In this document: positions 1 to 64,000 of the stretch, piece by piece
Layout of the letters: each line of letters starts with the position of its first letter
Position numbering within the stretch: the first letter of the stretch is position 1
IMG/VR virus record: IMGVR_UViG_3300026519_000012
Location: 751-64,750 of that record
Source: a virus
Lineage: Duplodnaviria; Caudoviricetes
Length of the DNA stretch: 64,000 nt
Direction: 5' to 3' (one strand)
Program-made: the position numbers and the translations under genes
Notes under the pieces: model-generated
What the model saw: only the letters and a program-made list of their open reading frames with translations
Database searches by the model: none
What the model was told of the DNA's origin: nothing

Positions 1-1
1 A

Positions 2-1489
2 TCAAATATTACTAATCATAATCGTTTAGTATTTGTTGGTACGGCTAATGACAGATGGCGTGTGAGGTCATCAGTCGCAGGAGCTGGGAGGATCTGGCGT
101 TTAGGGACAAAAGTACAGTGCCATGTTGATTTTAGGTTTGGCGATTTTGATGACATAGGTGGCGTTGGTGGGGCTGATTTAGCGCAAGGACTCGGGGAGA
201 ATTATAGCTACACTGCTGGTGAGTTTGTGCGCTGCGAGGACGTCACATTTACTCAATGCGGCGCGTCATCTTTTGGCGGTTTTTTACATGTTGACGCCAC
301 TTTCACGCTGCGCAGAATAGACATTAGAGAGCCGCGCGCAGGCAATAATTTTAGTTTTTATATCGCTGATTTATTAACGGCCACTAATGGCACGGGCGTA
401 ATTGACGTTAACCATCTCACGTTCGACGCATCGTCAATAACAAGGGGACTGCGATTACAATCAGGGCGTATCACTGCTCTAACAGATTGTGTGTTCTCAA
501 ACACGCGGTTTTTTATAAACCCACAATCTGGCAATTCGACGGGTATCGACAACTCTTTACATTTCAACGCGGCAACAGCAACGTGGAATACAGGCATTAC
601 TGAGGGCGCTTCTGGCACATCAAATAATCTTTATGTTTTAAATGAGCGTAATAATCCAAAGCCTTTCGAAAATGCCTTTACAGTTAACAATGCGCCCCTG
701 ATAGAGTTATCGTGGATTGAGCCGTACACCGATGACGGCGATCTTCTTATTCTTTCCCCGACTCGCCCGCTAAACTGCAACCACGCGCTGGTTTTGGATG
801 AGCGATCATCGTCATTCTTCAACGCGCTAGGCAGCGCGATGGCAGATAATTATAGTGGCTGGAATAATACGCTGGTGGGTAACTATGATCCATTTTACGG
901 ATCGCTTTTCAGGACAGAATCAGGCGGCAGCGTTACTGGAACGCTGCAATTATATAATAATATCGTGTATAACAAAACGCCGGTTGCTGGGTCACTCGGA
1001 TTTAACATTGACACCCTAGGTGACGATCAGATCACAGAGATGGATTACAACTGCTGGTTCCAGATAGATAATATTTACAATGGAGTGACGTCTGCAACTA
1101 AAACACCCGGTGTAACGGTCGGTTATGGTGGTAATGACATTGTCAATGATCCGCAGTTTTTAGATGCCACGCGTAACGCTGCACAGTATGATCTGTTGAT
1201 GGGGACAGGCGTGGGGACTAACGCTGCATTTGTTGCGGATATGCTCAGCATAAATGGTTACGATGCGGTGACGCGCTCACAAATACCTGCCAATGCGTCA
1301 CCACGTAGGCCAATAGATGCGTATACGTGGGTTCGTGACGGTTATGCGCCTACTAATCCTGTGTTTGAAAATGCAGGCCAGAACGGGTTAACATTTGGCG
1401 CGGTTCCGTTTGTTGATGTTGCGGGGGCGATCGCTGGCAGCGGTTTAATAAATAGCAAAGCGCTAGGGCGTATGAGGTTAATAGGATGA
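2..1489 (+). CDS. Putative parallel beta-helix (pectin-lyase-like) virion/tailspike-type protein, 5' truncated
   Basis: Frame is open from base 2, so the GTG at 62 is probably not the true start. Asn/Gly/Thr-rich, with YNNIVYN, DYNCWF and NDIVNDPQF motifs typical of right-handed beta-helix proteins. Confidence 0.5.
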   Translation, partial: SNITNHNRLVFVGTANDRWRVRSSVAGAGRIWRLGTKVQCHVDFRFGDFDDIGGVGGADLAQGLGENYSYTAGEFVRCEDVTFTQCGASSFGGFLHVDATFTLRRIDIREPRAGNNFSFYIADLLTATNGTGVIDVNHLTFDASSITRGLRLQSGRITALTDCVFSNTRFFINPQSGNSTGIDNSLHFNAATATWNTGITEGASGTSNNLYVLNERNNPKPFENAFTVNNAPLIELSWIEPYTDDGDLLILSPTRPLNCNHALVLDERSSSFFNALGSAMADNYSGWNNTLVGNYDPFYGSLFRTESGGSVTGTLQLYNNIVYNKTPVAGSLGFNIDTLGDDQITEMDYNCWFQIDNIYNGVTSATKTPGVTVGYGGNDIVNDPQFLDATRNAAQYDLLMGTGVGTNAAFVADMLSINGYDAVTRSQIPANASPRRPIDAYTWVRDGYAPTNPVFENAGQNGLTFGAVPFVDVAGAIAGSGLINSKALGRMRLIG

Positions 1490-2082
1490 GCGGAGAGTAT
1501 CTCGGTGATTTCGTCGGAAATGAAACGCTACTGGTCGTTTTCGACACATTTGATTCGGCGGGTGCGAGCGTCACGATGACGGGATTCGATGTAACTGACA
1601 TTGAGATATACAAAGGTGCATCGACTGTTCAGCGGGCTAACGATGCAGGCATTTCACTAATAGACACTGATGGCATCGATATTGATTTAGCAACAGGTAT
1701 CCATGGGTTTTCTGTTGATTTATCTAATAACAGTGATGCTGGGTTTTACGCGGCTGGTAATGATTATTACATCGTTGTCAGCTCAGTAACGATTGATAGT
1801 AAAGTAGTCAGATTCATTGCAGCTAGATTTTCGATTCAAAACAGATTTATGCGCGGGACTGAGAATGCAATGCTTGCGTCATCGTATACAGCGCCCGACA
1901 ACGCCGGCATTGCTGCGATATTAGCGGATACAGGGACGACACTAAATGACAAGATTGATTTAATCGCAGCGGTCACCAGCCAGTTTACATTTACCGTCGC
2001 GAATCAGGTTAATAGCAATGTCCGGTCAATTAACAGTGTGACTATCACTGGGGACGGAAGCGCAACGCCGTTTAATGTATGA
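1486..2082 (+). CDS. Hypothetical phage virion protein
   Basis: 198 aa, ATGA-type coupling to neighbours, beta-rich acidic sequence. Confidence 0.5.
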   Translation: MSGEYLGDFVGNETLLVVFDTFDSAGASVTMTGFDVTDIEIYKGASTVQRANDAGISLIDTDGIDIDLATGIHGFSVDLSNNSDAGFYAAGNDYYIVVSSVTIDSKVVRFIAARFSIQNRFMRGTENAMLASSYTAPDNAGIAAILADTGTTLNDKIDLIAAVTSQFTFTVANQVNSNVRSINSVTITGDGSATPFNV

Positions 2083-2642
2083 GCCTAGCCGTCGACGGCG
2101 TATGGAAGTCGGGGGTTTGGGATCCAGCCCTCTGGGCTGATGGCGTCTGGCGAGAGGGCGTCTGGGGCGACGGCGTATGGAAGTCGGGGGTTTGGGATCC
2201 AGCCCTCTGGGCTGATGGCGTCTGGCGAGAGGGCGAGGCATCGCCAGAACCCGAAGCAGAAGAGCAAACGTCTACTGGTGGGTTTTGGTTTGATTATGAC
2301 CGGGAGATGTACCGGCGCGATGAGGAACTCAAGAAAAGAGAGCGCCTTGAAGCTGAGTCCCAGCAGATTAAAGATCGGCTAGATAGGGAGATTGCTCAGG
2401 AGTACCGGAAAAAAGAAGCTGAACAATCTCGACTCGCCGAATTGCATAGACTTGCAAAGCTGGCTAATATTCACCAACGATCAATCAAATCAATTTTTAG
2501 TGATAGGGCGCTTGTTGCTGCAGAGCGAGCAATAACAAAGGGCAATTACTCGGCGCTTGAAGCGTTTGAGCGCGAGGTAGGCCGCGCACGCGAAGAGGAG
2601 TTTTTTTTAATGCAGGCATTAATGATGGTGCTAAATGACTGA
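2079..2642 (+). CDS. Hypothetical protein with Trp-rich N-terminal repeat and coiled coil
   Basis: Coupled ORF; DGVWKSGVWDPALWADGVWREG occurs twice, followed by an E/K/R-rich helix. Confidence 0.6.
   Translation: MSLAVDGVWKSGVWDPALWADGVWREGVWGDGVWKSGVWDPALWADGVWREGEASPEPEAEEQTSTGGFWFDYDREMYRRDEELKKRERLEAESQQIKDRLDREIAQEYRKKEAEQSRLAELHRLAKLANIHQRSIKSIFSDRALVAAERAITKGNYSALEAFEREVGRAREEEFFLMQALMMVLND
2093..2235 (+). repeat. 68-bp direct repeat x2 (period 75 bp), in frame
   Basis: 2093-2160 is identical to 2168-2235. Confidence 0.95.
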
Positions 2643-3006
2643 CGTATTTATTCACCTGCCGAAGCTCCAAGTAAAAGAGGGTTCAAGCTTTAATGCCACA
2701 GCCTATTTCCGGAATGGCGATGTAGCGGAAGCACCCGGCTCGGCTAAGTATCGCATTGACTGCCTAACAACATGCAGGGTGCTCGTTGATTGGACGGCGT
2801 TATTACCAGGAGGGAGCATCAGTATCCCGGTCACCGCCGAAAACAATGCGATTCAGCGTGGGGGCTATGGCTATTCTGGTGTCTCACGATGCGGCGGAGG
2901 GCAAAGGACTGAGCAAAAACAATTAACCGTTTCGGCTGATCCAGATACCCCAGCGCAAACGAGAGATTCTGCAATATGGGAAGTGGTGAATATTTATGGT
3001 TTCTAA
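2635..3006 (+). CDS. Hypothetical phage protein (possible Ig-like/adaptor)
   Basis: Overlaps both flanking genes in the operon. Confidence 0.5.
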   Translation: MTDVFIHLPKLQVKEGSSFNATAYFRNGDVAEAPGSAKYRIDCLTTCRVLVDWTALLPGGSISIPVTAENNAIQRGGYGYSGVSRCGGGQRTEQKQLTVSADPDTPAQTRDSAIWEVVNIYGF

Positions 3007-3457
3007 GAAAAAAGTAGTGAAGAAAAAGAGCGTTGTTAAGAAAAAGGCCGCAAAAAATAAAGGCGGCAATCGGCGGAAGTGGACGCCTGATGCCCGCGCG
3101 CGTTTTATAGAGCTATTGGGTGACATGCCGAATGTGAGCAGAGCGGCAAGGTTAACCGGATTTTCGAGAAGCCGAATGTATGAGTTGAAAAATGAAGATC
3201 CCGGATTCTCAGAAGAATGGGATGCTGCGATTGAAGTTGGGTGCGACAGGCTCGAAGAAAAAGCATGGCAGCGTGGAGCTGATGGCATTGAAAGTCCTGT
3301 TTATTTTATGGGCAAACAAGTAGGAACGGAGAAGGTCTATTCTGATTTGCTAATGGTTAAATTGTTGGAGGCTCATCGGCCTGACAAATACAGGAAGCAT
3401 GTCAAGCAAGAAGTTCATGTTTTTAATCATGAAGCAGCGCTGGATGAACTGGAATAA
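2996..3457 (+). CDS. terS: Terminase small subunit (phage A)
   Basis: HTH-like NVSRAARLTGFSRSRMY and YSDLLMVKLLEAHRPDKYR signature; immediately upstream of TerL. Confidence 0.8.
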   Translation: MVSKKKVVKKKSVVKKKAAKNKGGNRRKWTPDARARFIELLGDMPNVSRAARLTGFSRSRMYELKNEDPGFSEEWDAAIEVGCDRLEEKAWQRGADGIESPVYFMGKQVGTEKVYSDLLMVKLLEAHRPDKYRKHVKQEVHVFNHEAALDELE

Positions 3458-3460
3458 CCC

Positions 3461-4990
3461 TTGCCGCTCCCCGCACGTGAAAAACAGATAAGGCAGCGTC
3501 TTAAAGACGACTTTCCGCATTACGCTTCAAAATGCTTGAAGATCAGGACTAAGGAGGGTGTAGTTGCGCCGCTTGAGTTGAATCAGGCGCAGCTGTACAT
3601 CCATGCTCGCATTACCGAGCAAGAGAAGGAGCATGGTCGCGTTAGGGCGATCATGCTGAAGGGTCGGCAGCAAGGAGCGTCAACATACACGGAGGGTCGG
3701 TATTACTGGCACACCTCTCATCGCAAGGGAATTCAGACATTTATTTTGACGCACGAAGCAGAGGCCACTAGGAATATTTTCGGAATGGCTAAGCGCTATC
3801 ACGACAATTGCCCTGCGCTGGTTAAGCCGTCAACCACTGGCGACAGCGCGAAAGAGTTAGTCTTTGGTGGGCTTGACTCATCATACAAAGTAGGCACGGC
3901 GGGTAATAAGTCAACGGGTCGATCTGGTACTACCCAACTGTTTCATGGTTCTGAGGTAGCGTTCTGGCAGCATGCAGACGAACATGCAAAAGGCGTGATG
4001 CAAACGGTGCCGGATCTGCCGGGTACTGAGGTCATCCTTGAATCAACCGCGAATGGCGTCGGAAATTATTTCCATCAGCAATGGAAAGCCGCAGAAGCTG
4101 GCGAGTCTGATTTTATCGCAATATTCATTCCATGGTTTTGGCAAAAGGAATACCGAAAGAAATGCCCGGCTGAATTTTCTGAAACCGATGAAGAGGTAAA
4201 GTTGAAAGAACACTACTCACTCGATAGTGAGCAGTTAGCATGGCGGCGTGCAAAGATTACGGAGCTTGCAGCTAATGGTATGGACGGCTTAAAATCCTTC
4301 ATGCAGGAATACCCGATGAACGCAGCTGAGGCGTTTCAGATGACGGGCGGTGATGGGCTCATCACCCCGGACGTGGTGATGAAGGCTCGGCAGGCTAATG
4401 TTAATGGTAATGGCTCACTGGTAGTGGGTGTTGATCCATCAAGGGGTGGTGACAGGTTTTCGACTATCAAGCGCCAAGGCAGAAAAGCATACGATCTAAA
4501 TAGTTACACGGGCAGTCAAGTTGACAAGCTGGGCAAGCAGGTTGCCATCTGCAAAAAGATACTTGATACGACCTGCTCTGTAGCTAAGAAAAAACCTGAC
4601 ATGATGTTTGTTGATGCCGGTGGTGGTTCTGATTTAGTAGATCGACTCCATGAGCTAGGCTATCCGAACGTAAAAGCTATTCAGTTTGGTGGCACGCCGC
4701 TTGACCCTGAGAAATACCCTAATCGTCGCTCTGAAATGTGGGGTGATCTAAATATTTGGCTACGTGATGAGAATTTAGACGTGCAAATTCCTGATAATGA
4801 CACACTGCATGCCGACTTATGCGCAAGCCTCTATTGGCGTGACTCTCATGATAGAATTAATTTGCACAAGAAAGACAAGATCAAGAAAGATCTCGGTTTC
4901 TCGCCAGATGAAGGTGACGCGCTGGCGTTGACTCACGCGGAACCGGTCAAAGAAGCATTAACAGCAGACCCCTACAAAGGATTCAGATAA
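3461..4990 (+). CDS. terL: Terminase large subunit (phage A)
   Basis: Walker A-like LKGRQQGAST, HGSEVAFW, ILESTANG and RNase H-like VGVDPSRGGD...DEGDALALT. Confidence 0.93.
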   Translation: MPLPAREKQIRQRLKDDFPHYASKCLKIRTKEGVVAPLELNQAQLYIHARITEQEKEHGRVRAIMLKGRQQGASTYTEGRYYWHTSHRKGIQTFILTHEAEATRNIFGMAKRYHDNCPALVKPSTTGDSAKELVFGGLDSSYKVGTAGNKSTGRSGTTQLFHGSEVAFWQHADEHAKGVMQTVPDLPGTEVILESTANGVGNYFHQQWKAAEAGESDFIAIFIPWFWQKEYRKKCPAEFSETDEEVKLKEHYSLDSEQLAWRRAKITELAANGMDGLKSFMQEYPMNAAEAFQMTGGDGLITPDVVMKARQANVNGNGSLVVGVDPSRGGDRFSTIKRQGRKAYDLNSYTGSQVDKLGKQVAICKKILDTTCSVAKKKPDMMFVDAGGGSDLVDRLHELGYPNVKAIQFGGTPLDPEKYPNRRSEMWGDLNIWLRDENLDVQIPDNDTLHADLCASLYWRDSHDRINLHKKDKIKKDLGFSPDEGDALALTHAEPVKEALTADPYKGFR

Positions 4991-7242
4991 TGGGAGATAA
5001 AGAAACGCCAGAGTCTGAGGAGAAAAACACCCAGACCGAGGCAGATAAAAAACTGCTGACCAAGATTCGTGATCGGTATAAGGTCATGCTGGATGCGGAT
5101 GAAGAGAATCGCCGATTGGCGATGGAAGACTTGAAGTTCGTGAATGTTCCGGGTGCGCAGTGGGATAATAATATGAAGCAGGAGCGCGGATCGCGCCCCT
5201 GTTATGAATTCAACAAGTTGCGAATTACGGGCAAGCGCGTGATCAATGAGATGCGTGCAAACCGCCCACAGGGCAAGGTAAGAGGCGTTGAAGACGGGGA
5301 CAAAGAGACTGCCGATGTTTATGAGGGGCTAATTCGCAACATCTGGAATACATCGGACGGTGATAGCGTTATTGACCAAGCCGCTGAATATCAGGTTAAT
5401 GGCGGCATGGCGGCGTGGCGCATTACGACAGACTACGCGGGCGATAATGCGTTTGATCAAGATATCAAGATCGAACCGATCCACAATCCGCTTTGCCTGT
5501 ACTGCGACCCTTCAGCTAAAGACCAGTTAAAGCGCGATGCTGAAGACTGGATTCTTACTGAAAAGATATCGAAGACATCGTTTAAAGAGAAATATCCAAA
5601 TATAGAGGCTATTGACTGGGAAGATTCTGAGTTTGACGATGATGATGACTGGAGCGATGACGATCAGGTAAGGATTGCTGAATACTGGTGGAAGGAGCCG
5701 GTCGAAAAAGAGATCTGGCAATTAACGGATGGCAAGGTCGTTGATTCAGAAAGTGATGAAGCCGCTGAGATTCCAGAAGAGCAGATCAAGGCTCGCCGCA
5801 CAATCAAAACACATATTATTAAGATGTGCATCGCCTCTGGCAATGGAATCATAGAGCAGCCCGTTGAGCAAGCAGGCAAAGAGCATCGGTTTGTGATGAT
5901 TTATGGTGAATACGTTTTGATTGATGGGAAAGCCTACTGGTTTGGATTGCCAAGGTTTGCTAAAGATGCGCAGCGCTCTTATAACGTCACCCGCACCGCG
6001 ATTACTGAAACGATTGCGCAGACACCGCAGGCGAAGTGGTGGGCAACAACAGAACAAGCCGAGGGGCACACGGAAAAATGGGCAGAAGCGCATAAAAAGA
6101 ACTTCCCTTTTTTGCTGCACAATAGTGACCCTAAAAACCCCGGCCCACCCAGAAGAATGGGCGGTGCCGATGTACCCATTGCGCTGATTCAAGAATCACA
6201 AATAGCATCCGATGAGATCAAGGACGTCACTGGGATAAACGACGCATCGCTGGGGCGAAATGGAAATGAAACCTCTGGGGTGGCAATTAGGGCGCGCGCT
6301 GCACAGGGTGATATGGCCACCTTTAATTACCAGGACAACATGGGCAAGGGCATCCGTCGCACCTGGGAGATATTGATTGATCTCATCCCGCAGATTTACG
6401 ACACAGAGCGCACTCTGCGCGTATTGGGTACGGATGGCGCGGAGGATTATGTCAAGATCAACACATTTGTAAAAGGTGATGATGGTGAGAATATCAAGGT
6501 GCATGACATGGCGACGGGTCGTTATGATGTGACCGTGACGATTGGCCCGTCGTTTAGCACGCGAAGAGAAGAGGCGTCTGAAACATATTCTCGATTGGCG
6601 CAAGGCAACCCCGAAATTATGGGCGTGGCTGGTGACCTAATATTTAAGTCAATGGATTTACCTTATTCTGAGGATATTGCAGATAGATTGCGGGCGATGT
6701 TGCCACCGCAGATCCAACAGATTATCAATAAAGACGCCCCTATGCCGCCAGAAGCGCAGGCAATGATGCAGCAGGCCAATCAGGCTATGCAGCAGGTAGA
6801 GCAGCAGATGCAAGCGGTTCAACAGGCAGGTCAAGAAGTGGAGCAGGGCAAGGCCGAGGCTGATAAAGCGAAGTCTGAAGTGCAGCAGTTAATCGCCAAT
6901 CTAAAAACAGATGAAGCGCGGTTCGAGGCAAAGATTGCTAAGGAGCTAGCCAAGGTTGCAGAACGCCAGTCAAACGTTAAGATGGGTGAGTTGCAGCGCG
7001 CTTCCGAGGTTGATCATGATGAGATCGGGCAGGATAGGGAGCTATTGGCTCAGCAAATTTCACAGTCTACGCAGGCGATCAATCAGATGTCGGCCGAGTT
7101 TATGCAGCAGGCAATTGCAGCAATCGGTGAGATAAAGCAACATCAGGAAGGCATTAAGCCTAAAGTAATTCGCATCGAATCTGAAAGAGTGAATGGCAAA
7201 TTAGTTGCCACCCCCGTTTATGAAGAAGGAGTAACCCAGTAA
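4990..7242 (+). CDS. P22-type portal protein
   Basis: 750 aa after TerL; RPCYEFNKL, AKDAQRSYN, ETSGVAI and GRYDVTVTIGPSFSTRREE motifs; Q-rich C-terminal barrel. Confidence 0.9.
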   Translation: MGDKETPESEEKNTQTEADKKLLTKIRDRYKVMLDADEENRRLAMEDLKFVNVPGAQWDNNMKQERGSRPCYEFNKLRITGKRVINEMRANRPQGKVRGVEDGDKETADVYEGLIRNIWNTSDGDSVIDQAAEYQVNGGMAAWRITTDYAGDNAFDQDIKIEPIHNPLCLYCDPSAKDQLKRDAEDWILTEKISKTSFKEKYPNIEAIDWEDSEFDDDDDWSDDDQVRIAEYWWKEPVEKEIWQLTDGKVVDSESDEAAEIPEEQIKARRTIKTHIIKMCIASGNGIIEQPVEQAGKEHRFVMIYGEYVLIDGKAYWFGLPRFAKDAQRSYNVTRTAITETIAQTPQAKWWATTEQAEGHTEKWAEAHKKNFPFLLHNSDPKNPGPPRRMGGADVPIALIQESQIASDEIKDVTGINDASLGRNGNETSGVAIRARAAQGDMATFNYQDNMGKGIRRTWEILIDLIPQIYDTERTLRVLGTDGAEDYVKINTFVKGDDGENIKVHDMATGRYDVTVTIGPSFSTRREEASETYSRLAQGNPEIMGVAGDLIFKSMDLPYSEDIADRLRAMLPPQIQQIINKDAPMPPEAQAMMQQANQAMQQVEQQMQAVQQAGQEVEQGKAEADKAKSEVQQLIANLKTDEARFEAKIAKELAKVAERQSNVKMGELQRASEVDHDEIGQDRELLAQQISQSTQAINQMSAEFMQQAIAAIGEIKQHQEGIKPKVIRIESERVNGKLVATPVYEEGVTQ

Positions 7243-7354
7243 TACCCTCGCAGTAGAAAGCAGTACCGTGCCGTAACGGGTGAGCTCTTCTGCTACGTGT
7301 TGTATCCGTACTTGTCCGGTCGGCAAGGCAAAAATACGCTGAGAGGCGCGAAAA

Positions 7355-8164
7355 ATGGAAGATGAAGTAGTTGTTGAAAATGATGCACCAGTAGTTGAAG
7401 AGGAGACTGTTGAGGTGGATGCCGAAACAGAATCCATCGAAAACGAAGCAGGCGAGCAGCAAGAAAGTGAGCCTTCGGAGTCATCACCCGAGAAGCCAAA
7501 CAAAACACAGGATCGTATTGACAAACTAACCAGAAACAGGCGAGAGGCCGAAAGGGATCGGGATTATTGGCGCGATCAGGCGCTGCGGAATCAGCAAGAT
7601 AATCCGGCTCAAAAAAAACCGAAACCAGAGGCGCTCAAAAAGCTTGAAGATTTTGACTACGACGAGGAAAAGTATCAGGAATATCTTTTTGATGCAGCCC
7701 AACAAAATGCGGTTGATGAGGCAAAGCGTGCTCTAAAAGAGGAAATCGATCAGCGAAGTGCCAGAGATCGAATGGCCTCTTTCCGAGATAAAGAGAAATC
7801 ATTCTCTAGGAACGCGGCAGATTATGCAGAGATTGCAGGTAATCCTGACTTACCGGTGAATGATTCTATGGCAGAAACCATACGCGATATGGATAATGGG
7901 CCAGAAGTTCTTTATCATCTAGGGAAGAACATCGACATTGCGGACAGCATTTCTCGGCTTTCGCCATTGGCGGCAGCGCGTGAATTAGGCCGCATTGAAG
8001 AGCGACTATCCTCTCAAATCAAATCAAAAACGGTTAGCGATGCCCCTAAACCAGCGCCGAAGATTAAGACAGCAAATCCGGCAATAACTAAGAACGTTGA
8101 CGATATGACGGATAAAGAGTTCGCCGCTTATCGTCGCAAAATAATCGCTAAAAGAGGTGGATAA
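7355..8164 (+). CDS. Capsid scaffolding protein
   Basis: Acidic N-terminus, coiled coil and GPEVLYHLGKN...ARELGRIE motif; lies between portal and coat. Confidence 0.85.
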   Translation: MEDEVVVENDAPVVEEETVEVDAETESIENEAGEQQESEPSESSPEKPNKTQDRIDKLTRNRREAERDRDYWRDQALRNQQDNPAQKKPKPEALKKLEDFDYDEEKYQEYLFDAAQQNAVDEAKRALKEEIDQRSARDRMASFRDKEKSFSRNAADYAEIAGNPDLPVNDSMAETIRDMDNGPEVLYHLGKNIDIADSISRLSPLAAARELGRIEERLSSQIKSKTVSDAPKPAPKIKTANPAITKNVDDMTDKEFAAYRRKIIAKRGG

Positions 8165-9396
8165 TGGCTAATGTATTAAGTGTTGTTGATCGTGTACTAA
8201 GAGAGGCGCAGCGTATTGCGCATGAAAAACTCTCATTCATTGGAACAACTGACCTGCAATATGATAAATCGTTTAAATACGATAGCAATAGGGGGCCGAA
8301 TGGGCAGACGTTGCGAATTCGCGAGCCTAATCAGTATGTGCGCCGGAAAGGCTCTCGTATCATGGCTATTCAAGATCAGGATGAGTCAACGCAAACCATT
8401 ACCGTCGCGAATCAGGACGGCGTGGATATGAGGTTCAACTCTCAGGAGTTGGTGCAGGCTGTTAATAGCGATGGTGCATTTGATGAGTTAAGTAAGAACT
8501 ACATTGAACCTGCGGTAGCAGTGATGTGCTCGGGAATTGAAGCGGACTTTTTGGAATTCTGCACCAAGCGCGTCAGTAATGTGGTTGGCACTCCCGGTAC
8601 GCCTTTGACTGATCTATTGGCAACGGGCGCGGCCCGCGCAAAGCTTAATCAAAACCTTGCGCCAAAAGATGGTAATCGTTGCGTGCAGATGGAGTCTGTA
8701 ACGATGGGTGGGCTAGTTAATGGCCTGAAGGGGTTGTTTCAGGATTCTCAGCAGATTAAAAAGCAGTACCGTGAAGGAATGATCGGTCGCACGGCGATGG
8801 CCGATTTCTACGAGAACGACCGCATGTACACCCATACCAACGGGGCAGATGTCACTGGATCTACCAATGCGAATGCACAAGTGACTGATGGCGGATCAAC
8901 CATCGATATGAGCACGCTGATTGCGACTACCCCGCTGGGTACCGTCTTCACAGTTGCAGGCGTCTATGCGGTTCATCCTGAGACAAAGCAGGCCTACAGC
9001 CATCTGCAGCAGTATGTTGTGATTGCGGGTACGAATGGCTTGACCACAGTGTCTCCAAGAACGATTCTAACGGGCGCAAAACAGAACGTAGCATCTGCCT
9101 CTGGCGCTGAGCTAGCAGTGACTGATTTCAATTCTAAGGTCGTCACGGTAGTGGGTGCGGCTTCGACTGCCTATACGCAAAACCTGATGTATCACAAAGA
9201 AGCGTTTCAATTTGTAACGGCGGATTTACCGGTCATGGATGATGCCATTAAGTGTGTCGTGCGTCAGTCTGAGGGATTGTCTTTACGCTGCTGGCAGGCT
9301 TCCGATATCCGCAATGATGAGCTTTTAATGCGTATCGATGTTCTGTATGGGATGGCGGCACTACGCCCTGCATGGGCTTGCAGAATCATCGGTTAA
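8164..9396 (+). CDS. P22 gp5-like major capsid (coat) protein
   Basis: GQTLRIREP and C-terminal RIDVLYGMAALRPAWACRI motif of the P22 coat family. Confidence 0.9.
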   Translation: MANVLSVVDRVLREAQRIAHEKLSFIGTTDLQYDKSFKYDSNRGPNGQTLRIREPNQYVRRKGSRIMAIQDQDESTQTITVANQDGVDMRFNSQELVQAVNSDGAFDELSKNYIEPAVAVMCSGIEADFLEFCTKRVSNVVGTPGTPLTDLLATGAARAKLNQNLAPKDGNRCVQMESVTMGGLVNGLKGLFQDSQQIKKQYREGMIGRTAMADFYENDRMYTHTNGADVTGSTNANAQVTDGGSTIDMSTLIATTPLGTVFTVAGVYAVHPETKQAYSHLQQYVVIAGTNGLTTVSPRTILTGAKQNVASASGAELAVTDFNSKVVTVVGAASTAYTQNLMYHKEAFQFVTADLPVMDDAIKCVVRQSEGLSLRCWQASDIRNDELLMRIDVLYGMAALRPAWACRIIG

Positions 9397-9420
9397 TCAC
9401 ACACACAAATAGTAGTTACT

Positions 9421-9444
9421 ATGCCCCAGCGGGTGCTGGGGCAT
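9421..9444 (+). terminator. Hairpin downstream of coat gene
   Basis: ATGCCCCAGC-gggt-GCTGGGGCAT perfect 10-bp stem; no clear U-tract on +. Confidence 0.55.
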
Positions 9445-9463
9445 AAATCAATCAGGAGTCATC

Positions 9464-9676
9464 ATGCAAATTAGCTTAAAACATAACGAACACGGGTACC
9501 ACACCGTCTATTCAAGCGCAGACGCTGCAAGGTTAAAAAATGATGGGTGGGTTATTTGCGATATGGAAAAAGAGATTGATTCCAAGCGCAAGCATATATT
9601 GGCGGCAAAGAAAAAAGCTGCGAAAGAAGAAGTTTCACGATTAGAAGCGGCTGAGAAAGCAGCGGAAAATAAATAG
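9464..9676 (+). CDS. Small hypothetical protein
   Basis: AGGAG RBS, 70 aa. Confidence 0.6.
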   Translation: MQISLKHNEHGYHTVYSSADAARLKNDGWVICDMEKEIDSKRKHILAAKKKAAKEEVSRLEAAEKAAENK

Positions 9677-9686
9677 GCACTGACTT

Positions 9687-10097
9687 GTGAGTATTACCAA
9701 TCAAGAAGTCATTAACCAAGCGCTGCTAGAGATAAACGTTATTGAAGATGGTGATTCTGCAAACGCGGATCAATCATCCGATACGCTCCAAAAGTTGAAC
9801 CAGATGATGGCTGAATGGGCGGTATCAGATAAGGACCTCCACTTCTTCCCCCAGAGCGATTTGACCGATGTCTGTCCAATACCAATCTGGGCGGAAGACG
9901 GGGTGGTTAATAATCTGGCAGTTAAGTGTGCGCCTTCGTTTGCATTTGCTGTAAGCGCGCTGCTGTATGAAAAGGCAAAGAGCGGCTCCAACGTAATTGC
10001 GCGCACATGCATGAACTTGAAACTCAAAAATACTGATATGAGCCACCTACCAGCCGGTAACGGATATCGTAGCAATATACTGACTGATAGTTTATGA
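9687..10097 (+). CDS. Head-to-tail connector, P22 gp4-like
   Basis: INQALLEINV...LNQMMAEW...NNLAV...HLPAGNG pattern and position. Confidence 0.75.
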   Translation: MSITNQEVINQALLEINVIEDGDSANADQSSDTLQKLNQMMAEWAVSDKDLHFFPQSDLTDVCPIPIWAEDGVVNNLAVKCAPSFAFAVSALLYEKAKSGSNVIARTCMNLKLKNTDMSHLPAGNGYRSNILTDSL

Positions 10098-11620
10098 AAA
10101 TCAACCTCCCCATCGTTGCTGACATGCATATCAATCAGTTCTCTGGCGCTGTCATCACTGAACTAGAGTCTGGCATGACCAATGGTGTATTTATAGCCGA
10201 TGGCAAGGGCGGTTATGTAACTCAGCGCCCCTCGTTTGACATGTTTGAAGATGCGAGCACGCACGTATCAGATGCAAGGGGAAGGGCGATCACTTACTGG
10301 GATGGCAACACTTCACTTTATATACTCAATAACGGCACGCTGTTTAAGAACTCTCAATCGAATCCAATTAGCACGTTGCCGACTAGCGGGACTAAGAAGT
10401 GTAAGTTCGTGGTACTTGATACGTTGCTTTGCCTGTTTGATGCTGAAAATGGTCAGGGTTTTACCATTACCACCGGTGATGTGGTGACCGAGATCACTGA
10501 TGTTGATTTTCCACCGAAACAAACACCTTCGGTTGGTTTAGCATTTGGCGCGGTGGTGCTCGATGGCTATGTCTTTGTGCTCGGTGAAAACGGGGTGATT
10601 TATAACTCTAATCTGGAAGTTGCCAGTGCGTGGGCTGCGCTTGATTTCCTTAATGCAGAGCGTGAGCCCGACGGGGGGGCTTATATCGGCAAGCATCACG
10701 ATCACGTAGTGGTGCTGGGCGTACGCACCACTGAGTTCTTTTATAATCAGGCAAATCAGGCGGGTAGCCCTCTGGGTAGGCGTCAAGATGTTGCCTATAG
10801 TACCGGCTGTTCTGCGGGTGAGTCGGTGTGGGAGATTGGCGACCGCATGTTCTTTGTCGGCACCAATGAAAGCGGGGCCCTGGGTGTTTATACGCTGGAG
10901 AATTTTCAGATTCGGAAAGTATCGACATCCACTATTGATTCATTCTTGACGCAAGCAACTGTTAAAGAAGGCTATGAGCTAATGGGTAGCGGTCTTTCTG
11001 CGCAGGGGCATGTGTTTTATACCCTGACGCTGCATTCCACGCCGGGCAATATCTTGCCAGAAATTACGCTGGTGTTTGATGATGTCAGCCGGTTGTGGGG
11101 CGAATGGAAGACCGTTCTGGGTGGCCACTCAACACTTCCATTAGTTGATTGGACGGTGCGTCGCGGAATAATTTCGCGCTATGGTGAGGGTGTTCTGTCA
11201 AACGGCGATCTAGTTACGATTAATGATGATTTAACTCCAAACGATTCACTGCTCGAATTTAGTCTAGTTGAAGATGGCATTGTTGAAATCGGCATCCTCG
11301 AATCAAATACAGGATCAGGCTCACCTCTTACCATGAAAATTAGGCTAGGGCACTTTGATGGCAATACTGATAATAAAAAGTTCCTGTCTGAACTTCGGCC
11401 GGTTTGCAATAAAACGGTCGCGCCGCAAAATCTCATTGTCCGCTGGGCAAGTGAAAACAACAACTCATTCAGCGCGGGGCGCGTGATCGACATGAGTAAG
11501 TTTAATCGCATAAAGCGGATAGGCTGCTTCAGGCGCAGAAATCACGAGATTGAATACAGCGGCGCCGAGGTAATCAGACTCAGGCGGCTTGAAGGTCAGC
11601 TTTCGTTGGGGTCGTCGTAA
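10094..11620 (+). CDS. DNA stabilization/tail hub protein, P22 gp10-like
   Basis: ~500 aa beta-propeller-like; AEREPD, GHVFYTLT, TLVFD motifs; follows gp4. Confidence 0.8.
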   Translation: MKINLPIVADMHINQFSGAVITELESGMTNGVFIADGKGGYVTQRPSFDMFEDASTHVSDARGRAITYWDGNTSLYILNNGTLFKNSQSNPISTLPTSGTKKCKFVVLDTLLCLFDAENGQGFTITTGDVVTEITDVDFPPKQTPSVGLAFGAVVLDGYVFVLGENGVIYNSNLEVASAWAALDFLNAEREPDGGAYIGKHHDHVVVLGVRTTEFFYNQANQAGSPLGRRQDVAYSTGCSAGESVWEIGDRMFFVGTNESGALGVYTLENFQIRKVSTSTIDSFLTQATVKEGYELMGSGLSAQGHVFYTLTLHSTPGNILPEITLVFDDVSRLWGEWKTVLGGHSTLPLVDWTVRRGIISRYGEGVLSNGDLVTINDDLTPNDSLLEFSLVEDGIVEIGILESNTGSGSPLTMKIRLGHFDGNTDNKKFLSELRPVCNKTVAPQNLIVRWASENNNSFSAGRVIDMSKFNRIKRIGCFRRRNHEIEYSGAEVIRLRRLEGQLSLGSS

Positions 11621-12021
11621 TGGGGTTACGAATTGAGCCACCCCCGCAGATAACCGAGTTTAATCATATTTGGCGGCGATGGATTTATGGTTTATATCAA
11701 AGCTTAAAAGAACAAGAAGAGTGGCTTGCCCCTGCCCTTGAGAATGGCTGGGTGAATTTCGGCGCCCCCTTTAGTAGCGCGGGGTACATGCTAGATTCAA
11801 TGGGCTTCGTGCATCTAAGAGGCGTTATTAGAACCGGCACTTTCGCCGCTGCTGCTTTTACACTGCCTGCTGGCTACCAGCCTGAAAGCGACAAAGTATT
11901 CAGTACATCGTCGAATAACTCATTTGGAAGTTTAACCGTAACCTTAGCCGGGGCAGTGGTGCCTCAAGTGGGTAGCGATACTTCTTTTTCACTCGACGGT
12001 ATTATTTTCAAGACCGCTTAA
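11620..12021 (+). CDS. Tail needle/small tail protein with receptor-binding-type C-terminal domain
   Basis: gp26 position; LENGW...GFVHLRG...FTLPAGYQP motif common in tail-tip domains. Confidence 0.55.
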   Translation: MGLRIEPPPQITEFNHIWRRWIYGLYQSLKEQEEWLAPALENGWVNFGAPFSSAGYMLDSMGFVHLRGVIRTGTFAAAAFTLPAGYQPESDKVFSTSSNNSFGSLTVTLAGAVVPQVGSDTSFSLDGIIFKTA

Positions 12022-12037
12022 TAAGAGATGATTTAAA

Positions 12038-13513
12038 ATGCCAACGATAACACTACCCACCCAAAAAGGCAGCGCGCTTAATGCAACAGAGTTCGAGGAC
12101 AACCATAGGCGGACTGTTGTTCAGAAAACTGCCAACTACTCCCTACTTGAATCTGACAATCGTAATTTGATTGAGTGTAATTCAGCGTCGCCTGTCACGC
12201 TAACGCTGGGAACCGCTAGCACCATGGCCGGTGCCGACACTGGTGATTACGAGGTGTCGTTCGTAAACATCGGCTCAGGCGTCTGTACTATCGTTGGTGA
12301 CGGGGTGGACACCATCGATGGCTCAGTATCGAGCATTGCGCTGTCACAATATGAATCAGTAGTGCTAAAAGTTATTAGCGCTGGCACCGGCTACGTCTCA
12401 ATTGGAGGCGGGAGTATTCTAGGGTTAACGGCAACTGTTGACGAGCTGAACATCCTTGACGGAGTGACTTCTACTACTGCGGAGCTGAACATCCTTGACG
12501 GAGTGACTTCTACCGCTGCAGAGCTGAACATTCTTGACGGAGTGACTTCTACCGCTGCAGAGCTGAACATTCTTGACGGAGTGACTTCTACCGCTGCAGA
12601 GCTGAACATCCTTGACGGAGTGACTTCTACCGCTGCAGAGCTGAACATCCTTGACGGAGTGACTTCTACCGCTGCAGAGCTGAACATTCTTGACGGAGTG
12701 ACTGCATCAACGGCTGAGCTGAATTATACTGAAGGCGTCACTTCTTCAATTCAAAACCAGCTAGATGGAAAAGCAGGGATAGGAGTTAATAATAATTTTA
12801 CAGGGCAGCAAAGAATTACTAACACTGCGCCTACCTTGTTCTTACATGAGACAGGCGTAGCGGCAGATAGCGGGAAATATTATTTTCAGGCGGATAGCAC
12901 TGACCTGACTTTGTTTTTGATGAATGACGTAGAAACTGCATCAACTCCAGTAATGCAGTTTGCTAGAACGGGTATAAATAGTGATGCAATTGATTTTACT
13001 GCGGATAATTTTCGGATTAATGGTGAGTCGGTTGCTACACAATCACCTGCCGTGCCCGGCTATGTCAAAGGCAAAGCGGTTTATGTATCAGCTACAGGGG
13101 ACAACGGGTTAGGTATAAACATTGCTTCTAGCGCCGTTATGGATGCATGGGAGTCTTACGGCCCGACAGGTTCCGGCGCGAGTAACATCATGGCGGATCT
13201 AGACGTACTCCCGGCAGGAGCTACTTGGGTAGAGTTATCTATACGATTGCTTATCCGCCGGATTTCAGCTCCCGATACATTAGTGGCTGTTTACGCACGG
13301 CCTACAGGTAGTACGGCTAATGGGATACTCACTTCAGTGGTTCTTCATGAAGCGCAGACGGATGCTGGTGAGATAAATGTGTATTTTCTACATCGGTCTA
13401 TAAAGGTTGCGCTCGATGCGCAAAACCGTTTTGAACTTAAGTGGGATATCCCTGCATCTGGAACGGTACTATCCCAAGGTATTATAGCCATAGTCACAGG
13501 CTTCGGTGCCTAA
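12038..13513 (+). CDS. Tail fibre (phage A) with 13-aa repeat shaft
   Basis: ELNILDGVTSTAA repeats followed by SIQNQLDGK; C-terminal ~240 aa shared with 44832..46226. Confidence 0.8.
   Translation: MPTITLPTQKGSALNATEFEDNHRRTVVQKTANYSLLESDNRNLIECNSASPVTLTLGTASTMAGADTGDYEVSFVNIGSGVCTIVGDGVDTIDGSVSSIALSQYESVVLKVISAGTGYVSIGGGSILGLTATVDELNILDGVTSTTAELNILDGVTSTAAELNILDGVTSTAAELNILDGVTSTAAELNILDGVTSTAAELNILDGVTSTAAELNILDGVTASTAELNYTEGVTSSIQNQLDGKAGIGVNNNFTGQQRITNTAPTLFLHETGVAADSGKYYFQADSTDLTLFLMNDVETASTPVMQFARTGINSDAIDFTADNFRINGESVATQSPAVPGYVKGKAVYVSATGDNGLGINIASSAVMDAWESYGPTGSGASNIMADLDVLPAGATWVELSIRLLIRRISAPDTLVAVYARPTGSTANGILTSVVLHEAQTDAGEINVYFLHRSIKVALDAQNRFELKWDIPASGTVLSQGIIAIVTGFGA
12443..12715 (+). 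repeat. 39-bp tandem repeat x7 (coding)
   Basis: GAGCTGAACATYCTTGACGGAGTGACTTCTACCGCTGCA units. Confidence 0.95.
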
Positions 13514-13516
13514 ATA

Positions 13517-13711
13517 ATGAACCAAGATAAAATAGAAATAGCAAAAAACGTAGGCGACGCGGTAGTAATACCGACTGGCGTTGTGGTGTCAATAAGCTAT
13601 TGGATCACTGATATTATCAATCCATTGATAACAGCGCTGATAGGCTTAATGACTATAATTTGGCTTTTTTATAGGATCAAAGAGAGTAAGCGCATCACGA
13701 AGGCACCTTAA
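13517..13711 (+). CDS. Putative holin / small membrane protein
   Basis: 64 aa with hydrophobic segments and a basic C-terminus. Confidence 0.55.
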   Translation: MNQDKIEIAKNVGDAVVIPTGVVVSISYWITDIINPLITALIGLMTIIWLFYRIKESKRITKAP

Positions 13712-13768
13712 TGAGCGACCTTATTATTACATCGCTATCATATAAACCCGTTACAAGGTAGGAATGAA

Positions 13769-14233
13769 ATGTTGATCGATAAATTTTTCATAATAGGGCT
13801 GCCAAGGAGTAGAACCTACTGGCTAAGTCAGTTTTTTGGCTGTCTCCACGAAGGCGTTTATCACTACCCAGATTACAGGGATTTTCTTAAGTCTGACCAT
13901 ACTGGTGATAGCACTACTTGTTATTTGCAGATAAAGGATCTAATCAAGGATGAGAGAAAAGTAATCATACATAGGGATATTAAAGATGTTGGAGATTCTC
14001 TTGTTGAGCTGTTTGGGAAGTTTGATTGTAGCTTTCTGAAGGATATTGAAAAAGAATTACTAGAAGAAGATGGGCTTCATGTCCAATTTGATGACATTAG
14101 CTCACGGTTAGAGGAGATATGGGATTACTGTAGAAGCGATGAATTCCCAAAAGAAAAAGCACTAAAAATGGACGACGTGATAATGGAAAACCATTTTTTA
14201 ATTGGAGAGGTAAAGAAGCTTGTCATCTTATAA
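13769..14233 (+). CDS. Sulfotransferase-like P-loop protein
   Basis: N-terminal FFIIGLPRSRTYWL resembles the PAPS-binding loop; VIIHRD. Confidence 0.6.
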   Translation: MLIDKFFIIGLPRSRTYWLSQFFGCLHEGVYHYPDYRDFLKSDHTGDSTTCYLQIKDLIKDERKVIIHRDIKDVGDSLVELFGKFDCSFLKDIEKELLEEDGLHVQFDDISSRLEEIWDYCRSDEFPKEKALKMDDVIMENHFLIGEVKKLVIL

Positions 14234-14789
14234 GAAGCTTGATTTAAGGCTTAATGTCCAGCCGCTCAAGGAAGCCTTGGAGCGCAGGAGCGACTTATTC
14301 GGCAAGTATGATTACCGGGCGACTTCTGAAGGATCGCCACACTCGGAAATGAAAGATATCTGGGTGAGATATAAAGACGTTGCGCCACATATAAAATCGG
14401 GAGATTTCTCTAGCTTCGCTAACGAACATGACTCTATCTGGTATCAGGTATACCGGGATCTACCGGAGACAAAAGAGATTATATTTTCTGTAATGAACGC
14501 AGTAAATGGCGAACGACTTGGCGGCGTGTTAATCACAAAATTACCCCCCGGCGGTAAGATAAAGAAACATGTTGACGGTGGGTGGCACGCTGAGTATTAC
14601 GATAAATATTACGTGCCTGTTAAAAACGAAGACGGCGCTATATTTTCGTTTGAAGACGGGGTCATCGCCCCGGCGGAGGGTGACGTGTACTGGTTTGATA
14701 ATTCTAAACCTCACTGGGTAGAAAACAACTCTGATTCGGAGAGAATTGCTATGGTTATTTGTATAAGAACTGATGGAGTAGAAAGCTAA
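14220..14789 (+). CDS. Aspartyl/asparaginyl beta-hydroxylase-like 2OG-Fe(II) oxygenase
   Basis: LPPGGKIKKHVD (HxD) ... WFDNSKPHWVENNSDSERI (distal His, Arg). Confidence 0.8.
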   Translation: MSSYKKLDLRLNVQPLKEALERRSDLFGKYDYRATSEGSPHSEMKDIWVRYKDVAPHIKSGDFSSFANEHDSIWYQVYRDLPETKEIIFSVMNAVNGERLGGVLITKLPPGGKIKKHVDGGWHAEYYDKYYVPVKNEDGAIFSFEDGVIAPAEGDVYWFDNSKPHWVENNSDSERIAMVICIRTDGVES

Positions 14790-16225
14790 TGCCTTGGGGA
14801 GCAGCAGCGGTTATAGGTGGCGCGCTAGTATCCGGCTACGCATCAAATCGCGCGGCAGGAAAAGCGGCAGACGCATCACAATACGCCACTGACAGCGCTA
14901 ACAGGCTATCTGAGCGGCAGTTCGATATGGTACGTGGCGACACGGCACAAGCAAGGGCTGCAGGTGGTGAGGCGGGTGCCGAGCTATCACGATCGCTAGG
15001 CCTTAGGACGCCGATCCCTGAAGCTTTTAACAGGCAAGCGGCAATCAGAGAGGAGATCAGGAGGTTACGCGATCGAACGGGGGACGAATGGCGAAACTAT
15101 GGCTTCACTGGGCAGTACGCTATTGAAGATGAGCGCTCTAGGCAGATCAGAGAGCTTGAGAATGAAAGTGATAATTTAACGCTTTATGACGAAGCCCAGC
15201 CATTAGAAGGCGAAGTCCTGCCACAGTTTGGCGTTGAATTTAACTATAGCGGCGAAGGGCCTCAGTTTGAATACGGCGGCTCTCAGCCGGAATTTAATGA
15301 TGCTAGTCGATTAAGCCAGTTTCAGAATCAGGGTGAGAATCTGCAAAGTTTTGAAACGGATCAAGAGGTTTCGCAGTTCGGCCAAGGTGACCGGTTCGAG
15401 TATGACCTCGAAGGCGATGCTGGCTATCAGTTTGCTCGTGATGAGGCAATCAAGGCCACCGGACGAGTCTCTGCAGCACAAGGCAAGCGCGGCAGTGGTA
15501 ACCGGCTGGCAGAGGTCGCAGACCGCGTGACGGGCGTTGCATCGCAGTATGCTGACCAAGCTTTTAACCGACAGGTTAGAGCTTCCGCTGAGAACTACGG
15601 CCGAGACGTAAATGAATTCGGCCTTCAGCGCGCGGGTGATACTGAAGCGTACGGGCGAGAGCGTGGCGAATTCGCCATTGATTATGGCCGAAACATTGAT
15701 CAGTACGAGCGCGATATCGGGGCTTTCAACGTAAACACTGGAGTGGCAGATCGCAACTATGGCCGAGAGCTAACGAGGTACGAAATCGCTCGAGGAAGAG
15801 AGGGTGAAGGCTATAATCGGGCAAATCGCCTCTATGAAGTCCGAACGGCTGAGGATAACCGAGAATATCAACGCGCGGGCGATGAATATAATCGTGGTTT
15901 CACAAGGTTTGGTGTTGAGACTGATCAGAATCGGGAGCTATACGGCCGTCGCCAAGATCGATTAAATCGACTTGCAAGTATGGCGGGAGCTGGGCAAACG
16001 GCAGTCAGTCAAAGTGCAAGCGCAGGTAGCAACTATGTCAATGCTGCCAGCAACAATCTGATGGCAAATGCTCAGAATCAGGGGAATGCCGCGATGGTTA
16101 AATATCAAGGCCTAAACAATGCAGCACAAGCTGGGATCTCTAACATGTTAAGTTACAACCAGCAGCAGCAAAATAACCAGATGATGCAACAGTGGCTGAA
16201 CCAGCAGCCGGGGGCGCTAAGATGA
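14789..16225 (+). CDS. DNA ejection protein (P22 gp7-like)
   Basis: Gly/Ala-rich N-terminus MPWGAAAVIGGAL, AGYQF...GSGN and LNRLASMAGAG motifs. Confidence 0.7.
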   Translation: MPWGAAAVIGGALVSGYASNRAAGKAADASQYATDSANRLSERQFDMVRGDTAQARAAGGEAGAELSRSLGLRTPIPEAFNRQAAIREEIRRLRDRTGDEWRNYGFTGQYAIEDERSRQIRELENESDNLTLYDEAQPLEGEVLPQFGVEFNYSGEGPQFEYGGSQPEFNDASRLSQFQNQGENLQSFETDQEVSQFGQGDRFEYDLEGDAGYQFARDEAIKATGRVSAAQGKRGSGNRLAEVADRVTGVASQYADQAFNRQVRASAENYGRDVNEFGLQRAGDTEAYGRERGEFAIDYGRNIDQYERDIGAFNVNTGVADRNYGRELTRYEIARGREGEGYNRANRLYEVRTAEDNREYQRAGDEYNRGFTRFGVETDQNRELYGRRQDRLNRLASMAGAGQTAVSQSASAGSNYVNAASNNLMANAQNQGNAAMVKYQGLNNAAQAGISNMLSYNQQQQNNQMMQQWLNQQPGALR

Positions 16226-17382
16226 GCGGCTTTAAGGTATTTGATTACAATCAGGCCATCGGTGGTGCAAACCAGAGCAGCCGAAATAGACTTTCGATGA
16301 TGCAGGGTATGCAGTCGATGACTGATCGCAGGGAAGATCGGCAATATAATCGGCAGAGTCAAAACCGACTATCTGAAATCAGGGACAATCAGGAGAACCG
16401 CGCGCAGGCTCAATTCGACCAGAAACAGCAGATTGAGAATACAAAGTTTTTCTACCAAGGAATGACCGAAGTCGCCAGAGATCCATCGCGTGCCCAGTAT
16501 TGGGCGGATGAACTTAAGAAGCGTGGTATCGCTGATTTTGACATCTCAAAAGGGACCCCAGAGCAATTACAGCAAGGGGCGGCTAAGCAGGCAGATGCAC
16601 TTCGTAAATCATTGGAGGCCATTGGTGAGATTGCGCCTGAGCCACGGGAGAAATACGGGCAACCTGTTGCGGGCGTGGGGCCGAGTGGTAATCCCGAATT
16701 TCAGCGCTTTGGTGACCGAGGTAGCGCCCAGATTGTCAATGATTTCGTGCCGAGCAAGAAAGTCCCGCTGGTGAGCATAAATAAGGGCGAAGACAAGTAC
16801 GCGACGGAGAGAATGAAGTTGCAGGCTCAGGGTATTAATGACTTAGGGAAAAATGCTAGCGCGGCGTACAAGTCATCCATGGCGATGGATCGGTTTACCA
16901 AGGCATCCGAAAAAGGAACAGAAGGCGGTGCCCAGCCAGTTATAACGGCGGTAAAGAACCTTTTAACCTCTTTTGGGTATGATGACAAACAGTTGGCGGA
17001 AGTAAGAATCATGGAGCAGGCGATCAATGACGTGCTTGCAAATAAGATGGCAACATTGGGTGCCCGCGGGCTGACTGACAGTGATATGAATATACTCAAG
17101 GCGTCGCTACCTAGAGTTGCTACTGATCGCAATTCGAGGCTCGAAGTAGCTCGAATATTGAAAATCCTCAACGATTTTGAAATTGATGAGTATATTGCCG
17201 AACTTGATGAAGAGAAGAGAATTAACCCTGAGCTAGCTAAGCGGATAATGGAACCGAGGTGGCTTAGGTTTTATAAAGCAGAAAAGGCCAAGGAGGCGAA
17301 GGGCAAGGATGGAGCGCCGCCGCCCTCAACCGATCAGCCCCCCCCCTCAATTGATGACCTGGTGAATAAATATGCCAACTAG
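16222..17382 (+). CDS. DNA ejection protein (gp20 position)
   Basis: Likely start MSGFK (ATGA overlap at 16222); helical and Q-rich. Confidence 0.6.
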   Translation: MSGFKVFDYNQAIGGANQSSRNRLSMMQGMQSMTDRREDRQYNRQSQNRLSEIRDNQENRAQAQFDQKQQIENTKFFYQGMTEVARDPSRAQYWADELKKRGIADFDISKGTPEQLQQGAAKQADALRKSLEAIGEIAPEPREKYGQPVAGVGPSGNPEFQRFGDRGSAQIVNDFVPSKKVPLVSINKGEDKYATERMKLQAQGINDLGKNASAAYKSSMAMDRFTKASEKGTEGGAQPVITAVKNLLTSFGYDDKQLAEVRIMEQAINDVLANKMATLGARGLTDSDMNILKASLPRVATDRNSRLEVARILKILNDFEIDEYIAELDEEKRINPELAKRIMEPRWLRFYKAEKAKEAKGKDGAPPPSTDQPPPSIDDLVNKYAN

Positions 17383-19186
17383 AGAGCAGCTCGAATCAGC
17401 GCTAATAAATGCTGATAAGGCTGGAGACATTAACGCTGCAAAGCAACTTGCAATGGCAATCAAGCAAGGAGGTGAGATAGTCCAGCCACCTCAAGAGGTG
17501 CCACCCAAAGACCCAGCTGAAGTGTACTCAGGATTCATACAGGGACTTAGAGATCCGGTTGACGGGCTTGCTCAGCTTTTATACGAGGCATTGCCAGAAG
17601 GGGTTAGAGAGTCAGGGGACGCTTTAAATAATTGGCTTTCTGAGAAAACAGGTTTTATTGAAAAAATCCCTGAAGGTGGGTTTACTCAATTGCTAAAAGA
17701 CAAAGAAGCGAGGTACCAAGCCGGTCGAGTTAAAGAAGGAGACGAGGGCGCTGATCTGGACAGAATTGGAGGAAACTTCGTTTCAATGGCGGTTCCGGGC
17801 GCACAAGTTCGCGCAGTCAGCGCGCTGGGAAAAGTCGCTCAGGGAGCGGCTTTGGGCGCAGGATATGGCGCGGCGTTGCCAACCTATGGTGATGAGTTCT
17901 GGGTAGAAAAAGGCATGCAGGCCGCGATTGGTTCTGCTGCCGGAGGCGCCCTATCGGCCAGCGGTGTTGCCGCTGGAAAAGCCATCGATGCAGGGAAGCG
18001 CATTTTACGACCTATGACTTCTGGCGGAAGAAAGGCTGATGTCACTGACACTTACCAGACTTTAGCCGGGAGTGAAAAAGATAAAATTATTAGCGCGCTA
18101 AAATCAGCAAAAAAAGGGCAAACATCAGCGCAGGCAATCGCCAACGCTAACCGGGGAAGTAACGATGTATTTGGTGCGTCTATTGTCCGCCTAGAGAAGG
18201 ACTTATCAAAAAAATCCCCGATTACCGACAAAATGCGAAGTGTTTACAAAAAACAATCAATGGATCGAAAAAGGTCTCTTGATAAGATCGCAAAAACAGA
18301 TGGTGACCTTGCCGAAGCAATAAAACAAAGAGATAGCAAGGCCGCTCCTTACTATGATGCGGCTCGGAAGTCCAGCAATAGCATCAATGTCGAAACGCTA
18401 AGAAATAGCATCGATGGAGTTATAAGAGACAATATAAACGATACTGCGATCACTATTCCCCTTAAAAATATCCAGAGAAAGCTAAAGGATGCAACGCCAA
18501 GAGGGCTTATTTCAACGTCAAGCCATATCAAGCGCCTAATGAACAAAACAATAGACGGGAAAAATGTCTATGACAAAAAAGTGCTGACTGAGATCAAGGA
18601 AGCGCTGGATAAGAGTATTGAGAAAAGCGTTGCTGATTACGACATTGCTAGAGAGATTATCAGGAGAGAATCTGTCCCCATAAATCGAATGAAAGTCGGC
18701 CAAGAGCTTAAAAAATCGCTTATTGATGCCACCGAGCAAGAGAAGGCACGGCCGTTTGTGAACGCACTAAGGGAGGCGCCTAGAACAGTTAAGCGCGCCA
18801 CCGGGTTTACGGGCAATAACACGCTTGAAAACATTTCGAGCAGGGCCGAAATGGAGACATTTTATAAAATAAGGGATGAGCTGCTAACTGACGAGAGCAT
18901 GAGTAGACTTGCAAAAGGCGTCGACGGTGTTTTATCTGACATTTCTACGCAGTCAAAACCTCAACTGCCAAACGCTCTTGTCAGAGAGATTATGATAGCC
19001 AATCATCTGTTGAAAAGACTGGCGCACAAAGATTATGGAGCCGATTACCAGCGAATGATGCTTGACCTGCAAAAAAACCCAAAGTTGCTTGCAAAAGTGC
19101 TTCAGACAGAAAAGGACAGGAAGGTTCAGTCAGCAGTAATCAGATTGGTTGGTGAAGGCGCCGTTGTTTCAGCAGTGCCGCAATGA
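17372..19186 (+). CDS. DNA ejection protein (gp16 position)
   Basis: ALINADKAGD..AAKQLA N-terminus and Gly/Ala-rich membrane-like segments. Confidence 0.65.
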   Translation: MPTREQLESALINADKAGDINAAKQLAMAIKQGGEIVQPPQEVPPKDPAEVYSGFIQGLRDPVDGLAQLLYEALPEGVRESGDALNNWLSEKTGFIEKIPEGGFTQLLKDKEARYQAGRVKEGDEGADLDRIGGNFVSMAVPGAQVRAVSALGKVAQGAALGAGYGAALPTYGDEFWVEKGMQAAIGSAAGGALSASGVAAGKAIDAGKRILRPMTSGGRKADVTDTYQTLAGSEKDKIISALKSAKKGQTSAQAIANANRGSNDVFGASIVRLEKDLSKKSPITDKMRSVYKKQSMDRKRSLDKIAKTDGDLAEAIKQRDSKAAPYYDAARKSSNSINVETLRNSIDGVIRDNINDTAITIPLKNIQRKLKDATPRGLISTSSHIKRLMNKTIDGKNVYDKKVLTEIKEALDKSIEKSVADYDIAREIIRRESVPINRMKVGQELKKSLIDATEQEKARPFVNALREAPRTVKRATGFTGNNTLENISSRAEMETFYKIRDELLTDESMSRLAKGVDGVLSDISTQSKPQLPNALVREIMIANHLLKRLAHKDYGADYQRMMLDLQKNPKLLAKVLQTEKDRKVQSAVIRLVGEGAVVSAVPQ

Positions 19187-19364
19187 TCCGCCAAGCATTA
19201 CTTTAAAAGTAACAGTTAGCTTTTTATTTTGTTTAATATTGCCGACTCAATCGTATTTATAGCCGATCCACCCTTAATCATATCAGACGTAACGTTGTAA
19301 TGGCGTTAAAATGTTTGCCGCTCTAATTGTCTAAGCGCGGTATAAAACTGTTCTTCTATCTCGG

Positions 19365-20045
19365 TCATAATCTTTGATCCTCAAACCACTGCTGCATACC
19401 AGTATCATAATTGCTAATGCTGGTGTGGTAATTAATATAATCGCGTCCTAATAAACCATTAACCCAATTTTTAATTTTAGTCCAGCGTGATCTGCGATTG
19501 ATAACGTATGTAATATCAGGGTTGTAATATCCGGGAGGCAGGTGCTCAATCGGGTCGCCGTCATTGATAAAATGTACATTACGCTCCGGGTAATCAGCAG
19601 GTTGATAGCTGTCAACAAATGCCCCCGGTGATGCAAACGTACAGCACTGTGATTTAACACCAATATCAAACAGATCCGTATGTAAATACTGAGCTAACGC
19701 ACCGCCGCGTGAGAATCCAGTGATGTAAATATTTTGTACCTGCTCATTATAATTCATGAGCCAGTTTTCAATGCGCTCGAACATTACGTCATAGCCGCGA
19801 GTAAACCCATGCATACGGCCATCAGATGTTGCGTGAGCGTCGATATTGCGCAACCAGTCCAGATCATCATTGCTGCCTCTAAATGCGATTACAACGCCTA
19901 TGGCGCAATCCACGACTAGCACTGATTCGCCTAAGCCGTCAGCCTCTTTAAATTCAGTAACAAATTTTATGCCCCGAACCGGTGATTTGAACCCTTGAGC
20001 TAATTTCATCACCTGCCAAATTTGTTCGATTTCGTTGTTGTTCAT
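19365..20045 (-). CDS. Lipase class 3 family protein
   Basis: VIAFRGS, GxSxG nucleophile (ITGFSRGGALA), TFASP, DPIEHLPP and distal His. Confidence 0.85.
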   Translation of the reverse strand: MNNNEIEQIWQVMKLAQGFKSPVRGIKFVTEFKEADGLGESVLVVDCAIGVVIAFRGSNDDLDWLRNIDAHATSDGRMHGFTRGYDVMFERIENWLMNYNEQVQNIYITGFSRGGALAQYLHTDLFDIGVKSQCCTFASPGAFVDSYQPADYPERNVHFINDGDPIEHLPPGYYNPDITYVINRRSRWTKIKNWVNGLLGRDYINYHTSISNYDTGMQQWFEDQRL

Positions 20046-20080
20046 TTGCCCCCCCCCTTTTTTTTTGCTTAAAAGTCGAC

Positions 20081-20140
20081 GCAGTAATCTACGCCAATAT
20101 GAGTGTTACACGCCGCATGTCCTGCTACTTACTGTTATGC
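20081..20140 (+). other. attI-like recombination site (phage B copy)
   Basis: Ungapped 46/58 match to 52789-52846, ending at a G|TTRRRY-type core (G at 20134). Confidence 0.55.
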
Positions 20141-20356
20141 ATCGTGCGAATCTGGTATTAATCGCATTTCCCAGCAAATATTCCTAATACTAAACACTAA
20201 TTGTTATATTTTAACAGCCTGCCTTTGCGTAACAGTTTTGTGCTTTTTCTTAGCGCTCTCCACAACGCTTTGTCCTCGTTTTTTGTTAAGTGCCGCTCGC
20301 GCCGCGCGCTATACGTAACGTTATCGCTGCCATGGCCTATTGTTTTACGTGTAATG

Positions 20357-20647
20357 TTACACACCAAACGAGGCCTTCACTAAAAACCTACTTGTATCTA
20401 CAGTTACACCCTCCGGTATTTCATCCAGCCGTAGTTCGCCGGTGGGGAAGATTCCCTTCCTAATCCGTGCGAGGATCCCCTCAAACAGTTGCGAGTTAGT
20501 ATATCCCCCATATTTCTCATGTGGTCGAAATGCATTTATATCACAGTGCGATGACTTGAGCTTTGGTACGTTCACACACCCATAATCCACGTCATCGTTC
20601 ACTGCGCAGGCCGTTATTTTTTTAGCCCGGAACTTAATAGTAACCAT
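20357..20647 (-). CDS. Hypothetical protein (possible cassette gene)
   Basis: GAGGAG RBS; the stop TAA lies in a GTTA at 20356, as in the phage A cassettes. Confidence 0.55.
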   Translation of the reverse strand: MVTIKFRAKKITACAVNDDVDYGCVNVPKLKSSHCDINAFRPHEKYGGYTNSQLFEGILARIRKGIFPTGELRLDEIPEGVTVDTSRFLVKASFGV

Positions 20648-20741
20648 ACTCTTTACTCCTCATTCACAAACGTGTTAGTAGTGATACGGTCAATATCATT
20701 ATTAAGGTGCGCGATTGTCATCACGCCACCGCTTAGAAACA

Positions 20742-20921
20742 ACGTTATGTGTCAAATAAACAATACACTCAATAGCGTCTCAAAATCGCCGCCGCACAAA
20801 ATCTTCTTTTTACCTATATACGGCCCAGAAACTTCGTAATCGTCGATTGATATTCGTTTTATTTTATAGTCGCTAATACAGATATTTACCGATGGCTCAA
20901 TGTCACAATTAAATCGCCATA
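20742..20921 (-). pseudogene. Truncated copy of cassette 2 gene (53991..54332)
   Basis: 180 bp matching 53981-54160 with 2 mismatches; the 5' half of the gene is missing. Confidence 0.85.
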
Positions 20922-21070
20922 CTCCGTTTCCACAAGTATTTTTTTTTTAATGCTATGACTGTCCCATTATGGTTATTCGACCGTACTTATCCGGAAAGAT
21001 AACTGTAAGTGTACGCCTATCTTCTACGAATTCCGCGTACATACAATGTAATAACTATGTGCCATAGTAG

Positions 21071-23509
21071 CTAACAAGAAACGTAAAACTTTTCTCGCCA
21101 ACTATTTTCATGGCGTATAATATCTTCATAACTAATATTTTTCGTGTAAGGCATTAATCTTTTGCCCCACCCTAATCCTACTTGTGCGTCTGTAGGCACA
21201 ACAAATTTACGGCCTTTTATTTCGCATTCATTCTCTAAAAGTTTTTGTATTTGTGGAATGTTATGCAGAGATTCTATTTTGATCTGTCCGATTAAACTAT
21301 CATGCACTTGGTTTAATACCTGAAAGCCTAACTTTTCTTCCCATCGTTCATTCCATATAGTTAATAAACCTTTATTAATATTGCCAGCCGTACCGCCCTG
21401 CCCAATATAAGCCGCGAACTCCCTTTCTATTTTGCTATCCGATAGAGAGCCTAAGAATTTTCTAGTTCTGCCAAATGCACAAGCAAATTTATTTTGGTTT
21501 TGTTGCGCCTGTAAAATATCTGCTTTTAAAGTTATCTGTAACCACGGGTACAGTTTGAAATACTCAATGGAAAACTGTTTGCATAAGGCAATTAATTTTG
21601 CTTCACTCCACATATGAGCGTCAACAAAACCTAATGCTGTCGCTGCGCCAATCACTGATTTTTTACCCATTGTTATATATAGCGTGCGAGGGTGCATTAA
21701 ATAATTAAGCCCGTAAACAATACGTTTTGTTAATTGTCTAATACCATACACTGGATGACCTACCCAATCTTCGCCATTTATATGGCCTTGATAAACTTCT
21801 TCATAAGACCGTTTGAAAAAATGCGCCGCATGATAGCAATGTGTATCTTTGTCACCGATCATTAACGCCATGTAAGTTGGGTCTTCGGAATTAAAGGCTG
21901 TAAAATATGCATCTGACTGCGCGTAGTCGATATCAAATAATAAATAACCCGGATCTGGCACCAACATTACGCGGGAATCTTTGGGTAGATTTTGCGCGTT
22001 TGTGCCTAGCCAAAAAGTCCCGGCTTTGCTTGCTAAGCGCCCGGTTTCTGTTCCGGCAGCCGATATTTGATATACAAATCGACCTTCTAAACACAACTTT
22101 TTTCTATCTCCATACTTGCTAATATTATTAGCAGGCTTTTTCACTTGCCATATAGTCTCTATAAGTTTTTCTGCTACAGGGTGTTGTGTTTGAAGAAGTT
22201 TTAAATATTGTTCATTCGTTGTTCGAGAAGGCGCGCGAGGTATTGGGGACAAACGTAAAATGTCGTACAGTAAAACTGCTACTTGTTTAGGGGAATTAGG
22301 ATTGAAATCATGCCCGCACATTATAGCTAAATCTTTTCTTGCTGTTCTGGACTCTTTATCCCAAATAGCTACCAGCTTATTTTGCGCTGTGGTATCTAAA
22401 TTTATTCCCCGTAAAGTCATTAACAACATGCTGCCCGATTGCAAGCCAAGTTCTGTATTATAATTATCCAGCGCCCACTTTAATTTTTCTTGTGTTATAA
22501 TCCGTACTAACTCTATAGCTGCAAGTGTCATATAGTATGTGTCAAGGGCGTTGTATCGCCAGTAATCTTCATACCCTTCAGTCGTTGAGGGTAATTTTGT
22601 TTTGTCTTTGTCATCCTTCGCGTCTTCAACACCCTCATCTTTCCAATAGCGGTAATGGTCAACAAATAAAGAAACAATAAAGTCTAAGCGTTTAGGTGCC
22701 TCTGTCCATATGGAATGAAATAAATGCATTGTATCTACAACGTAGTTACGCACAGGTATCTGGTACTTGACCATATGTGAATTATCATACAAGCCGTTCT
22801 GCCAAAGTTTAGGCGTGGGATTGTTGTTTATCCGTTTAATGCATGACCAAACTTGTTTTTCTTGTTCTGCACACCAAAAAGCACTTTGTCGTTCTGCTGT
22901 GTATATGAAAGGGACTACGTAAGTAGTTAATTGCTTACCTTTGAGGACAGTATAAGCTATGGAACTTATATAGGTGCTAGACGTCTCAATGTCCATACCT
23001 AACATATCCGCATTTGCGGCTTCTTGCTCTAAGTGCTCAACATGGCATAGTTCTCTGCAAACAGAATAAGTGAATTGTGGTTCTTGTTTTTGCTTTCTAT
23101 CAAACCATCTCTTAGCTTTCACCCAATCCATTAAAGCTACCCAACCTGCCCATGTCATGTATTTAACTTTTTTCAGGTCATCTACTATAATGCAAGGAAT
23201 ACCTCGGTACATAATGACAGAACCTCTACAGCAAGGTAAAGAGGTGTACTTTTTTGTTATAAACCCTAGCGTCGCTTTATCATTTACAATAATTATTTTT
23301 GGTTTATGACTGTCTATAAAATCAATGAATTCTTGCTCTTTATTAGGATCGTAAGTGTATTGTGTTTTACCTTTTTTTACTAACCAGCCTACCTTAGCGG
23401 TAGTAACAGTAACTTGGAATATAGAGAATCCCGCTTTTACACTAGCTGCGCGTGCCATTTTAAGATATGGCGGGGGGCTGCTTGCGGGAGCTATAAATAA
23501 TGCAGTCAT
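21071..23509 (-). CDS. polA: Family A DNA polymerase with 3'-5' exonuclease and N-terminal extra (UDG-like?) domain
   Basis: Exo I DIETS; TETGRLAS; motif A DYAQSD; motif B RQLTKRIVYGLNY; motif C QVHDSL. Start probably MTALF. Confidence 0.92.
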   Translation of the reverse strand: MTALFIAPASSPPPYLKMARAASVKAGFSIFQVTVTTAKVGWLVKKGKTQYTYDPNKEQEFIDFIDSHKPKIIIVNDKATLGFITKKYTSLPCCRGSVIMYRGIPCIIVDDLKKVKYMTWAGWVALMDWVKAKRWFDRKQKQEPQFTYSVCRELCHVEHLEQEAANADMLGMDIETSSTYISSIAYTVLKGKQLTTYVVPFIYTAERQSAFWCAEQEKQVWSCIKRINNNPTPKLWQNGLYDNSHMVKYQIPVRNYVVDTMHLFHSIWTEAPKRLDFIVSLFVDHYRYWKDEGVEDAKDDKDKTKLPSTTEGYEDYWRYNALDTYYMTLAAIELVRIITQEKLKWALDNYNTELGLQSGSMLLMTLRGINLDTTAQNKLVAIWDKESRTARKDLAIMCGHDFNPNSPKQVAVLLYDILRLSPIPRAPSRTTNEQYLKLLQTQHPVAEKLIETIWQVKKPANNISKYGDRKKLCLEGRFVYQISAAGTETGRLASKAGTFWLGTNAQNLPKDSRVMLVPDPGYLLFDIDYAQSDAYFTAFNSEDPTYMALMIGDKDTHCYHAAHFFKRSYEEVYQGHINGEDWVGHPVYGIRQLTKRIVYGLNYLMHPRTLYITMGKKSVIGAATALGFVDAHMWSEAKLIALCKQFSIEYFKLYPWLQITLKADILQAQQNQNKFACAFGRTRKFLGSLSDSKIEREFAAYIGQGGTAGNINKGLLTIWNERWEEKLGFQVLNQVHDSLIGQIKIESLHNIPQIQKLLENECEIKGRKFVVPTDAQVGLGWGKRLMPYTKNISYEDIIRHENSWREKFYVSC

Positions 23510-23524
23510 ACTTTTCCACCTCAA

Positions 23525-23554
23525 AAATGAAGGAGGCCGAAGCCTCCCTCTTTT
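23525..23554 (-). terminator. Intrinsic terminator (C-UUCG-G loop)
   Basis: Minus strand GAGGGAGGC-TTCG-GCCTCCTTC-ATTTT; T-tract also present on +. Confidence 0.7.
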
Positions 23555-23573
23555 GCTTACAGCTTATGGAGAA

Positions 23574-24095
23574 TTAAACTCCGCCAACAGTCTCGAAGCC
23601 CTCAAGATTGATATAAGGCTTTTTCGGATCTTTTTGATTTTTGGTGTGAACAATAGATGCTTTAAACTGTTTGCCGTTATTCAACTCTCGCAGTTCTTTA
23701 TACACTTGCGTGCTTTCCAACCCTGCAATCCGTAAAGTATAACGCATACGCCCCATACCGTCACGGATTTTCTCTTCTGTGTTACCGAACCAGAACATAT
23801 GCCCGTGTTCCTTACCTATTAAGGTTGAAGCATCAATCGTTTTATCGACAATATCGACAACATGTGCGCATGTTACTACCATACGGCACGCGGCTTTTTT
23901 ATCGCCTTCCTGGCCAGCGATAACATTTTCGCTTTTAGTAACTTCCCAGACATAGTCACCTTCTGGGAAACGGAACGGGCCTTCAATTTCAGCGATATCT
24001 GAAAGTACAATACTATCAATACTCTCAAACATATCTTCGGCTGAAAATTCTAGTGACCGACCATCAGCGCCTGTATAAATTATAGTGTCAGACAT
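23574..24095 (-). CDS. Putative ssDNA-binding protein (DUF669-like)
   Basis: FPEGDYVWEV motif; adjacent to the Sak4-like ATPase. Confidence 0.55.
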   Translation of the reverse strand: MSDTIIYTGADGRSLEFSAEDMFESIDSIVLSDIAEIEGPFRFPEGDYVWEVTKSENVIAGQEGDKKAACRMVVTCAHVVDIVDKTIDASTLIGKEHGHMFWFGNTEEKIRDGMGRMRYTLRIAGLESTQVYKELRELNNGKQFKASIVHTKNQKDPKKPYINLEGFETVGGV

Positions 24096-24119
24096 TTATT
24101 ATCCTCTTTTGGTTTATGA

Positions 24120-25145
24120 TTATAAAATACTCATTGTTTTGCCAGTAGACTGCTTTATCACATTACTGGGACTGGCAGCCACAGACTGTGAATCTTTTAT
24201 ACCTTGTGTATCTTGTGTGTTTTTAACTACTTTAATAGGTTCAAGTGTTGTATCAATGGTAATAAGTGCAGGCATCCTTGCTTTTTTCGCTAAGGCCGCA
24301 AAAGTAAGTTCTTCCCATTTATAAGATCCCGGCGCTATTGACCGACAACCGCCCGGCTGATTATTGCCCTTTGCGGTGCTAATAAAAAAGTTATTATTGT
24401 TTTGTGAAAAATATAAAATGTCTGTAAAATCCGCGCCTAATGTTTTTCCATGTGGGTTGGAAGTAGATTTTATTATAGTTTTAGCCCATTCCAGTTCCTG
24501 TACTTTTTTACCGTTAGTTACAACAGTTTTATACTTCTCATATACTGTTTCATGCCCGATAACAATCACATTAGTATATTGAGAAACACTTTTAAGCTGG
24601 GATAACATCCAATTAGCCATCATAGATGCATAGCCATAGCAAGGGCGTTCATGCTTTTTTGCATCTGCCATGTCTACTTTATTTTCATTATACCAATGTT
24701 TTATTAATGAAACTGCGACGGCTGTCCAAGAATCTAATACCACTACCCATGACTTATCTAAGGCCGTGGGTTTTATTTGCCATAATTCTTCTGGCTTGTT
24801 TCTGCCTAAAGAAGGTAAAGCTAGTCTTCGCGTGGAAGGGTCCCAATTGAACGGAACGCCTTTTAAAAATAAGGTTGTAAAAATGGCGGCTGTGGCATCA
24901 ATCCCATCGCTAATTGGCAGTATATGAATACGCTTTTGTGCTTCTGGTTGTATTTGTGCCGTTATTTGATAGCCGTCATCAGTGTCTAGTAGCAGCACGT
25001 TATAACCAGCTTCGGCAGCTTTGCACGCCCACCAAGTTTTTTTTGTTTTTTCTTCACCATAAAGCATTAAGCGCAAAGAGTGGTTATGTATATCGGCAGC
25101 TGTAGGCATATGTAAAATCCTTAATTTAGTGGAGTTAAAAAGCAA
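24120..25145 (-). CDS. Sak4-like AAA ATPase/recombinase
   Basis: LMLYGEEKTKKT (deviant Walker A), LLLDTDDG, VVLDSWT, VIVIGHE. Confidence 0.7.
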   Translation of the reverse strand: MLFNSTKLRILHMPTAADIHNHSLRLMLYGEEKTKKTWWACKAAEAGYNVLLLDTDDGYQITAQIQPEAQKRIHILPISDGIDATAAIFTTLFLKGVPFNWDPSTRRLALPSLGRNKPEELWQIKPTALDKSWVVVLDSWTAVAVSLIKHWYNENKVDMADAKKHERPCYGYASMMANWMLSQLKSVSQYTNVIVIGHETVYEKYKTVVTNGKKVQELEWAKTIIKSTSNPHGKTLGADFTDILYFSQNNNNFFISTAKGNNQPGGCRSIAPGSYKWEELTFAALAKKARMPALITIDTTLEPIKVVKNTQDTQGIKDSQSVAASPSNVIKQSTGKTMSIL

Positions 25146-25150
25146 GACAA

Positions 25151-25498
25151 TTAAGATATTAAGATAATTAACTTGTCGTTTCGCCTGTCTCCACCGTGGG
25201 GGAGTTTTGGCAGGTTTAGTAATTCACATTGCTTATCGATTTGCGGCCAGCAGTTATTCATTTTTTCAGTATCCACATTATACATATGCGCAATTGAAGT
25301 AAATATTTGTCGGTAGTTAATTTCCATTGGCATGTCTTGGCTTTCCAGACGAAAATCATTTTCTGCCTGCCGCATAGCTTTATTTGCGCACAAATAATAA
25401 TACCACAAAGCGTGAACTTCTATTTCCGGGGTTAAATACCCGTTAGGTACAATATATTGATAAAAGATCGGTGGGGATAAAGTTATTGACTGTGCCAT
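25151..25498 (-). CDS. Hypothetical protein
   Basis: Tightly packed in the operon. Confidence 0.55.
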   Translation of the reverse strand: MAQSITLSPPIFYQYIVPNGYLTPEIEVHALWYYYLCANKAMRQAENDFRLESQDMPMEINYRQIFTSIAHMYNVDTEKMNNCWPQIDKQCELLNLPKLPHGGDRRNDKLIILIS

Positions 25499-25500
25499 AA

Positions 25501-26448
25501 TTAAAATCCTAGATCTAATTCTATAATTAATGCGGGATCATGCCGCATAGCAGGTTTAGGGTTAGCGGGCTTGTTATCTATTAACCACTGATCGATAATA
25601 GACTCGTTTCGTGATTGACACATATCAAAATACTGGCATGTACGCCCCCAAGAAAAACATGCTTTTGATTTTCGAGGGAACCACTGATTCTGATAGTAAA
25701 ATTTCACATCTTGCAAATGTTTAGCTAGTTGTTTACCCCAATCTATTATTAATTCTTTGGTTTTCATCATAGGTATAGTTTGCACAACAGGCGCTAGTAC
25801 GTCAGTGTAACAAAAAAGATAATTAACTTGTATGGAATTTGTTACTTTTCCTGTGAGGTGTTGCAATACTAAAGCATAAGGTACACATTGATCGTCAAAA
25901 GCGAATTCTACCTCTGGTTGAGCGTTAGTGCGCCTATGTGTTTTCACATCATATACTAAAAACTCACCTGTTAACTTGTTTTGTAATACAAGATCAATGT
26001 ATCCTATATAAGTTACTGGAACAGCTTCTTGATCTGATAGAGAAAAATTTTTTATTTTGAGCAGAAAACATAATTCTATTCCGGGAATTGTACCGTGCTT
26101 AGCAGTATCAAAATGCGCCACTGCCAATGTTTCAGTATCAAGTTTTTGTATTACCAGTTGTAAAGTAGAATAGGCCGCGTAAAGAGATCGACCACTCATT
26201 GCCGTTTCATTGTAATGATATGGATACTCTTTCATAAGTGTGAAAATAGCTTCCTGCTTATTTTGGTTTTTATAATAAACTTGTATTGCTTTATGCAAAG
26301 CCTTTCCTACATCAGAGGCATGAGATTCTTGATACAAAAACGCTGTTTGGTGAAACTTGCGAAATTCTAATCGCCGGGGGCAAGCGTCTAGTATATTAAT
26401 ACTGGAATTGGATAATTGTAAAGATTTAATGCTCATATTATAAACCAA
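25501..26448 (-). CDS. PD-(D/E)XK (Cas4/RecB-like) exonuclease with Fe-S cysteines
   Basis: CPRR, GKALH, GYIDLV, YDVKT and C-terminal C..CQYFDMC. Confidence 0.85.
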   Translation of the reverse strand: MVYNMSIKSLQLSNSSINILDACPRRLEFRKFHQTAFLYQESHASDVGKALHKAIQVYYKNQNKQEAIFTLMKEYPYHYNETAMSGRSLYAAYSTLQLVIQKLDTETLAVAHFDTAKHGTIPGIELCFLLKIKNFSLSDQEAVPVTYIGYIDLVLQNKLTGEFLVYDVKTHRRTNAQPEVEFAFDDQCVPYALVLQHLTGKVTNSIQVNYLFCYTDVLAPVVQTIPMMKTKELIIDWGKQLAKHLQDVKFYYQNQWFPRKSKACFSWGRTCQYFDMCQSRNESIIDQWLIDNKPANPKPAMRHDPALIIELDLGF

Positions 26449-26974
26449 TATCAGACATTAAGTCAGCAATCTCACTATCTCTGGCAGTGATTTTAGTTTT
26501 AGTTTTCTTCTTCGCGGCCTTTTTAAAAGCAATTATTTCATAAGCTTTTTGGCAAGAAGTTACTAGCAAGCCAATATCTTCTGGGAGTAAAAATTTTGTA
26601 GTCTCTTTGTGCGACTTGATATATTCCATTACGTAAAGCACATTATCAGCTAATTCAGGGGTATCAAAACTAGCAATTAATGTTTGCAATTGGGCGCGAA
26701 AAGCAGTTTGTTCTTCTGGGAATTCTGCAGGTTGATCTGGATAGTTATATATGCTTGTAGGCGAAGGCTCTGGCATTACAGGCGCAGCGGGTTTTGTTTT
26801 GTCAGCTTTAAAAAAAGTGTTTAGCTTTGTTAAATCTAATGATTTGTCAGTATTTGTTTTTTTTGTTTCCGGAATTGCCTTTTCCATTTGTTCTGCTTGC
26901 TTTGCAGTTTCTTCTGTTTTTGTCTCTATATGTGCGGGTGGGCGTTTTTTAAGCCCTGCTAAAATATCTATCAT
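26438..26974 (-). CDS. Hypothetical protein
   Basis: Coupled ORF. Confidence 0.55.
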   Translation of the reverse strand: MIDILAGLKKRPPAHIETKTEETAKQAEQMEKAIPETKKTNTDKSLDLTKLNTFFKADKTKPAAPVMPEPSPTSIYNYPDQPAEFPEEQTAFRAQLQTLIASFDTPELADNVLYVMEYIKSHKETTKFLLPEDIGLLVTSCQKAYEIIAFKKAAKKKTKTKITARDSEIADLMSDIGL

Positions 26975-27543
26975 TAACTTATATCCTTAAGCTGGTCGTT
27001 AATATCTTTATATCCATGACTAATTTTATCCTTATCTCTATCAATATCCACCCCTAGGCCTGCGAGTATTTCAGTATCCAATCCACAATCATCTATAACA
27101 GCCTGTTTTTCTTTTTTAGGGTGTTTTTTAAGCACTACAACCCAAGTGTCGTTGATATCTTTTGTAGATGGCTGGGCGTCAATTAAGCGTGTTTTAAAAT
27201 CGTCACACTTCCCATATTTAATCAGTGCCTTTCTACGAAAGCGTGAAAGCTCTGTTCGCATAGATTGTACATAGTTGGCGACTAAGTCTCTTATTTCCTC
27301 TTCATCAAGATTACGACGGTTTAATGGATCGTGTAAGTACGGAAGAAAAGCGAAGGCATAGGTAAGTGTCTGCTTTCCTGCGCCAGCTTTAATATACAAT
27401 TCTACTTGACGTTTGGCTTTTATAGGACTATCTGCTTGTTCGGTATATATAGATAGTTCAGAAGTATAAGTGGAAGTTGGTACGGCTTTGTGCGTACCTT
27501 TCGTTTTTAATTCTTTATCGTGTTTAATTATATCAAACAGCAT
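26974..27543 (-). CDS. Hypothetical protein
   Basis: GAGG RBS; lies downstream of a consensus promoter. Confidence 0.55.
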   Translation of the reverse strand: MLFDIIKHDKELKTKGTHKAVPTSTYTSELSIYTEQADSPIKAKRQVELYIKAGAGKQTLTYAFAFLPYLHDPLNRRNLDEEEIRDLVANYVQSMRTELSRFRRKALIKYGKCDDFKTRLIDAQPSTKDINDTWVVVLKKHPKKEKQAVIDDCGLDTEILAGLGVDIDRDKDKISHGYKDINDQLKDIS

Positions 27544-27585
27544 ATGCCCGCCTCTTATTTATAACAAAAAACTAACAGGGCGCTA

Positions 27586-27614
27586 AGTATAGCATATCTG
27601 TTAGTTTTTGTCAA
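27586..27614 (-). promoter_or_regulatory. Sigma70 promoter
   Basis: TTGACA-17 bp-TATACT with extended TG; overlapped by a 12-bp inverted repeat. Confidence 0.75.
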
Positions 27615-27629
27615 GTATTATTTTACTGT

Positions 27630-28544
27630 TTATGCTAGGCGTAAAAACACTGGTTGCCTAGGCTTACATTTTACCCCACAACCCATGCTTTTATAAGTGA
27701 TACGCTTGTGGTATATTTGCGCCTTATTTTCCCAAAAGGATGATTTTTCTTTATCTGTAAGCCCACTGCTGATATTAAAAACAATCCCACTTTTTAGGTC
27801 TCTAACAATTAGCGACCCCAGTGTGTTTGTAGGAATAATATTAGAGCTACGCCTGCTTCGTGTAGTTAGCCCTCGATTATCAATAACGGCTTCATTGTTA
27901 TTTGTGGTGCCTTCTATAAACCCGACAATAATAGCTTCCGAATATGTGTGTTCTTTATATTTCACGGCTAGTTGTTCTTTGTCCGTACTACGCCCATATT
28001 TATATAAACCTTTTGGATCTTTTAGCACTAAGCCTTCATAGCCGCTTTGTGTCCACACTTGTATCCATTGCTCTATATCCGCAAGCGAGTTGATAGGTTG
28101 TTGGTGTGTGAAAGAATGAAAAGTCGATGGGGGTTGCGTCAATAACTTATAGTAGCGATCTATAAATTGCATAGTCGGTTGATTCCAATAATCAAATACT
28201 TTATAATGTATACCGGTGATAGCTTTGTTTTTAGACATTAAGCAAGAAACTGTCCGGTTAAATACATCAGGTGCCCATGGATTGCCTATATATAACTCAC
28301 CGTCAAAACCTTCTAAAGCTGGTGAACATAATCGTTGCAAGCGTTCATTGGGCAGGGGTTTCATAGATTTGCTACGAAATATGCCATTTTTGACGATTGC
28401 CCGAATGCCGTCAATTTTCGGGCTGGCTAATTTTGGTAGCGCTATAGTGGCTTCATTATAATTGCTGTAGCTCATAGGTCTGATTTTTTGGTTTTTGAAG
28501 AATGTTGACATTTTTAATAACTCCCTTTTATACCTTGTGTGCAA
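27630..28544 (-). CDS. lig: ATP-dependent DNA ligase
   Basis: PKIDGIR, FDGEL, VFD, GYEGLVLK, KYK, PRQPVF. Confidence 0.93.
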   Translation of the reverse strand: MHTRYKRELLKMSTFFKNQKIRPMSYSNYNEATIALPKLASPKIDGIRAIVKNGIFRSKSMKPLPNERLQRLCSPALEGFDGELYIGNPWAPDVFNRTVSCLMSKNKAITGIHYKVFDYWNQPTMQFIDRYYKLLTQPPSTFHSFTHQQPINSLADIEQWIQVWTQSGYEGLVLKDPKGLYKYGRSTDKEQLAVKYKEHTYSEAIIVGFIEGTTNNNEAVIDNRGLTTRSRRSSNIIPTNTLGSLIVRDLKSGIVFNISSGLTDKEKSSFWENKAQIYHKRITYKSMGCGVKCKPRQPVFLRLA

Positions 28545-28713
28545 TTACGTCTATAGGCGTCACAACACTTATACAAAGTTTAGAGTCTTTATCCATTTGC
28601 TGTAAATAAGGGCACTGGCGCGCTTCTATTGTTTTAATATTACAGCAATACTTTGCACTTTCTGTGGTTTCTGTGGTTTCTGTGGTTTCTGTGGTCATAG
28701 TTAATATTCCCAT
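28528..28713 (-). CDS. Small Cys-containing hypothetical protein with TTE repeat
   Basis: 9-bp tandem TTCTGTGGT x4 at 28660-28695. Confidence 0.35.
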   Translation of the reverse strand: MGILTMTTETTETTETTESAKYCCNIKTIEARQCPYLQQMDKDSKLCISVVTPIDVIAHKV

Positions 28714-30431
28714 TTGTCTGACTTATAAATCATAGGCTTTTCTTCGTTGCCTTTTTGTAATTGGATAAAATGTTTCGCTTTCTCTTCTAGCGTATTACCT
28801 TTTATTAACTGCCTTCTAAGTGCGGACTTAATCCCATAATCCGTACATAATAATATTACGCGCTCTTTAGCTCGTGTAACAGCAGTATATAACCATTCCC
28901 GCGATAAGAAACCAGCAGCAGTGTTATGACATACAATCACCACCGTGTTATATTCCGATCCTTGCGCTTTGTGGCAGGTGAACCCGTATGCTGTTTGTAG
29001 AGAGGAAAATTCACCGGAAGTACAAAATGTTACAGGGGTAGTTTCTTCTTGAAATTTTACTTCCACTATGTGACTTGCTTGCCGCTCGCTTTTCTCTTTT
29101 TCATCGTCCGCATCAACGATATCAGTGGTAAAAATGTTGCCGCTATCGGGTGTAAATCCATTTAATGCCGCCATAAAATCGGCCTGCTTGGCTTTTGTGG
29201 CGTGTCCGGCATTATATGTTATTGTTGCCTTGTATTGTGGATTGATAGTAATGCTGGTGATAACACCGGTCATTCCGTTTGTCAATCCTAGATCGGTTAT
29301 ATTCTTTGTAAGCATGACTTTATCGCCTACGCCGAAAATCTTAGTCCCTTTAGCTGTTTGAATAACGATTCGTGGATTCTCATATTCGGTTTCACTCCCT
29401 GCCTTTAATCGGGGGGAATTAAAATATTTAACCAGTTTATCATTTAAGGGTATCTGACCTAAATCTCCCTCGTTTGTGGGTACAATTAAGGCGTCATTGA
29501 ACTTATCAAATGATCCTTGTTTATCCAAGTGTTGAATAGTAGCAACAACCTCGTTTGCGGCTATTTGACTTAATTCGTTGATTTTAATCATTACAAAATG
29601 CTTTTTGCAAGGGGCTAATTTTTGACCTCGCAAAATCCTAGCAGCATTAGCGATAATTGGGTTATCCAGTGCTGTACGGTGTAAGGTTGATAATTCAGCG
29701 GTTGGCCATTGTTGCATCGCAAAGCCTAAAATAGACTTTCCGTGAACTGGCGGCAACTGGTTGATGTCACCAAATATGAAGATTCGCGTTCTTTTTGGTA
29801 GAGCCTCAATGAGGCGGTTGAATAAATAAATCGGTACAGTACCCCCTTCGTCCATAACGACAATATCGTATGATAGTTTATTATACTGTGTATATGTTGG
29901 GGCAAACATCCGCTTGCCTGTTTCAGGATTAATTTCGGGCGCATACCCTAACGTTGCATGTATTGTACGGGTGTCTGCATGGTATTTAACATCCAGCCTA
30001 CGTTTCATTGGTGTCAAAGCCTTGCCCATGAATGCAACAAACGCTATTGATATGTATTGATTTTGGCTGCCTTTAGCATTCTGCGCGTTAGCATATAAGC
30101 GCTCAATTTCACGAATTAAGAATATCTGTACCGTTGTTTTACCTGTACCGGCTTTACCGATCACGCAACCATATTTTTGGTGCGATAATAAATTAACCGC
30201 TTTAAGTTGCGAATCATCGAGCATATCATAATCTACTTGATTTTTTAGTTCTTCAAGCGTGCAAATAAATGTTTCTGTTTCTGGTGCTTTGTTGACGGAT
30301 GTATTTTGTATCCGTTCAAATAATTTCGCCGCCTGTTTGCCTTTGCGTTGTGTTAACCCTGTACCGTATAAGGCATCGCGTTTTGCGCTGCCGGTTTTGG
30401 TTTTGGCTTTTATATTATTAAACAGTGCCAT
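28701..30431 (-). CDS. RecD/Dda-like SF1B helicase
   Basis: GKAGTGKTT, VMDEG, GDINQLPPV, AYGFTCHKAQGSEY, LYTAVTRAK. Confidence 0.92.
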   Translation of the reverse strand: MALFNNIKAKTKTGSAKRDALYGTGLTQRKGKQAAKLFERIQNTSVNKAPETETFICTLEELKNQVDYDMLDDSQLKAVNLLSHQKYGCVIGKAGTGKTTVQIFLIREIERLYANAQNAKGSQNQYISIAFVAFMGKALTPMKRRLDVKYHADTRTIHATLGYAPEINPETGKRMFAPTYTQYNKLSYDIVVMDEGGTVPIYLFNRLIEALPKRTRIFIFGDINQLPPVHGKSILGFAMQQWPTAELSTLHRTALDNPIIANAARILRGQKLAPCKKHFVMIKINELSQIAANEVVATIQHLDKQGSFDKFNDALIVPTNEGDLGQIPLNDKLVKYFNSPRLKAGSETEYENPRIVIQTAKGTKIFGVGDKVMLTKNITDLGLTNGMTGVITSITINPQYKATITYNAGHATKAKQADFMAALNGFTPDSGNIFTTDIVDADDEKEKSERQASHIVEVKFQEETTPVTFCTSGEFSSLQTAYGFTCHKAQGSEYNTVVIVCHNTAAGFLSREWLYTAVTRAKERVILLCTDYGIKSALRRQLIKGNTLEEKAKHFIQLQKGNEEKPMIYKSDKWEY

Positions 30432-31627
30432 TATATAATATCTCCCATCCTTAACGTTTCAAATTGTAAATTATTATCATCAATTTCATCCAGAGATAAA
30501 AACTCTGGCGTAAAATTATCCAATTCATTTAGCAGTGTGCTTTCAGTTGTTTGCTTTTGCTCATTGATTTGTTTAATTAACTCTAACCTGTCCTGTTCTG
30601 CCGGTTTCGTGGGGGCGACGGGTATCGGTGTGCTAAACAGTGTAAATCTGCCTTTGCTTTGTTTGACAGCCTGACCAGATTTGTCCAACCCACCTAGTAT
30701 GCTCGTCCTTTGCTGCCCTTTTGGTATGTTTGGTACGTTTGGTACATTAGCAAAAATCTCATTTAAATCTAAATATAACGTATCTAACTCCGTTTGTTTT
30801 CTTAGCTTCTTCTGTTTAATCCACCGAGATTCAGCTTTCTGTTTTACCGCGATCTCTTTTAGTGCCGCTGCCGATATCAATTTAACTGTTTTATTTTTAT
30901 TGCGCGCCAATGATTTATTATTGATATGATTAGTGATGATTTTAGTTATACTTTTTTTTAGGATTTCCACATATAATCGCATTTGACTATCAGACTGTGC
31001 CACATTATCCAGCGTAAAAAACATACTAACCAAACTATCATATTTACTAACAAATCTATTAAATGTTGGCCAGCCCATTGATCCGCTTGTGAGTGACAAA
31101 TATCTCCGCGCTAATTCATTGGCCTCTGCCAACAAAAAATCATCAATCCTAGACAATTGAAAATGCATCTTAGCTTTCAAACGTAACAAATCCATTTGCC
31201 CAGCATGACTATTATCTGTCCATTTTTGTTCACTAATCTCAAAAAACGTATATACAAAATACCCTTTTGGATCGTGCCTATACAATCGCTGCAATGCTAC
31301 AAAATCTGTTCGCAACCATGCCGGACTGATAACCGTCAACTGTGCATACTCTAACAACATCACCTGCGCATCAATATCATTATATACACTAGCCAATTGA
31401 TTTAATTCTGCCTCTGTGCGATACCCCAAAAATCTCCCACTTTTATTACAGATCAACCTACTTAAACTCTCTAACCGATCATCAGACAATTGATCCGCCA
31501 GCGCAATAACCGACAACCGTTCTTCGTTGCACCGTGTAAAATGCTTACGTAGTTGTCCGTCCGTGATATTGACTACCTTATCAATAATCTTACGTTCGTT
31601 CCGTTTTAATGGCCATGCTGACTTCAT
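30431..31627 (-). CDS. Hypothetical protein
   Basis: 398 aa coupled to the helicase; no motif recognised. Confidence 0.6.
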   Translation of the reverse strand: MKSAWPLKRNERKIIDKVVNITDGQLRKHFTRCNEERLSVIALADQLSDDRLESLSRLICNKSGRFLGYRTEAELNQLASVYNDIDAQVMLLEYAQLTVISPAWLRTDFVALQRLYRHDPKGYFVYTFFEISEQKWTDNSHAGQMDLLRLKAKMHFQLSRIDDFLLAEANELARRYLSLTSGSMGWPTFNRFVSKYDSLVSMFFTLDNVAQSDSQMRLYVEILKKSITKIITNHINNKSLARNKNKTVKLISAAALKEIAVKQKAESRWIKQKKLRKQTELDTLYLDLNEIFANVPNVPNIPKGQQRTSILGGLDKSGQAVKQSKGRFTLFSTPIPVAPTKPAEQDRLELIKQINEQKQTTESTLLNELDNFTPEFLSLDEIDDNNLQFETLRMGDII

Positions 31628-31989
31628 TTTAAACTCTCCTCTTCATCCTTTTGGATTTTGGCCAGCGTCCGCCAGCTACGGTTTTCCGCGAACAAATTAA
31701 CAATAGGCTTACTCTCCGCTGGGCGCTTAAACGGTATAGTATATTCCCAGTACTCACTACCATCATATTCTGAGCGCCACATTTTATGACCCGTGCTGAA
31801 AACAATTATCAAATCCTTAGCAACTACCAGCGTGCCGTAATTGCTAGCATACTCTTTATTCGCCAATACTTTAAATTGTTCCCACGTACAGGAATGCCCG
31901 CTACGTTCGGAGCCGATGAATATGATGTCCTTAATAGAATGCTCACCATTTGTCATAGCTCGTTTAGTCTCTTCAAGCAAGTTCGGCAT
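31624..31989 (-). CDS. Conserved phage hypothetical protein
   Basis: AGAGG RBS; WRSEYDGSEYWEY motif. Confidence 0.65.
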   Translation of the reverse strand: MPNLLEETKRAMTNGEHSIKDIIFIGSERSGHSCTWEQFKVLANKEYASNYGTLVVAKDLIIVFSTGHKMWRSEYDGSEYWEYTIPFKRPAESKPIVNLFAENRSWRTLAKIQKDEEESLK

Positions 31990-32723
31990 AATTATTTTTC
32001 CTCTTTTTAATTAAATTACTGTTTAACTATTTAATATATATATGTAGTGTAGCACAGTAGGTACTAAATTACAAGCTCTTTAACACAATATAGCAGGATA
32101 TGAGACAGAATAACACAATATATGTATTCATGTCAATAACAATAACAATTTCATGACACTAACATTAAATCATAACCTTTGCACTAAAATAGTGCATAAT
32201 TACCTAACAGTGCACTAAAATGAACCAAAATAGCACAGCTTAATTACTAATTAAATCAAGCACTTACAATACATGCACCAAAATAGTGCAAAAATGCCTA
32301 ACATTGCACCATAACAGTGCAATAACATAACAAAATCGCGACCCCCCTCTATAATTTTAAAATCGTAATTACAGGATCCACAACCCTAATACGCCGGTTT
32401 ACTAACTGTAAAGTGATCGGCCAATTACGATTATTTATTTGCGCATTACGATTCTGCAATGAGGGGGGGGGTTGCTAAAACTGTTAAGTTTTTACCTTAA
32501 CACTAACAAAATCAGGCACTTACATTTTTTACGTGTTAGAAAATACTAGCTTTTTTAATAATAGCATATAAATCAATAACTTAAAGACCTAACATGTTAG
32601 TTAGTCCTAAAAAATAACTAACACCCCTAACGTGCATCTGTTATGTTATGCTATGTTAGTTCCATTGGCATTTTATTCCAATATATACATACGCCCACAC
32701 CCTCACCGCACACAAAATAATAT

Positions 32724-32752
32724 TTGACACAAGCGCGCCGATTGAGTATAAT
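32724..32752 (+). promoter_or_regulatory. Consensus sigma70 promoter
   Basis: TTGACA-17 bp-TATAAT exact match. Confidence 0.85.
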
Positions 32753-32786
32753 AGCGACTCAACCAACCAATTATGAGGGTAACAAA

Positions 32787-33575
32787 ATGACCGCAACCGG
32801 AACCATCGAAACCGCCGTAACCGATCCATCGCCACTTCAAAATATCAAGCGTACAATTATCGCTGCGGACAAAGTGGCCGCTGAGGCCGAAGCTATTGCC
32901 GGGATTGCCGAATTGTGTAATGATGAAGGCGTCCCATTCACTGCATCATTTCCTGCTGGCCAATTTCCTGCTGACCACAATTTGGCAATATATCCTATAC
33001 GCCAAAAAGCTGACATTGGCAAAGGCTCGTCGGTAGTTGAGATTATCGCGCTCGCGCTGCCAACATTAGATAACTTGCTCAACCACGCAACACTAGGCAA
33101 ACAGGCTCGCGGATTTGTTGAGGATTGCGTTAATGCTGTATTGCTGCGCAAAGGTGTAGCAGCCAGCCAAAAAGATGATGCAATCCTGCCACAAACAGTC
33201 GCGGATTTTATCATCACCAAGCGTGGCGGCGGTGGCATAATGGCCGGATTTAACGATATCGCTGGCTATTTTGTCAAATTTTTAAAAGGTCGTAATTTCC
33301 CCGATACGTTCGATAAAAATATGCTTCGTCAATGCCTATCAAATGCAGCCGCTGCCGATCAATGGTTCGGCCATTTTGTAACTCAGGATACATGGCGCGC
33401 TATTCTAGGCAAAATGGCTGAGTTCGCCGAAGCTAAAGGCCTGCCCACTGATATATACCATGAGTGGGCAGCACAACGGGACGAAGCAGAATTTGTTATA
33501 GATACCATCAATCTGGATAGCGCACTGGGCGCACTGGCTCCACCAGCCCAGACAGTTCCATCGGCGCAACAATAA
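32787..33575 (+). CDS. Hypothetical early protein
   Basis: GAGGG RBS before ATG 32787, downstream of the promoter. Confidence 0.65.
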   Translation: MTATGTIETAVTDPSPLQNIKRTIIAADKVAAEAEAIAGIAELCNDEGVPFTASFPAGQFPADHNLAIYPIRQKADIGKGSSVVEIIALALPTLDNLLNHATLGKQARGFVEDCVNAVLLRKGVAASQKDDAILPQTVADFIITKRGGGGIMAGFNDIAGYFVKFLKGRNFPDTFDKNMLRQCLSNAAAADQWFGHFVTQDTWRAILGKMAEFAEAKGLPTDIYHEWAAQRDEAEFVIDTINLDSALGALAPPAQTVPSAQQ

Positions 33576-33585
33576 ACGATAACAC

Positions 33586-33617
33586 AACCCCCCCTCTCAA
33601 TAGAGGGGATTTTAATT
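33586..33617 (+). terminator. Probable intrinsic terminator
   Basis: CCCCTCT-caat-AGAGGGG followed by ATTTT. Confidence 0.55.
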
Positions 33618-33781
33618 TGCGCATTTGCATTTTGTAACAATCAACAATCAACACTAGGCAAATGCGCAAATTAAAATAAAGCAAAATAAATCAAAATAAT
33701 TATTGACAATTGTACAGCCGCGTGTAATAATAACCCCTCAATCAATTAATAAATTAATCAACATTTTAAGGGGGTTGCAGC

Positions 33782-34018
33782 ATGTCAAAACACATTACGC
33801 CAAAACAGGCAGGCGAACATATCACGGATCAAGAGATCCAACTGATACTAACATTACCCGCAATCACCGCTAGTATGGAGTTAGTTAACAATTACGGCGT
33901 AACGGTATCAACACACCCAACGCTGCCCGGTGTGCTAACATACACATTACCACGACACACATTTCACTGGTATCGTGCTGACAGGTATTTAACCCTAGAT
34001 AATGAGCAGGTGGCATAA
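33782..34018 (+). CDS. Hypothetical protein
   Basis: Preceded by TTGACA-17-AATAAT (33703-33731) and a G-rich RBS. Confidence 0.5.
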   Translation: MSKHITPKQAGEHITDQEIQLILTLPAITASMELVNNYGVTVSTHPTLPGVLTYTLPRHTFHWYRADRYLTLDNEQVA

Positions 34019-34479
34019 TATGGACACCAAAATAATCGTATCTGACGGCCAGAATTTCCACGATTTTAGCGCCCGCCAAAAGGCTCTCGTGACAAAAACG
34101 TTTGAATTTTGCCCATGGGCTAGCCATTCATTTATTTTTGGCCATTTTCTGCCTGACGGTTTATGCCCGGTTCAAAGCGTTGGGAGTTAATTTCGGGCAT
34201 TGCTGATGATCGAGCGGTCTGGCGGAACAGCAACACTAAGCACGAGATTGTTATTGTCGATTCCGGCTACACAAAAGCTGCGCAGACGTGTGATTTTACA
34301 GGGGGGGGGCTATACCCCCCATTTTTTATTTGGCCGTCTGTGTATAAATAGTCGCGCACAAAATTTTTTGTAAAAAAATTTCACCTAAGGAATATTAATG
34401 GCTATCTTACATGACATCACCACTGTAATATTTGGATTTACTTGTATTGTGATATTAACTACTGTTGTAGGATGGGTGT

Positions 34480-35061
34480 TTGGTGGCTAGTCTACTGGCG
34501 CAACTGAGTGAAGAACAGAAAGAGCTTGCACAGCGTAAGGTTGCAGAATTTACAGTGCAAGGTCTGCCGGACGTCCAAATTGCTTCGGTCATTGGTGTAC
34601 CGGAAGAGCTGGTGGCGGAAATTAAATTGCAGGCAGCATATATCACAATAGAAGCGCGTTTAAAAACAGAGGCACTAACCAAGACGGCGAATATCAGTGC
34701 TGCATGGGATACGGCAGAGGCGCGAGCTTTGGAAGTTGTCAATAAATATTTGCAGGTCAATAGTGATCCCGATTATGCTATTAAGGTGGCAGGAATGGCC
34801 AACAGGGCGGTGCGCAGAAGTACGGGGGAAACTGTCAATGCTACAACCGCCGGGGACAAAGCAATAACTATTAACTTGCAAACTACTTATATTGAAAACT
34901 TACAAAATAATGCGAACCTTGAAATTGGCAAGGAAAAGCAGAAAGAGCCCCAGCATGTAATGAATATGATGAACCCGCGAGAAGCTGAGGAGTTATTATT
35001 CTCACCTGCTGAAGAGGATGCGCGGGCAGTTCATTTGCTAGGCCGTAAACCAGATGGGTGA
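34480..35061 (+). CDS. Putative terminase small subunit (phage B)
   Basis: HTH-like QIASVIGVPEELV; overlaps the TerL start. Confidence 0.6.
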   Translation: MVASLLAQLSEEQKELAQRKVAEFTVQGLPDVQIASVIGVPEELVAEIKLQAAYITIEARLKTEALTKTANISAAWDTAEARALEVVNKYLQVNSDPDYAIKVAGMANRAVRRSTGETVNATTAGDKAITINLQTTYIENLQNNANLEIGKEKQKEPQHVMNMMNPREAEELLFSPAEEDARAVHLLGRKPDG

Positions 35062-36523
35062 AGCGCAGGTAGCGGTTAATTTAGCCGAAGTAAAAACTCG
35101 ACTTCGCGAGGATAAAGAGTTTTTCATACAGTTCTACTTAGGTCATGAAATCCATCTGCCTGTTCCGCAATTTCATGTTGATGTGTTGAGCGCGATGGTC
35201 AATCCAGAAGTGTTAAAATTTGCTTGTGCAATACCGCGAGACCATGCAAAAACTACGCTGGCAAAACTAGCAGCGGTTGATTCCATAGTATTTACAGACA
35301 ATAAATTTACGCTGTATCTATCAAACACCCTACCCATAGCGAAACCAGCAACACAAGATATTATTAACTTTTTACTTACACCTAATTCCATAGCGGTTTT
35401 CGGGGAACCTAAATTCATTATTGATCGCCCTAACGAGGGGTATTTTGTATTTGAGCTGGGCGGGAGAGTCAAGATATTGAAGGCTTTTGGTGCGGGGCAG
35501 CAAGTGCGCGGATTGAATGTATTGCACGCACGCCCAGATCTAGTAGTTGTGGATGATCTGGAAGACACGGATAACATCGCCACGCCGGAACTGTTTAAAA
35601 AGTTAAAACGATGGTTTTACGGGAATTTATTAAAAGCCACCAATAAATTTAATAAGAAAATAATATGGCTTGGAAATTTAATTGAGAAAGAATCGATGCT
35701 TTATGAGCATTGCCATAGCCAGTTTTGGCATTCTAGACTATATGGGGCAATTTTAAATACAGGCGAGCCTTTATGGCCGGATGCGTGGTCGCTGGAAGCA
35801 TTGCAGGCTGACTATCAAGAATACGCGGAAACGGGGATGGCAGACGTATGGTTTGCAGAGATGATGAATATTCCTATGGGCGGCAAATCATCTTTAATTC
35901 AAGCCGGTGAAATACAGTATGTAGCTCCTATTGCTCCTGGCGACGCGACACATGGGTTTATTACTGTCGATTTAGCAATCTCGGAAGAGAAATGGGCGCA
36001 TAAAACCACTATTACTGTACACATGTTAATAGAAGAAACTGCCACATCTGATGTATATTGGCAAATAGTGTGGGAGAATGCATATTTAGGAATAGACACG
36101 ATTAAATTATTTTGGGAGTTAGTAGAGGTTGCGGAAACTTGGCAAATCAATGTCATTGGGATAGAAGACGCCGCATATCAAAAATCTTTACAGTCAGTCT
36201 ACCCGCATCTTTGTTTATTGCACAATGTACAGGGATTGATATTTAGGCCTGTGCCCGCGTCGAAACGTTTAATATTAAGGCTGTCTGCATTTGCTGGATA
36301 TCTAAAACGCGGGTATTACAAATTAACAGAAGGGGATTTTAGGATAACTAAACAACTACTGTCTTTCGATCCTCAAAAGAAACATAATGAAGATGACAGT
36401 ATTGATGGTGCCGCTCAAGGTGTGTATATGATAGATGCGTATATAACAGAGATAATGGCAAACAAAGAACGGCTAAATTCTACATCTTTAGCCACAACTA
36501 TAGCAGAATTTGCAGAGGTCTAA
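35054..36523 (+). CDS. terL: Terminase large subunit (phage B)
   Basis: AIPRDHAKTT, RPDLVVVDDLED, ITVDLAIS, GIEDAAYQ, HNEDDSIDG. Confidence 0.9.
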   Translation: MGEAQVAVNLAEVKTRLREDKEFFIQFYLGHEIHLPVPQFHVDVLSAMVNPEVLKFACAIPRDHAKTTLAKLAAVDSIVFTDNKFTLYLSNTLPIAKPATQDIINFLLTPNSIAVFGEPKFIIDRPNEGYFVFELGGRVKILKAFGAGQQVRGLNVLHARPDLVVVDDLEDTDNIATPELFKKLKRWFYGNLLKATNKFNKKIIWLGNLIEKESMLYEHCHSQFWHSRLYGAILNTGEPLWPDAWSLEALQADYQEYAETGMADVWFAEMMNIPMGGKSSLIQAGEIQYVAPIAPGDATHGFITVDLAISEEKWAHKTTITVHMLIEETATSDVYWQIVWENAYLGIDTIKLFWELVEVAETWQINVIGIEDAAYQKSLQSVYPHLCLLHNVQGLIFRPVPASKRLILRLSAFAGYLKRGYYKLTEGDFRITKQLLSFDPQKKHNEDDSIDGAAQGVYMIDAYITEIMANKERLNSTSLATTIAEFAEV

Positions 36524-36524
36524 T

Positions 36525-38435
36525 ATGGCGCGTAGTAAGAACACTTCCGTACAAATAAGCGAAACGCTAATTATCACAACCAAACAGCACGAGCGGTTGT
36601 TGAAATATTTAAAATCTAGATTGGAAGTTGGCAAAAATCACCGGGACGCACGTGTGGAACGGTATCGCTCAATCGATAAACAAATTGCTGGGTATTTGCG
36701 GCTGAGTAAAGAAGACAGAAAACGAGAAGCCGAATCATCTGCGGGTTTTTCTGTAAAACCTCACGATGTTAGTTTGCCCCTAGCTATGGTACAACTGGAT
36801 GAGGCGTTAACATTTTTAATGACTGCTCTTGCCCCAGACGATGGGATGTATAAAGCGTTTGCGGCGAAGGAGTATCAAGACGCTGCGAAGGCGTTTGCTG
36901 CTGTGATGAATGAACATGCGGAAATGTACGACCATTATACGAATGTGGCCATGTGCATTTTTGACCAGCTTAAATATAACGAAGGCGGTTTACGCACCCA
37001 ATGGATGGCAGAAAATGTCCCTTTCGTTGGTACAGTAACTGGCACGCAAGAAGCTCTCATAGAAGAAAATCCGCTAGATTCCGTAGAGGGAAATCAGCTA
37101 CTTGCACTGGATATGTACAATACTCTATATGACCCCAGTGTCCCGCTAAATAGATTAGCAAAAGAGGGGGAATTTGTGGCGTGGGTAGATAAGCCGTTAC
37201 CTTATAGAGTAGACAAAATGGCAGGTGCGGGAATAATTCATGGGGTGGGGCGGTTTTTATCCTATGATGCCGAAACAGGCTATACTATAAGTGGCAAAGG
37301 TGGATATTACGAAACTAGGCCAGTAATTAATAGTTTAACAGCCGCAGGCAAGGCTGACAGTAGAGGTATGGACTGGGCAGCGATATTAACGCAAGCATCT
37401 GGCACACGAATAGCTGGCGGACCTGAGTTAGTAACTATTGTTTGTTGGATCAAGTCCGGGGCGTTTGGTTTATCACCTAAAAAGAATACTGCTTTTGAGT
37501 TATGGCAATTCACCATTGCACAATGTGAATACATAGTATCTGCTACGTTACTGACAAATGTTCACCAACAATTGCCCGTATCTATAGGTAGGATATGGAC
37601 AGACGGTTTCGAGTATCAAACTAAGTCTTATAGTGAAATGCTTTTACCATTCCAGCGATTTTCCAGCTTCCAACTCAACGTCCACACACGTGCACAAAGA
37701 AAGAAATTATATGGGTTGACCGTTTTTGATAAACGCGTTTTTCCTGATTTGGATACAGAAGCGGTTAATGGTGGGATGTATGGAACTGATGGAACAACGA
37801 CAATAAAAAACATCCGTGACCATATTACACAATTTAACGAGGCTCCGGATACTTCAAGTGCGCTAACTGATATTCAAGTAATGTCAGATATCATGCAAAA
37901 TATTCTACCTACACAATTAGACCGGCAAGTGGCAGGGCTGGAACGTGCCACGCAATATCAAGCCGCAGCTGTAGTGCAGGCGTCAAATAAGAGAAATTTA
38001 AAGATCGCACGTACAATTAATGCCCAAACTTTAAATACTGTGCGCCATCAAATGTATTGGAATGTTCTAAGCTACCAGAAAGCTATCACGTTGTTTGATA
38101 CTCAAGGGAAGCCAATCGAAGTCAATCCCAAAGAGATACGTTCTTCCAAGGTGAAATTCGCACTTGCGGATATGCTTTCAGGTGTAGACAAACTGGCAAT
38201 ACTTATGAATCTTAAAGACATTCTTCCGAGTATTATACAGTCGCAAGCGGCACTGCAACGGATAGACATTGTAGGACTTTTGAATTATTATACTTCACTA
38301 AGCGGGGATGTTACTGATCTAACTGCCTTCGAGTTTAAACATCCTTTGGATGCCTTACCGCAAGAGCAGAAAGATGTTGCTATGCAATTATTACAGACGG
38401 CTATGGCAGAGCAGAACAATGCTGGCGGCGTATAA
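36525..38435 (+). CDS. Portal protein (phage B)
   Basis: ~640 aa directly after TerL; start probably MARSK. Confidence 0.75.
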   Translation: MARSKNTSVQISETLIITTKQHERLLKYLKSRLEVGKNHRDARVERYRSIDKQIAGYLRLSKEDRKREAESSAGFSVKPHDVSLPLAMVQLDEALTFLMTALAPDDGMYKAFAAKEYQDAAKAFAAVMNEHAEMYDHYTNVAMCIFDQLKYNEGGLRTQWMAENVPFVGTVTGTQEALIEENPLDSVEGNQLLALDMYNTLYDPSVPLNRLAKEGEFVAWVDKPLPYRVDKMAGAGIIHGVGRFLSYDAETGYTISGKGGYYETRPVINSLTAAGKADSRGMDWAAILTQASGTRIAGGPELVTIVCWIKSGAFGLSPKKNTAFELWQFTIAQCEYIVSATLLTNVHQQLPVSIGRIWTDGFEYQTKSYSEMLLPFQRFSSFQLNVHTRAQRKKLYGLTVFDKRVFPDLDTEAVNGGMYGTDGTTTIKNIRDHITQFNEAPDTSSALTDIQVMSDIMQNILPTQLDRQVAGLERATQYQAAAVVQASNKRNLKIARTINAQTLNTVRHQMYWNVLSYQKAITLFDTQGKPIEVNPKEIRSSKVKFALADMLSGVDKLAILMNLKDILPSIIQSQAALQRIDIVGLLNYYTSLSGDVTDLTAFEFKHPLDALPQEQKDVAMQLLQTAMAEQNNAGGV

Positions 38436-38676
38436 ACAGCTAGACGCGCTCACTCAGCAGCATATTTTATTATCTACACCTACTGCCGCGTATATTTTAT
38501 TAGCCGAAAAAGAGCGTCAACGGCTATGTGAAGAATTACAGGCATTACACCGCCTGTCTGATGCTGAGCTAATTGCTAGTTACCGCAATCTTACTGCACG
38601 TATAGAAACTGTGGATGGCTTAATTAGTTTTTACACTTATTTAACAACCAAGTTGGAGGAAATACACAATGTTTAA
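38419..38676 (+). CDS. Small hypothetical protein
   Basis: Probable start MLAAYK; lies between portal and scaffold. Confidence 0.5.
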   Translation: MLAAYKQLDALTQQHILLSTPTAAYILLAEKERQRLCEELQALHRLSDAELIASYRNLTARIETVDGLISFYTYLTTKLEEIHNV

Positions 38677-39352
38677 ATTACTTGAAAAGCTGGAAGAAGA
38701 GTCTACAGGCGGGGAGCCCGCGCCTACGGGTGCGGAGGAAGTAAAACCTAACACCGAAACTAACGTTGACCCTTATGCTACAATGTGGCAACCGCCGAAA
38801 GAGGAAGAGCCAAAGGAACAAGCAGCAGTTCAGGTTGTACAACAAGCGCCGCAGACGTATAATATCGATGCGCATATTGAAAGTTTAGGGCTTGCGCCAC
38901 CAGTAAATACGGAATTATTCCAGTCCGCCTTGCAAGGTGACGCGGAAGCTATGCAGAATGTTCTACAGGCAAACAGTAACCAAATATATAAACAAATGCT
39001 TGGTGATGTCAACAAGTTGATTACCGCTAAGATTGCCGCAGCCGTAGATAGCGCGGGCGCTGCAACAGGGGCGCAAATTAACGACAAGCTGGCCATGAAC
39101 GCTTTAGCCTCTGAAGTTCCGGCCTCACGAAATCCGGCTATCCAACCAATGGTGGAAGCAGCATTTAAACAATTTTTGCAAACTAAGTCAGTAAGCGAGG
39201 CAATTGCAGAAACTAAGAAATATTTAGCTTACGTTGGCACCACAATAGGGGACTCACAGACCGCCAATGTGGGTCAGCAAGGTGAATTGAACGACGGCTC
39301 TGTCACATCAGGGGCTAAAGAAGAAGACTGGCTCGAATTGTTAAAAGGGTGA
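38669..39352 (+). CDS. Putative scaffolding protein (phage B)
   Basis: Acidic, Ala/Gln-rich helical protein preceding the capsid gene. Confidence 0.6.
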   Translation: MFKLLEKLEEESTGGEPAPTGAEEVKPNTETNVDPYATMWQPPKEEEPKEQAAVQVVQQAPQTYNIDAHIESLGLAPPVNTELFQSALQGDAEAMQNVLQANSNQIYKQMLGDVNKLITAKIAAAVDSAGAATGAQINDKLAMNALASEVPASRNPAIQPMVEAAFKQFLQTKSVSEAIAETKKYLAYVGTTIGDSQTANVGQQGELNDGSVTSGAKEEDWLELLKG

Positions 39353-39380
39353 CAATGGGCACAACTAGGAGATTTAACTA

Positions 39381-40547
39381 ATGGCTGTAAAAGGTGTATT
39401 TACTTCCGATGCGAATGTGAATTCTTCACGTAAAGGTGATTTTGCTAGTGGTGTGTTGTATGGCGCGCCTGCTGGTTCTGCGCCACTGCTTGCTTTATCG
39501 GCGGGGATGAAATCAGCAGATGCAATGGATACCGCAACTCACTGGTTCGAGCAGAATCATATCTCTGGCAGGGAAGAGATTATCAATAATGCAGGTGTTG
39601 GGGACACTATTGTAGTACGCGATGCGTCTGCTATCATTCCGGGTATTTTATACTGGGTGGAAACTACAGGAGAATATATATTCGTTCTTGCGGTTTCAGG
39701 AACGACATTAACGGTACAGCGTGCTTTCGGGGAAACTGTGGCGGCGAACATTGATGGTACAGGGACTGCTGTTGATATGCAGCGTATATCTTCTGCACAT
39801 GAAGAGGGATCAAGTAAACCAGTTGCTTTAGCTTATATCGCAGAACCTAAATGGCAGTACCAGCAAATTTTTCGTAACACTTGGGATGTCACCAATACTA
39901 CCGCCGCCGTTTCTTATCACACTGGCGATGTTGTAGCTTCTAATCGTGCGGATGCGGCAAATCTCCATGCAGAAGATCAAGAGCGCGCCTTTTGGTGGTC
40001 ACGTATGGCTGTCGGTTCACAGAACGGTAAACCTTTCCGCACAATGGCTGGAATTGACAGTCGGATCGTTACTAATGTTCGTGCGCAAGGGGCAAATACG
40101 CAAGCGCAGCACTTGAATTCGTGGATGAAGGATATTCACCGTACGAATATTAAAGGGCAAGCTGATGAGCGTATTTACTTTGCTGGCAATACCGCTTTGG
40201 AAGTGATTAATAAACTTGCTGCTATTAATGGGACAACACAGCTACAGCCGGGCACTACTGAATACGGACTAAAAGTTATGAAGTGGCTCACACCTTTTGG
40301 GGATATGTCAATCATGACAGCGCCATTAATGAGTGAATCGCCTGTATGGACGAAGAGTTTATATGCTTTGCATCCAGCTGCTTTGCGCACACGTTATCTG
40401 CGACGTACTACTCATGAAGATAACGCGCAAGATAATGGCGTCGACGCCACTTCTGGTGTATTTACTACAGAATGTTCTATAGAGCTATTGAAAGAAAGTG
40501 TTTGTGGAAAATTCACTGGCATTGATACAGCCGCTGCTGATAGTTAA
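39381..40547 (+). CDS. Major capsid protein (DUF5309/SU10-like)
   Basis: HWFE, QIFRN, ERAFWW, RTMAGI, EYGLKV..WLTPFG motifs; strong AGGAG RBS. Confidence 0.8.
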   Translation: MAVKGVFTSDANVNSSRKGDFASGVLYGAPAGSAPLLALSAGMKSADAMDTATHWFEQNHISGREEIINNAGVGDTIVVRDASAIIPGILYWVETTGEYIFVLAVSGTTLTVQRAFGETVAANIDGTGTAVDMQRISSAHEEGSSKPVALAYIAEPKWQYQQIFRNTWDVTNTTAAVSYHTGDVVASNRADAANLHAEDQERAFWWSRMAVGSQNGKPFRTMAGIDSRIVTNVRAQGANTQAQHLNSWMKDIHRTNIKGQADERIYFAGNTALEVINKLAAINGTTQLQPGTTEYGLKVMKWLTPFGDMSIMTAPLMSESPVWTKSLYALHPAALRTRYLRRTTHEDNAQDNGVDATSGVFTTECSIELLKESVCGKFTGIDTAAADS

Positions 40548-40564
40548 CCGTTAGGAGAAATGAC

Positions 40565-40810
40565 ATGGCTTTAGTTTTTGTACCTGTAGGTGGGTACTCC
40601 AATATTACACAGGTGGTTTCGGCTGCTGCACAGACTGCGATACTAGCTGAAATTGATAAATTCGCAGGCGTGCTTCCTGATCCGGAGGCATCCCCTCCAA
40701 CGCAAGGGGCAAGCCCAGATTATGATGCTATTCGTTCGGATGTGATTAAGAATATCCGCGTGGAGTTGGACGCCTTGAAAGCTGCTATTGATGCAGCACC
40801 TACAGTATGA
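40565..40810 (+). CDS. Hypothetical virion protein
   Basis: AGGAG RBS after the capsid gene. Confidence 0.55.
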   Translation: MALVFVPVGGYSNITQVVSAAAQTAILAEIDKFAGVLPDPEASPPTQGASPDYDAIRSDVIKNIRVELDALKAAIDAAPTV

Positions 40811-41223
40811 GCAAAGTATACTTCGCAAGCAAAAATAGCCCTACGTTTAAAATCAGCTTGGGGTCTACGCTTGTGGAGTTTCTTGATGGCGGTTACGTGC
40901 TTGATCCTGAAGACAAGGAAGAGGCGGCGATACTTAAAGAGCTACGCAACGAATTAGCACGCAAACGTAGTTCTTTGCCTTTGCATATCTATGAGGTATC
41001 CTCTTTGCAGGCAGAAGCTATTGTACGCGAGCATCAAAAATCTCGACCGCGTACGGCTGTAAAAGGTTCACAGGATTCTGGGCAGCATAACAATCTGGCT
41101 AAGAACCTTGCGTTCAATGAAGCTCTTGGCCGTGCAGTCGCCAGCAAGGATAACAAAGGCATTATACCGAAAGATAGCATGCCTATTGTTGAAGCCGGTG
41201 CCGGAAGTAGACAGGTGTTGTAA
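40807..41223 (+). CDS. Hypothetical protein
   Basis: Coupled ORF. Confidence 0.5.
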   Translation: MSKVYFASKNSPTFKISLGSTLVEFLDGGYVLDPEDKEEAAILKELRNELARKRSSLPLHIYEVSSLQAEAIVREHQKSRPRTAVKGSQDSGQHNNLAKNLAFNEALGRAVASKDNKGIIPKDSMPIVEAGAGSRQVL

Positions 41224-41894
41224 TGGCGAATTCCCGCACATTAACAACACTTGTTCAGGAAGCTGTACGCGAATCTAGGCGTATGGAAAGAGTAAGTGAC
41301 TGTGTGCGTTTTGTGAGAGCTACTGTGCGGGAATGTCAAGCTTTACAATTGTTTGATGATGATTTAGTAGAAGAGCAACTCGCCGCAGACGCGGTGCCTT
41401 TTATTTGGACTCCATCTGCCACCATTAGGCATTTGGATTTTGTTAGGTACCACGCAGGCGCAGATTATGAATATCCTACATTCATAAAACCTAGCTTGCG
41501 ACAGAGGGAAGCTGCTTTTTATTACTACAAGAGCGGAAAGAGTATTGTATTCGCAGGGGCATCGGTAGGGATGTTAATTGACGTATCTTATTATAGCACA
41601 CTGCCTGCGCTTAATTACTACGACCCAAAACTTGGGCTAATAGAACCTGCGTCTTATGATTTAATGCTACGGGCGTGGACATATAGCACAGAGGGCTTGT
41701 CGGCAGAAGCACAGGAAGCTGCTAGAGATGCCGTAACAAACTGGCTTATTTTTGACTGGTATGATTTAATCATGGAAGGCGTACTGGCTAAATTGTATAA
41801 AGCCTCTGATGATGACCGCGCCCGTACGCATTATTCTCAATATAAAGCAGGGCAAGTTGAGTTGGTTGCGATGGCTTCAGGGATTAACTCATGA
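41223..41894 (+). CDS. Putative head-tail adaptor
   Basis: Position and TNWLIFDWYDLIMEGVL motif. Confidence 0.6.
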   Translation: MANSRTLTTLVQEAVRESRRMERVSDCVRFVRATVRECQALQLFDDDLVEEQLAADAVPFIWTPSATIRHLDFVRYHAGADYEYPTFIKPSLRQREAAFYYYKSGKSIVFAGASVGMLIDVSYYSTLPALNYYDPKLGLIEPASYDLMLRAWTYSTEGLSAEAQEAARDAVTNWLIFDWYDLIMEGVLAKLYKASDDDRARTHYSQYKAGQVELVAMASGINS

Positions 41895-42475
41895 AGGCTA
41901 TACTACAACCTGCTCTTTATATGAGTGAATTTGATCTTGCACAGAAGTTAGAGACAGAGCAAGCGTTGTACGAAAATTTTGAGCTTGCAAAGCGCGGCCT
42001 TGTAGGGAGCAGCGTAGTGAAGATACTGAGCGTTAGTAACTCAACAGAAAAAACTGTCCTTGCAGAAATTATACTTCTGCCGGAAAAGTCTTTTACCCTC
42101 TCTACAAGCTACAGATTCAAAATTGCAGGCACCTATTCAACGGCGGCCATAGGGGGCTTGTACACATTAGGTGTAGAACTTGGAGGGGTGTCTTTGGCTA
42201 CTGTCAGTAAAAATACTTCCGGGAGCTTTATGGAGCCGTTTACGCTGGAAGGGAGCCTAAATATCTTGTCAGCGGGACTTAACGGTGAAGTTTTTGCTGA
42301 TATTTGTTTATTAGACAACCTCGGTACGTCCTTAGCTAATACAAGTACACCTGCTGCCGTAGATCTTTCACAGCCTGTGACCTTTGCGCTCACACAGGAA
42401 TGGGATGCTGCGCATGCTGACAATACGCTTAATGCACATTACGCAACATTAACGGTTTATGGGGATGGTAGCTAA
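41891..42475 (+). CDS. Hypothetical virion protein
   Basis: Coupled, beta-rich ORF. Confidence 0.5.
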   Translation: MKAILQPALYMSEFDLAQKLETEQALYENFELAKRGLVGSSVVKILSVSNSTEKTVLAEIILLPEKSFTLSTSYRFKIAGTYSTAAIGGLYTLGVELGGVSLATVSKNTSGSFMEPFTLEGSLNILSAGLNGEVFADICLLDNLGTSLANTSTPAAVDLSQPVTFALTQEWDAAHADNTLNAHYATLTVYGDGS

Positions 42476-42987
42476 TGCGTGGGGAATTTGAAATTTTTGA
42501 TGTGCGACCAGCAGGGACCCCTGTGGAAATTGGGGAGAAACCTCTTGTTGTTCCTAACTCGTTAGTAGCAGAAGGCGGTATTGCTTATTTGCGTATGATT
42601 TTTCAAGGCGATAATACTGTTATAGGGCTAGGGCAGAATTATTATCTAGGGGGGTGTGCGCAAACACCAGAAGCAAGTGATAGTTTATCTTCCATATCCA
42701 CGGAACCTGCATTCATTAATGGCTATTCCAGACCTGCCTTAATAAGAAATTCTACAGGTTTTCCAGTTATTGACGTAGTTAATGGCGTAGCTAGGGCGCA
42801 ATCAGCTTTAGCTACATTCACAGCAACAGGGGGTAATTTTACTTTGCCGATTAGCCGCTTATTTTTATGTTCAGTGGCTACAGGATATACAGGCACCTTA
42901 TTTGCTTACACAGGGGCATTAGAGTCTGCGATAACTTTGGCTGCTGGTGATTCTTTACCTGTACGTTACAATCTTTACTGGGATTAG
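42475..42987 (+). CDS. Hypothetical virion/tail protein
   Basis: Coupled, beta-rich ORF. Confidence 0.5.
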   Translation: MRGEFEIFDVRPAGTPVEIGEKPLVVPNSLVAEGGIAYLRMIFQGDNTVIGLGQNYYLGGCAQTPEASDSLSSISTEPAFINGYSRPALIRNSTGFPVIDVVNGVARAQSALATFTATGGNFTLPISRLFLCSVATGYTGTLFAYTGALESAITLAAGDSLPVRYNLYWD

Positions 42988-42990
42988 CAA

Positions 42991-44835
42991 ATGGCGCATG
43001 TTGCTGCTCATGTAACAACTTTTAAGGGTTTGCAGCCCGGCATAGACCCGCGCCGAATTGTAAATCCTTACATTGTGGATGGGCGGAATTTTTACATTGG
43101 CATTGACGGTGCGATGTCTGGATTCGGGTATACGACATTAGGGGAAAAAAGCCTAGCCTCTCCTTTATTTGTGAAGTCTTTTAATGTAGGAGCGGACACG
43201 TTTTACTTTTCCGGCAACTATGTATATTCATTCGACAAAGCCAGCGGAACTTATGTACCAGTATTTTCTTTTATCGCAGATACAAGTATAGCCCCTTGGA
43301 GCCACGCACTTGTCGGCGGTATAAATTATTTTATTCGTAAAGGTGCAGCACTTATACGCTATGATGAAAGCCTATCTTCTTGGTCGCAAATATCTGGAGG
43401 TTCTATTCCTGCTGACGGAGTAGGTGTTGCCCGTTCACATGGAAGGCTTGTTATTGTTTCTCCTACATGGGTGTCATGGTCAGCAATAGATGATGGCGAA
43501 GATTTTGTGGCTAGTACAGTTACGGGGGCTGGCGCACAAAGCCTTGTAATTATAGGGCAGGGTGCAGGTATAGCAGTAAAAGAGACAACTGACGGGTTTT
43601 TAACTTACACAGAAAGCGGGATATTAAAGTCACAGCTAGTAAACACAATCAACCCTTATAGACATATTCCTGTTAGTGACACAAATCAGACAGTACAGAC
43701 TGCTATAAGCCCTTTTGCTATTGTGGAAATGGCAAACAAAGAACAAGTAGTCTTAACTAAAACGGGATTTTATAAACTGAATGGCACGACAATAACACCG
43801 TGGCAGCCATTGTTTGGGGAATATTTTAGAACTGCCGTATTCCCTACTATAGATTTCAGTGTGGACGCCGTGCTTCAACTTACTTATATTCCAGAAAAGC
43901 AATGGTTTTTTGTTTCTTTTGCGGAAAATCAAGAGTCCGCCGTTTATACAAAAGCGTGGTGCCTTTATATACCTTCAGGGGAGTGGGGCAGTTTCGATGT
44001 AACACACACAGCTTTTGTGCATACCCCAGGAACTATTAGAGGGAGTGATAATTTCACGTGGGGGTTTTTAACATATACAGGTACACTCAATGAGTTTACA
44101 GAAGAGCCGTTCAACTTAGACACTCCAGAACTTGCGGGCAGCGCATTTATATTCAGTAGTGATGTCAGCTACCCGGCAGTATTGAGCAACGATGTATATG
44201 AATTTAGCACAGCTACTACAGCTTATGGGGAAGACACGAGTTTGTGCACACTAACAGGTGTTTGGGACAATTATGGGGTTATTTACGAAAGCCCTTTAAA
44301 TGCGAAGTCGCCAACCGAGATATCTATGGTGACAAATGTTACAGGCACTTCGACAGTTGCACATATAGGACTTACTTATACACAGCAAAGTAAAACTGCC
44401 TTGGAAGCGTTTATACAAGTCGGGCCTTTTACTTCTAGGACGGAAAAAGACGCAGAACGCAGATTTTTGATTAATAATGTAACTATAGGAATGCAAGCAG
44501 AAGCCTTTGTTGTAACTTATGATGACTGGTTGCTAGACTATGATGAGGAAGTAGAACAAGATTGGCTCCTTGAAGGTACAGATGAAGATTGGACTGGGGC
44601 AGTCGGTGAAGTTGTTGATTATACGTTTACTGTCTTACCTACTATAGATGGCAAAACAAGTTATGCTTTAGATACACACCTGCCAGAAGAGACTTTTGCA
44701 CAAGGTAAAACACGTAATTTTGCTTCTGGACATGAAGGTGTATATAACTATTTTTCTTTCTATGCCGATTTGCCAAATCAAGCATTTGCGTTAAAATTGA
44801 TATCTTTAGATGGTATTTATACAGGTAAACTATGA
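42991..44835 (+). CDS. Putative tail nozzle/stabilization protein
   Basis: 614 aa propeller-like; HGRLV..VSWSAIDD motif. Confidence 0.6.
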   Translation: MAHVAAHVTTFKGLQPGIDPRRIVNPYIVDGRNFYIGIDGAMSGFGYTTLGEKSLASPLFVKSFNVGADTFYFSGNYVYSFDKASGTYVPVFSFIADTSIAPWSHALVGGINYFIRKGAALIRYDESLSSWSQISGGSIPADGVGVARSHGRLVIVSPTWVSWSAIDDGEDFVASTVTGAGAQSLVIIGQGAGIAVKETTDGFLTYTESGILKSQLVNTINPYRHIPVSDTNQTVQTAISPFAIVEMANKEQVVLTKTGFYKLNGTTITPWQPLFGEYFRTAVFPTIDFSVDAVLQLTYIPEKQWFFVSFAENQESAVYTKAWCLYIPSGEWGSFDVTHTAFVHTPGTIRGSDNFTWGFLTYTGTLNEFTEEPFNLDTPELAGSAFIFSSDVSYPAVLSNDVYEFSTATTAYGEDTSLCTLTGVWDNYGVIYESPLNAKSPTEISMVTNVTGTSTVAHIGLTYTQQSKTALEAFIQVGPFTSRTEKDAERRFLINNVTIGMQAEAFVVTYDDWLLDYDEEVEQDWLLEGTDEDWTGAVGEVVDYTFTVLPTIDGKTSYALDTHLPEETFAQGKTRNFASGHEGVYNYFSFYADLPNQAFALKLISLDGIYTGKL

Positions 44836-46226
44836 CTAAACGCGTACAAATACTTCGTTATACGGACGCCGCAACCTCTGCATTTGTTGGGCGCGTGGGC
44901 GAATTGTCAGTAAATTTGACTAACAAAAGCCTAGTTGTTCATGACGGCATAAACGCCGGAGGGCAAGAACAAGCAAGGGTTGATTTTGTTAATGTCGATG
45001 GTGTGCCAGCGTTGACGCAATTAAGTGCTGGTGTGGGTTCGATTGCAGGATTAACTGTGGGTGCTAATCGGCTTCTATATACTGAATCTTCTGATTCCTA
45101 CACATCAACGAGCTTGACCTTGCTAGGACGTAATCTTTTAGCAGGAAATAATACAGCCGCTATGCGTGCAACGTTGGAAACTCCTGGGCTGGCTGTCTCG
45201 AATACGTTTCTTAATCAGCATAATGAATTTCGTGGTCGTATTGAAATGAACAATCACGGTGTTACTCCTGCAAGTTTTGTTCATCATGATGACAACGCGG
45301 ATGTTGATAAAAAGCGTTGGGGCATTACAACTTCAGGAACGGCGAACGGAGACTTACATTTTCAAGCGCGCTCGGATGATGATATTACCCGTGTTGATTA
45401 TATGGTATGTACTAGAGGTACGGGTGTGTCTGTATTTAGGGTTAATTTGCTTGCGGGGGAAGTACAGGCAAATGGTAGCAATATTGTTACAGAGGCTAGA
45501 AATAATAATTTTGCAGGGCAGCAAAGAATTACTAACACTGCGCCTACCTTGTTTTTACATGAGACAGGCGTAGCGGCAGATAGTGGGAAATATTATTTTC
45601 AGGTGGATAGCACTAACCTGACTTTGTTTTTGATGAATGACGCAGAAAATGCATCAACTCCAGTAATGCAGTTTGCTAGAACGGGTATAAATAGTGATGC
45701 AATTGATTTTACTGCGGATAATTTTCGGATTAATGGTGAGTCGGTTGCTACACAATCACCTGCCGTGCCCGGCTATGTCAAAGGCAAAGCGGTTTATGTA
45801 TCAGCTACAGGGGACAACGGGTTAGGTATAAACATTGCTTCTAGCGCCGTTATGGATGCATGGGAGTCTTACGGCCCGACAGGTTCCGGCGCGAGTAACA
45901 TCATGGCGGATCTAGACGTACTCCCGGCAGGAGCTACTTGGGTAGAGTTATCTATACGATTGCTTATCCGCCGGATTTCAGCTCCCGATACATTAGTGGC
46001 TGTTTACGCACGGCCTACAGGTAGTACGGCTAATGGGATACTCACTTCAGTGGTTCTTCATGAAGCGCAGACGGATGCTGGTGAGATAAATGTGTATTTT
46101 CTACATCGGTCTATAAAGGTTGCGCTCGATGCGCAAAACCGTTTTGAACTTAAGTGGGATATCCCTGCATCTGGAACGGTACTATCCCAAGGTATTATAG
46201 CCATAGTCACAGGCTTCGGTGCCTAA
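44832..46226 (+). CDS. Tail fibre (phage B), Mtd-like N-terminal anchor
   Basis: VQILR...FVGRVGEL...LVVHDG..AGG N-terminal motif; C-terminus shared with 12038..13513. Confidence 0.8.
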   Translation: MTKRVQILRYTDAATSAFVGRVGELSVNLTNKSLVVHDGINAGGQEQARVDFVNVDGVPALTQLSAGVGSIAGLTVGANRLLYTESSDSYTSTSLTLLGRNLLAGNNTAAMRATLETPGLAVSNTFLNQHNEFRGRIEMNNHGVTPASFVHHDDNADVDKKRWGITTSGTANGDLHFQARSDDDITRVDYMVCTRGTGVSVFRVNLLAGEVQANGSNIVTEARNNNFAGQQRITNTAPTLFLHETGVAADSGKYYFQVDSTNLTLFLMNDAENASTPVMQFARTGINSDAIDFTADNFRINGESVATQSPAVPGYVKGKAVYVSATGDNGLGINIASSAVMDAWESYGPTGSGASNIMADLDVLPAGATWVELSIRLLIRRISAPDTLVAVYARPTGSTANGILTSVVLHEAQTDAGEINVYFLHRSIKVALDAQNRFELKWDIPASGTVLSQGIIAIVTGFGA

Positions 46227-46229
46227 ATA

Positions 46230-46424
46230 ATGAACCAAGATAAAATAGAAATAGCAAAAAACGTAGGCGACGCGGTAGTAATACCGACTGGCGTTGTGGT
46301 GTCAATAAGCTATTGGATCACTGATATTATCAATCCATTGATAACAGCGCTGATAGGCTTAATGACTATAATTTGGCTTTTTTATAGGATCAAAGAGAGT
46401 AAGCGCATCACGAAGGCACCTTAA
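46230..46424 (+). CDS. Putative holin (copy 2)
   Basis: Identical to 13517..13711. Confidence 0.55.
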   Translation: MNQDKIEIAKNVGDAVVIPTGVVVSISYWITDIINPLITALIGLMTIIWLFYRIKESKRITKAP

Positions 46425-46481
46425 TGAGCGACCTTATTATTACATCGCTATCATATAAACCCGTTACAAGGTAGGAATGAA

Positions 46482-46946
46482 ATGTTGATCGATAAATTTT
46501 TCATAATAGGGCTGCCAAGGAGTAGAACCTACTGGCTAAGTCAGTTTTTTGGCTGTCTCCACGAAGGCGTTTATCACTACCCAGATTACAGGGATTTTCT
46601 TAAGTCTGACCATACTGGTGATAGCACTACTTGTTATTTGCAGATAAAGGATCTAATCAAGGATGAGAGAAAAGTAATCATACATAGGGATATTAAAGAT
46701 GTTGGAGATTCTCTTGTTGAGCTGTTTGGGAAGTTTGATTGTAGCTTTCTGAAGGATATTGAAAAAGAATTACTAGAAGAAGATGGGCTTCATGTCCAAT
46801 TTGATGACATTAGCTCACGGTTAGAGGAGATATGGGATTACTGTAGAAGCGATGAATTCCCAAAAGAAAAAGCACTAAAAATGGACGACGTGATAATGGA
46901 AAACCATTTTTTAATTGGAGAGGTAAAGAAGCTTGTCATCTTATAA
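46482..46946 (+). CDS. Sulfotransferase-like protein (copy 2)
   Basis: Identical to 13769..14233. Confidence 0.6.
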   Translation: MLIDKFFIIGLPRSRTYWLSQFFGCLHEGVYHYPDYRDFLKSDHTGDSTTCYLQIKDLIKDERKVIIHRDIKDVGDSLVELFGKFDCSFLKDIEKELLEEDGLHVQFDDISSRLEEIWDYCRSDEFPKEKALKMDDVIMENHFLIGEVKKLVIL

Positions 46947-47502
46947 GAAGCTTGATTTAAGGCTTAATGTCCAGCCGCTCAAGGAAGCCTTGGAGCGCAG
47001 GAGCGACTTATTCGGCAAGTATGATTACCGGGCGACTTCTGAAGGATCGCCACACTCGGAAATGAAAGATATCTGGGTGAGATATAAAGACGTTGCGCCA
47101 CATATAAAATCGGGAGATTTCTCTAGCTTCGCTAACGAACATGACTCTATCTGGTATCAGGTATACCGGGATCTACCGGAGACAAAAGAGATTATATTTT
47201 CTGTAATGAACGCAGTAAATGGCGAACGACTTGGCGGCGTGTTAATCACAAAATTACCCCCCGGCGGTAAGATAAAGAAACATGTTGACGGTGGGTGGCA
47301 CGCTGAGTATTACGATAAATATTACGTGCCTGTTAAAAACGAAGACGGCGCTATATTTTCGTTTGAAGACGGGGTCATCGCCCCGGCGGAGGGTGACGTG
47401 TACTGGTTTGATAATTCTAAACCTCACTGGGTAGAAAACAACTCTGATTCGGAGAGAATTGCTATGGTTATTTGTATAAGAACTGATGGAGTAGAAAGCT
47501 AA
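46933..47502 (+). CDS. Asp/Asn beta-hydroxylase-like oxygenase (copy 2)
   Basis: Identical to 14220..14789. Confidence 0.8.
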   Translation: MSSYKKLDLRLNVQPLKEALERRSDLFGKYDYRATSEGSPHSEMKDIWVRYKDVAPHIKSGDFSSFANEHDSIWYQVYRDLPETKEIIFSVMNAVNGERLGGVLITKLPPGGKIKKHVDGGWHAEYYDKYYVPVKNEDGAIFSFEDGVIAPAEGDVYWFDNSKPHWVENNSDSERIAMVICIRTDGVES

Positions 47503-48938
47503 TGCCTTGGGGAGCAGCAGCGGTTATAGGTGGCGCGCTAGTATCCGGCTACGCATCAAATCGCGCGGCAGGAAAAGCGGCAGACGCATCACAATACGCC
47601 ACTGACAGCGCTAACAGGCTATCTGAGCGGCAGTTCGATATGGTACGTGGCGACACGGCACAAGCAAGGGCTGCAGGTGGTGAGGCGGGTGCCGAGCTAT
47701 CACGATCGCTAGGCCTTAGGACGCCGATCCCTGAAGCTTTTAACAGGCAAGCGGCAATCAGAGAGGAGATCAGGAGGTTACGCGATCGAACGGGGGACGA
47801 ATGGCGAAACTATGGCTTCACTGGGCAGTACGCTATTGAAGATGAGCGCTCTAGGCAGATCAGAGAGCTTGAGAATGAAAGTGATAATTTAACGCTTTAT
47901 GACGAAGCCCAGCCATTAGAAGGCGAAGTCCTGCCACAGTTTGGCGTTGAATTTAACTATAGCGGCGAAGGGCCTCAGTTTGAATACGGCGGCTCTCAGC
48001 CGGAATTTAATGATGCTAGTCGATTAAGCCAGTTTCAGAATCAGGGTGAGAATCTGCAAAGTTTTGAAACGGATCAAGAGGTTTCGCAGTTCGGCCAAGG
48101 TGACCGGTTCGAGTATGACCTCGAAGGCGATGCTGGCTATCAGTTTGCTCGTGATGAGGCAATCAAGGCCACCGGACGAGTCTCTGCAGCACAAGGCAAG
48201 CGCGGCAGTGGTAACCGGCTGGCAGAGGTCGCAGACCGCGTGACGGGCGTTGCATCGCAGTATGCTGACCAAGCTTTTAACCGACAGGTTAGAGCTTCCG
48301 CTGAGAACTACGGCCGAGACGTAAATGAATTCGGCCTTCAGCGCGCGGGTGATACTGAAGCGTACGGGCGAGAGCGTGGCGAATTCGCCATTGATTATGG
48401 CCGAAACATTGATCAGTACGAGCGCGATATCGGGGCTTTCAACGTAAACACTGGAGTGGCAGATCGCAACTATGGCCGAGAGCTAACGAGGTACGAAATC
48501 GCTCGAGGAAGAGAGGGTGAAGGCTATAATCGGGCAAATCGCCTCTATGAAGTCCGAACGGCTGAGGATAACCGAGAATATCAACGCGCGGGCGATGAAT
48601 ATAATCGTGGTTTCACAAGGTTTGGTGTTGAGACTGATCAGAATCGGGAGCTATACGGCCGTCGCCAAGATCGATTAAATCGACTTGCAAGTATGGCGGG
48701 AGCTGGGCAAACGGCAGTCAGTCAAAGTGCAAGCGCAGGTAGCAACTATGTCAATGCTGCCAGCAACAATCTGATGGCAAATGCTCAGAATCAGGGGAAT
48801 GCCGCGATGGTTAAATATCAAGGCCTAAACAATGCAGCACAAGCTGGGATCTCTAACATGTTAAGTTACAACCAGCAGCAGCAAAATAACCAGATGATGC
48901 AACAGTGGCTGAACCAGCAGCCGGGGGCGCTAAGATGA
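47502..48938 (+). CDS. DNA ejection protein gp7-like (copy 2)
   Basis: Identical to 14789..16225. Confidence 0.7.
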   Translation: MPWGAAAVIGGALVSGYASNRAAGKAADASQYATDSANRLSERQFDMVRGDTAQARAAGGEAGAELSRSLGLRTPIPEAFNRQAAIREEIRRLRDRTGDEWRNYGFTGQYAIEDERSRQIRELENESDNLTLYDEAQPLEGEVLPQFGVEFNYSGEGPQFEYGGSQPEFNDASRLSQFQNQGENLQSFETDQEVSQFGQGDRFEYDLEGDAGYQFARDEAIKATGRVSAAQGKRGSGNRLAEVADRVTGVASQYADQAFNRQVRASAENYGRDVNEFGLQRAGDTEAYGRERGEFAIDYGRNIDQYERDIGAFNVNTGVADRNYGRELTRYEIARGREGEGYNRANRLYEVRTAEDNREYQRAGDEYNRGFTRFGVETDQNRELYGRRQDRLNRLASMAGAGQTAVSQSASAGSNYVNAASNNLMANAQNQGNAAMVKYQGLNNAAQAGISNMLSYNQQQQNNQMMQQWLNQQPGALR

Positions 48939-50095
48939 GCGGCTTTAAGGTATTTGATTACAATCAGGCCATCGGTGGTGCAAACCAGAGCAGCCGAAAT
49001 AGACTTTCGATGATGCAGGGTATGCAGTCGATGACTGATCGCAGGGAAGATCGGCAATATAATCGGCAGAGTCAAAACCGACTATCTGAAATCAGGGACA
49101 ATCAGGAGAACCGCGCGCAGGCTCAATTCGACCAGAAACAGCAGATTGAGAATACAAAGTTTTTCTACCAAGGAATGACCGAAGTCGCCAGAGATCCATC
49201 GCGTGCCCAGTATTGGGCGGATGAACTTAAGAAGCGTGGTATCGCTGATTTTGACATCTCAAAAGGGACCCCAGAGCAATTACAGCAAGGGGCGGCTAAG
49301 CAGGCAGATGCACTTCGTAAATCATTGGAGGCCATTGGTGAGATTGCGCCTGAGCCACGGGAGAAATACGGGCAACCTGTTGCGGGCGTGGGGCCGAGTG
49401 GTAATCCCGAATTTCAGCGCTTTGGTGACCGAGGTAGCGCCCAGATTGTCAATGATTTCGTGCCGAGCAAGAAAGTCCCGCTGGTGAGCATAAATAAGGG
49501 CGAAGACAAGTACGCGACGGAGAGAATGAAGTTGCAGGCTCAGGGTATTAATGACTTAGGGAAAAATGCTAGCGCGGCGTACAAGTCATCCATGGCGATG
49601 GATCGGTTTACCAAGGCATCCGAAAAAGGAACAGAAGGCGGTGCCCAGCCAGTTATAACGGCGGTAAAGAACCTTTTAACCTCTTTTGGGTATGATGACA
49701 AACAGTTGGCGGAAGTAAGAATCATGGAGCAGGCGATCAATGACGTGCTTGCAAATAAGATGGCAACATTGGGTGCCCGCGGGCTGACTGACAGTGATAT
49801 GAATATACTCAAGGCGTCGCTACCTAGAGTTGCTACTGATCGCAATTCGAGGCTCGAAGTAGCTCGAATATTGAAAATCCTCAACGATTTTGAAATTGAT
49901 GAGTATATTGCCGAACTTGATGAAGAGAAGAGAATTAACCCTGAGCTAGCTAAGCGGATAATGGAACCGAGGTGGCTTAGGTTTTATAAAGCAGAAAAGG
50001 CCAAGGAGGCGAAGGGCAAGGATGGAGCGCCGCCGCCCTCAACCGATCAGCCCCCCCCCTCAATTGATGACCTGGTGAATAAATATGCCAACTAG
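48935..50095 (+). CDS. DNA ejection protein (copy 2)
   Basis: Identical to 16222..17382. Confidence 0.6.
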   Translation: MSGFKVFDYNQAIGGANQSSRNRLSMMQGMQSMTDRREDRQYNRQSQNRLSEIRDNQENRAQAQFDQKQQIENTKFFYQGMTEVARDPSRAQYWADELKKRGIADFDISKGTPEQLQQGAAKQADALRKSLEAIGEIAPEPREKYGQPVAGVGPSGNPEFQRFGDRGSAQIVNDFVPSKKVPLVSINKGEDKYATERMKLQAQGINDLGKNASAAYKSSMAMDRFTKASEKGTEGGAQPVITAVKNLLTSFGYDDKQLAEVRIMEQAINDVLANKMATLGARGLTDSDMNILKASLPRVATDRNSRLEVARILKILNDFEIDEYIAELDEEKRINPELAKRIMEPRWLRFYKAEKAKEAKGKDGAPPPSTDQPPPSIDDLVNKYAN

Positions 50096-51899
50096 AGAGC
50101 AGCTCGAATCAGCGCTAATAAATGCTGATAAGGCTGGAGACATTAACGCTGCAAAGCAACTTGCAATGGCAATCAAGCAAGGAGGTGAGATAGTCCAGCC
50201 ACCTCAAGAGGTGCCACCCAAAGACCCAGCTGAAGTGTACTCAGGATTCATACAGGGACTTAGAGATCCGGTTGACGGGCTTGCTCAGCTTTTATACGAG
50301 GCATTGCCAGAAGGGGTTAGAGAGTCAGGGGACGCTTTAAATAATTGGCTTTCTGAGAAAACAGGTTTTATTGAAAAAATCCCTGAAGGTGGGTTTACTC
50401 AATTGCTAAAAGACAAAGAAGCGAGGTACCAAGCCGGTCGAGTTAAAGAAGGAGACGAGGGCGCTGATCTGGACAGAATTGGAGGAAACTTCGTTTCAAT
50501 GGCGGTTCCGGGCGCACAAGTTCGCGCAGTCAGCGCGCTGGGAAAAGTCGCTCAGGGAGCGGCTTTGGGCGCAGGATATGGCGCGGCGTTGCCAACCTAT
50601 GGTGATGAGTTCTGGGTAGAAAAAGGCATGCAGGCCGCGATTGGTTCTGCTGCCGGAGGCGCCCTATCGGCCAGCGGTGTTGCCGCTGGAAAAGCCATCG
50701 ATGCAGGGAAGCGCATTTTACGACCTATGACTTCTGGCGGAAGAAAGGCTGATGTCACTGACACTTACCAGACTTTAGCCGGGAGTGAAAAAGATAAAAT
50801 TATTAGCGCGCTAAAATCAGCAAAAAAAGGGCAAACATCAGCGCAGGCAATCGCCAACGCTAACCGGGGAAGTAACGATGTATTTGGTGCGTCTATTGTC
50901 CGCCTAGAGAAGGACTTATCAAAAAAATCCCCGATTACCGACAAAATGCGAAGTGTTTACAAAAAACAATCAATGGATCGAAAAAGGTCTCTTGATAAGA
51001 TCGCAAAAACAGATGGTGACCTTGCCGAAGCAATAAAACAAAGAGATAGCAAGGCCGCTCCTTACTATGATGCGGCTCGGAAGTCCAGCAATAGCATCAA
51101 TGTCGAAACGCTAAGAAATAGCATCGATGGAGTTATAAGAGACAATATAAACGATACTGCGATCACTATTCCCCTTAAAAATATCCAGAGAAAGCTAAAG
51201 GATGCAACGCCAAGAGGGCTTATTTCAACGTCAAGCCATATCAAGCGCCTAATGAACAAAACAATAGACGGGAAAAATGTCTATGACAAAAAAGTGCTGA
51301 CTGAGATCAAGGAAGCGCTGGATAAGAGTATTGAGAAAAGCGTTGCTGATTACGACATTGCTAGAGAGATTATCAGGAGAGAATCTGTCCCCATAAATCG
51401 AATGAAAGTCGGCCAAGAGCTTAAAAAATCGCTTATTGATGCCACCGAGCAAGAGAAGGCACGGCCGTTTGTGAACGCACTAAGGGAGGCGCCTAGAACA
51501 GTTAAGCGCGCCACCGGGTTTACGGGCAATAACACGCTTGAAAACATTTCGAGCAGGGCCGAAATGGAGACATTTTATAAAATAAGGGATGAGCTGCTAA
51601 CTGACGAGAGCATGAGTAGACTTGCAAAAGGCGTCGACGGTGTTTTATCTGACATTTCTACGCAGTCAAAACCTCAACTGCCAAACGCTCTTGTCAGAGA
51701 GATTATGATAGCCAATCATCTGTTGAAAAGACTGGCGCACAAAGATTATGGAGCCGATTACCAGCGAATGATGCTTGACCTGCAAAAAAACCCAAAGTTG
51801 CTTGCAAAAGTGCTTCAGACAGAAAAGGACAGGAAGGTTCAGTCAGCAGTAATCAGATTGGTTGGTGAAGGCGCCGTTGTTTCAGCAGTGCCGCAATGA
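50085..51899 (+). CDS. DNA ejection protein (copy 2)
   Basis: Identical to 17372..19186. Confidence 0.65.
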   Translation: MPTREQLESALINADKAGDINAAKQLAMAIKQGGEIVQPPQEVPPKDPAEVYSGFIQGLRDPVDGLAQLLYEALPEGVRESGDALNNWLSEKTGFIEKIPEGGFTQLLKDKEARYQAGRVKEGDEGADLDRIGGNFVSMAVPGAQVRAVSALGKVAQGAALGAGYGAALPTYGDEFWVEKGMQAAIGSAAGGALSASGVAAGKAIDAGKRILRPMTSGGRKADVTDTYQTLAGSEKDKIISALKSAKKGQTSAQAIANANRGSNDVFGASIVRLEKDLSKKSPITDKMRSVYKKQSMDRKRSLDKIAKTDGDLAEAIKQRDSKAAPYYDAARKSSNSINVETLRNSIDGVIRDNINDTAITIPLKNIQRKLKDATPRGLISTSSHIKRLMNKTIDGKNVYDKKVLTEIKEALDKSIEKSVADYDIAREIIRRESVPINRMKVGQELKKSLIDATEQEKARPFVNALREAPRTVKRATGFTGNNTLENISSRAEMETFYKIRDELLTDESMSRLAKGVDGVLSDISTQSKPQLPNALVREIMIANHLLKRLAHKDYGADYQRMMLDLQKNPKLLAKVLQTEKDRKVQSAVIRLVGEGAVVSAVPQ

Positions 51900-52077
51900 T
51901 CCGCCAAGCATTACTTTAAAAGTAACAGTTAGCTTTTTATTTTGTTTAATATTGCCGACTCAATCGTATTTATAGCCGATCCACCCTTAATCATATCAGA
52001 CGTAACGTTGTAATGGCGTTAAAATGTTTGCCGCTCTAATTGTCTAAGCGCGGTATAAAACTGTTCTTCTATCTCGG

Positions 52078-52758
52078 TCATAATCTTTGATCCTCAAACC
52101 ACTGCTGCATACCAGTATCATAATTGCTAATGCTGGTGTGGTAATTAATATAATCGCGTCCTAATAAACCATTAACCCAATTTTTAATTTTAGTCCAGCG
52201 TGATCTGCGATTGATAACGTATGTAATATCAGGGTTGTAATATCCGGGAGGCAGGTGCTCAATCGGGTCGCCGTCATTGATAAAATGTACATTACGCTCC
52301 GGGTAATCAGCAGGTTGATAGCTGTCAACAAATGCCCCCGGTGATGCAAACGTACAGCACTGTGATTTAACACCAATATCAAACAGATCCGTATGTAAAT
52401 ACTGAGCTAACGCACCGCCGCGTGAGAATCCAGTGATGTAAATATTTTGTACCTGCTCATTATAATTCATGAGCCAGTTTTCAATGCGCTCGAACATTAC
52501 GTCATAGCCGCGAGTAAACCCATGCATACGGCCATCAGATGTTGCGTGAGCGTCGATATTGCGCAACCAGTCCAGATCATCATTGCTGCCTCTAAATGCG
52601 ATTACAACGCCTATGGCGCAATCCACGACTAGCACTGATTCGCCTAAGCCGTCAGCCTCGTTAAATTCAGTAACAAATTTTATGCCCCGAACCGGTGATT
52701 TAAACCCTTTCGCTAATTTCATAACTTGCCAGATTTGCTCGATTTCGTTATTTGTCAT
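52078..52758 (-). CDS. Lipase class 3 family protein (copy 2)
   Basis: Three N-terminal substitutions versus 19365..20045. Confidence 0.85.
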   Translation of the reverse strand: MTNNEIEQIWQVMKLAKGFKSPVRGIKFVTEFNEADGLGESVLVVDCAIGVVIAFRGSNDDLDWLRNIDAHATSDGRMHGFTRGYDVMFERIENWLMNYNEQVQNIYITGFSRGGALAQYLHTDLFDIGVKSQCCTFASPGAFVDSYQPADYPERNVHFINDGDPIEHLPPGYYNPDITYVINRRSRWTKIKNWVNGLLGRDYINYHTSISNYDTGMQQWFEDQRL

Positions 52759-52788
52759 TTATACAGTCCTCTCTGCTGATAAACCGGC

Positions 52789-52848
52789 GCAGCAATCTGC
52801 GCTAATGTGCGTGTTATACGCCATATATCCATGTACTTACTGTTATAT
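52789..52848 (+). other. attI-like recombination site (phage A copy)
   Basis: Non-hairpin site ending in G|TTATAT (G at 52842) at the head of the array; conserved with 20081-20138. Confidence 0.6.
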
Positions 52849-52854
52849 TCCTAA

Positions 52855-53856
52855 TCACGCTATCTGCTTAATTTTAAGCTCGCTGCCGCCTAGAATCGCA
52901 TTGCCGCAAGTAATCAAGCCATCCTCCTCGTCTTGTGAGGGAATAAACACAAGAGTATCGAATCCCGCAGCCGTGCAGCTATCTTCTGGCTTTTTGTAGG
53001 GTCGGTACGTTTGATACCCGTCTACCGTTTGAATACCGTTCTCGCGGCAAGCAGAATTATTATGGATCGGAGTTATCTTCACCATCCATTTATCAACGTC
53101 AAAAAGATTGGCAAGCTTTTCACCGTCCACTTCGTTACCGGAGGCGTAAGCTATATTTAAGCAATATTTGCGCCCTATAGGGCTCTGTAGGCTTTCTAGC
53201 TGATCCGCAATATACCCAAGCGTATAACTGCTTCCGCCAAACATTGCGGTTCTTTGTTTCTCTGAGCTAGTGTTGACGCTAATCTGTAATCCAGCCTGAC
53301 CTTTGAATAGATCATTCTTTATGGATGCCCATTCGTGGATTCTCTCGAACGTGTGTTTGTATTCTGGGCACATCGTGGTAAGAACTGGGTGGATAACTTC
53401 AATCCTTACTCCTGTTTCATCTTGGATTTGGCGTTTATTATTTGCCAGCCACTCGGAAAACTTAAACACATCGATATTAAAAATAGGCTCGCCCATTCTT
53501 GCAAAGTGAATGTTCAGGCGGTCTGTGTATTTTACGTTTTCGTAGGCCTTTAGTCCCGTATAAAACTGAGACTTTAAATCGTCAAAACTAACGTTACCTG
53601 AAAACTTAATGTTTGGTACGTCGCAAAAGGTGCATTTCATTATGCAACCATATTGAGTAGATAGGGTGATAACCCACTTCTCTTGCAGCGGCATAATCTC
53701 GCCATTCTCAACACCGTTAAGCTCGCGGGTGTAACCTAAAAAGTCGGCTTTTATGTTTTTGCGTTTCCCGTAATCACCAATGGAAAGGGTTTCTAATTTT
53801 CCTTTGGCGTAGTCATCAACAATCAAATACCCCGTGGGTAAGAAAATTTTATTCAT
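52855..53856 (-). CDS. Radical SAM protein, RlmN/Cfr-like (cassette 1)
   Basis: STQYGCIMKCTFC (CxxxCxxC), RMGEP, LQISVN and C-terminal TCG. Confidence 0.8.
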   Translation of the reverse strand: MNKIFLPTGYLIVDDYAKGKLETLSIGDYGKRKNIKADFLGYTRELNGVENGEIMPLQEKWVITLSTQYGCIMKCTFCDVPNIKFSGNVSFDDLKSQFYTGLKAYENVKYTDRLNIHFARMGEPIFNIDVFKFSEWLANNKRQIQDETGVRIEVIHPVLTTMCPEYKHTFERIHEWASIKNDLFKGQAGLQISVNTSSEKQRTAMFGGSSYTLGYIADQLESLQSPIGRKYCLNIAYASGNEVDGEKLANLFDVDKWMVKITPIHNNSACRENGIQTVDGYQTYRPYKKPEDSCTAAGFDTLVFIPSQDEEDGLITCGNAILGGSELKIKQIA

Positions 53857-53883
53857 GGTAGATTAGCCTTCCTCACAAATGGA

Positions 53884-53989
53884 ATATAACAAGGCAAATC
53901 CACTCCGACAAAATAAAGCGGTGCTTGCCCTGCGTTCTTTTTTAGCTCCTCACGCCGCTTTATTTCGCGGGTGATTTGCGACGTTATGT
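53884..53989 (+). other. attC site 1
   Basis: ATATAAC-aagGCAAATCCAC...GGTGATTTGC-gac-GTTATGT. Confidence 0.85.
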
Positions 53990-53990
53990 G

Positions 53991-54332
53991 TCAAATAAAC
54001 AATACACTCAACAGCGTCTCAAAATCGCCGCCGCACAAAATCTTCTTTTTACCTATATACGGCCCAGAAACTTCGTAATCGTCGATTGATATTCGTTTTA
54101 TTTTATAGTCGCCAATACAGATATTTACCGATGGCTCAATGTCACAATTAAATCGCCATATTTTTTGAGTTTCGTCAAAAGAAATATCAATATTATCGGC
54201 AACAAAGCCACGGTCAAATAACGCGCTGTAAACCTCTATTGGCTCAATCTCGGCATCTTTAGTGCCCTCAGCGTCCATCAAGTGTTTTTGGTCTCTTACC
54301 TCTAATTCTAGTTTTGCGAGTAATCCACACAT
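53991..54332 (-). CDS. Hypothetical protein (cassette 2)
   Basis: ATG lies inside the R'' of attC2. Confidence 0.6.
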   Translation of the reverse strand: MCGLLAKLELEVRDQKHLMDAEGTKDAEIEPIEVYSALFDRGFVADNIDISFDETQKIWRFNCDIEPSVNICIGDYKIKRISIDDYEVSGPYIGKKKILCGGDFETLLSVLFI

Positions 54333-54428
54333 AACAATTAGCTCCAGCGGACACAGTACCGCGCCGCGTTTTTAGTTAAATTTAAGCTCCTGTGCGGCGG
54401 TACTGCGCCGCTGAGCATGGCGTTAGAT
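54329..54428 (+). other. attC site 2
   Basis: ACATAAC-aatta-GCTCCAGCGGAC...CCGCTGAGC-atggc-GTTAGAT, with an extra C in L''. Confidence 0.9.
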
Positions 54429-54767
54429 AGCTCTATCATTGTATTCATCAACTGCATCAAGCGGACTCCTTAGCTCCATCTCCTCAACATCACAAACAAT
54501 GAGCTTATAAACCAGTTCATCAGGAGCAAAAACCAGTCTTTTTGTTATCCCTGTTTTAGGGTTTTTGCAGAATGCAATTTCAATTTGCCTCTCCATCACA
54601 GATGTTATTCGATCCATGTCTATTGACTCTACCCCTAATACCATTCCTTCTGGATTGAGCGGGTCATTAGAAATAGTCAGCCCACCGTCATCATTAACAT
54701 TTTCAGTATCCATGCCGCCTTCAGCAATACTGGCGGTTAATGCATTAGCTAAGCTTTTATCAATCAT
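54423..54767 (-). CDS. Hypothetical protein (cassette 3)
   Basis: GGAG RBS; the stop TAA is the TTA of the crossover. Confidence 0.6.
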   Translation of the reverse strand: MIDKSLANALTASIAEGGMDTENVNDDGGLTISNDPLNPEGMVLGVESIDMDRITSVMERQIEIAFCKNPKTGITKRLVFAPDELVYKLIVCDVEEMELRSPLDAVDEYNDRAI

Positions 54768-54793
54768 AAGGCAACTCCGTAATTAAGTTCGCA

Positions 54794-54880
54794 ATCTAAC
54801 AAGTAATTCCAGTGGACGCTGGTAGTCCAGCGCTTCGCGCATGCCGCATTCCGCGCGCCACTGAATAAAAGTCGTTAGCT
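54794..54880 (+). other. attC site 3
   Basis: ATCTAAC...ATTCCAGTGGAC...CCACTGAAT...GTTAGCT. Confidence 0.88.
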
Positions 54881-55141
54881 GTCAAACGAAATAGCACTGA
54901 TTGTCTTAATCTGCCGATCAAGCGATTTCAACTTCCTAATTCTAATCTCGTCAGCCCTAAGCACTGCGTCCTCTCTACATTTGTGCCAATCCCGCCCCTC
55001 ACCGTGCAAATAAACCGCACAAGAACATTTATTTTTAGGTATAACAATCAGAGAGTTGTTAGCATCCATAGGGTCAATCTCGTGCTCAATAATGCCCTCT
55101 GTTAAACAATATTTCGTGCTCCAAATTTTCATCTTAGTCAC
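54875..55141 (-). CDS. Conserved phage hypothetical protein (cassette 4)
   Basis: WSTKYCLTEGI...GEGRDWH...KSLDRQI. Confidence 0.65.
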   Translation of the reverse strand: MTKMKIWSTKYCLTEGIIEHEIDPMDANNSLIVIPKNKCSCAVYLHGEGRDWHKCREDAVLRADEIRIRKLKSLDRQIKTISAISFDS

Positions 55142-55151
55142 TCCGTCGCAC

Positions 55152-55249
55152 AGCTAACAATCAAAATTCACGCGGACAAAATGCCGCGACGTTTTTACTA
55201 AATTTAAATCTCATCATTGGCATTTAGCCGGTGATTTTGGGCGTTATGC
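55152..55249 (+). other. attC site 4
   Basis: AGCTAAC...CAAAATTCACGCGGAC...CCGGTGATTTTG-ggc-GTTATGC. Confidence 0.88.
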
Positions 55250-55250
55250 C

Positions 55251-55544
55251 TTAAATTGAATTAAGTATTTTAATGCCGTTATAAAACGGAGATTCTGATT
55301 TTTCAAATTGCTCTTTCGCATTAAGCATTTTCTCTCGCCATTGCTCGCGTGTTTGCAATGCCAGCAAAATTTGGTCACGACTTAATTCGTCGAATTCTTC
55401 CCGCAGTTGTTCCATGTTCATTTCTGATATTGATACTTTTCTATACTCAACGCAACTATCCTTTGAGTGCTGTGGATAAATAGGGCATGTTTTATTTGCT
55501 TTTGAGCAGAAAAAACATTCTTTGCTTAGTTTAGGCTCAGGCAT
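55251..55544 (-). CDS. Hypothetical Cys-containing protein (cassette 5)
   Basis: True start probably MPEPK, with the ATG inside the R'' of attC5. Confidence 0.55.
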   Translation of the reverse strand: MPEPKLSKECFFCSKANKTCPIYPQHSKDSCVEYRKVSISEMNMEQLREEFDELSRDQILLALQTREQWREKMLNAKEQFEKSESPFYNGIKILNSI

Positions 55545-55640
55545 AACAATTAGCTCCAGCGGACGCAATACCGCGCCGCGTTTTGTAGTAAATTTAAAGT
55601 TCTCAGTGGTGGTACTGCGCCGCTGATCATGGCGTTAGGT
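55541..55640 (+). other. attC site 5
   Basis: Close relative of attC2; GCATAAC...GTTAGGT. Confidence 0.88.
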
Positions 55641-55853
55641 GGCTTGTGGTTGCTCTACGGCTGATAGTATAAAGCTGGCTCTACAAATCACTTCCTCGCC
55701 AACTCCCTTTACGTTGTAATCACGTATGGCCGTTGTTTTCCCACCGCAAACAATCCCGGTTATCCATGTGTCGCACTGTTCCGTTACCCGCATCATAAAA
55801 GTTCCTTTTCGTTGCGCTGTGATTAAATATGTTTTTCCTGTTTCAATGTTCAT
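55635..55853 (-). CDS. Hypothetical protein (cassette 6)
   Basis: GGAGG RBS; stop lies in the crossover. Confidence 0.6.
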   Translation of the reverse strand: MNIETGKTYLITAQRKGTFMMRVTEQCDTWITGIVCGGKTTAIRDYNVKGVGEEVICRASFILSAVEQPQAT

Positions 55854-55881
55854 TTTCTAATCCTCCAGTGTAATTCCCGCA

Positions 55882-56000
55882 ATCTAACAAAACAAATCTA
55901 CGCGGACAATGTGCAGCGGTGTTTGTTTGCGTTGGCAGTTAAGTTAAAGTTCGTCTCAGTGCGCTTGCATTCCACAAATAAGTCAATTTAATCGTTAGGC
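55882..56000 (+). other. attC site 6 (right arm degenerate)
   Basis: ATCTAAC..CAAATCTACGCGGAC is intact; the L' arm is poorly complementary; ends GTTAGGC. Confidence 0.65.
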
Positions 56001-56285
56001 ACACAGTTCGCATTCACCATCACAGCAGCGCTCTTCATGATTCAGCAGTCCGCGCATAATATTCTCCTCGGCATTTTTTAAAAGCTCTTTTAACTCAGAT
56101 GCGTTTTTACATTTCCCGCATTCCTTATCGATAATAGCGCTTATAACTTGGGCAATAGTTGCGTGATAGGTTATTTTTTTCTTCCGTTTTACATTTCCGT
56201 TTCTGTCTTTCCCGTCCCGCCATTGGTATAACTGCCACCCCGATGTATCTCGTTTAAAGCTATAATTTTCGTTTAATTTGATCAT
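55995..56285 (-). CDS. Hypothetical protein (cassette 7)
   Basis: AAGGAAG RBS; stop lies in the crossover. Confidence 0.6.
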   Translation of the reverse strand: MIKLNENYSFKRDTSGWQLYQWRDGKDRNGNVKRKKKITYHATIAQVISAIIDKECGKCKNASELKELLKNAEENIMRGLLNHEERCCDGECELCA

Positions 56286-56358
56286 TTTGTCTTCCTTAAA
56301 AAAAAATGGTGGGCCAAGGCGGGCGCATTAACCAGTTATGCTATTGGCCCTAAAAAGC

Positions 56359-56469
56359 GCCTAACAATTGCATCCACCCGGACAGTCCTACGCGGTGCTC
56401 ATTTGTGCCAAAAAAGCCTGGCACAAGCCTCCACGGCTTCGGCCTGCGCGGTTATGCGCGACGTTATGT
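56359..56469 (+). other. attC site 7
   Basis: GCCTAAC..GCATCCACCCGGAC...CGGTTATGC-gcgac-GTTATGT. Confidence 0.82.
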
Positions 56470-56470
56470 A

Positions 56471-56680
56471 TTAAATATCTTTTAGCCATGATGTGTGATA
56501 AACAACTTGACTACCATTCTTAAACTCTAGCGTTACGTCACCATTAGAATCAACTCCGCGAGCAATAGCTTTCCGGTTTGAATAGCTGTCTTTATACATT
56601 ATTTGGTATTTTTTGCCCGGCTGAATATCATTGCGCGAGAGGCAATTATCAGTGTTTAGCATTACTCGCTCCTTTGCCAC
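56471..56680 (-). CDS. Small hypothetical protein (cassette 8, gene b)
   Basis: Stop immediately after R'. Confidence 0.5.
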   Translation of the reverse strand: MAKERVMLNTDNCLSRNDIQPGKKYQIMYKDSYSNRKAIARGVDSNGDVTLEFKNGSQVVYHTSWLKDI

Positions 56681-56844
56681 TCACGACTAATTGAATTCTT
56701 ATGCCAGCCCTCTTGTTCAAGCTTCGCTTCTGCCATGTCTACCAGCAGCGCAATATCGCACTCATCTCTAACAGAGCCGCAGTCTTTCATGACGTTCACC
56801 TTGTCACAGATAGCGGCGATTAGCTCTAAATTGTCCATAATCAA
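56662..56844 (-). CDS. Small hypothetical protein (cassette 8, gene a)
   Basis: GGAG RBS before MDNLE. Confidence 0.5.
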   Translation of the reverse strand: MIMDNLELIAAICDKVNVMKDCGSVRDECDIALLVDMAEAKLEQEGWHKNSISREWQRSE

Positions 56845-56858
56845 TCTCCAATTGAGTC

Positions 56859-56946
56859 ACATAACAAGTGCTTACACGCGGACAGTCTTCCGCGTCGTTC
56901 GCTCCGCTCTCTATGCCCCAGCCTGCCGGTGAAGCTGTCGTTAGCT
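56859..56946 (+). other. attC site 8
   Basis: ACATAAC..GCTTACACGCGGAC...CCGGTGAAGC-tgtc-GTTAGCT. Confidence 0.85.
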
Positions 56947-57004
56947 GCAAACGCAGGCACTTCAGCGCCGTAACATCCTCGCTACACATTCCGCTCCTTT
57001 ATTG

Positions 57005-57502
57005 TTAAAACGGGATATCATCATCAAAGTCGTCAAAGTTCTGTGATCCGCCTTGCGACGGTGCAGCACTCTGACGTTTGTTGTCGGCACTGCTCGGCGC
57101 ACCCCCGCCTTGATTTTGATGCTGGTTTTGGTCGCCCCCATATTCACCGCCGCTTGAGCCATCACGGCTATCCAGCATCTGCATATTGTTAGCGACGATT
57201 TCAGTCGTGTAGCGATCTTGACCGCTGGTTTTATCCTGCCATTTACGTGTACGCAGGCTACCTTCCACATATACCTTAGAACCTTTCTTCAAGTATTCAC
57301 CGGCGACCTCACCTAAACGATTAAAGAAGACGACGTTATGCCATTCGGTACGCTCTTGCTTCTCGCCGGTCTGTTTATCTTTCCATGACTCGCTCGTGGC
57401 AATCGTCACATTAGTGACCGCTGAACCACTCGGTACATAGCGCACATCAGGATCTTTACCTAGATTACCAATCAGGATTACCTTGTTAATACCTTTTGCC
57501 AT
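57005..57502 (-). CDS. ssb: Single-stranded DNA-binding protein
   Basis: [15 protein letters not shown]...ERTEWH...DFDDDIPF; gammaproteobacterial type. Confidence 0.97.
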
Positions 57503-57609
57503 TACTTTTTCCTTCCAATGTGAATAGTTACATACTTAATAAATTTCTGAGCGATTAGCATTCAATCCCCGTGACAGGCTCGAATTTTGGCGCTTTCAAT
57601 CACTCGACG

Positions 57610-59235
57610 TTACTCGGCTTTTGATTCAACGAAGGCAACATGCGGGACATTGCCGGTTGAAATCATTTCGGCAATTTGTTTGGCCTGTTCAACGTTGATG
57701 GCCGTGTTATCAACTAAGTATTTCGCGACCTCTGCGAGGCTCGTTCTCCGCACTGAGCATGTCACTTTCAGGTTCTTCTTGGTTTGGACTGGCGCTGCGC
57801 TGCTTGACTGCGCTCCGCCATTTAATGGCGACTCTGTTGCGTCTTTGATGGCGGCTGCAGTTTGCTGATTTTCCTCTAAATCGATACGCTCATTTTCAAG
57901 CTTCTGCTGCTCTTCCTGTCTGATTTTCTCGCGCTCAGCTTCGATGCGCTTTTCTTCGGCTGCTTTGTGCTCTGTGATTCTCAGCTTAATGACGTTAACA
58001 AGATCATCGTTATTTTTAAGTACGAGTGTTGCAGCGTCAGAAAATAGAAAAGTGTAATCAGCGGCTAACTCCCTTAATGAGTCAAGGTTGGTTTGTATTT
58101 TGTCAGCAATTTCATTTGATTCAATCTTTGCTCTAGCCAGCTCCGTATCAACCGCATTTCGTTGGCTCGACACCGTTCGCTTGCCTTTTACAGCGCCTGC
58201 AAAGTCAGTCGTAATAGCTGGCATATATGGCTTTCCAATGCGTTTATTTAGACTTTCAATGTGGGTGCTCATTGCAGATTTTCCAGCCTGCAAAATCTCA
58301 AAGCGAACAGCGTCTTTTCTTGCTTGAACCAGTTTTTTTAGATCAAGGCGGGTTGCTCTGGCTTGCGCCTTGATATCGTCAATGGTTTTGAATAGCTCAT
58401 CGATGGTGGCCGTTTGGCTGAGTGCGTGCTCCTTTGTCGCTTCTAGGCGCTTTTCTACTTCACCGCACCATTTGACAGTTTTCTCGGCATTGGAAAAATC
58501 TTCGTCCGTTTGAAGATCTTTGTTGATATTGTCAAAGACAGCTAGCGCCGTTTCTCTAAATTCCATCAGGTTTGATGACGTTACCATGCCACTTATTTCA
58601 ACGCGCAATGCTGGGAGCGTTTCAGGGGCTTTTCCGATAACTTCCGGCGCAGTTTCGACGTGCTGATAGTTAGCGACATCTTCATCTAGCTGTGCCCATC
58701 CGGCCAAAAGAGATTTTCTGTCATCAGGATTTAGCGTCATCACAACATGTACGGTTTTTTCTTCCGTGCCGTCCGTGACCATATAAAGGCATTTTTCAGC
58801 ACCAACACAAAGCTGCTGGACAACTTGCCAATAATCCTCAAGGGGTACAATTCCATTGCGAACATCATCGGCTTTTTCATCGTTCCACTGCTTGCACTCC
58901 CAAGCATAGTCTTCTTCCATCGTTATCCCATCATAACTGGCAAGTAAATAATCATCGTCATCAATGGCTGTTACAGGATAAAGCTTTCTGCCGATAATGG
59001 ATTCAGCAATTGGACGTGATTCCGCCTCGACTTCATGTCCTTTTTTGAAGATTACATTTTGCACATAGCTATCGATCTCTTTCTCGCTACCAGTGGCCAT
59101 AATTTGAATCAATTCGTTACGACTGGTATTTTTGCTAACACCCATCATCACTGGGGCCATTGATGCCGAGTGTGGATATTTTCCGCGAATATCATGCCAC
59201 GCCTGCTCGCCCTGAACTACATTAAGAATTTTCAT
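57610..59235 (-). CDS. YqaJ-like (lambda exo family) exonuclease with long coiled coil
   Basis: QGEQAWHDIR, SASMAPVMMGVS, GHEVE, LLASYDG, WECK, QVVQQL. Confidence 0.88.
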   Translation of the reverse strand: MKILNVVQGEQAWHDIRGKYPHSASMAPVMMGVSKNTSRNELIQIMATGSEKEIDSYVQNVIFKKGHEVEAESRPIAESIIGRKLYPVTAIDDDDYLLASYDGITMEEDYAWECKQWNDEKADDVRNGIVPLEDYWQVVQQLCVGAEKCLYMVTDGTEEKTVHVVMTLNPDDRKSLLAGWAQLDEDVANYQHVETAPEVIGKAPETLPALRVEISGMVTSSNLMEFRETALAVFDNINKDLQTDEDFSNAEKTVKWCGEVEKRLEATKEHALSQTATIDELFKTIDDIKAQARATRLDLKKLVQARKDAVRFEILQAGKSAMSTHIESLNKRIGKPYMPAITTDFAGAVKGKRTVSSQRNAVDTELARAKIESNEIADKIQTNLDSLRELAADYTFLFSDAATLVLKNNDDLVNVIKLRITEHKAAEEKRIEAEREKIRQEEQQKLENERIDLEENQQTAAAIKDATESPLNGGAQSSSAAPVQTKKNLKVTCSVRRTSLAEVAKYLVDNTAINVEQAKQIAEMISTGNVPHVAFVESKAE

Positions 59236-59236
59236 A

Positions 59237-60175
59237 TTAGCTACCTTCCTGTTCCCACGCGTCAATTTGATTTTGTTGCTCAGGTGTTAGTTGCATTGCA
59301 GTAAGCGCAGTGCTGATAACGTCCTTGGCTGATTTCTTTCCTGATCGCACTAATGCCTCGCAGTCTTTTGCCAGCTCCTGAAATTGATCGTCAGTGCAAG
59401 CGATAAGGGTGTCGCCTTGAGTGGGCGCGCCCTCATCACCGCCTCTATCCATGTCAATAACAACCCCGCCTTCTATAATAGGGTTCCGGCCTGCTTCCGC
59501 TGCATGGCTAACAGTGATTGCATTGGAGACCTCAACCGAGCAAGGCATATATTTCAGCACTTGAAGTAGCGGTACTTTTCTGCAATACATTTCCCAATCT
59601 CGATGGCTGTAATGGCTCCTCCCAACTTTATTGTATTTATCACGGTGCTTCCGCAGCTTTGCTACTGTCCAGAGTTCAATGACGGGCATTTTCGAATCCT
59701 TAACCCAGCCAATAGCGTAGGCGTGAGTCATATCGTTCGGATCATCAAGATCTGTTTCATTGTGAATAACCAGGTCACGTCTGGCACCATCGGTGAATGT
59801 GTAATCCTGATCCTTAAATATAACGCCGGTGTAAACTGTGGCGCGACCACTCCGTGACACAAGATCAACAAGCCCCTTCCAGCCCGGTACAAATGTGCAG
59901 GTGGTTTTATAGGGGATCAGATACCCCGCGCCATTAACTCCGGGTTCTAAGCCCAACTGCCCGGCTGTCATTAATGATGCGGCGATACTGTTGACATCGC
60001 ACTTTTGTAGCTTTGGTGATGTGCTAAAGGCCGTTAATGCCAGCCGGGTCATCCTGTCGGCTGTCATGTGCTTAGGCAGGGCTAGTTCAAGTTGAGGTTT
60101 CAGCTTTTCCATAAAGCTGCTGAGTTCCGCAACTGGGGATTTCCGCTTTGCTGCCACTTGCTGTTGAGTAGTCAT
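59237..60175 (-). CDS. recT: RecT-family ssDNA annealing protein
   Basis: LALPKHMTADRM, QLGLEP, YLIPY, GWKGLVDL.RSG, EMYCRKV. Confidence 0.92.
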   Translation of the reverse strand: MTTQQQVAAKRKSPVAELSSFMEKLKPQLELALPKHMTADRMTRLALTAFSTSPKLQKCDVNSIAASLMTAGQLGLEPGVNGAGYLIPYKTTCTFVPGWKGLVDLVSRSGRATVYTGVIFKDQDYTFTDGARRDLVIHNETDLDDPNDMTHAYAIGWVKDSKMPVIELWTVAKLRKHRDKYNKVGRSHYSHRDWEMYCRKVPLLQVLKYMPCSVEVSNAITVSHAAEAGRNPIIEGGVVIDMDRGGDEGAPTQGDTLIACTDDQFQELAKDCEALVRSGKKSAKDVISTALTAMQLTPEQQNQIDAWEQEGS

Positions 60176-60202
60176 AGCTATTTTCCTTGTAGTTCTTTTG
60201 AG

Positions 60203-60526
60203 TTATTGAATGTAGTTTAATAACTCAGATTCAATTTTAGTTAAATCGCCTTTATTCTCCAGCGTCATTAGTAGCCAACTTGCATCAACCAAGCGGCCAT
60301 CTTTTTCTCTAATCCGCGCCCTGCTGATCTCGCAATATTTTGGTTCCTCTGGCGCAACAACCAACCCAGCTTCATAGTGCGCCGGGATTTCATCAAACAC
60401 CTCATATTGCAGCTCAACATCTAGCACCACAGGCACACCTAGCACATCCATCTCTAATTCAAACTCATGTTCGCCAATCATGTCAGGATGCCTGTTCTTG
60501 TAGCATTGCAGGGGTTCTAAGTTCAT
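60203..60526 (-). CDS. Hypothetical protein
   Basis: Early leftward operon. Confidence 0.5.
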   Translation of the reverse strand: MNLEPLQCYKNRHPDMIGEHEFELEMDVLGVPVVLDVELQYEVFDEIPAHYEAGLVVAPEEPKYCEISRARIREKDGRLVDASWLLMTLENKGDLTKIESELLNYIQ

Positions 60527-60710
60527 CGCGCCGTTGATAGTAATTGTTTAGTCGATGGAAATTACGATAGTCGTTTTCAATTCGCTCAATAGCCCATTTC
60601 TCAGCAATCTTCGCGAGTCTCAGGAGTTCATCGTTAGGCGATTGTATTTCAGCTTCTCTTGGGTGTGTCATTTTGCTTGTCTCCGATAATTTTAATGTTA
60701 ATTGATCCAA
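60483..60710 (-). CDS. Hypothetical protein
   Basis: Early leftward operon; start uncertain. Confidence 0.4.
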   Translation of the reverse strand: MDQLTLKLSETSKMTHPREAEIQSPNDELLRLAKIAEKWAIERIENDYRNFHRLNNYYQRRDELRTPAMLQEQAS

Positions 60711-60846
60711 ACCTAGTTAACGTCGATTCGTCTCGCCCCATATATTTTGCTAATGCCGCGACCTGAGTTTTTTGTAGGCTGACATAACTAACTTTCTCCG
60801 CTAAATTCATTTTGCTAAGCATCTCAAAAAGCTTTTTCCCTTCCAA
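60649..60846 (-). CDS. Small HTH-like protein
   Basis: TQVAALAKYMGRDESTLTR HTH-like; G-rich RBS; TTG start. Confidence 0.4.
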   Translation of the reverse strand: MEGKKLFEMLSKMNLAEKVSYVSLQKTQVAALAKYMGRDESTLTRFGSINIKIIGDKQNDTPKRS

Positions 60847-60883
60847 TTTCTATTCCCCCCCTTATGTTTTGTAGCATGAGCGA

Positions 60884-60997
60884 ATATTAGCTCAGCTCAT
60901 TGCTTAAGTCAATAGCTTAGCTAATATTTATTTAAAGCAAACCCCCTGTAGTTTATTAGCTCAGCTATTGACATCGAGTACCTGTCGAGTTAATAAT
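60884..60997. promoter_or_regulatory. Divergent PL/PR promoters with three operators
   Basis: PL (-) TTGACT-17-TAATAT at 60912-60884; PR (+) TTGACA at 60968 with a TAATAAT -10 region; operator-like TATTAGCTNAGCT at 60885, 60911 (inverted) and 60954. Confidence 0.75.
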
Positions 60998-61003
60998 GAT
61001 CGT

Positions 61004-61228
61004 ATGAATCTTAATAATTATTTAGCATCCGGCTATACTCAGTCATCAATCTGCGCGAAGATTAAGGATGATGACGGCGTTGGAGTCACGCAGGGTGCGG
61101 TTAGTTTGTGGACTAAGACTGGCGCGCCACCAAAAAGATGGCGGCAACTGGAGCGCGTCTCAAATAAGGGCATGACTGTTAGCGAACTCGCTGACGAATA
61201 CGAGGTTTTGCAAAAACCAGCCGCGTGA
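61004..61228 (+). CDS. Cro/YdaS-like HTH regulator
   Basis: GVTQGAVSLW...PPKRWRQLERVS motif. Confidence 0.8.
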   Translation: MNLNNYLASGYTQSSICAKIKDDDGVGVTQGAVSLWTKTGAPPKRWRQLERVSNKGMTVSELADEYEVLQKPAA

Positions 61229-61236
61229 TTTCCCCG

Positions 61237-61292
61237 AACACCCGCTAGAGCATCCCCTCCTTATTCGCTCTTGCGGGTGTTTTTTTATTTTT
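61237..61292 (+). terminator. Intrinsic terminator after cro
   Basis: AACACCCGC..GAGC / GCTC..GCGGGTGTT followed by a T-run. Confidence 0.75.
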
Positions 61293-61412
61293 ATTGTAGT
61301 AGTCGTGCAAAAGGTGTTTTCCGTAACAGATCGGCCTGTTTTATATTGACATCACCCATCTGTATCTGTATCTTAATCCGTTATTGTTAAATTTCAACAA
61401 TGGGATATTGCG

Positions 61413-61619
61413 ATGAAGAGTAGCAGAGGGATAGCGATAAAATCGGGTGATAATTATTACAATACGGGAAAGCCGTGTCTTAATGGACACATTTCTAAGC
61501 GTCGAACAGTTGACGGTTCTTGCTGTCAGTGCCGAGCGGATAGTCAGCGATTACAGCGGGGATTAATCAGGGCCAGCATTAAGGCTAAGAAACTAGCTCA
61601 AGTCGATGCAAAATCATGA
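61413..61619 (+). CDS. Small Zn-finger protein
   Basis: YNTGKPCLNGHISKR...CCQC, a domain often found N-terminal to phage HNH nucleases. Confidence 0.6.
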   Translation: MKSSRGIAIKSGDNYYNTGKPCLNGHISKRRTVDGSCCQCRADSQRLQRGLIRASIKAKKLAQVDAKS

Positions 61620-62362
61620 AAATAAAAAACTGGAAAAAGTTTCAGCATTTTAAAGATCGTCGCCCCCCGTGGATAAAACTTCACCGCGAAATACTGGAAC
61701 AACGTGATATCAGTTTGATATCAGACTGTTCCTTCCGTGTTTTGATTGGTATTTGGCTGCTGGCTTCAGAAGATGAGGGGCTTGTTGGCGAATTACCATG
61801 TATTGATGATATATCATTTAGGCTTAGAATAGAAAAAACAAAGCTAATCAGCTCGTTAGAAGAACTTGAGCCTTTTTTAATACACGATGATATCGACTTG
61901 ATATCACTCCGACATCAAAGTGATAGCCTAGAGACAGAGACAGAGACAAAGACAGAGGCAAAGGCAGAGGCAAAGCGCGCGAGAGATATCACCCCCCCAA
62001 AAAAAATAACTGAAAGGCTAAATTACGACTTATGGCCATCGTTACCAGATGACGATTGCTTGGATGCTTGGTTAGTGGCGAAGAAAAAAGCAAACGGGTC
62101 TGTTAGCCAGAGGGCAATAAATACCGTGGGCAAAGAATTGCACAAAGTGGTTGATGCTGGAGTTTCAGTAGAAGACGCCCTCGATATCGCCGAAAACTCA
62201 AAATGGAGAGGTTTTAAATCCGAATGGGTATTAAACGCAAAAGGAAACCAAAATGAAAACAGCTTACGAAATAGCCAGTCAGGCGCGGCAAACCTTGCGG
62301 CAGGGTGCCGAGATGCCTTTGAGCCAACAATCACGGGCGAATCAGAGTGGGCCGATCTCTAG
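61616..62362 (+). CDS. Replication initiator (lambda O-analogue)
   Basis: IKNWKKFQHFKDRRPPWIKLHR N-terminus, ETETET linker and W.GFK.EW C-terminal domain. Confidence 0.8.
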   Translation: MKIKNWKKFQHFKDRRPPWIKLHREILEQRDISLISDCSFRVLIGIWLLASEDEGLVGELPCIDDISFRLRIEKTKLISSLEELEPFLIHDDIDLISLRHQSDSLETETETKTEAKAEAKRARDITPPKKITERLNYDLWPSLPDDDCLDAWLVAKKKANGSVSQRAINTVGKELHKVVDAGVSVEDALDIAENSKWRGFKSEWVLNAKGNQNENSLRNSQSGAANLAAGCRDAFEPTITGESEWADL

Positions 62363-62762
62363 AGAGCTCCAGCAGGTCGTATCGCGTATGTTTGTTCGTA
62401 TGCAGTCGAGCTATGGGCATCGGTTTTCCTCGCTCTACAGCGGTCCTGACGGCGAGCGTATGCTGGGTGCGGCAAAATCTGAGTGGTGCAGGGGCATCAA
62501 AGGCTATCCAGTTGCGATAATCAAAATAGCGTTTGAAGTTGCCATAGCTCATTACGATAAGTTTCCGCCCACGCTGCCAGAGTTCCGGGCGATATGCAGT
62601 GAGACTAAGAGTCGGCGCGATCAATTGAGCGACACCCGGCTCAGGCTGGAGAATCAGGTGCAGGCAGTGACTCAGGAGAGGAAGAGATATCACATCGCGA
62701 ACATGAGGTGCGCAATCGCTGGAGCTAGCAAGCAACAGCCAGTAGCCCGGGGGCGCAAATGA
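62253..62762 (+). CDS. Replication protein P-like helicase loader
   Basis: YGHRF...EW...FPPTLPEF motif; follows the initiator. Confidence 0.7.
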   Translation: MKTAYEIASQARQTLRQGAEMPLSQQSRANQSGPISRELQQVVSRMFVRMQSSYGHRFSSLYSGPDGERMLGAAKSEWCRGIKGYPVAIIKIAFEVAIAHYDKFPPTLPEFRAICSETKSRRDQLSDTRLRLENQVQAVTQERKRYHIANMRCAIAGASKQQPVARGRK

Positions 62763-62862
62763 GATCAAAAAGAACCACAACGTTTGGAGTTTATGATCGG
62801 CGGGTTGATCGAGGTGATTTAATCGATGATCTGCACGTAGCGATGGCAGAGCAGCGTGTCGC

Positions 62863-63351
62863 ATGATGCGCAATAAGATCACAGTCACAATTCCCGGCGC
62901 TCCCGTCGCCAAAGGTCGGCCGAGGTTTACTAGGCGAGGAGTTGTCTTTACGCCAAAAAAAACACGAAACTGGGAATCGGCGGCAAGGCAACATGCTGAA
63001 ATTGCAATGTTTGGATTAGAGCCGCTCACGGGGGCGCTGAGCTTGAGGGTGGAGGTCGCCATGCCCACGCCTGCTTCGTGGCCGCTGTGGAAGCGAGATG
63101 CAGCCTCGCAGGGTATAATCGTACCAACAAGCAAGCCAGACCTCGATAATTTTATAAAATCAGTAAAAGACGCCTTAAATGGCATTGTTTGGATCGATGA
63201 CTCTCAGGTCGTTTTGTCGACCGAGGAAAAGCGATATGGCGCGGATGCGGGTGTTGTTGTAACTGCGACAAGATTAACCGATAAGCTGCCCTCGCAAATT
63301 GCCAGCAAATCAGAGTTTGATTTATTAACCATGAGCGCAGCGACGCAATGA
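62863..63351 (+). CDS. rusA: RusA Holliday junction resolvase
   Basis: PVAKGRPRF, KPDLDNFIKSVKDALNGIVWIDDSQV. Confidence 0.93.
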   Translation: MMRNKITVTIPGAPVAKGRPRFTRRGVVFTPKKTRNWESAARQHAEIAMFGLEPLTGALSLRVEVAMPTPASWPLWKRDAASQGIIVPTSKPDLDNFIKSVKDALNGIVWIDDSQVVLSTEEKRYGADAGVVVTATRLTDKLPSQIASKSEFDLLTMSAATQ

Positions 63352-63863
63352 TCAAATACGTTGATGCATTGTTAGACGAGTGGGCCGCGTGGTCAGTCGC
63401 GCATAACGACAGCCTCGGGTTCTCATCTCGCTCTCCAATCTATGCCATGATGACAACAAATCGCGCGGAAGTTACCGGGCGGCGGCATCGCAGCAAGCTC
63501 GATTTAATTAAAATTGGCGATCGTTATTTTCCGCGCGACATTGACCCGATGCGATCTGTCGAGACCAAAAGCAGGCGTACTGAATCAATACCTGACTGTC
63601 CTCGCGGGGAAGCGATGGAAGCTGCGATCGCACATCTGCCAAACGATTATTATCGCGATGCAATCACGCTCAAATACCGCGCTAGATTTGATAACAAAAC
63701 GTCGGCTAATCTACTAAGACGCAACGGCAAATCTGTTAGCATAGCTATGTTTAAGAGCATCATCAACGAGGCGCACATGTCGATTGATAGCTATCTGCGC
63801 GTTAAACATCCTGATTTGCGTCTATTAAACAAACCAGACGCATCACGCGCGCGCGCTTTATAA
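63348..63863 (+). CDS. Antiterminator Q-like protein
   Basis: LLDEWAAW N-terminus and C-terminal sigma4-like helix; position after rusA. Confidence 0.65.
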   Translation: MIKYVDALLDEWAAWSVAHNDSLGFSSRSPIYAMMTTNRAEVTGRRHRSKLDLIKIGDRYFPRDIDPMRSVETKSRRTESIPDCPRGEAMEAAIAHLPNDYYRDAITLKYRARFDNKTSANLLRRNGKSVSIAMFKSIINEAHMSIDSYLRVKHPDLRLLNKPDASRARAL

Positions 63864-63866
63864 GGC

Positions 63867-63949
63867 TTGACAAAGTTAATGCGCTTGTTATGTTTTATTT
63901 TGATTTATCTGTGGCTATCTATTGACTGTTACATGTAACAATGTATAAT
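63867..63949 (+). promoter_or_regulatory. Candidate late promoters
   Basis: TTGACA..TGtTATGTT (63867-63894) and TTGACT-16-TATAAT (63922-63949). Confidence 0.55.
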
Positions 63950-64000
63950 AGCCCTATCAACTAAACAAACAGGCAAAGAAAATGACAATTTCAGAAGCAG

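Follow-up and report, generated by a model that had tools for sequence, protein, structure and literature searches.

A truncated cassette fragment behind an attI-like core in a vent phage, and the attC array of a co-occurring phage

Clusters of attC sites without an integron integrase (CALINs) have been described in phages. According to the available part of Qi et al. 2023 (PMC9892861), 17 such clusters are known, including in virulent phages, and 5 of the 6 tested phage attC recombine with attI1 under IntI1 at G/TTRRRY (the slash marks the crossover point throughout). The same part of that report places GTTRRRY motifs at the borders of the phage clusters (Qi et al. 2023, PMC9892861). In bacterial genomes, the integron integrase is also described, in the accessible portion of a preprint, to insert cassettes outside att sites (bioRxiv 10.1101/2022.09.11.507474). 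Reports of integron parts in phages are recent and concern isolated clusters. Mosaicism of the lambdoid and T4 types, for its part, proceeds by relaxed homologous recombination by Rad52-like recombinases and involves promoter or stem-loop cassettes.

The window analysed here, 64,000 nucleotides long, covers positions 751 to 64750 of one virus record of 64,750 bp, which IMG/VR classes as linear and 100% complete; all coordinates are given in window numbering. Two phage gene sets are present in this one record, with terminase, portal and capsid genes at 3-12 kb and a second, different set at 35-45 kb. A block of DNA polymerase, exonuclease, ligase and helicase genes occupies 21-32 kb on the minus strand. 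An ssb/RecE/RecT block lies at 57-60 kb, also on the minus strand (RecE/RecT-type recombinases encoded at 57610-60175), and is followed by O-like, RusA and Q-like genes on the plus strand. The G+C content is 0.36-0.45 for 20-45 kb versus 0.43-0.50 for the remainder of the record. No INPHARED phage matched 19000-24000 or 52000-57000 by megablast, protein searches returned distant relatives only (<60% identity), and the relatives of the DNA polymerase in IMG/VR share only 35-37% identity with it. In IMG/VR, we found no relative of the 113-aa ORF or of the lipase described below, no copy of the 56-aa module and no exact match to the attC pattern. Rfam models gave nothing on 19000-22000, and a promoter/terminator scan did not exceed chance level.

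An open reading frame reads across the two ends of the record, as if these were directly contiguous. This arrangement was rejected, as a 2,884-bp metagenome contig that is a mosaic relative (L050) has 1,969 bp between the same end points, and the frame running through them is a fusion by chance. The conclusion that, beyond the region at the end of the record, the late genes from its start come next is not affected.

The two phage gene sets share a long block, called S. Its first copy and its last gene are as follows:

12788..20138, plus strand: block S, copy 1 (tail-fibre end, ejection proteins, lipase; self-BLAST, PHROGs and Pfam matches)
19365..20045, minus strand: class-3 lipase/esterase of 226 aa, last gene of S (Pfam Lipase_3, E 9.2e-10; phrog_21992)

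In self-comparison, 12788-20138 and 45501-52846 are 99.35% identical over 7351 columns, without any mismatch across 12937-19946, and the right edge of copy 1 is the left border of the studied locus. Block S looks like a host-recognition and DNA-delivery module common to both phages. With 7.35 kb in common at 99.35%, these phages are not unrelated, as a first-pass annotation of this DNA had them.

The only public run holding the locus is a hydrothermal vent metagenome kept as contigs (X1), which is perhaps the sample behind the assembly of the record and hence not fully independent of it. Unitig depth in X1 is 41.9 to the left of S copy 1, but only 10.3 and 12.2 on the right side. Letters belonging to the other copy account for 17.5/55.3 at the left edge of S and 48/55.7 at the right edge, the minor letters checked at these edges being those of the other S copy. 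Further minor letters inside S, at depth 8-17, match neither copy of the record, which suggests that a choice made by the assembler contributed to the perfect match between the S copies. The record almost certainly joins two phages wrongly across S, and its split into a phage A and a phage B at ~32.4 kb is probably wrong as well, the depths pairing the flanks the other way. From the depths and the edge letters, the abundant phage is a RecE/RecT phage carrying the first capsid set and comprises left flank 1, S and right flank 2. The rare one, a polymerase phage carrying the second capsid set, comprises left flank 2, S and right flank 1. This pairing agrees with the G+C content and places the studied locus in the polymerase phage, together with the structural genes at 32.7-45.5 kb. 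The case shows how assembly of a metagenome can merge two phages that have a 7-kb module in common into a single record labelled "100% complete".

In the RecE/RecT phage, S is followed by an array of genes and repeated sites:

52759..52846, plus strand: attI-like region at the start of the array, ending TACTTACTG/TTAT (alignment)
52855..53856, minus strand: 333-aa gene in first cassette position (phrog_24834, E 2.1e-107)
53881..53991, plus strand: attC 1, R' = GACG/TTATGTGT, crossover G at 53983 (model R1, 31.0 bits, E 1.5e-6)
53991..54332, minus strand: 113-aa ORF of cassette 2, source-type copy of the island described below (ORF list)
54326..54430, plus strand: attC 2, the own attC of cassette 2, crossover G at 54422 (model R1, 80.7 bits)
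54791-54882, plus strand: attC 3 (covariance models)
55149-55251, plus strand: attC 4 (covariance models)
55538-55642, plus strand: attC 5 (covariance models)
55879-55951, plus strand: attC 6 (covariance models)
56356-56471, plus strand: attC 7 (covariance models)
56856-56948, plus strand: attC 8 (covariance models)

The 104-nt repeat at 54330-54432 and 55542-55644 is an imperfect palindrome, attC 2 and attC 5 being 86.5% identical over 104 nt. Bacterial loci with a 20-mer of this repeat number 38; they come from marine and sediment genomes of great diversity, and many lie at the end of a contig. In the bacterial copies the ends are conserved and the centre differs in both sequence and length, which is the architecture of integron attC, and in these loci attC form arrays of the same orientation at cassette-like spacing. 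Among the five genomes tested, intI (TIGR02249) was above the curated cut-off in three and split in a fourth. The closest bacterial attC (88-90% identity to attC 2) lies ~360 nt from the intI gene in genome G005. The five attC-bearing bacterial genomes examined for prophages (G001-G005) contain none like either phage, the matches being limited to ssb and attC.

A covariance model (R1) built from 28 bacterial sites and 2 phage copies was run unfiltered over the whole window. It gave seven matches at E < 0.01, all on the plus strand, intergenic and within 53881-56948, five of which are not part of the model; among the 19 matches listed at E <= 10 over the 64 kb, the next best scored 15.7 bits. 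A further model, R2, adds an eighth phage attC site; in control DNA (45.6 kb, from other phages and the first 2.5 kb of the record) its scores did not exceed 13.8 bits. The alignment of 36 sites has 16 pairs with 89.5% of the cells paired, against 27-45% after a shift of the 3' partners by 1-3 columns. Covariation in its R and L helices is strong, with 73 double-sided changes versus 22.9 +/- 3.6 after shuffling, none of 500 shuffles being as high. In the sites of the array, the R'' box (which ends in AAC) pairs with the R' box (GTT...), as do the L'' and L' boxes. The L helix leaves two top-strand columns unpaired (C and A), and the aligned sites are ~62-126 nt long. R' begins with GTTAT in 16 of the 36 sites, as at all three phage junctions.

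The sequences, the junction positions and the nature of the sites of the RecE/RecT phage as attC are what the analysis shows. Judged from sequence, the array can be called a true cluster of eight attC sites without an integrase, as in the definition of a CALIN, and its sites are predicted to recombine under IntI at G/TT. Site attC 1 was scored by a model not containing it, and its bottom strand folds with a z of -3.2. The unit of the 113-aa gene runs from 53984 to attC 2, with G/TT at its 5' end and its own attC at its 3' end; the ORF itself has one partial homologue (P0001, 96%). The 333-aa gene has a homologue (76% at the amino acid level) in an unrelated phage context without attC; "radical-SAM-like", a possible reading of its cysteine motif without a Pfam match, serves as a label only. 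Small minus-strand ORFs lie between the sites from attC 3 to attC 8.

The attI-like core lies to the left of the array, at its R'' side, with the crossover at its G/TT and then the first cassette, the top strand of the array being the plus strand. The attI-like regions of the two phages are 69% identical, and their last 13 nt, TACTTACTGTTAT (that is, TACTTACTG/TTAT), are the same in both. All likeness between the two loci ends at this core, with divergence 4 nt after the G of G/TT. A bacterial locus (L045) has a split intI, CATCTACTTATTG/TTAGAC at ~150 nt from the intI start, and directly thereafter the first attC of an array. The phage core in the RecE/RecT copy, CATGTACTTACTG/TTATAT, agrees with this attI crossover region at 14 of 16 positions in register, in a single post hoc comparison. 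When the attI-like regions were compared with the intI loci by BLAST, no match was significant, and only the 13-mer was then compared in register. With at most one mismatch, a 12-mer of the core had 5 other matches in 277 kb of fetched loci versus ~1.2 expected by our own estimate. The attI-like label of the first-pass annotation is supported by the position at the head of the array and, in that one post hoc comparison, by the core, and not by the neighbourhood, as the region adjoins the lipase gene and no intI.

The corresponding locus of the polymerase phage is composed as follows:

20046..20134, plus strand: attI-like region, upstream of the lipase start (65/94 columns identical to the copy of the RecE/RecT phage)
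20135..20164, plus strand: first 30 nt past G/TT, 5' end (in attC-top sense) of a cassette-like unit (29/30 versus L050rc 2259-2288)
20165..20203, plus strand: 39-nt stretch without counterpart in L050, between the direct repeats TAATCG and TAATTG (alignment)
20197..20367, minus strand: 56-aa basic ORF, of which 20204-20356 is a shared module (two L050 DNA matches)
20357..20647, minus strand: 96-aa orphan ORF, its stop being the TTA of GTTA at 20356-20359 (ORF list)
20648..20743, plus strand: 96-nt spacer, expected place of the attC of the preceding cassette (no attC recognisable)
20742..20921, minus strand: 180-bp island, start-less 3' fragment of the 113-aa cassette gene (self-BLAST, alignment, junction unitigs)
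20922..21070, no strand: phage-specific stretch of 149 nt between the fragment and the DNA polymerase stop (alignment)
21071-23524, minus strand: DNA polymerase gene (DNA_pol_A match)

The island matches 53981-54160 at 178 of 180 bases (E 1.7e-86), with mismatches at 20773 and 20874. Of ORF 53991-54332(-) it retains the 56 last codons with their stop, plus 10 nt beyond the stop. No ATG, GTG or TTG precedes the homologous part within the frame 20752-20946(-) of the polymerase phage, so the island is a gene fragment that has lost its 5' half and its start. The match begins at AC-G/TT, 2 nt before the crossover G of attC 1. Upstream of GTT, where more extended homology was looked for, only the two bases AC are common and the homology stops. 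The C before the crossover G is near-invariant in the 36 sites, and any attC-type partner is therefore expected to share ACG. Of the cassette of the 113-aa gene, the polymerase phage keeps only the first 178 nt, and the join at 20921/20922 is clearly an illegitimate mid-gene joint. The first-pass annotation had reported this match with its two mismatches, its start at the crossover of cassette 2, the loss of the 5' half of the gene and of its attC, and later erosion; all of this was reproduced, the site at the crossover being found by the model and the erosion taking the form of a mid-gene deletion at the right end of the island.

Misassembly of the island had been named as one possible refutation. 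In X1, a 509-nt unitig of depth 10.3 spans 20263-20771 with 0 differences and crosses the left junction, and a 7797-nt unitig of depth 12.2 begins at 20892 and crosses the right one. Each enters the island by 30 nt, the maximum for k=31. Among the X1 contigs listed for 20772-20891, only the type of the RecE/RecT phage occurs, which weighs neither for nor against the island. At the k-mer level, the island is not misassembled, in a run that is possibly not fully independent of the record.

Sequences behind the core of the polymerase phage recur behind attC elsewhere. Contig L050 has three attC matches (35.6, 27.9 and 13.6 bits), and its homologue of 20135-20164 is directly behind the 27.9-bit attC, with an offset of 2 nt. 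Module 20204-20356 has two counterparts in L050, at 92.3% and 94.4% identity, one of them directly behind the weak attC with an offset of 1 nt, and an X1 contig has the same attC end ahead of 20207. That the junctions in L050 match at 1-2 nt and not exactly counts against an integron reading. The homologues of the 56-aa ORF in L050 are 78 aa and 57 aa long. The 96-aa ORF, whose stop in GTTA had been correctly noticed at first pass, matched only itself in a search of 5.8 billion proteins.

Neither an attC nor a half-site could be detected anywhere in 19950-21150 with covariance models and HMMs of the 5' and 3' halves of attC, a relaxed search of the kind that the first-pass annotation had proposed. 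The best match in this region, on the minus strand, scored 13.7 bits with all L-box pairs broken, control-DNA noise being 13.8 bits. In the spacer 20648-20743, whose size and position would suit the attC of the preceding unit, R2 gave 3.0 bits (E 0.67 in 171 nt), the fold had a z of -1.4 to -1.6, and there was no half-site. A canonical attI x attC insertion requires a site at 20648-20743, and its absence is a point against an integron reading. Because the neighbouring 180 bp are 98.9% identical to their counterpart, there was also little time for an attC to decay, which counts in the same direction. The stretch 20227-20326, first taken for a degenerate attC, was rejected: it has no plus-strand model match, and DNA folds of 20220-20335 (z +1.3 and +1.7) are worse than those of shuffles. 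Lying inside the 56-aa ORF with its two L050 homologues, it is coding DNA, specifying the ~50 residues at the C-terminus of a basic protein of small size. With 0 attC and 0 half-sites in 20134-20921, the locus is below the at least two attC of a CALIN. Of the "decayed cassette array" originally proposed, the truncated cassette fragment stands, "array" being a generous word for a locus with no recognisable attC.

In cassettes, the ORF usually lies on the top strand of attC, though this is not an absolute rule. The longest ORF is on the top strand in 19 of 23 bacterial intervals, and antisense to it in all 7 phage intervals. All phage attC sites are located between the stop and the ribosome-binding site plus start codon of minus-strand genes, and in 3 of the 8 the stop of the next minus-strand gene is the TTA of G/TTA. 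A search of the six frames of the whole 64,750-bp record with TIGR02249 and PF00589 gave no match at E <= 1, so IntI would have to be that of the host. The antisense ORFs (7/7), the lack of a tyrosine recombinase and the post hoc nature of the attI match are further observations that we counted against an integron reading.

The reading that we prefer, with moderate confidence, is that different cassettes were inserted in the manner of an integron at the shared attI-like core, ahead of a shared older cassette, and that a deletion followed in the polymerase phage. On this reading, the locus is the zone of accessory genes that separates the DNA polymerase gene from the lipase/tail module in a podophage of ~32.7 kb, and is assembled from pieces of integron-type cassettes. 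The RecE/RecT phage of the same community has the same lipase module, an attI-like site behind it, and eight attC with one or two small genes between neighbours. An integron integrase of the host, neither phage encoding one, would insert cassettes at attI. The first unit behind the core is the 333-aa gene with its attC in the RecE/RecT phage and the 56-aa and 96-aa ORFs in the polymerase phage, both phages resuming with the same next cassette from its 5' boundary. A mid-gene deletion in the polymerase phage would later have removed the start codon and the attC of the shared cassette. With no attC left there, the locus would be frozen and decaying. The enzyme, the order of the events and a former working site of the 20135-20743 unit are what we infer.

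The joints predicted for attI x attC recombination agree exactly with those observed. In the RecE/RecT phage these are CTG/TTATATT... at the core and ...GACG/TTATGTG at the shared cassette, and in the polymerase phage CTG/TTATGCA... and ...CAACG/TTATGTG, respectively. A common core, differing first units and then the same cassette from its boundary form the footprint expected of cassette insertion, and the junctions between the two phages carry the signatures that integron-type site-specific recombination would leave. The first-pass annotation had inferred that cassettes move between phages in this way; the junctions are as that would predict, but the cassette could also have come with the 7.35-kb block, together with which it may have been inherited. 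Overall, what that annotation observed is confirmed in part and what it concluded is partly supported.

Ordinary mosaicism could produce the same arrangement, a possibility that we take seriously without finding it probable. An ~8.1 kb block (12788 to 20921) would have entered an ancestor of the polymerase phage from a relative of the RecE/RecT phage, and the segment from the lipase 5' end to 20743 would later have been replaced from a third relative. Both loci adjoin the 7.35-kb shared block, and the identity is stepwise (core 100%, 5' end of the lipase gene 89%, region upstream of it 69%, island 98.9%), which points to several events of different age. The joints would, tentatively, stem from homologous recombination on the left and from an illegitimate mid-gene event on the right, those at gene ends being the joints of surviving recombinants. 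In line with this are the RecE/RecT-type genes at 57610-60175, the lack of attC in the polymerase phage, the clearly illegitimate right joint at 20921 and the distance of all junctions from a stop codon, at most ~10 nt. No junction is more than ~10 nt away from the end of a gene, a position at which mosaic joints of phages are often kept, so that site and gene end are confounded, and GTTA could conceivably, with a similar degree of doubt, represent stop codons of the other strand (TAA then C). However, this explanation leaves to chance the sharp borders at 0-2 nt from the crossover of a verified attC and of an over-conserved attI-like core, and does not explain why sequences of the polymerase phage are found directly behind attC ends in L050 and in the X1 contig. 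It is quite improbable that the attC hairpins are mere portable homology patches, or RNA or regulatory hairpins, exchanged by RecE/RecT-type recombination with no integrase involved. The 86.5% identity of attC 2 and attC 5 over 104 nt, the position of the sites between a stop and a ribosome-binding site plus start, an mRNA that would carry the folding bottom strand and the lack of an integrase would all suit such patches, whereas an exchange inside a hairpin leaves an attC at the joint, and the polymerase phage has none left of 20744 and no counterpart of the 110-nt body of attC 1.

Least credible of all is that the assembly of a mixed metagenome created the island or the DNA around it. A mis-join of the record across S is almost certain (depths of 41.9 versus 10.3-12.2; edge letters of 17.5/55.3 versus 48/55.7), and contigs of the RecE/RecT type alone are listed for 20772-20891. 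Yet unitigs specific to the polymerase phage extend past both junctions to the limit of k-1 = 30 nt, with the depth of the polymerase side, and the mis-join concerns the pairing of the S flanks, not the locus itself. 

A wider reading, less probable than not, is that co-occurring vent phages carry an integrase-less integron platform, made of an attI-like site and an attC array, and swap cassettes with one another via a host IntI borrowed during infection. The genes would then be antisense so that phage promoters read them, swaps would also take place with bacterial integrons, and the locus of the polymerase phage would be a snapshot of such an exchange whose sites were later lost.

If the preferred reading, integron-type insertion at the shared core, is true, the mosaicism of phages would have one source in the integron integrases of their hosts, and phages would be both carriers and users of the cassette pool. 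The locus of the polymerase phage is itself a decayed remnant; the eight-site array of the RecE/RecT phage, a kind of cluster already published for phages, is the more remarkable object.

Compared with lambdoid and T4-type mosaicism, the two loci likewise present short high-identity islands in unrelated DNA, gene-end joints and RecT-type genes, but those systems are without attC-type R/L boxes and without the G/TT crossover. With the sedentary chromosomal integrons of marine Gammaproteobacteria, the phage sites share the attC class (R''-L''/L'-R' ends, two bulged bases, variable centre). The closest attC, at 88-90%, is near the intI of G005, and the attI crossover of L045 resembles the phage core in one post hoc comparison. 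Unlike these integrons, the phage array has no intI, its genes are reversed, and it is located within an early operon of the phage, between ssb and the lipase gene. Cassette insertion outside att sites, as far as the available part of the preprint describes it (bioRxiv 10.1101/2022.09.11.507474), would explain the joint of a G/TT cassette to non-attC DNA at 20744. In the accessible literature on phage CALINs, we found no description of an attI-like array head, of uniformly antisense genes or of a boundary-exact cassette shared by co-occurring phages. As in the phage CALINs of the available part of PMC9892861, there are several attC and no integrase in the phage genome. In contrast to them, the RecE/RecT phage carries eight sites in one array, with all genes antisense and an attI-like core at the head without an integrase, and a second, co-occurring phage, itself without attC, carries the same core together with a truncated cassette.

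The record, which comprises window positions 1-64000 plus 750 nt upstream and is rated 100% complete, is almost certainly made of two phages of about 32 kb each, fused across a shared block of 7.35 kb (12788-20138, with a second copy at 45501-52846). Unitig depths across this block were 42 vs. 10-12 in run X1, a public hydrothermal vent metagenome. These depths and the letters at the edges of the block show that each left flank has been combined with the wrong right flank. In the same run, minor letters absent from both copies in the record were found at a depth of 8-17 at these positions of the block:

13612-13648
19455-19512
19569-19581
19872-19884
19938-19952

That the two copies are perfectly identical may in part reflect a choice made during assembly.

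The phage encoding RecE/RecT carries a cluster of integron cassette sites (attC), flanked by the lipase module and ssb, and a first-cassette gene:

52855-53856, gene of 333 aa, first cassette (phrog_24834, E 2.1e-107)
53881-56948, + strand for all sites, cluster of eight integron-type attC sites

No integrase was found in the record carrying this cluster. In all seven intervals between the sites, the genes are antisense to the attC top strand, and at three sites the TTA of the crossover motif G|TTA doubles as the stop codon of the next gene. A homologue of the first-cassette gene (76% identity) was also identified on an unrelated viral contig of 37 kb (L001, 6001-6996), where it overlaps the neighbouring genes, and no attC was detected near it.

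At the other end of the window, the interval separating the late promoter from a Q-like gene contains one half of an attC site (R''-L'', 63874-63892, minus strand). The mosaic relative L050, a metagenome contig of 2,884 bp, possesses a complete attC where the record has only this half, and 1,969 bp with small genes and attC sites separate the points corresponding to the end and the start of the record. This half-site and the content of L050 suggest that the late operon begins with another zone of cassettes, which may have caused the contig break at the record ends.

Several other features were observed in the shared block and to its left. Immediately upstream of the lipase start, the first copy displays nine C followed by nine T (20050-20067), possibly a slippage-prone tract or a hot spot of sequencing errors; its counterpart in the other copy is unrelated sequence. 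Just left of the block, the tail-fibre gene contains tandem direct repeats with a period of 78 nt (12443-12745; 80-90% alike) and, farther left, a perfect direct repeat of 68 nt has its second copy 75 nt on (2093-2235). Finally, a 189-aa ORF of the shared virion/ejection block (14220-14789) gives a hit (E 3.7e-10) to the Pfam family of Asp/Asn beta-hydroxylases, which is unusual among phage structural genes.

What the first reader, a model, noticed from the sequence alone, without database searches (positions are those of the whole stretch)
52843..56946. Phage-borne integron-type cassette array: 8 attC cassettes inside the early operon, no integrase
Seen: eight 87-119 bp imperfect palindromes of the form (RYYY)AAC..L''....L'..GTTRRRY alternate with short ORFs (53884, 54329, 54794, 55152, 55541, 55882, 56359, 56859). 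The GTT at the start of each cassette is the reverse complement of that same cassette's R'': GTTATATTCC/GGAATATAAC, GTTATGTGT/ACACATAAC, GTTAGAT/ATCTAAC, GTTAGCTGT/ACAGCTAAC, GTTATGCCT/AGGCATAAC, GTTAGGT/ATCTAAC (1 mismatch), GTTAGGC/GCCTAAC, GTTATGT/ACATAAC. Established: this is what integration of circular cassettes at G|TT by IntI produces, and the extra base in L'' (GCTCCAGCGG vs CCGCTGAGC) matches the canonical extrahelical base. No tyrosine recombinase is present in the window. Inference: the phage keeps a shufflable accessory-gene locus worked in trans by a host integron integrase. Integron elements are generally regarded as rare or absent in phages; novelty needs a literature check.
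Basis: partly seen in the sequence, partly recalled or inferred. Interest (0 to 1): 0.95.

Follow-up and report, generated by a model that had tools for sequence, protein, structure and literature searches.

The report
Reversed integron cassette array in phage
A phage from a hydrothermal-vent sample keeps eight sets of small accessory genes in genuine integron-type swappable cassettes with no integrase of its own; such loci are already reported in phages, but here every gene faces backwards compared with bacterial integrons.

Summary
Eight attC-type hairpin sites (53884-56946, + strand) separate nine minus-strand genes between the SSB and lipase genes of a phage contig.

A covariance model built only from these eight sites finds the attC sites of published Vibrio and Shewanella integrons and nothing else in those records. 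A model built only from those bacterial sites finds 7 of the 8 window sites. The box after each crossover G pairs with the R'' box across the gene. The contig has no tyrosine recombinase.

Three different arrays start at the same attI-like site (…CTTACTG|TTA): c1-c8 here, a remnant plus part of c2 in the contig's other phage half, and x1-x2-c4 in metagenome contig L026. Each break falls at G|TT.

Two sites share their arms with the chromosomal integron of an unnamed bacterium that has two IntI genes.

The kind is known: Qi et al. 2023 reported 17 integrase-less attC clusters (CALINs) in phages. What I did not find in print is the polarity. All 8 cassettes carry their genes antisense to the attC, against 7 of 51 in bacterial arrays. 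The published Pseudoalteromonas phage H101 array is reversed too.

This scan has already noted reversed phage arrays on other DNA, in at least 54 genomes. IntI action in trans is inferred, not shown.

The parts
52785..52842 (+). attI-like insertion site ending in ...CTTACTG; the crossover lies after G 52842. It is not a hairpin.
   Evidence: It aligns with 20073-20137 of the other phage half and with L026 1402-1466. All three share the sequence up to CTGTTA and then diverge. Neither model R1 nor R2 finds an attC here.
52843..53983 (+). Cassette 1: gene c1 (52855-53856, minus, 333 aa radical SAM enzyme) plus attC E1 (53884-53989)
   Evidence: phrog_24834 at E 2e-107. 5159 homologues at E<=1e-20. 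E1 scores 84.7 bits with R1 and 52.7 bits with R2. Own R'/R'' pairing is 10 nt.
53984..54422 (+). Cassette 2: gene c2 (53991-54332, minus, 113 aa) plus attC E2 (54329-54428)
   Evidence: E2 scores 69 bits with R2. The first 180 bases recur at 20742-20921, starting at the crossover. The ATG lies in the R'' box and GGAG in L''.
54423..54874 (+). Cassette 3: gene c3 (54423-54767, minus, 114 aa) plus attC E3 (54794-54880)
   Evidence: E3 scores 30.1 bits with R2. The stop codon is the reverse complement of the TTA in G|TTA. A contig of run X2 matches only from 54422 onward.
54875..55243 (+). Cassette 4: gene c4 (54875-55132, minus, 85 aa) plus attC E4 (55152-55249)
   Evidence: phrog_22725 at E 4e-16. 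E4 scores 50.6 bits with R2. 54873-54990 is 100% identical to L026 2597-2714, where it follows a different attC.
55244..55634 (+). Cassette 5: gene c5 (55251-55544, minus, 97 aa) plus attC E5 (55541-55640)
   Evidence: E5 is 88% identical to E2 and scores 56.8 bits with R2. It folds weakly (z -1.05).
55635..55994 (+). Cassette 6: gene c6 (55635-55853, minus, 72 aa) plus attC E6 (55882-56000), which is probably decayed
   Evidence: E6 scores 61.1 bits with R1 (one of its training sites) but only 13.5 bits (E 1.2) with R2. Fold z is +1.37. Own pairing is 5 nt plus 1 mismatch.
55995..56463 (+). Cassette 7: gene c7 (55995-56285, minus, 96 aa) plus attC E7 (56359-56469)
   Evidence: E7 scores 25.3 bits with R2. 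Its loop resembles loops of Shewanella, Arsukibacterium and Saccharophagus attC sites and that of the x1 attC in L026.
56464..56940 (+). Cassette 8: two overlapping genes c8a (56471-56662, 63 aa) and c8b (56662-56838, 58 aa), both minus, plus attC E8 (56859-56946)
   Evidence: E8 scores 31 bits with R2. Both ORFs have GGAG-type ribosome sites and positive coding scores.
57005..57502 (-). SSB gene, the backbone gene upstream of the array in the leftward early operon
   Evidence: phrog_44 at E 5e-59. RecE-like and RecT-like genes lie further upstream.
52078..52758 (-). Lipase/esterase gene, the backbone gene downstream of the array and part of the 7.35-kb block shared by both phage halves
   Evidence: Lipase_3 at E 9e-10. 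The block is 99.4% identical to its other copy.
20134..20921 (+). Second, decayed array at the same attI-like site in the other phage half. It has a different first sequence after G|TT and then 180 bases of cassette 2.
   Evidence: Neither model detects an attC here.

Best explanation
This is an integrase-less integron cassette array (a CALIN) built into the far end of a phage's leftward early operon (RecT, RecE, SSB, array, lipase).

Each unit is a circularisable cassette, [TTRRRY..., gene, R''-L''-loop-L'-G]. Units are inserted one after another at a fixed attI-like site (…CTTACTG|TT) by an IntI-type tyrosine recombinase. That enzyme cleaves the folded bottom strand of the attC. The phage does not encode it, so it must come from the host's chromosomal integron (the likeliest source) or from a co-resident element.

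The array has reversed polarity. The recombining bottom strand is the coding strand, so each attC lies ahead of its gene. The genes are read from the phage early promoter towards the insertion site, not away from it.

Shown here: attC family membership and strand, the cassette signature, the absence of an integrase, and cassette-precise differences between three related genomes.

Inferred: who supplies the integrase, that the array is still active, that the early promoter drives it, and why the polarity is reversed. My guess on the last point is that, for a leftward fork from the iteron-bearing O-like gene, the bottom strand lies on the lagging-strand template. It is also the non-template strand in transcription. 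Both would favour folding.
For: (1) Model R1, built only from the 8 window sites, finds 26 sites at E<=0.14 in two published integron-bearing phage records (L001, L002). All 26 lie inside the cassette arrays and on the cassette-gene strand. The 6 other rows have E>=2.

(2) Model R2, built only from those 26 sites, finds 7 of 8 window sites at E<=0.0023 (25-69 bits), all on the + strand. No other place in the 64 kb has E<1.2.

(3) The bulged bases sit on the arm opposite the AAC of the minus strand. That is how Nivina et al. 2016 define the bottom strand (PMC5027507, passages).

(4) Own-cassette R'/R'' pairing averages 7.9 nt against 4.4-4.6 nt for other pairings; 14 of 200,000 permutations reach it.

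(5) One attI-like site carries three arrays, and every break falls at G|TT.

(6) E2 and E5 share their arms with attC sites in G044, which has two IntI genes above the TIGR02249 cut-off.

(7) All nine minus-strand ORFs score as coding (0.06-0.36 bits per codon, the best of six frames). Plus-strand ORFs of 40 aa or more score at most 0.013. c1 and c4 match phage protein families.

(8) Contigs from run X1 join backbone to array at both ends (52769-53979 and 55931-57038, no mismatches). X1 may be the source sample, so this is not independent evidence.
Against: No recombination was observed; only contigs were available, and the joints they show have short sides of 20-43 letters.

Four of eight sites (E5-E8) do not fold better than shuffles, and E6 fails model R2. 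The distal half of the array may therefore be frozen.

R2's training sites were picked using R1, so the two tests are not fully independent. I could not run IntegronFinder's own attC model.

The attI-like site resembles the putative attI cores of G044 over only 7-9 bases.

No host is identified. G044 carries no related prophage; only its SSB gene matches, at 68%.

A homologue 76% identical to c1 sits in another viral contig (L005) with no attC nearby. At least that gene therefore also lives outside cassettes.
Confidence: 0.78

Rival explanations
1. Fossil array. The cassettes were built by an integron integrase in the past, but the locus is now a fixed part of the operon and no longer exchanges cassettes.
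For: E5-E8 fold no better than shuffles and E6 fails model R2. The copy in the other phage half has no detectable attC. No integrase is present.
Against: Cassette c4 is 100% identical over 118 bases between the window and L026, although the cassettes before it differ and the backbone is only 95-97% identical. That points to recent exchange. E1-E4, the sites nearest the insertion site, fold well.
Confidence: 0.15
2. The integrase comes from related phages or other mobile elements that carry their own integron integrase, not from the host chromosome.
For: The only support is unchecked notes from this scan, which report reversed-cassette phage arrays next to phage-borne integron integrases in other genomes (e1-3299062, e1-3438401). 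Nothing in this window bears on it.
Against: The E2/E5 arms match those of a bacterial chromosomal integron. No IntI was found in this contig.
Confidence: 0.15
3. Passive capture. A piece of a bacterial chromosomal integron was picked up by illegitimate recombination or imprecise prophage excision, as described for the Vibrio anguillarum phages.
For: Qi et al. 2023 describe such captures (PMC9892861, section 3.1). The attC types match those of bacterial integrons.
Against: The array starts at a lone G|TT and ends at the G of the last attC. Three different first cassettes sit at the same site. All genes run with the phage operon and antisense to the attC, against 7 of 51 in bacterial arrays. 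c1 and c4 belong to phage protein families.
Confidence: 0.05
4. The hairpins are phage intergenic regulatory elements (terminators or RNA structures) that only look like attC sites.
For: They are intergenic, they fold, and several carry the ribosome site and start codon of the next gene.
Against: Both models cross-recognise real attC sites in a strand-specific way. The arms are the same as those of attC sites in a bacterial integron. No T-run follows the hairpins, and terminator-like sites are not enriched (14 found, 11.1 ± 3.9 expected). Homology between genomes breaks at G|TT.
Confidence: 0.03

Closest known systems
[quoted passage not shown]
   Same: attC-bounded small genes inside a phage genome with no integrase. 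In H101, model R2 finds 4 attC sites on the + strand (34-43.8 bits). The three annotated genes between them (gp133-gp135) are all on the minus strand, so the polarity is reversed there too.
   Different: Here there are 8 sites and 9 genes. There is a defined attI-like site shared by three genomes, with direct cassette-for-cassette differences between them. [quoted passage not shown] Its figures and supplements were not available to me.
   Same: The same attC family by covariance model. G044's sites have the same R''-L'' and L'-R' arms as E2 and E5. The E7 loop resembles loops in Shewanella, Arsukibacterium and Saccharophagus sites.
   Different: Those arrays sit beside an intI gene and carry their genes on the attC top strand in 44 of 51 informative cassettes. 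The window has no intI and 0 of 8.
Cassette insertion at non-classical genomic sites (attG, consensus GWT) and isolated cassettes (SALINs): Loot and co-workers, bioRxiv 10.1101/2022.09.11.507474 (passages read)
   Same: It shows how an integrase acting in trans can place cassettes at a G|TT outside an integron, and that such cassettes are expressed when a resident promoter reads them.
   Different: Here one site was used repeatedly (three different first cassettes), which is attI-like behaviour rather than scattered attG use. The target is a phage.
Non-essential accessory ('moron') regions at the far end of lambdoid early operons (recalled from general knowledge; not tested here)
   Same: A variable set of small genes of unknown function downstream of the recombination genes.
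   Different: Here the gene units are bounded by site-specific recombination sites. In lambdoid accessory regions they are not.

Membership tests
Integron attC recombination site | Inverse core RYYYAAC (R'') and core GTTRRRY (R') at the two ends | tested here: met
   All 8 sites have TAAC...GTTA(G/T).
Integron attC recombination site | L''/L' boxes pairing, with 2-3 extrahelical bases on one arm only. On the bottom strand these lie opposite the AAC arm; the first is usually G and the last a conserved T (Nivina 2016). | tested here: met
   In E1-E4 the bulges lie on the 3' arm of the minus strand. In all 8 sites the top strand reads GG-A-C, which gives the conserved bottom-strand T. The first bulge gives bottom-strand G in E1, E2, E3, E5 and E7, A in E4 and E6, and T in E8 (read from the sequences). 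In E2, E3 and E5 the stem between the first and last bulge is 5 bp, not the 6 bp quoted for IntI1; G044's own sites show the same spacing.
Integron attC recombination site | Unpaired central spacer of about 5-6 nt per arm, a variable terminal structure, and total length 57-141 bp | tested here: met
   Spacers such as AATTA / ATGGC; lengths 87-119 nt.
Integron attC recombination site | Recognised by an attC covariance model | tested here: met
   R2, built from 26 Vibrio and Shewanella attC sites, finds 7 of 8 at E<=0.0023. R1 finds real arrays in L001, L002, L006, L007 and G044. IntegronFinder's own model was not available, and Rfam holds no matching family.
Integron attC recombination site | Recombined by an integron integrase as a folded bottom strand | not testable with these tools
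   This needs a suicide-conjugation or in vitro assay.
Integron gene cassette (mobile unit) | The TTRRRY at the cassette start belongs to that cassette's own attC, so it pairs with that cassette's own R'' | tested here: met
   Pairing lengths 10, 9, 7, 9, 9, 5, 7, 7 nt against a mean of 4.4-4.6 for other pairings; 14 of 200,000 permutations reach the sum. The same holds in L026: 11 and 9 nt (read from the sequence).
Integron gene cassette (mobile unit) | Canonical layout: the gene lies on the attC top strand with the attC downstream of it | tested here: not met
   0 of 8 cassettes in the window, against 44 of 51 in six bacterial arrays (Fisher p 2.9e-6).
CALIN (cluster of attC sites lacking an integron integrase) | At least two attC sites close together, with no intI nearby | tested here: met
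   Eight sites in 3.1 kb. No TIGR02249 or PF00589 match in the 64,750-base record.
Complete integron | intI gene next to the array | tested here: not met
Complete integron | attI site at the head of the array | tested here: inconclusive
   A conserved non-hairpin site carries three different first cassettes, which is attI-like behaviour. Its likeness to the putative attI cores of G044 covers only 7-9 bases.
Complete integron | Pc promoter reading from the attI side into the array | tested here: not met
   All genes point towards the attI-like site. The only candidate drivers are leftward promoter-like sites near 60884-60912, on the far side of the array, and these are consensus matches only.

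The most novel reading that the evidence does not exclude
Phages may keep their own version of the integron. It would consist of an attI-like docking site at the downstream end of an operon, plus a separate pool of back-to-front cassettes (attC ahead of the gene, coding strand = recombining strand). Such cassettes can only be read from a phage promoter. They exchange between unrelated phages that share a host, using a borrowed IntI. The reversed build would put the folding strand on the lagging-strand template and on the non-template strand, giving fast shuffling within a short infection. The reversed layout of the published phage H101 array, and the many reversed arrays noted by this scan, would then be the rule for phages rather than oddities.
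Probability: 0.4. Interest if true: 0.85.

Novelty: new variant of a known kind. Interest (0 to 1): 0.62.

Why it matters
Integrons are the best-known bacterial device for collecting and reshuffling genes. Phage examples were first reported in 2023 and were treated as rare carriers of bacterial cassettes.

This locus adds three things:
- Natural evidence for exchange of whole cassettes at one docking site, seen in three related phage genomes.
- A link between the phage sites and the attC type of a bacterial chromosomal integron, which hints at the host.
- A consistent reversal of gene polarity, also present in a published phage array. [quoted passage not shown]

If the reversal is general, phages hold a cassette pool of their own. 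That would be a natural place to look for small anti-defence genes, and it would also bear on how cassettes arise.

Tried and rejected
Searches that found nothing useful:
- Rfam gave nothing at gathering thresholds and 5 chance-level rows up to E 10.
- Megablast of 52000-57500 against 50,697 phage records found no match.
- tblastn with RecE and c1 found only distant relatives below 60% identity.
- The lipase has no relative in IMG/VR, and only itself among 5.8 billion proteins.
- c2 has one hit, 83 aa at 96% identity. c2 and c3 have no relatives in IMG/VR.
- An attC-arm pattern scan of IMG/VR gave 2 chance hits inside genes; R1 finds no attC there.
- The attI-like pattern found nothing in IMG/VR.

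Weak or negative results:
- The IMG/VR relative of c1 (L005, 76% identity) has no attC nearby. I therefore dropped the idea that c1 always travels as a cassette.
- ORF-less attC elements inserted between pre-existing genes: rejected. Such an insertion would place the R' and R'' boxes side by side on one flank of the attC. Here the paired boxes flank each gene.
- Reading the minus strand as the attC top strand: rejected on model strand, bulge side and array ends.
- Promoter-like and terminator-like sites are not enriched (23 found against 18.8 ± 4.3 expected; 14 against 11.1 ± 3.9).
- PADLOC gave nothing for c1-c8, and only weak rows (E >= 1.7e-4) for the 131-aa ORF of L026. NCBIfam and the PDB show only an RlmN/Cfr-like radical SAM core for c1.
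- G044 carries no related prophage.
- The likeness between the phage attI-like site and G044's putative attI cores is too short to count.

Reads: only contigs were available.
- Joints at cassette edges (53986>54332, 53990>54328, 56468>53886, 52822>53885, 54893>56445) have sides of 20-43 letters and may come from repeats or other organisms.
- Loose ends lie at 53974 and 54424 in X1, and at 53877 and 53886 in X2. One X2 contig matches only from 54422 onward.
- These fit cassette-level variation but do not prove it. I do not use them as main evidence.
- 177 pieces and 91 loose ends were not shown.

R2 found no site in Tetrasphaera phage TJE1 or Polaribacter phage P12002L. In MW202573 it found two weak rows (E 0.06 and 0.17).

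Limits on the literature check: the supplements of Qi et al. 2023 (the list of 17 CALINs and the attC sequences tested) are closed, so I could not check their strand calls or whether a relative of this phage is listed. My statement that reversed polarity is not in print rests on searches, and on the sections and passages read.

Full report
WHAT IS THERE

The window is all but the first 750 bases of a single 64,750-base virus record. IMG/VR classes it as linear, and CheckV estimates it 100% complete.

The record holds two phage-like halves that share a 7.35-kb block of tail-fibre genes plus a lipase gene. The two copies are 12788-20138 and 45501-52846, 99.4% identical.

To the right of the second copy, all on the minus strand, lie:
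- the lipase gene (52078-52758)
- nine small-to-medium ORFs
- SSB (57005-57502)
- a RecE-like gene and a RecT-like gene

Beyond these come a divergent control region and, on the plus strand, replication O/P-like and RusA-like genes.

One correction: the first crossover G is at 52842.

ARE THEY attC SITES?

Rfam has no matching family, so I made the test myself.

Model R1 was built only from the eight window sites on the + strand. Within the window it scores nothing else: the next best row is 18 bits, and that is the reverse strand of one of its own sites.

I then ran R1 on two published integron-bearing phage records:
- Vibrio phage Va_90-11-286_p16, with intIA at 27091-28053
- Shewanella prophage M16-3, with intI at 38888-39847 plus a separate CALIN

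R1 gave 26 matches at E<=0.14. All 26 lie inside the cassette arrays and on the strand of the cassette genes. The remaining 6 rows have E>=2.

Model R2 was built only from those 26 bacterial-type sites. It finds 7 of the 8 window sites at 25-69 bits (E<=0.0023), all on the + strand. E6 reaches only 13.5 bits.

The two tests are not fully independent, because R1 chose R2's training set. Even so, every training site lies in an array that Qi et al. 2023 describe as an integron or CALIN.

R1 also lights up arrays in Arsukibacterium indicum and Saccharophagus sp. K07, with 12 and 7 sites. Both genomes have an IntI above the TIGR02249 cut-off.

The fine anatomy fits the published definition quoted:
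- 5-nt unpaired spacers
- L boxes with two or three bulged bases on one arm only
- a conserved last bulge (top-strand A in GG-A-C, so bottom-strand T)
- a variable terminal loop

Folded as single-stranded DNA, E1-E4 beat shuffles (z -2.6 to -3.5). E5-E8 do not.

ARE THEY CASSETTES?

The sequence after each crossover G pairs with the R'' box on the far side of the gene, over 10, 9, 7, 9, 9, 5, 7 and 7 nt. It pairs with the R'' of the adjacent site over only 4.4 nt on average. Only 14 of 200,000 permutations reach the observed sum. This is what circular cassettes recombined at G|TT leave behind.

The array has n genes-with-attC units after a lone G|TT and ends at the G of the last attC. That fits + strand polarity only.

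VARIATION BETWEEN GENOMES

The shared backbone of the two phage halves ends at ...CTTACTGTTA(T) in both. After that come cassette c1 in one half and unrelated sequence in the other.

Further on, the other half has 180 bases of cassette c2, starting at ACG|TTATGTG.

A pattern taken from the attI-like site pulled one 2,714-base metagenome contig, L026. From left to right it carries:
- the lipase N-terminus (96.7% identical)
- a holin gene and a GH108 endolysin gene
- the same attI-like site
- two new cassettes, x1 and x2, with attC sites scoring 35.8 and 40.9 bits and own-box pairing of 11 and 9 nt
- from CG|TTAGCTG onward, 118 bases 100% identical to cassette c4, up to the contig end

So one docking site carries three arrays: c1-c8, a remnant plus part of c2, and x1-x2-c4.

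Contigs from a second, unrelated run (X2) hold 85-95% relatives of several cassettes. One of them matches only from the G of a crossover onward. This evidence comes from contigs only and is weak.

POLARITY

In six bacterial arrays, the longer ORF lies on the attC top strand in 44 of 51 informative inter-attC gaps. Two further gaps had no ORF, and one long gap was skipped. In the window the figure is 0 of 8 (Fisher p 2.9e-6).

The minus-strand ORFs are real genes:
- all nine score as coding, each in the best of six frames
- c1 matches phrog_24834 (E 2e-107) and has 5159 homologues
- c4 matches phrog_22725
- most have GGAG-type ribosome sites, some inside the attC arm
- four stop codons are the reverse complement of the TTA in G|TTA

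Each attC therefore sits ahead of its gene, and the coding strand is the recombining strand.

L026 is mixed. The main ORF of x2 (131 aa) lies on the top strand, as in bacteria.

The published Pseudoalteromonas phage H101 CALIN shows the same reversal. It has four attC matches on the + strand, and the three annotated genes between them are on the minus strand.

WHO WORKS IT?

The record has no tyrosine recombinase.

Among 151 genomes of the order of Arsukibacterium, 48 have an R1 match.

G044's attC sites read TAACAA(T/A)TAGCTCCAGCGGACA ... TGCCGCTGAGCAAGGCGTTAG. These are the arms of E2 and E5. The sites lie in several arrays with genes on the top strand, and the genome has two full IntI genes.

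The likeliest source of the integrase is therefore a host with a G044-type chromosomal integron. This is an inference. G044 itself holds no related prophage.

WHY REVERSED? (INFERENCE ONLY)

Iteron-like repeats lie inside the O-like gene at 61705-61917.

A fork moving left from there would have the minus strand, here the attC bottom strand, as its lagging-strand template. Richard et al. 2024 report that this arrangement favours attC folding and cassette excision (passages). The minus strand is also the non-template strand in transcription.

Reversed cassettes would thus let the genes run with the operon while the recombining strand stays prone to folding. The insertion site would also sit at the operon's far end, where a new cassette has no polar effect on the genes upstream.

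COMPARISON WITH WHAT IS KNOWN

Qi et al. 2023 screened 10,705 phage genomes. They found 3 complete integrons, 1 In0 and 17 CALINs, and showed IntI1-dependent recombination of 5 of 6 phage attC sites.

In three literature searches and in the sections I read, I did not find:
- the reversed polarity
- a shared attI-like site in phages
- natural cassette-for-cassette differences between phages

This scan itself has noted reversed phage arrays many times on other DNA: 63 notes in at least 54 genomes. Those notes are unchecked leads, not evidence.

VERDICT

This is a real, well-supported phage CALIN. It is a new variant of a known kind, with moderately high interest.

Noticed in passing
window 12788-20138 and 45501-52846: A 7.35-kb block (tail-fibre genes plus lipase) occurs twice at 99.4% identity. 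It links two otherwise unlike phage halves, one with DNA polymerase, ligase and helicase and the other with RecET, SSB and O/P-like genes. The record is either a cointegrate or an assembly that ran through a shared module.
   Followed up: partly
NC_029094 (L037) 75919-77987: The published CALIN of Pseudoalteromonas phage H101 has its four attC sites on the + strand and the annotated genes gp133-gp135 on the minus strand. This is the same reversed polarity as here. The sections of Qi et al. 2023 that I read do not remark on it.
   Followed up: partly
L026 295-1277: In the related metagenome contig, a holin gene (GTA_holin_3TM) and a GH108 endolysin gene lie between the attI-like site and the lipase gene. 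The window has neither at this position.
   Followed up: partly
L026 1975-2604: Cassette x2 holds divergent ORFs: a 33-aa hydrophobic peptide (minus strand, GGAGG ribosome site) and a 131-aa protein with an N-terminal membrane helix (plus strand). It may be a self-expressed two-gene module.
   Followed up: no
window 52855-53856: c1 is a radical SAM enzyme from a large, mostly metagenomic family (5159 homologues at E<=1e-20). Only its radical SAM core resembles RlmN/Cfr. A copy 76% identical sits in another viral contig (L005) without any attC.
   Followed up: partly
window 56804-56989: A 61-aa ORF with a good ribosome site starts just after the SSB gene and runs through attC E8. Its coding score is about zero (0.005 bits per codon), so it is probably not a gene.
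   Followed up: partly
window 56471-56838: Cassette 8 carries two genes (58 aa and 63 aa) whose stop and start codons overlap by one base. This layout is typical of coupled pairs such as toxin-antitoxin modules. No family match was found.
   Followed up: no
window 12443-12745: Tandem 39-bp repeats (about 7 copies, 93-97% identical) lie inside a tail-fibre-like gene just before the shared block.
   Followed up: no
window 60885-60966 and 61705-61917: A 13-nt exact repeat (TATTAGCTCAGCT, twice, 69 nt apart) lies in the divergent control region and looks like an operator. TGATATC-type iteron-like repeats lie inside the O-like replication gene and probably mark the origin.
   Followed up: partly
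G044 loci L018-L024: One unnamed 3.5-Mb bacterial genome has attC arrays on at least five contigs, two full IntI genes and several IntI fragments next to arrays. This is an unusually scattered integron complement.
   Followed up: partly

Follow-up and report, generated by a model that had tools for sequence, protein, structure and literature searches.

Is a 58-nucleotide sequence (the 58-mer) that stands between a lipase gene and a phage cassette array the primary insertion site of that array, a phage counterpart of the integron attI, as an initial annotation of this locus proposed? The window analyzed here is a 64,000-nucleotide stretch, bases 751–64750 of a 64,750-nt virus record (IMG/VR record IMGVR_UViG_3300026519_000012), and it reads as two phage genomes, A and B, placed end to end. 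Each half carries structural and tail genes on the plus strand and then early genes on the minus strand, the latter encoding DNA polymerase A, helicase, ligase and a PD-(D/E)XK nuclease in half A, and SSB, a RecE-like exonuclease and RecT in half B. One copy of the 58-mer is present in each half: copy B at 52789–52846 (+), with a putative crossover point G|TT at 52842|52843, and copy A at 20081–20138 (+), with its putative G|TT crossover at 20134|20135. The copies stand beside a class-3 lipase/esterase gene (52078–52758 on the minus strand in phage B, Pfam Lipase_3 E 9.2e-10, phrog_21992; 19365–20045 in phage A). In phage B the other end of the array is flanked by the backbone SSB gene (57005–57502 on the minus strand, Pfam SSB E 1.9e-41), with the RecE-like and RecT genes further up.

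The 58-mer in the context of the two halves

BLAST aligns 12788–20138 (+) with 45501–52846 at 99.35% over 7351 nt, a shared block that includes tail genes, the lipase gene and the 58-mer. Identity within this block is uneven: 13288–19946 is 100% identical in both halves, and from 19989 on the identity is ~80%, the first 57 lipase bases carrying 10 mismatches (47/57 match). The leader that separates the 58-mer from the lipase start (20046–20080 in phage A) aligns poorly and contains a 5-nt indel, and past it the 58-mer resumes at 79% identity. Conservation of the 58-mer thus equals that of the adjoining lipase coding bases and exceeds that of the intervening leader, and the divergence of the 58-mer between A and B, compared with the 100% identical block, makes it part of an older, diverged homology layer. 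The initial annotation had placed the 58-mer outside the long repeat of the window; the BLAST repeat in fact spans it, and what stands of that description is that the 58-mer has diverged and lies beyond the 100% identical part. Nor can the two phages be called otherwise unrelated, since they have in common 7.35 kb of tail and lipase genes plus a cassette fragment (below).

Copies A and B match at 46/58 positions without gaps, as originally noted, and this is the best 58-nt ungapped match between their 300-nt flanks; when one flank was shuffled 60 times, the best such match averaged 28.6 and never exceeded 31. The 12 mismatches have no period of three, and no in-frame ORF is shared across the two 58-mers. 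The similarity was also correctly said to stop near the G|TT, and homology between A and B ends directly after GTTAT, where A continues GCATCG... and B continues ATTCC.... The second, upstream GTGTTA is present at 52811–52816 (B) and 20103–20108 (A); its GTTA box (52813–52816 and 20105–20108) lies 29 nt upstream of the terminal GTTA, and this spacing is the same in A, B and a third copy found in a metagenome contig, L183 (below). In attI1 a GTTA box stands 32 nt upstream, and L199, an intI-adjacent region, has one at the same distance, against 29 nt in the 58-mer; four other intI-adjacent regions lack a common pattern, and the second box, which the initial annotation likened to accessory IntI-binding repeats, may be an unreliable mark of attI.

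We agree with the earlier description that the 58-mer is not an attC hairpin. It forms no end-to-end hairpin, an attC covariance model (below) gives it ≤1.5 bits with filters off, and its fold z-scores are between −1.5 and +1.7 (three copies; both strands for A and B), compared with −3.2 and −2.6 for the neighboring attC-like elements B8 and B5. A small hairpin, GCGCAG-loop-CTGCGC, is present at its lipase-side end (52787–52802, minus strand); in copy A and L183 this 6-bp hairpin survives on the minus strand alone, by way of G-T pairs. Two one-sided changes hint weakly that the hairpin may be conserved, and we regard it as a lead. Scans of B, A and L183 gave no sigma-70-like promoter in or beside the 58-mer and no terminator inside it. 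In A and B the 58-mer lies 30–35 nt upstream of the lipase start, and in all three copies it is upstream of lysis or lipase genes, a place in which it may have a regulatory role.

An independent sequencing run, X2, contains contigs that span the lipase 5′ end and the 58-mer and have the copy-A form of the indels at 52831/52833. Depth in X2 at the attC regions B2 and B8 was 846 and 168, versus 0–170 in other bins, which fits the presence of a common attC family in that community. A different first cassette in run X2 was considered and judged too weak: a single contig joins 52822 to 53885 with a side of 43, at a likeness threshold of 85, and bins 52949–53569 are without cover. Two joints, 53986 to 54332 (run X1) and 53990 to 54328 (run X2), were not read as excision products, as their sides are only 21 nt.

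The cassette array of phage B and its attC elements

The 4 kb between the SSB gene and the 58-mer of phage B are made up of small minus-strand ORFs, each followed by an imperfect palindrome of ~90–120 nt with xxTAACG at its minus-strand start and TTGTTAG/T at its end. Phage B (four hairpins), L183 (two) and a locus called L004 (one) were the three contigs that supplied a set of seven hairpins with a common structure of 24 pairs, in which 93.3% of the cells are paired and 11 pairs are changed on both sides; none of 500 shuffles scored as high, and slid controls gave 33–40%. RNAalifold returned no structure for a MAFFT alignment of all 20 elements and did return one for the seven-element subset; AAC and GTTA are invariant in 20/20 aligned elements.

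A covariance model, R1, trained on the same seven hairpins finds seven sites in phage B, three of them outside its training set (E 3.4e-10, 2.1e-7 and 0.004), as well as sites in L004 and in another locus, L013. An Rfam search gave nothing relevant. R1 also picks up the bottom strand of the aadA1 attC of plasmid R100 (E 0.003); at E ≤ 1 it missed the remaining attCs in three control loci, among them those of aac(6′)-IIc and IMP-1. In a gammaproteobacterial sample 38/151 genomes were matched, with E-values down to 3e-19 and up to 19 matches per genome; three of the five genomes with the best R1 matches contain an integron integrase above the TIGR02249 cut-off, and one R1 attC match (in the bacterial locus L200) lies 0.96 kb from intI. 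The covariation and the R1 matches to bacterial attCs place the array elements in the ordinary bacterial attC class.

Read away from the 58-mer, the array begins with cassette 1 (52843–53983, +), a radical-SAM-like 333-aa ORF (52855–53856, −) plus attC B8. This ORF is certainly a real minus-strand gene: it matches phrog_24834 at E 2e-107 and is 50.8% identical to the radical SAM protein of Bacteroides phage Versailles. The attC B8 (53884–53989, −; R1 94.5 bits, a training sequence; z −3.2), whose bottom strand is the minus strand of the window, has a 3′ arm with three bulges of one nucleotide each (T, A and G). Cassette 2, a 113-aa ORF (53991–54332, −), is closed by attC B7 (54329–54428, −), which scores 50.5 bits (E 3.4e-10) from outside the training set, and cassette 3, a 114-aa ORF (54423–54767, −), is closed by attC B6 (54794–54880, −), also outside the training set (23.3 bits, E 0.004). 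The start of cassette 4 (54873–54990, +), with its 88-aa ORF (54875–55141, −), is 100% identical to L183 2597–2714. Further on lie attC B5 (55152–55249, −; 82.2 bits, a training sequence; fold z −2.6) and attC B4 (55541–55640, −; 39.7 bits, E 2e-7, outside the training set). B4 and B7 are 86.5% identical over 104 nt, and the ORFs beside these two similar attCs, considered as possible paralogues, are not paralogous. A candidate B3 (55882–56000, −) has TAAC and GTTAG ends and a poor hairpin; its outer stem is absent and R1 does not match it at E ≤ 1. The training sequences B2 (56359–56469, −; 72.8 bits) and B1 (56859–56946, −; 74.6 bits) complete the series, B1 being the last of the array and adjoining the SSB gene; its unconstrained fold is no better than those of shuffles (z 0.06).

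All eight cassette ORFs of phage B are on the bottom strand and point towards the 58-mer, and four of the eight stop at a TAA that is the complement of the TTA in the crossover box. CALINs in phage genomes are described as attC arrays without an integron integrase in the sections cited here of Qi et al. 2023 (PMC9892861), and the phage B array, with seven model matches in 53884–56946 and no integrase in the record, is one: a CALIN is a cluster of two or more closely spaced attCs with no integron integrase in the vicinity.

Phage A is different. The variable stretch behind copy A (20139–20998, 0.86 kb) contains a 96-aa ORF (20357–20647, −) and no intact attC; no attC is detectable by the model there (the best score is 6.5 bits with filters off), and the stretch is not a CALIN. 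It does contain a truncated version of cassette 2 of phage B (20742–20921 = 53981–54160, 99%), and at its DNA-polymerase end an inverted copy, ACTTACAGTTAT (20999–21010, −), exactly matches ACTTACNGTTAT, the last 12 bases of the 58-mer. The 58-mer was originally said to head the array in both phages; this is true of phage B (and of L183), and in phage A it heads a decayed remnant only.

Polarity of the array

The strand matched by R1 is the minus strand of the window. In R100 the R1 match is on the strand opposite the aadA1 gene, i.e., the canonical bottom strand, and a bacterial array (L184) has its R1 matches on the minus strand and three plus-strand ORFs. In L200, a real integron, intI and the attC match are on the same strand with attI between them; the arrangement of lipase gene, 58-mer and attC matches in the window is the same, with the 58-mer at the place of attI and the lipase gene at the place of intI.

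The bulges of the elements provide a second indicator of strand. In the sections of PMC5027507 cited here, the extrahelical bases of bottom strands are assigned to the arm across from the AAC triplet, and VCR2 and attCoxa2 have three of them. The consensus structure of the phage elements has three 1-nt bulges on the 3′ arm, opposite the AAC, so the model strand agrees with the bottom strand. Individually, on the ORF strand, 1-nt bulges are on the 3′ arm in 9/17 phage elements (two others are mixed, and six either give no information or have larger loops on the opposite side), whereas in 3/3 known attCs they are on the 5′ arm of the ORF strand, the mirror image of the phage elements. The phage attCs resemble VCR2 and attCoxa2, as these are described in PMC5027507, in being long and in having three 1-nt bulges ~4 nt apart on the bottom strand, and the B8 bulges G, A and T are those of attCoxa2 (G16, A20, T24). 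What differs is the gene orientation: in the orientation model given in the cited part of PMC5027507, and in L184, the ORFs are on the top strand, whereas those of phage B are on the bottom strand. Judged by attC polarity, the comparison supports placing the 58-mer at that end of the attC-type array which attI occupies in integrons.

A third copy and cassette exchange

L183 is a 2714-nt metagenome contig, the sole match in one contig scan with a pattern made from the conserved blocks. Its positions 1409–1466 are identical to copy A at 57/58 positions, within a 65-nt island of identity (20073–20137 versus L183 1402–1466, 98.5%) with unrelated DNA on both sides. The three copies part right after CTG|TTA, continuing TTATGCATCG in A, TTATATTCC in B and TTAGCGATAA in L183. 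The initial annotation had suggested examining whether the sequence past the GTT varies; it does, being different in each of the three. Homology among the copies has a sharp right edge, and its left edge fades.

To the left of the L183 copy are a 131-nt unrelated leader, an endolysin gene (GH108 plus a peptidoglycan-binding domain), a holin gene and then the lipase gene, the 5′ end of which is 96.7% identical to that of B and 95.0% identical to that of A. Because the endolysin and holin genes intervene in L183, the 58-mer is not simply the lipase promoter.

To the right of the L183 58-mer are two attCs of the same family and polarity and two top-strand ORFs, one of which ends inside an attC. 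The identity of L183 2597–2714 to window positions 54873–54990 (100%) begins at CG|TTAGCT, and this shared start of cassette 4 is preceded by different attCs, J2 in L183 and B6 in the window. Similarly, the cassette fragment common to A and B begins at ACG|TTATGTG. That identity starts at these points implies that cassettes have been exchanged at the plus-strand G|TT in this phage group, and the 58-mer ends in G|TTA, the same as the cassette exchange point.

Searches for an integrase and for relatives of the 58-mer

A six-frame search of the whole 64,750-nt record with PF00589 gave no tyrosine recombinase match at E ≤ 1, controls being positive in 14/14 genomes, and a Pfam search of 10 large ORFs found no recombinase. 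An integrase that uses the 58-mer must therefore be supplied in trans. The integrases beside the L004 and L013 arrays are ordinary phage integrases, none above the cut-off of the integron-integrase model.

No 58-mer-like sequence was found in the five genomes with the best attC matches (best E 0.13), and among 401 sampled genomes there was only a 19-nt match in one, inside a 50-nt tandem repeat and near the chance level. In a plasmid collection the 58-mer had no match and one attC gave an irrelevant 39-nt match; megablast and blastn searches of a phage collection with the region gave none. The lipase has no relatives by tblastn against phages and none in viral or genome contigs, and among 5.8 billion proteins it finds its own cluster only. 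Three pattern scans of viral contigs found nothing. Looser patterns gave 33 and at least 120 stretches in viral contigs, which were set aside as chance-like, bar the contig of L004 itself; L004 is absent among the matches listed by the second of these patterns (at least 120).

Loci with RecE relatives (14 viral, 6 genomic) contain arrays in L004 and L013 only, and neither of two loci with DNA-polymerase relatives contains one. To the eye, the L004 and L013 array ends look similar to the 58-mer, but a shuffle control led us to reject them as copies of it: the L004 end is the best 40-nt match in its locus, yet 10/40 shuffles score as high, and the L013 end is not the best match within its own locus.

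Discussion

The features described above partly support the view that the 58-mer is an attI-like junction, as judged by position and by comparison of the copies. In favor of the attI proposal are its location at the end of the array as defined by attC polarity, the variable DNA after the G|TTA, the cassette boundary at CG|TTAGCT and the fact that it is not tied to the lipase gene; against it stand the lack of an integrase, the failure of the genome searches above to turn up a bacterial attI like the 58-mer, and the absence of an intact attC behind copy A. Also against the attI reading, the known copies number only three, all from a single small set of related phages and two from the same record, so that common descent suffices to account for much of the conservation. 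We nevertheless hold it to be quite probable that cassettes have been joined at this junction repeatedly. The more specific view, that it is the attI-like recipient site of a phage cassette array and is used by an integron integrase supplied in trans, has in our estimation about an even chance of being correct.

The mechanism we propose is as follows. The 58-mer would be a fixed double-stranded junction, the attI-equivalent end of an integron-type array that sits between the early genes (SSB and RecE/RecT, or DNA polymerase) and the lysis/lipase module. Cassettes would be joined to it at G|TTA (52842|52843 in B; 20134|20135 in A) when an integron integrase supplied by the host recombines the folded attC bottom strand of a cassette with the 58-mer. 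Integrase-driven insertion there would explain why the first cassette differs among the phages while the 58-mer stays. In this scheme the enzyme would be a host IntI, and the 58 bases themselves would be bound and cut by it or otherwise needed.

The best of the alternatives makes the 58-mer a passive flank. The array would have inserted once at a secondary backbone GTT of the attG kind, the 58-mer being the neighboring backbone, kept by descent and as a patch of homology for the swapping of whole arrays. In its favor, integron integrases insert cassettes at many genomic sites that are neither attI nor attC, according to the part of a preprint cited here (bioRxiv 10.1101/2022.09.11.507474), and the record has no integrase in cis. 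The 65-nt island of A/L183 identity between unrelated DNA looks like a mosaic joint, and the closeness of the L183 lipase 5′ end to both B and A (above) fits frequent homologous exchange nearby. A single past insertion does not easily account for three different first cassettes that abut an identical G|TTA, however; neither attC × attC recombination nor homologous exchange in the flanks can make new junctions at G|TTA, so recombination must have occurred there repeatedly in some lineage. The sharp right and fading left edges of the homology also count against it, as does the fact that the 58-mer (79%) and the lipase coding bases (47/57) are similarly conserved on either side of a poorly aligning leader. 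Both parts of this explanation, the single insertion and the patch of homology, seem to us unlikely, if still to be taken seriously.

Less probable again, in both of its parts, is that the 58-mer is a regulatory element (promoter, operator, leader or terminator) of a minus-strand lysis/lipase operon and merely happens to sit at the end of the variable region. Its distance of 30–35 nt from the lipase start in A and B and of 131 nt from the endolysin-holin-lipase genes in L183 would suit such an element, and so would the lipase-side hairpin, which G-T pairs preserve on the minus strand of A and L183; moreover, the L183 cassette ORFs run the opposite way, so the lysis genes there need a promoter within 1278–1470. 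Set against these points, the scans of B, A and L183 show neither a sigma-70-like promoter nor a terminator within the 58-mer, and a purely regulatory role accounts neither for homology that breaks off at G|TTA, in phase with the attC crossover point, nor for the attC polarity. A regulatory role could coexist with a role in recombination.

That the 58-mer is the decayed attC of the last cassette is very improbable and largely refuted: its minus strand does start with ATAAC right past the 333-aa ORF, where an attC is expected if the ORF strand is the top strand, but it has no partner GTTA downstream, no end-to-end hairpin and an R1 score of ≤1.5 bits with filters off, and attC polarity makes the ORF strand the bottom strand, so that the array begins here, at an end that should have no attC. 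An assembly artefact, by which the joining of two phage genomes at a common repeat duplicated a single sequence, is scarcely credible. The 100% identity of 13288–19946 in the two halves would fit a collapsed or shared assembly path, but the 58-mers differ at 12 positions, their leaders differ by an indel, a separate contig (L183) has the A form and contigs of run X2 cover the site.

The attI-like reading can also be weighed against known systems. Like attI1 of class 1 integrons (R100, In2), the 58-mer is double-stranded, stands at the array start, is joined to cassettes at G|TTA, forms no hairpin and carries, ~30 nt ahead of the crossover, a direct GTTA(C) box (29 nt here, 32 nt in attI1). Unlike attI1, it has no intI adjoining it or anywhere in the record, its sequence similarity to attI1 is limited to the GTTA, scans find no Pc-type promoter, its neighbor is a lipase or lysis gene, and in phage B every cassette ORF faces it. 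Since all eight do so, none of them could be expressed from a Pc-type promoter located there. In the cited part of PMC2095811, attI sites are said to be recognized by the cognate integrase only. The attG sites described in the sections of bioRxiv 10.1101/2022.09.11.507474 cited here are similar in being double-stranded, outside a classical integron and joined to cassettes at GTT; they differ in being many and little conserved, whereas here one 58-mer is constant and both of its sides are variable.

Clusters of attC sites in phages have already been published (PMC9892861), and the phage B array, attC sites without an integrase, is like the phage CALINs described in the cited sections of that paper, which also note GTTRRRY-like motifs at phage array boundaries and report that IntI1 can use phage attCs. 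A difference is that the cited sections of PMC9892861 describe no conserved array-proximal site common to phages with different first cassettes. In the literature searched we found no account of such a site common to integrase-less phages with different first cassettes, nor of arrays with all genes on the bottom strand. Short conserved sequences that flank variable modules and favor their exchange are familiar from the "linker" boundaries of lambdoid phages and the promoter-stem-loop cassettes of the T4 type, which act through homologous recombination; by comparison with those joints, the break here falls at the crossover base of a site-specific system.

Integron cassettes move on plasmids and transposons, and attC clusters are on record for a few phages. 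If the present reading is true, integrase-less phages would also be active in the cassette economy, by way of a host enzyme, and phage accessory genes would be linked to the large, mostly uncharacterized pools of chromosomal cassettes. We suggest, tentatively and with the balance of our own judgment somewhat on the side of doubt, that the 58-mer is an orphan attI, a landing site by which a phage without an integrase borrows the integron integrase of its host. Were that so, the phage could exchange cassettes with the chromosomal integron pool in both directions, and the bottom-strand genes of phage B would be read from the early operon, with new cassettes entering at the promoter-distal end. 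The gene orientation in phage B would then show that cassettes are adaptable to transcription from the far end of the array, which is not foreseen by the classical model of a promoter at attI. The 58-mer and the phage attCs make a simple pair that can be tested at the bench.

Composition of the record

The two halves of the window, phage A and then phage B, are identical over 6.66 kb (100% identity between 13288–19946 and 46001–52659), and a diverged transition zone lies at either end of this block. The record may consist of two co-occurring phage genomes that were joined through a shared assembly path, and, if so, the pairing of early with structural regions is uncertain. The GC content is 0.46–0.50 in positions 1–18000, 0.37–0.40 in 20001–32000, and 0.42–0.47 in both 34001–46000 and 52001–62000.

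Within a 491-aa ORF (12038–13513), a tandemly repetitive stretch at 12395–12784 (period 39 nt, overlapping 156-nt copies) immediately precedes the start of the block of tail genes, lipase gene and 58-mer (the attI-like junction site) that the two phages share. Elsewhere in the window there is a direct repeat of 75 nt (2093–2235), and the gap separating the phage halves holds a weak match to the Rfam phenylalanine leader (33582–33692, minus strand; 36.7 bits relative to a gathering score of 55, E 0.014).

Sequences adjoining and resembling the 58-mer

The leader of the phage A lipase gene contains 10 consecutive C and then 9 T (20046–20066, plus strand), a tract that is missing in phage B and in L183, the metagenome contig that carries a third copy of the 58-mer. 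The lipase 5′ end in L183 (positions 1–300) has 96.7% identity with copy B and 95.0% with copy A; inspection by eye finds A-type bases near 240–262 and B-type bases near 263–298, as would be seen if this lipase segment were recombinant.

The 58-mer's final 12 bases recur without mismatch in inverted orientation (ACTTACAGTTAT) on the minus strand at 20999–21010. This copy lies at that end of phage A's variable stretch which faces the DNA polymerase gene, and the stretch is thus bracketed by inverted 12-mers. A search of phage B for a counterpart with at most one mismatch found none. Among the 401 sampled genomes, one contig (L206 1–763, G300:C500) is made up over its whole 763 nt of a 50-nt unit repeated 15.3 times. 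In one of these repeats, 19 bases match the central part of the 58-mer, around GTGTTACAC; a match of this kind is near chance level in a sample of 401 genomes, but it might be a hint of a protein-binding box.

Cassette boundaries and the wider attC family

Of the eight cassette ORFs that phage B carries on the minus strand, four terminate in a TAA complementary to the TTA in the G|TTA crossover box (54423–54425, 54875–54877, 55635–55637 and 55995–55997, all minus strand), and the end of each of these genes is the exact cassette boundary.

Arrays of attC elements are also present in two prophage-like viral contigs, L013 (5759–8160) and L004 (11263–12582), whose RecE relatives have 46% and 58% identity, respectively. 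Both arrays occupy the same place, with SSB/recombination genes on one side and a phage integrase on the other, and their ORFs lie on the strand of the attC covariance model (bottom strand); the end of L004 adjoins a tRNA-Val gene. In the independent sequencing run X2, summed contig depth is 168 in the bin over attC B8 (53777–53983) and 846 in the bin over attC B2 (56261–56467), with 0–170 in the remaining bins, and the depth at these two elements suggests that this attC family is highly repeated in that community.
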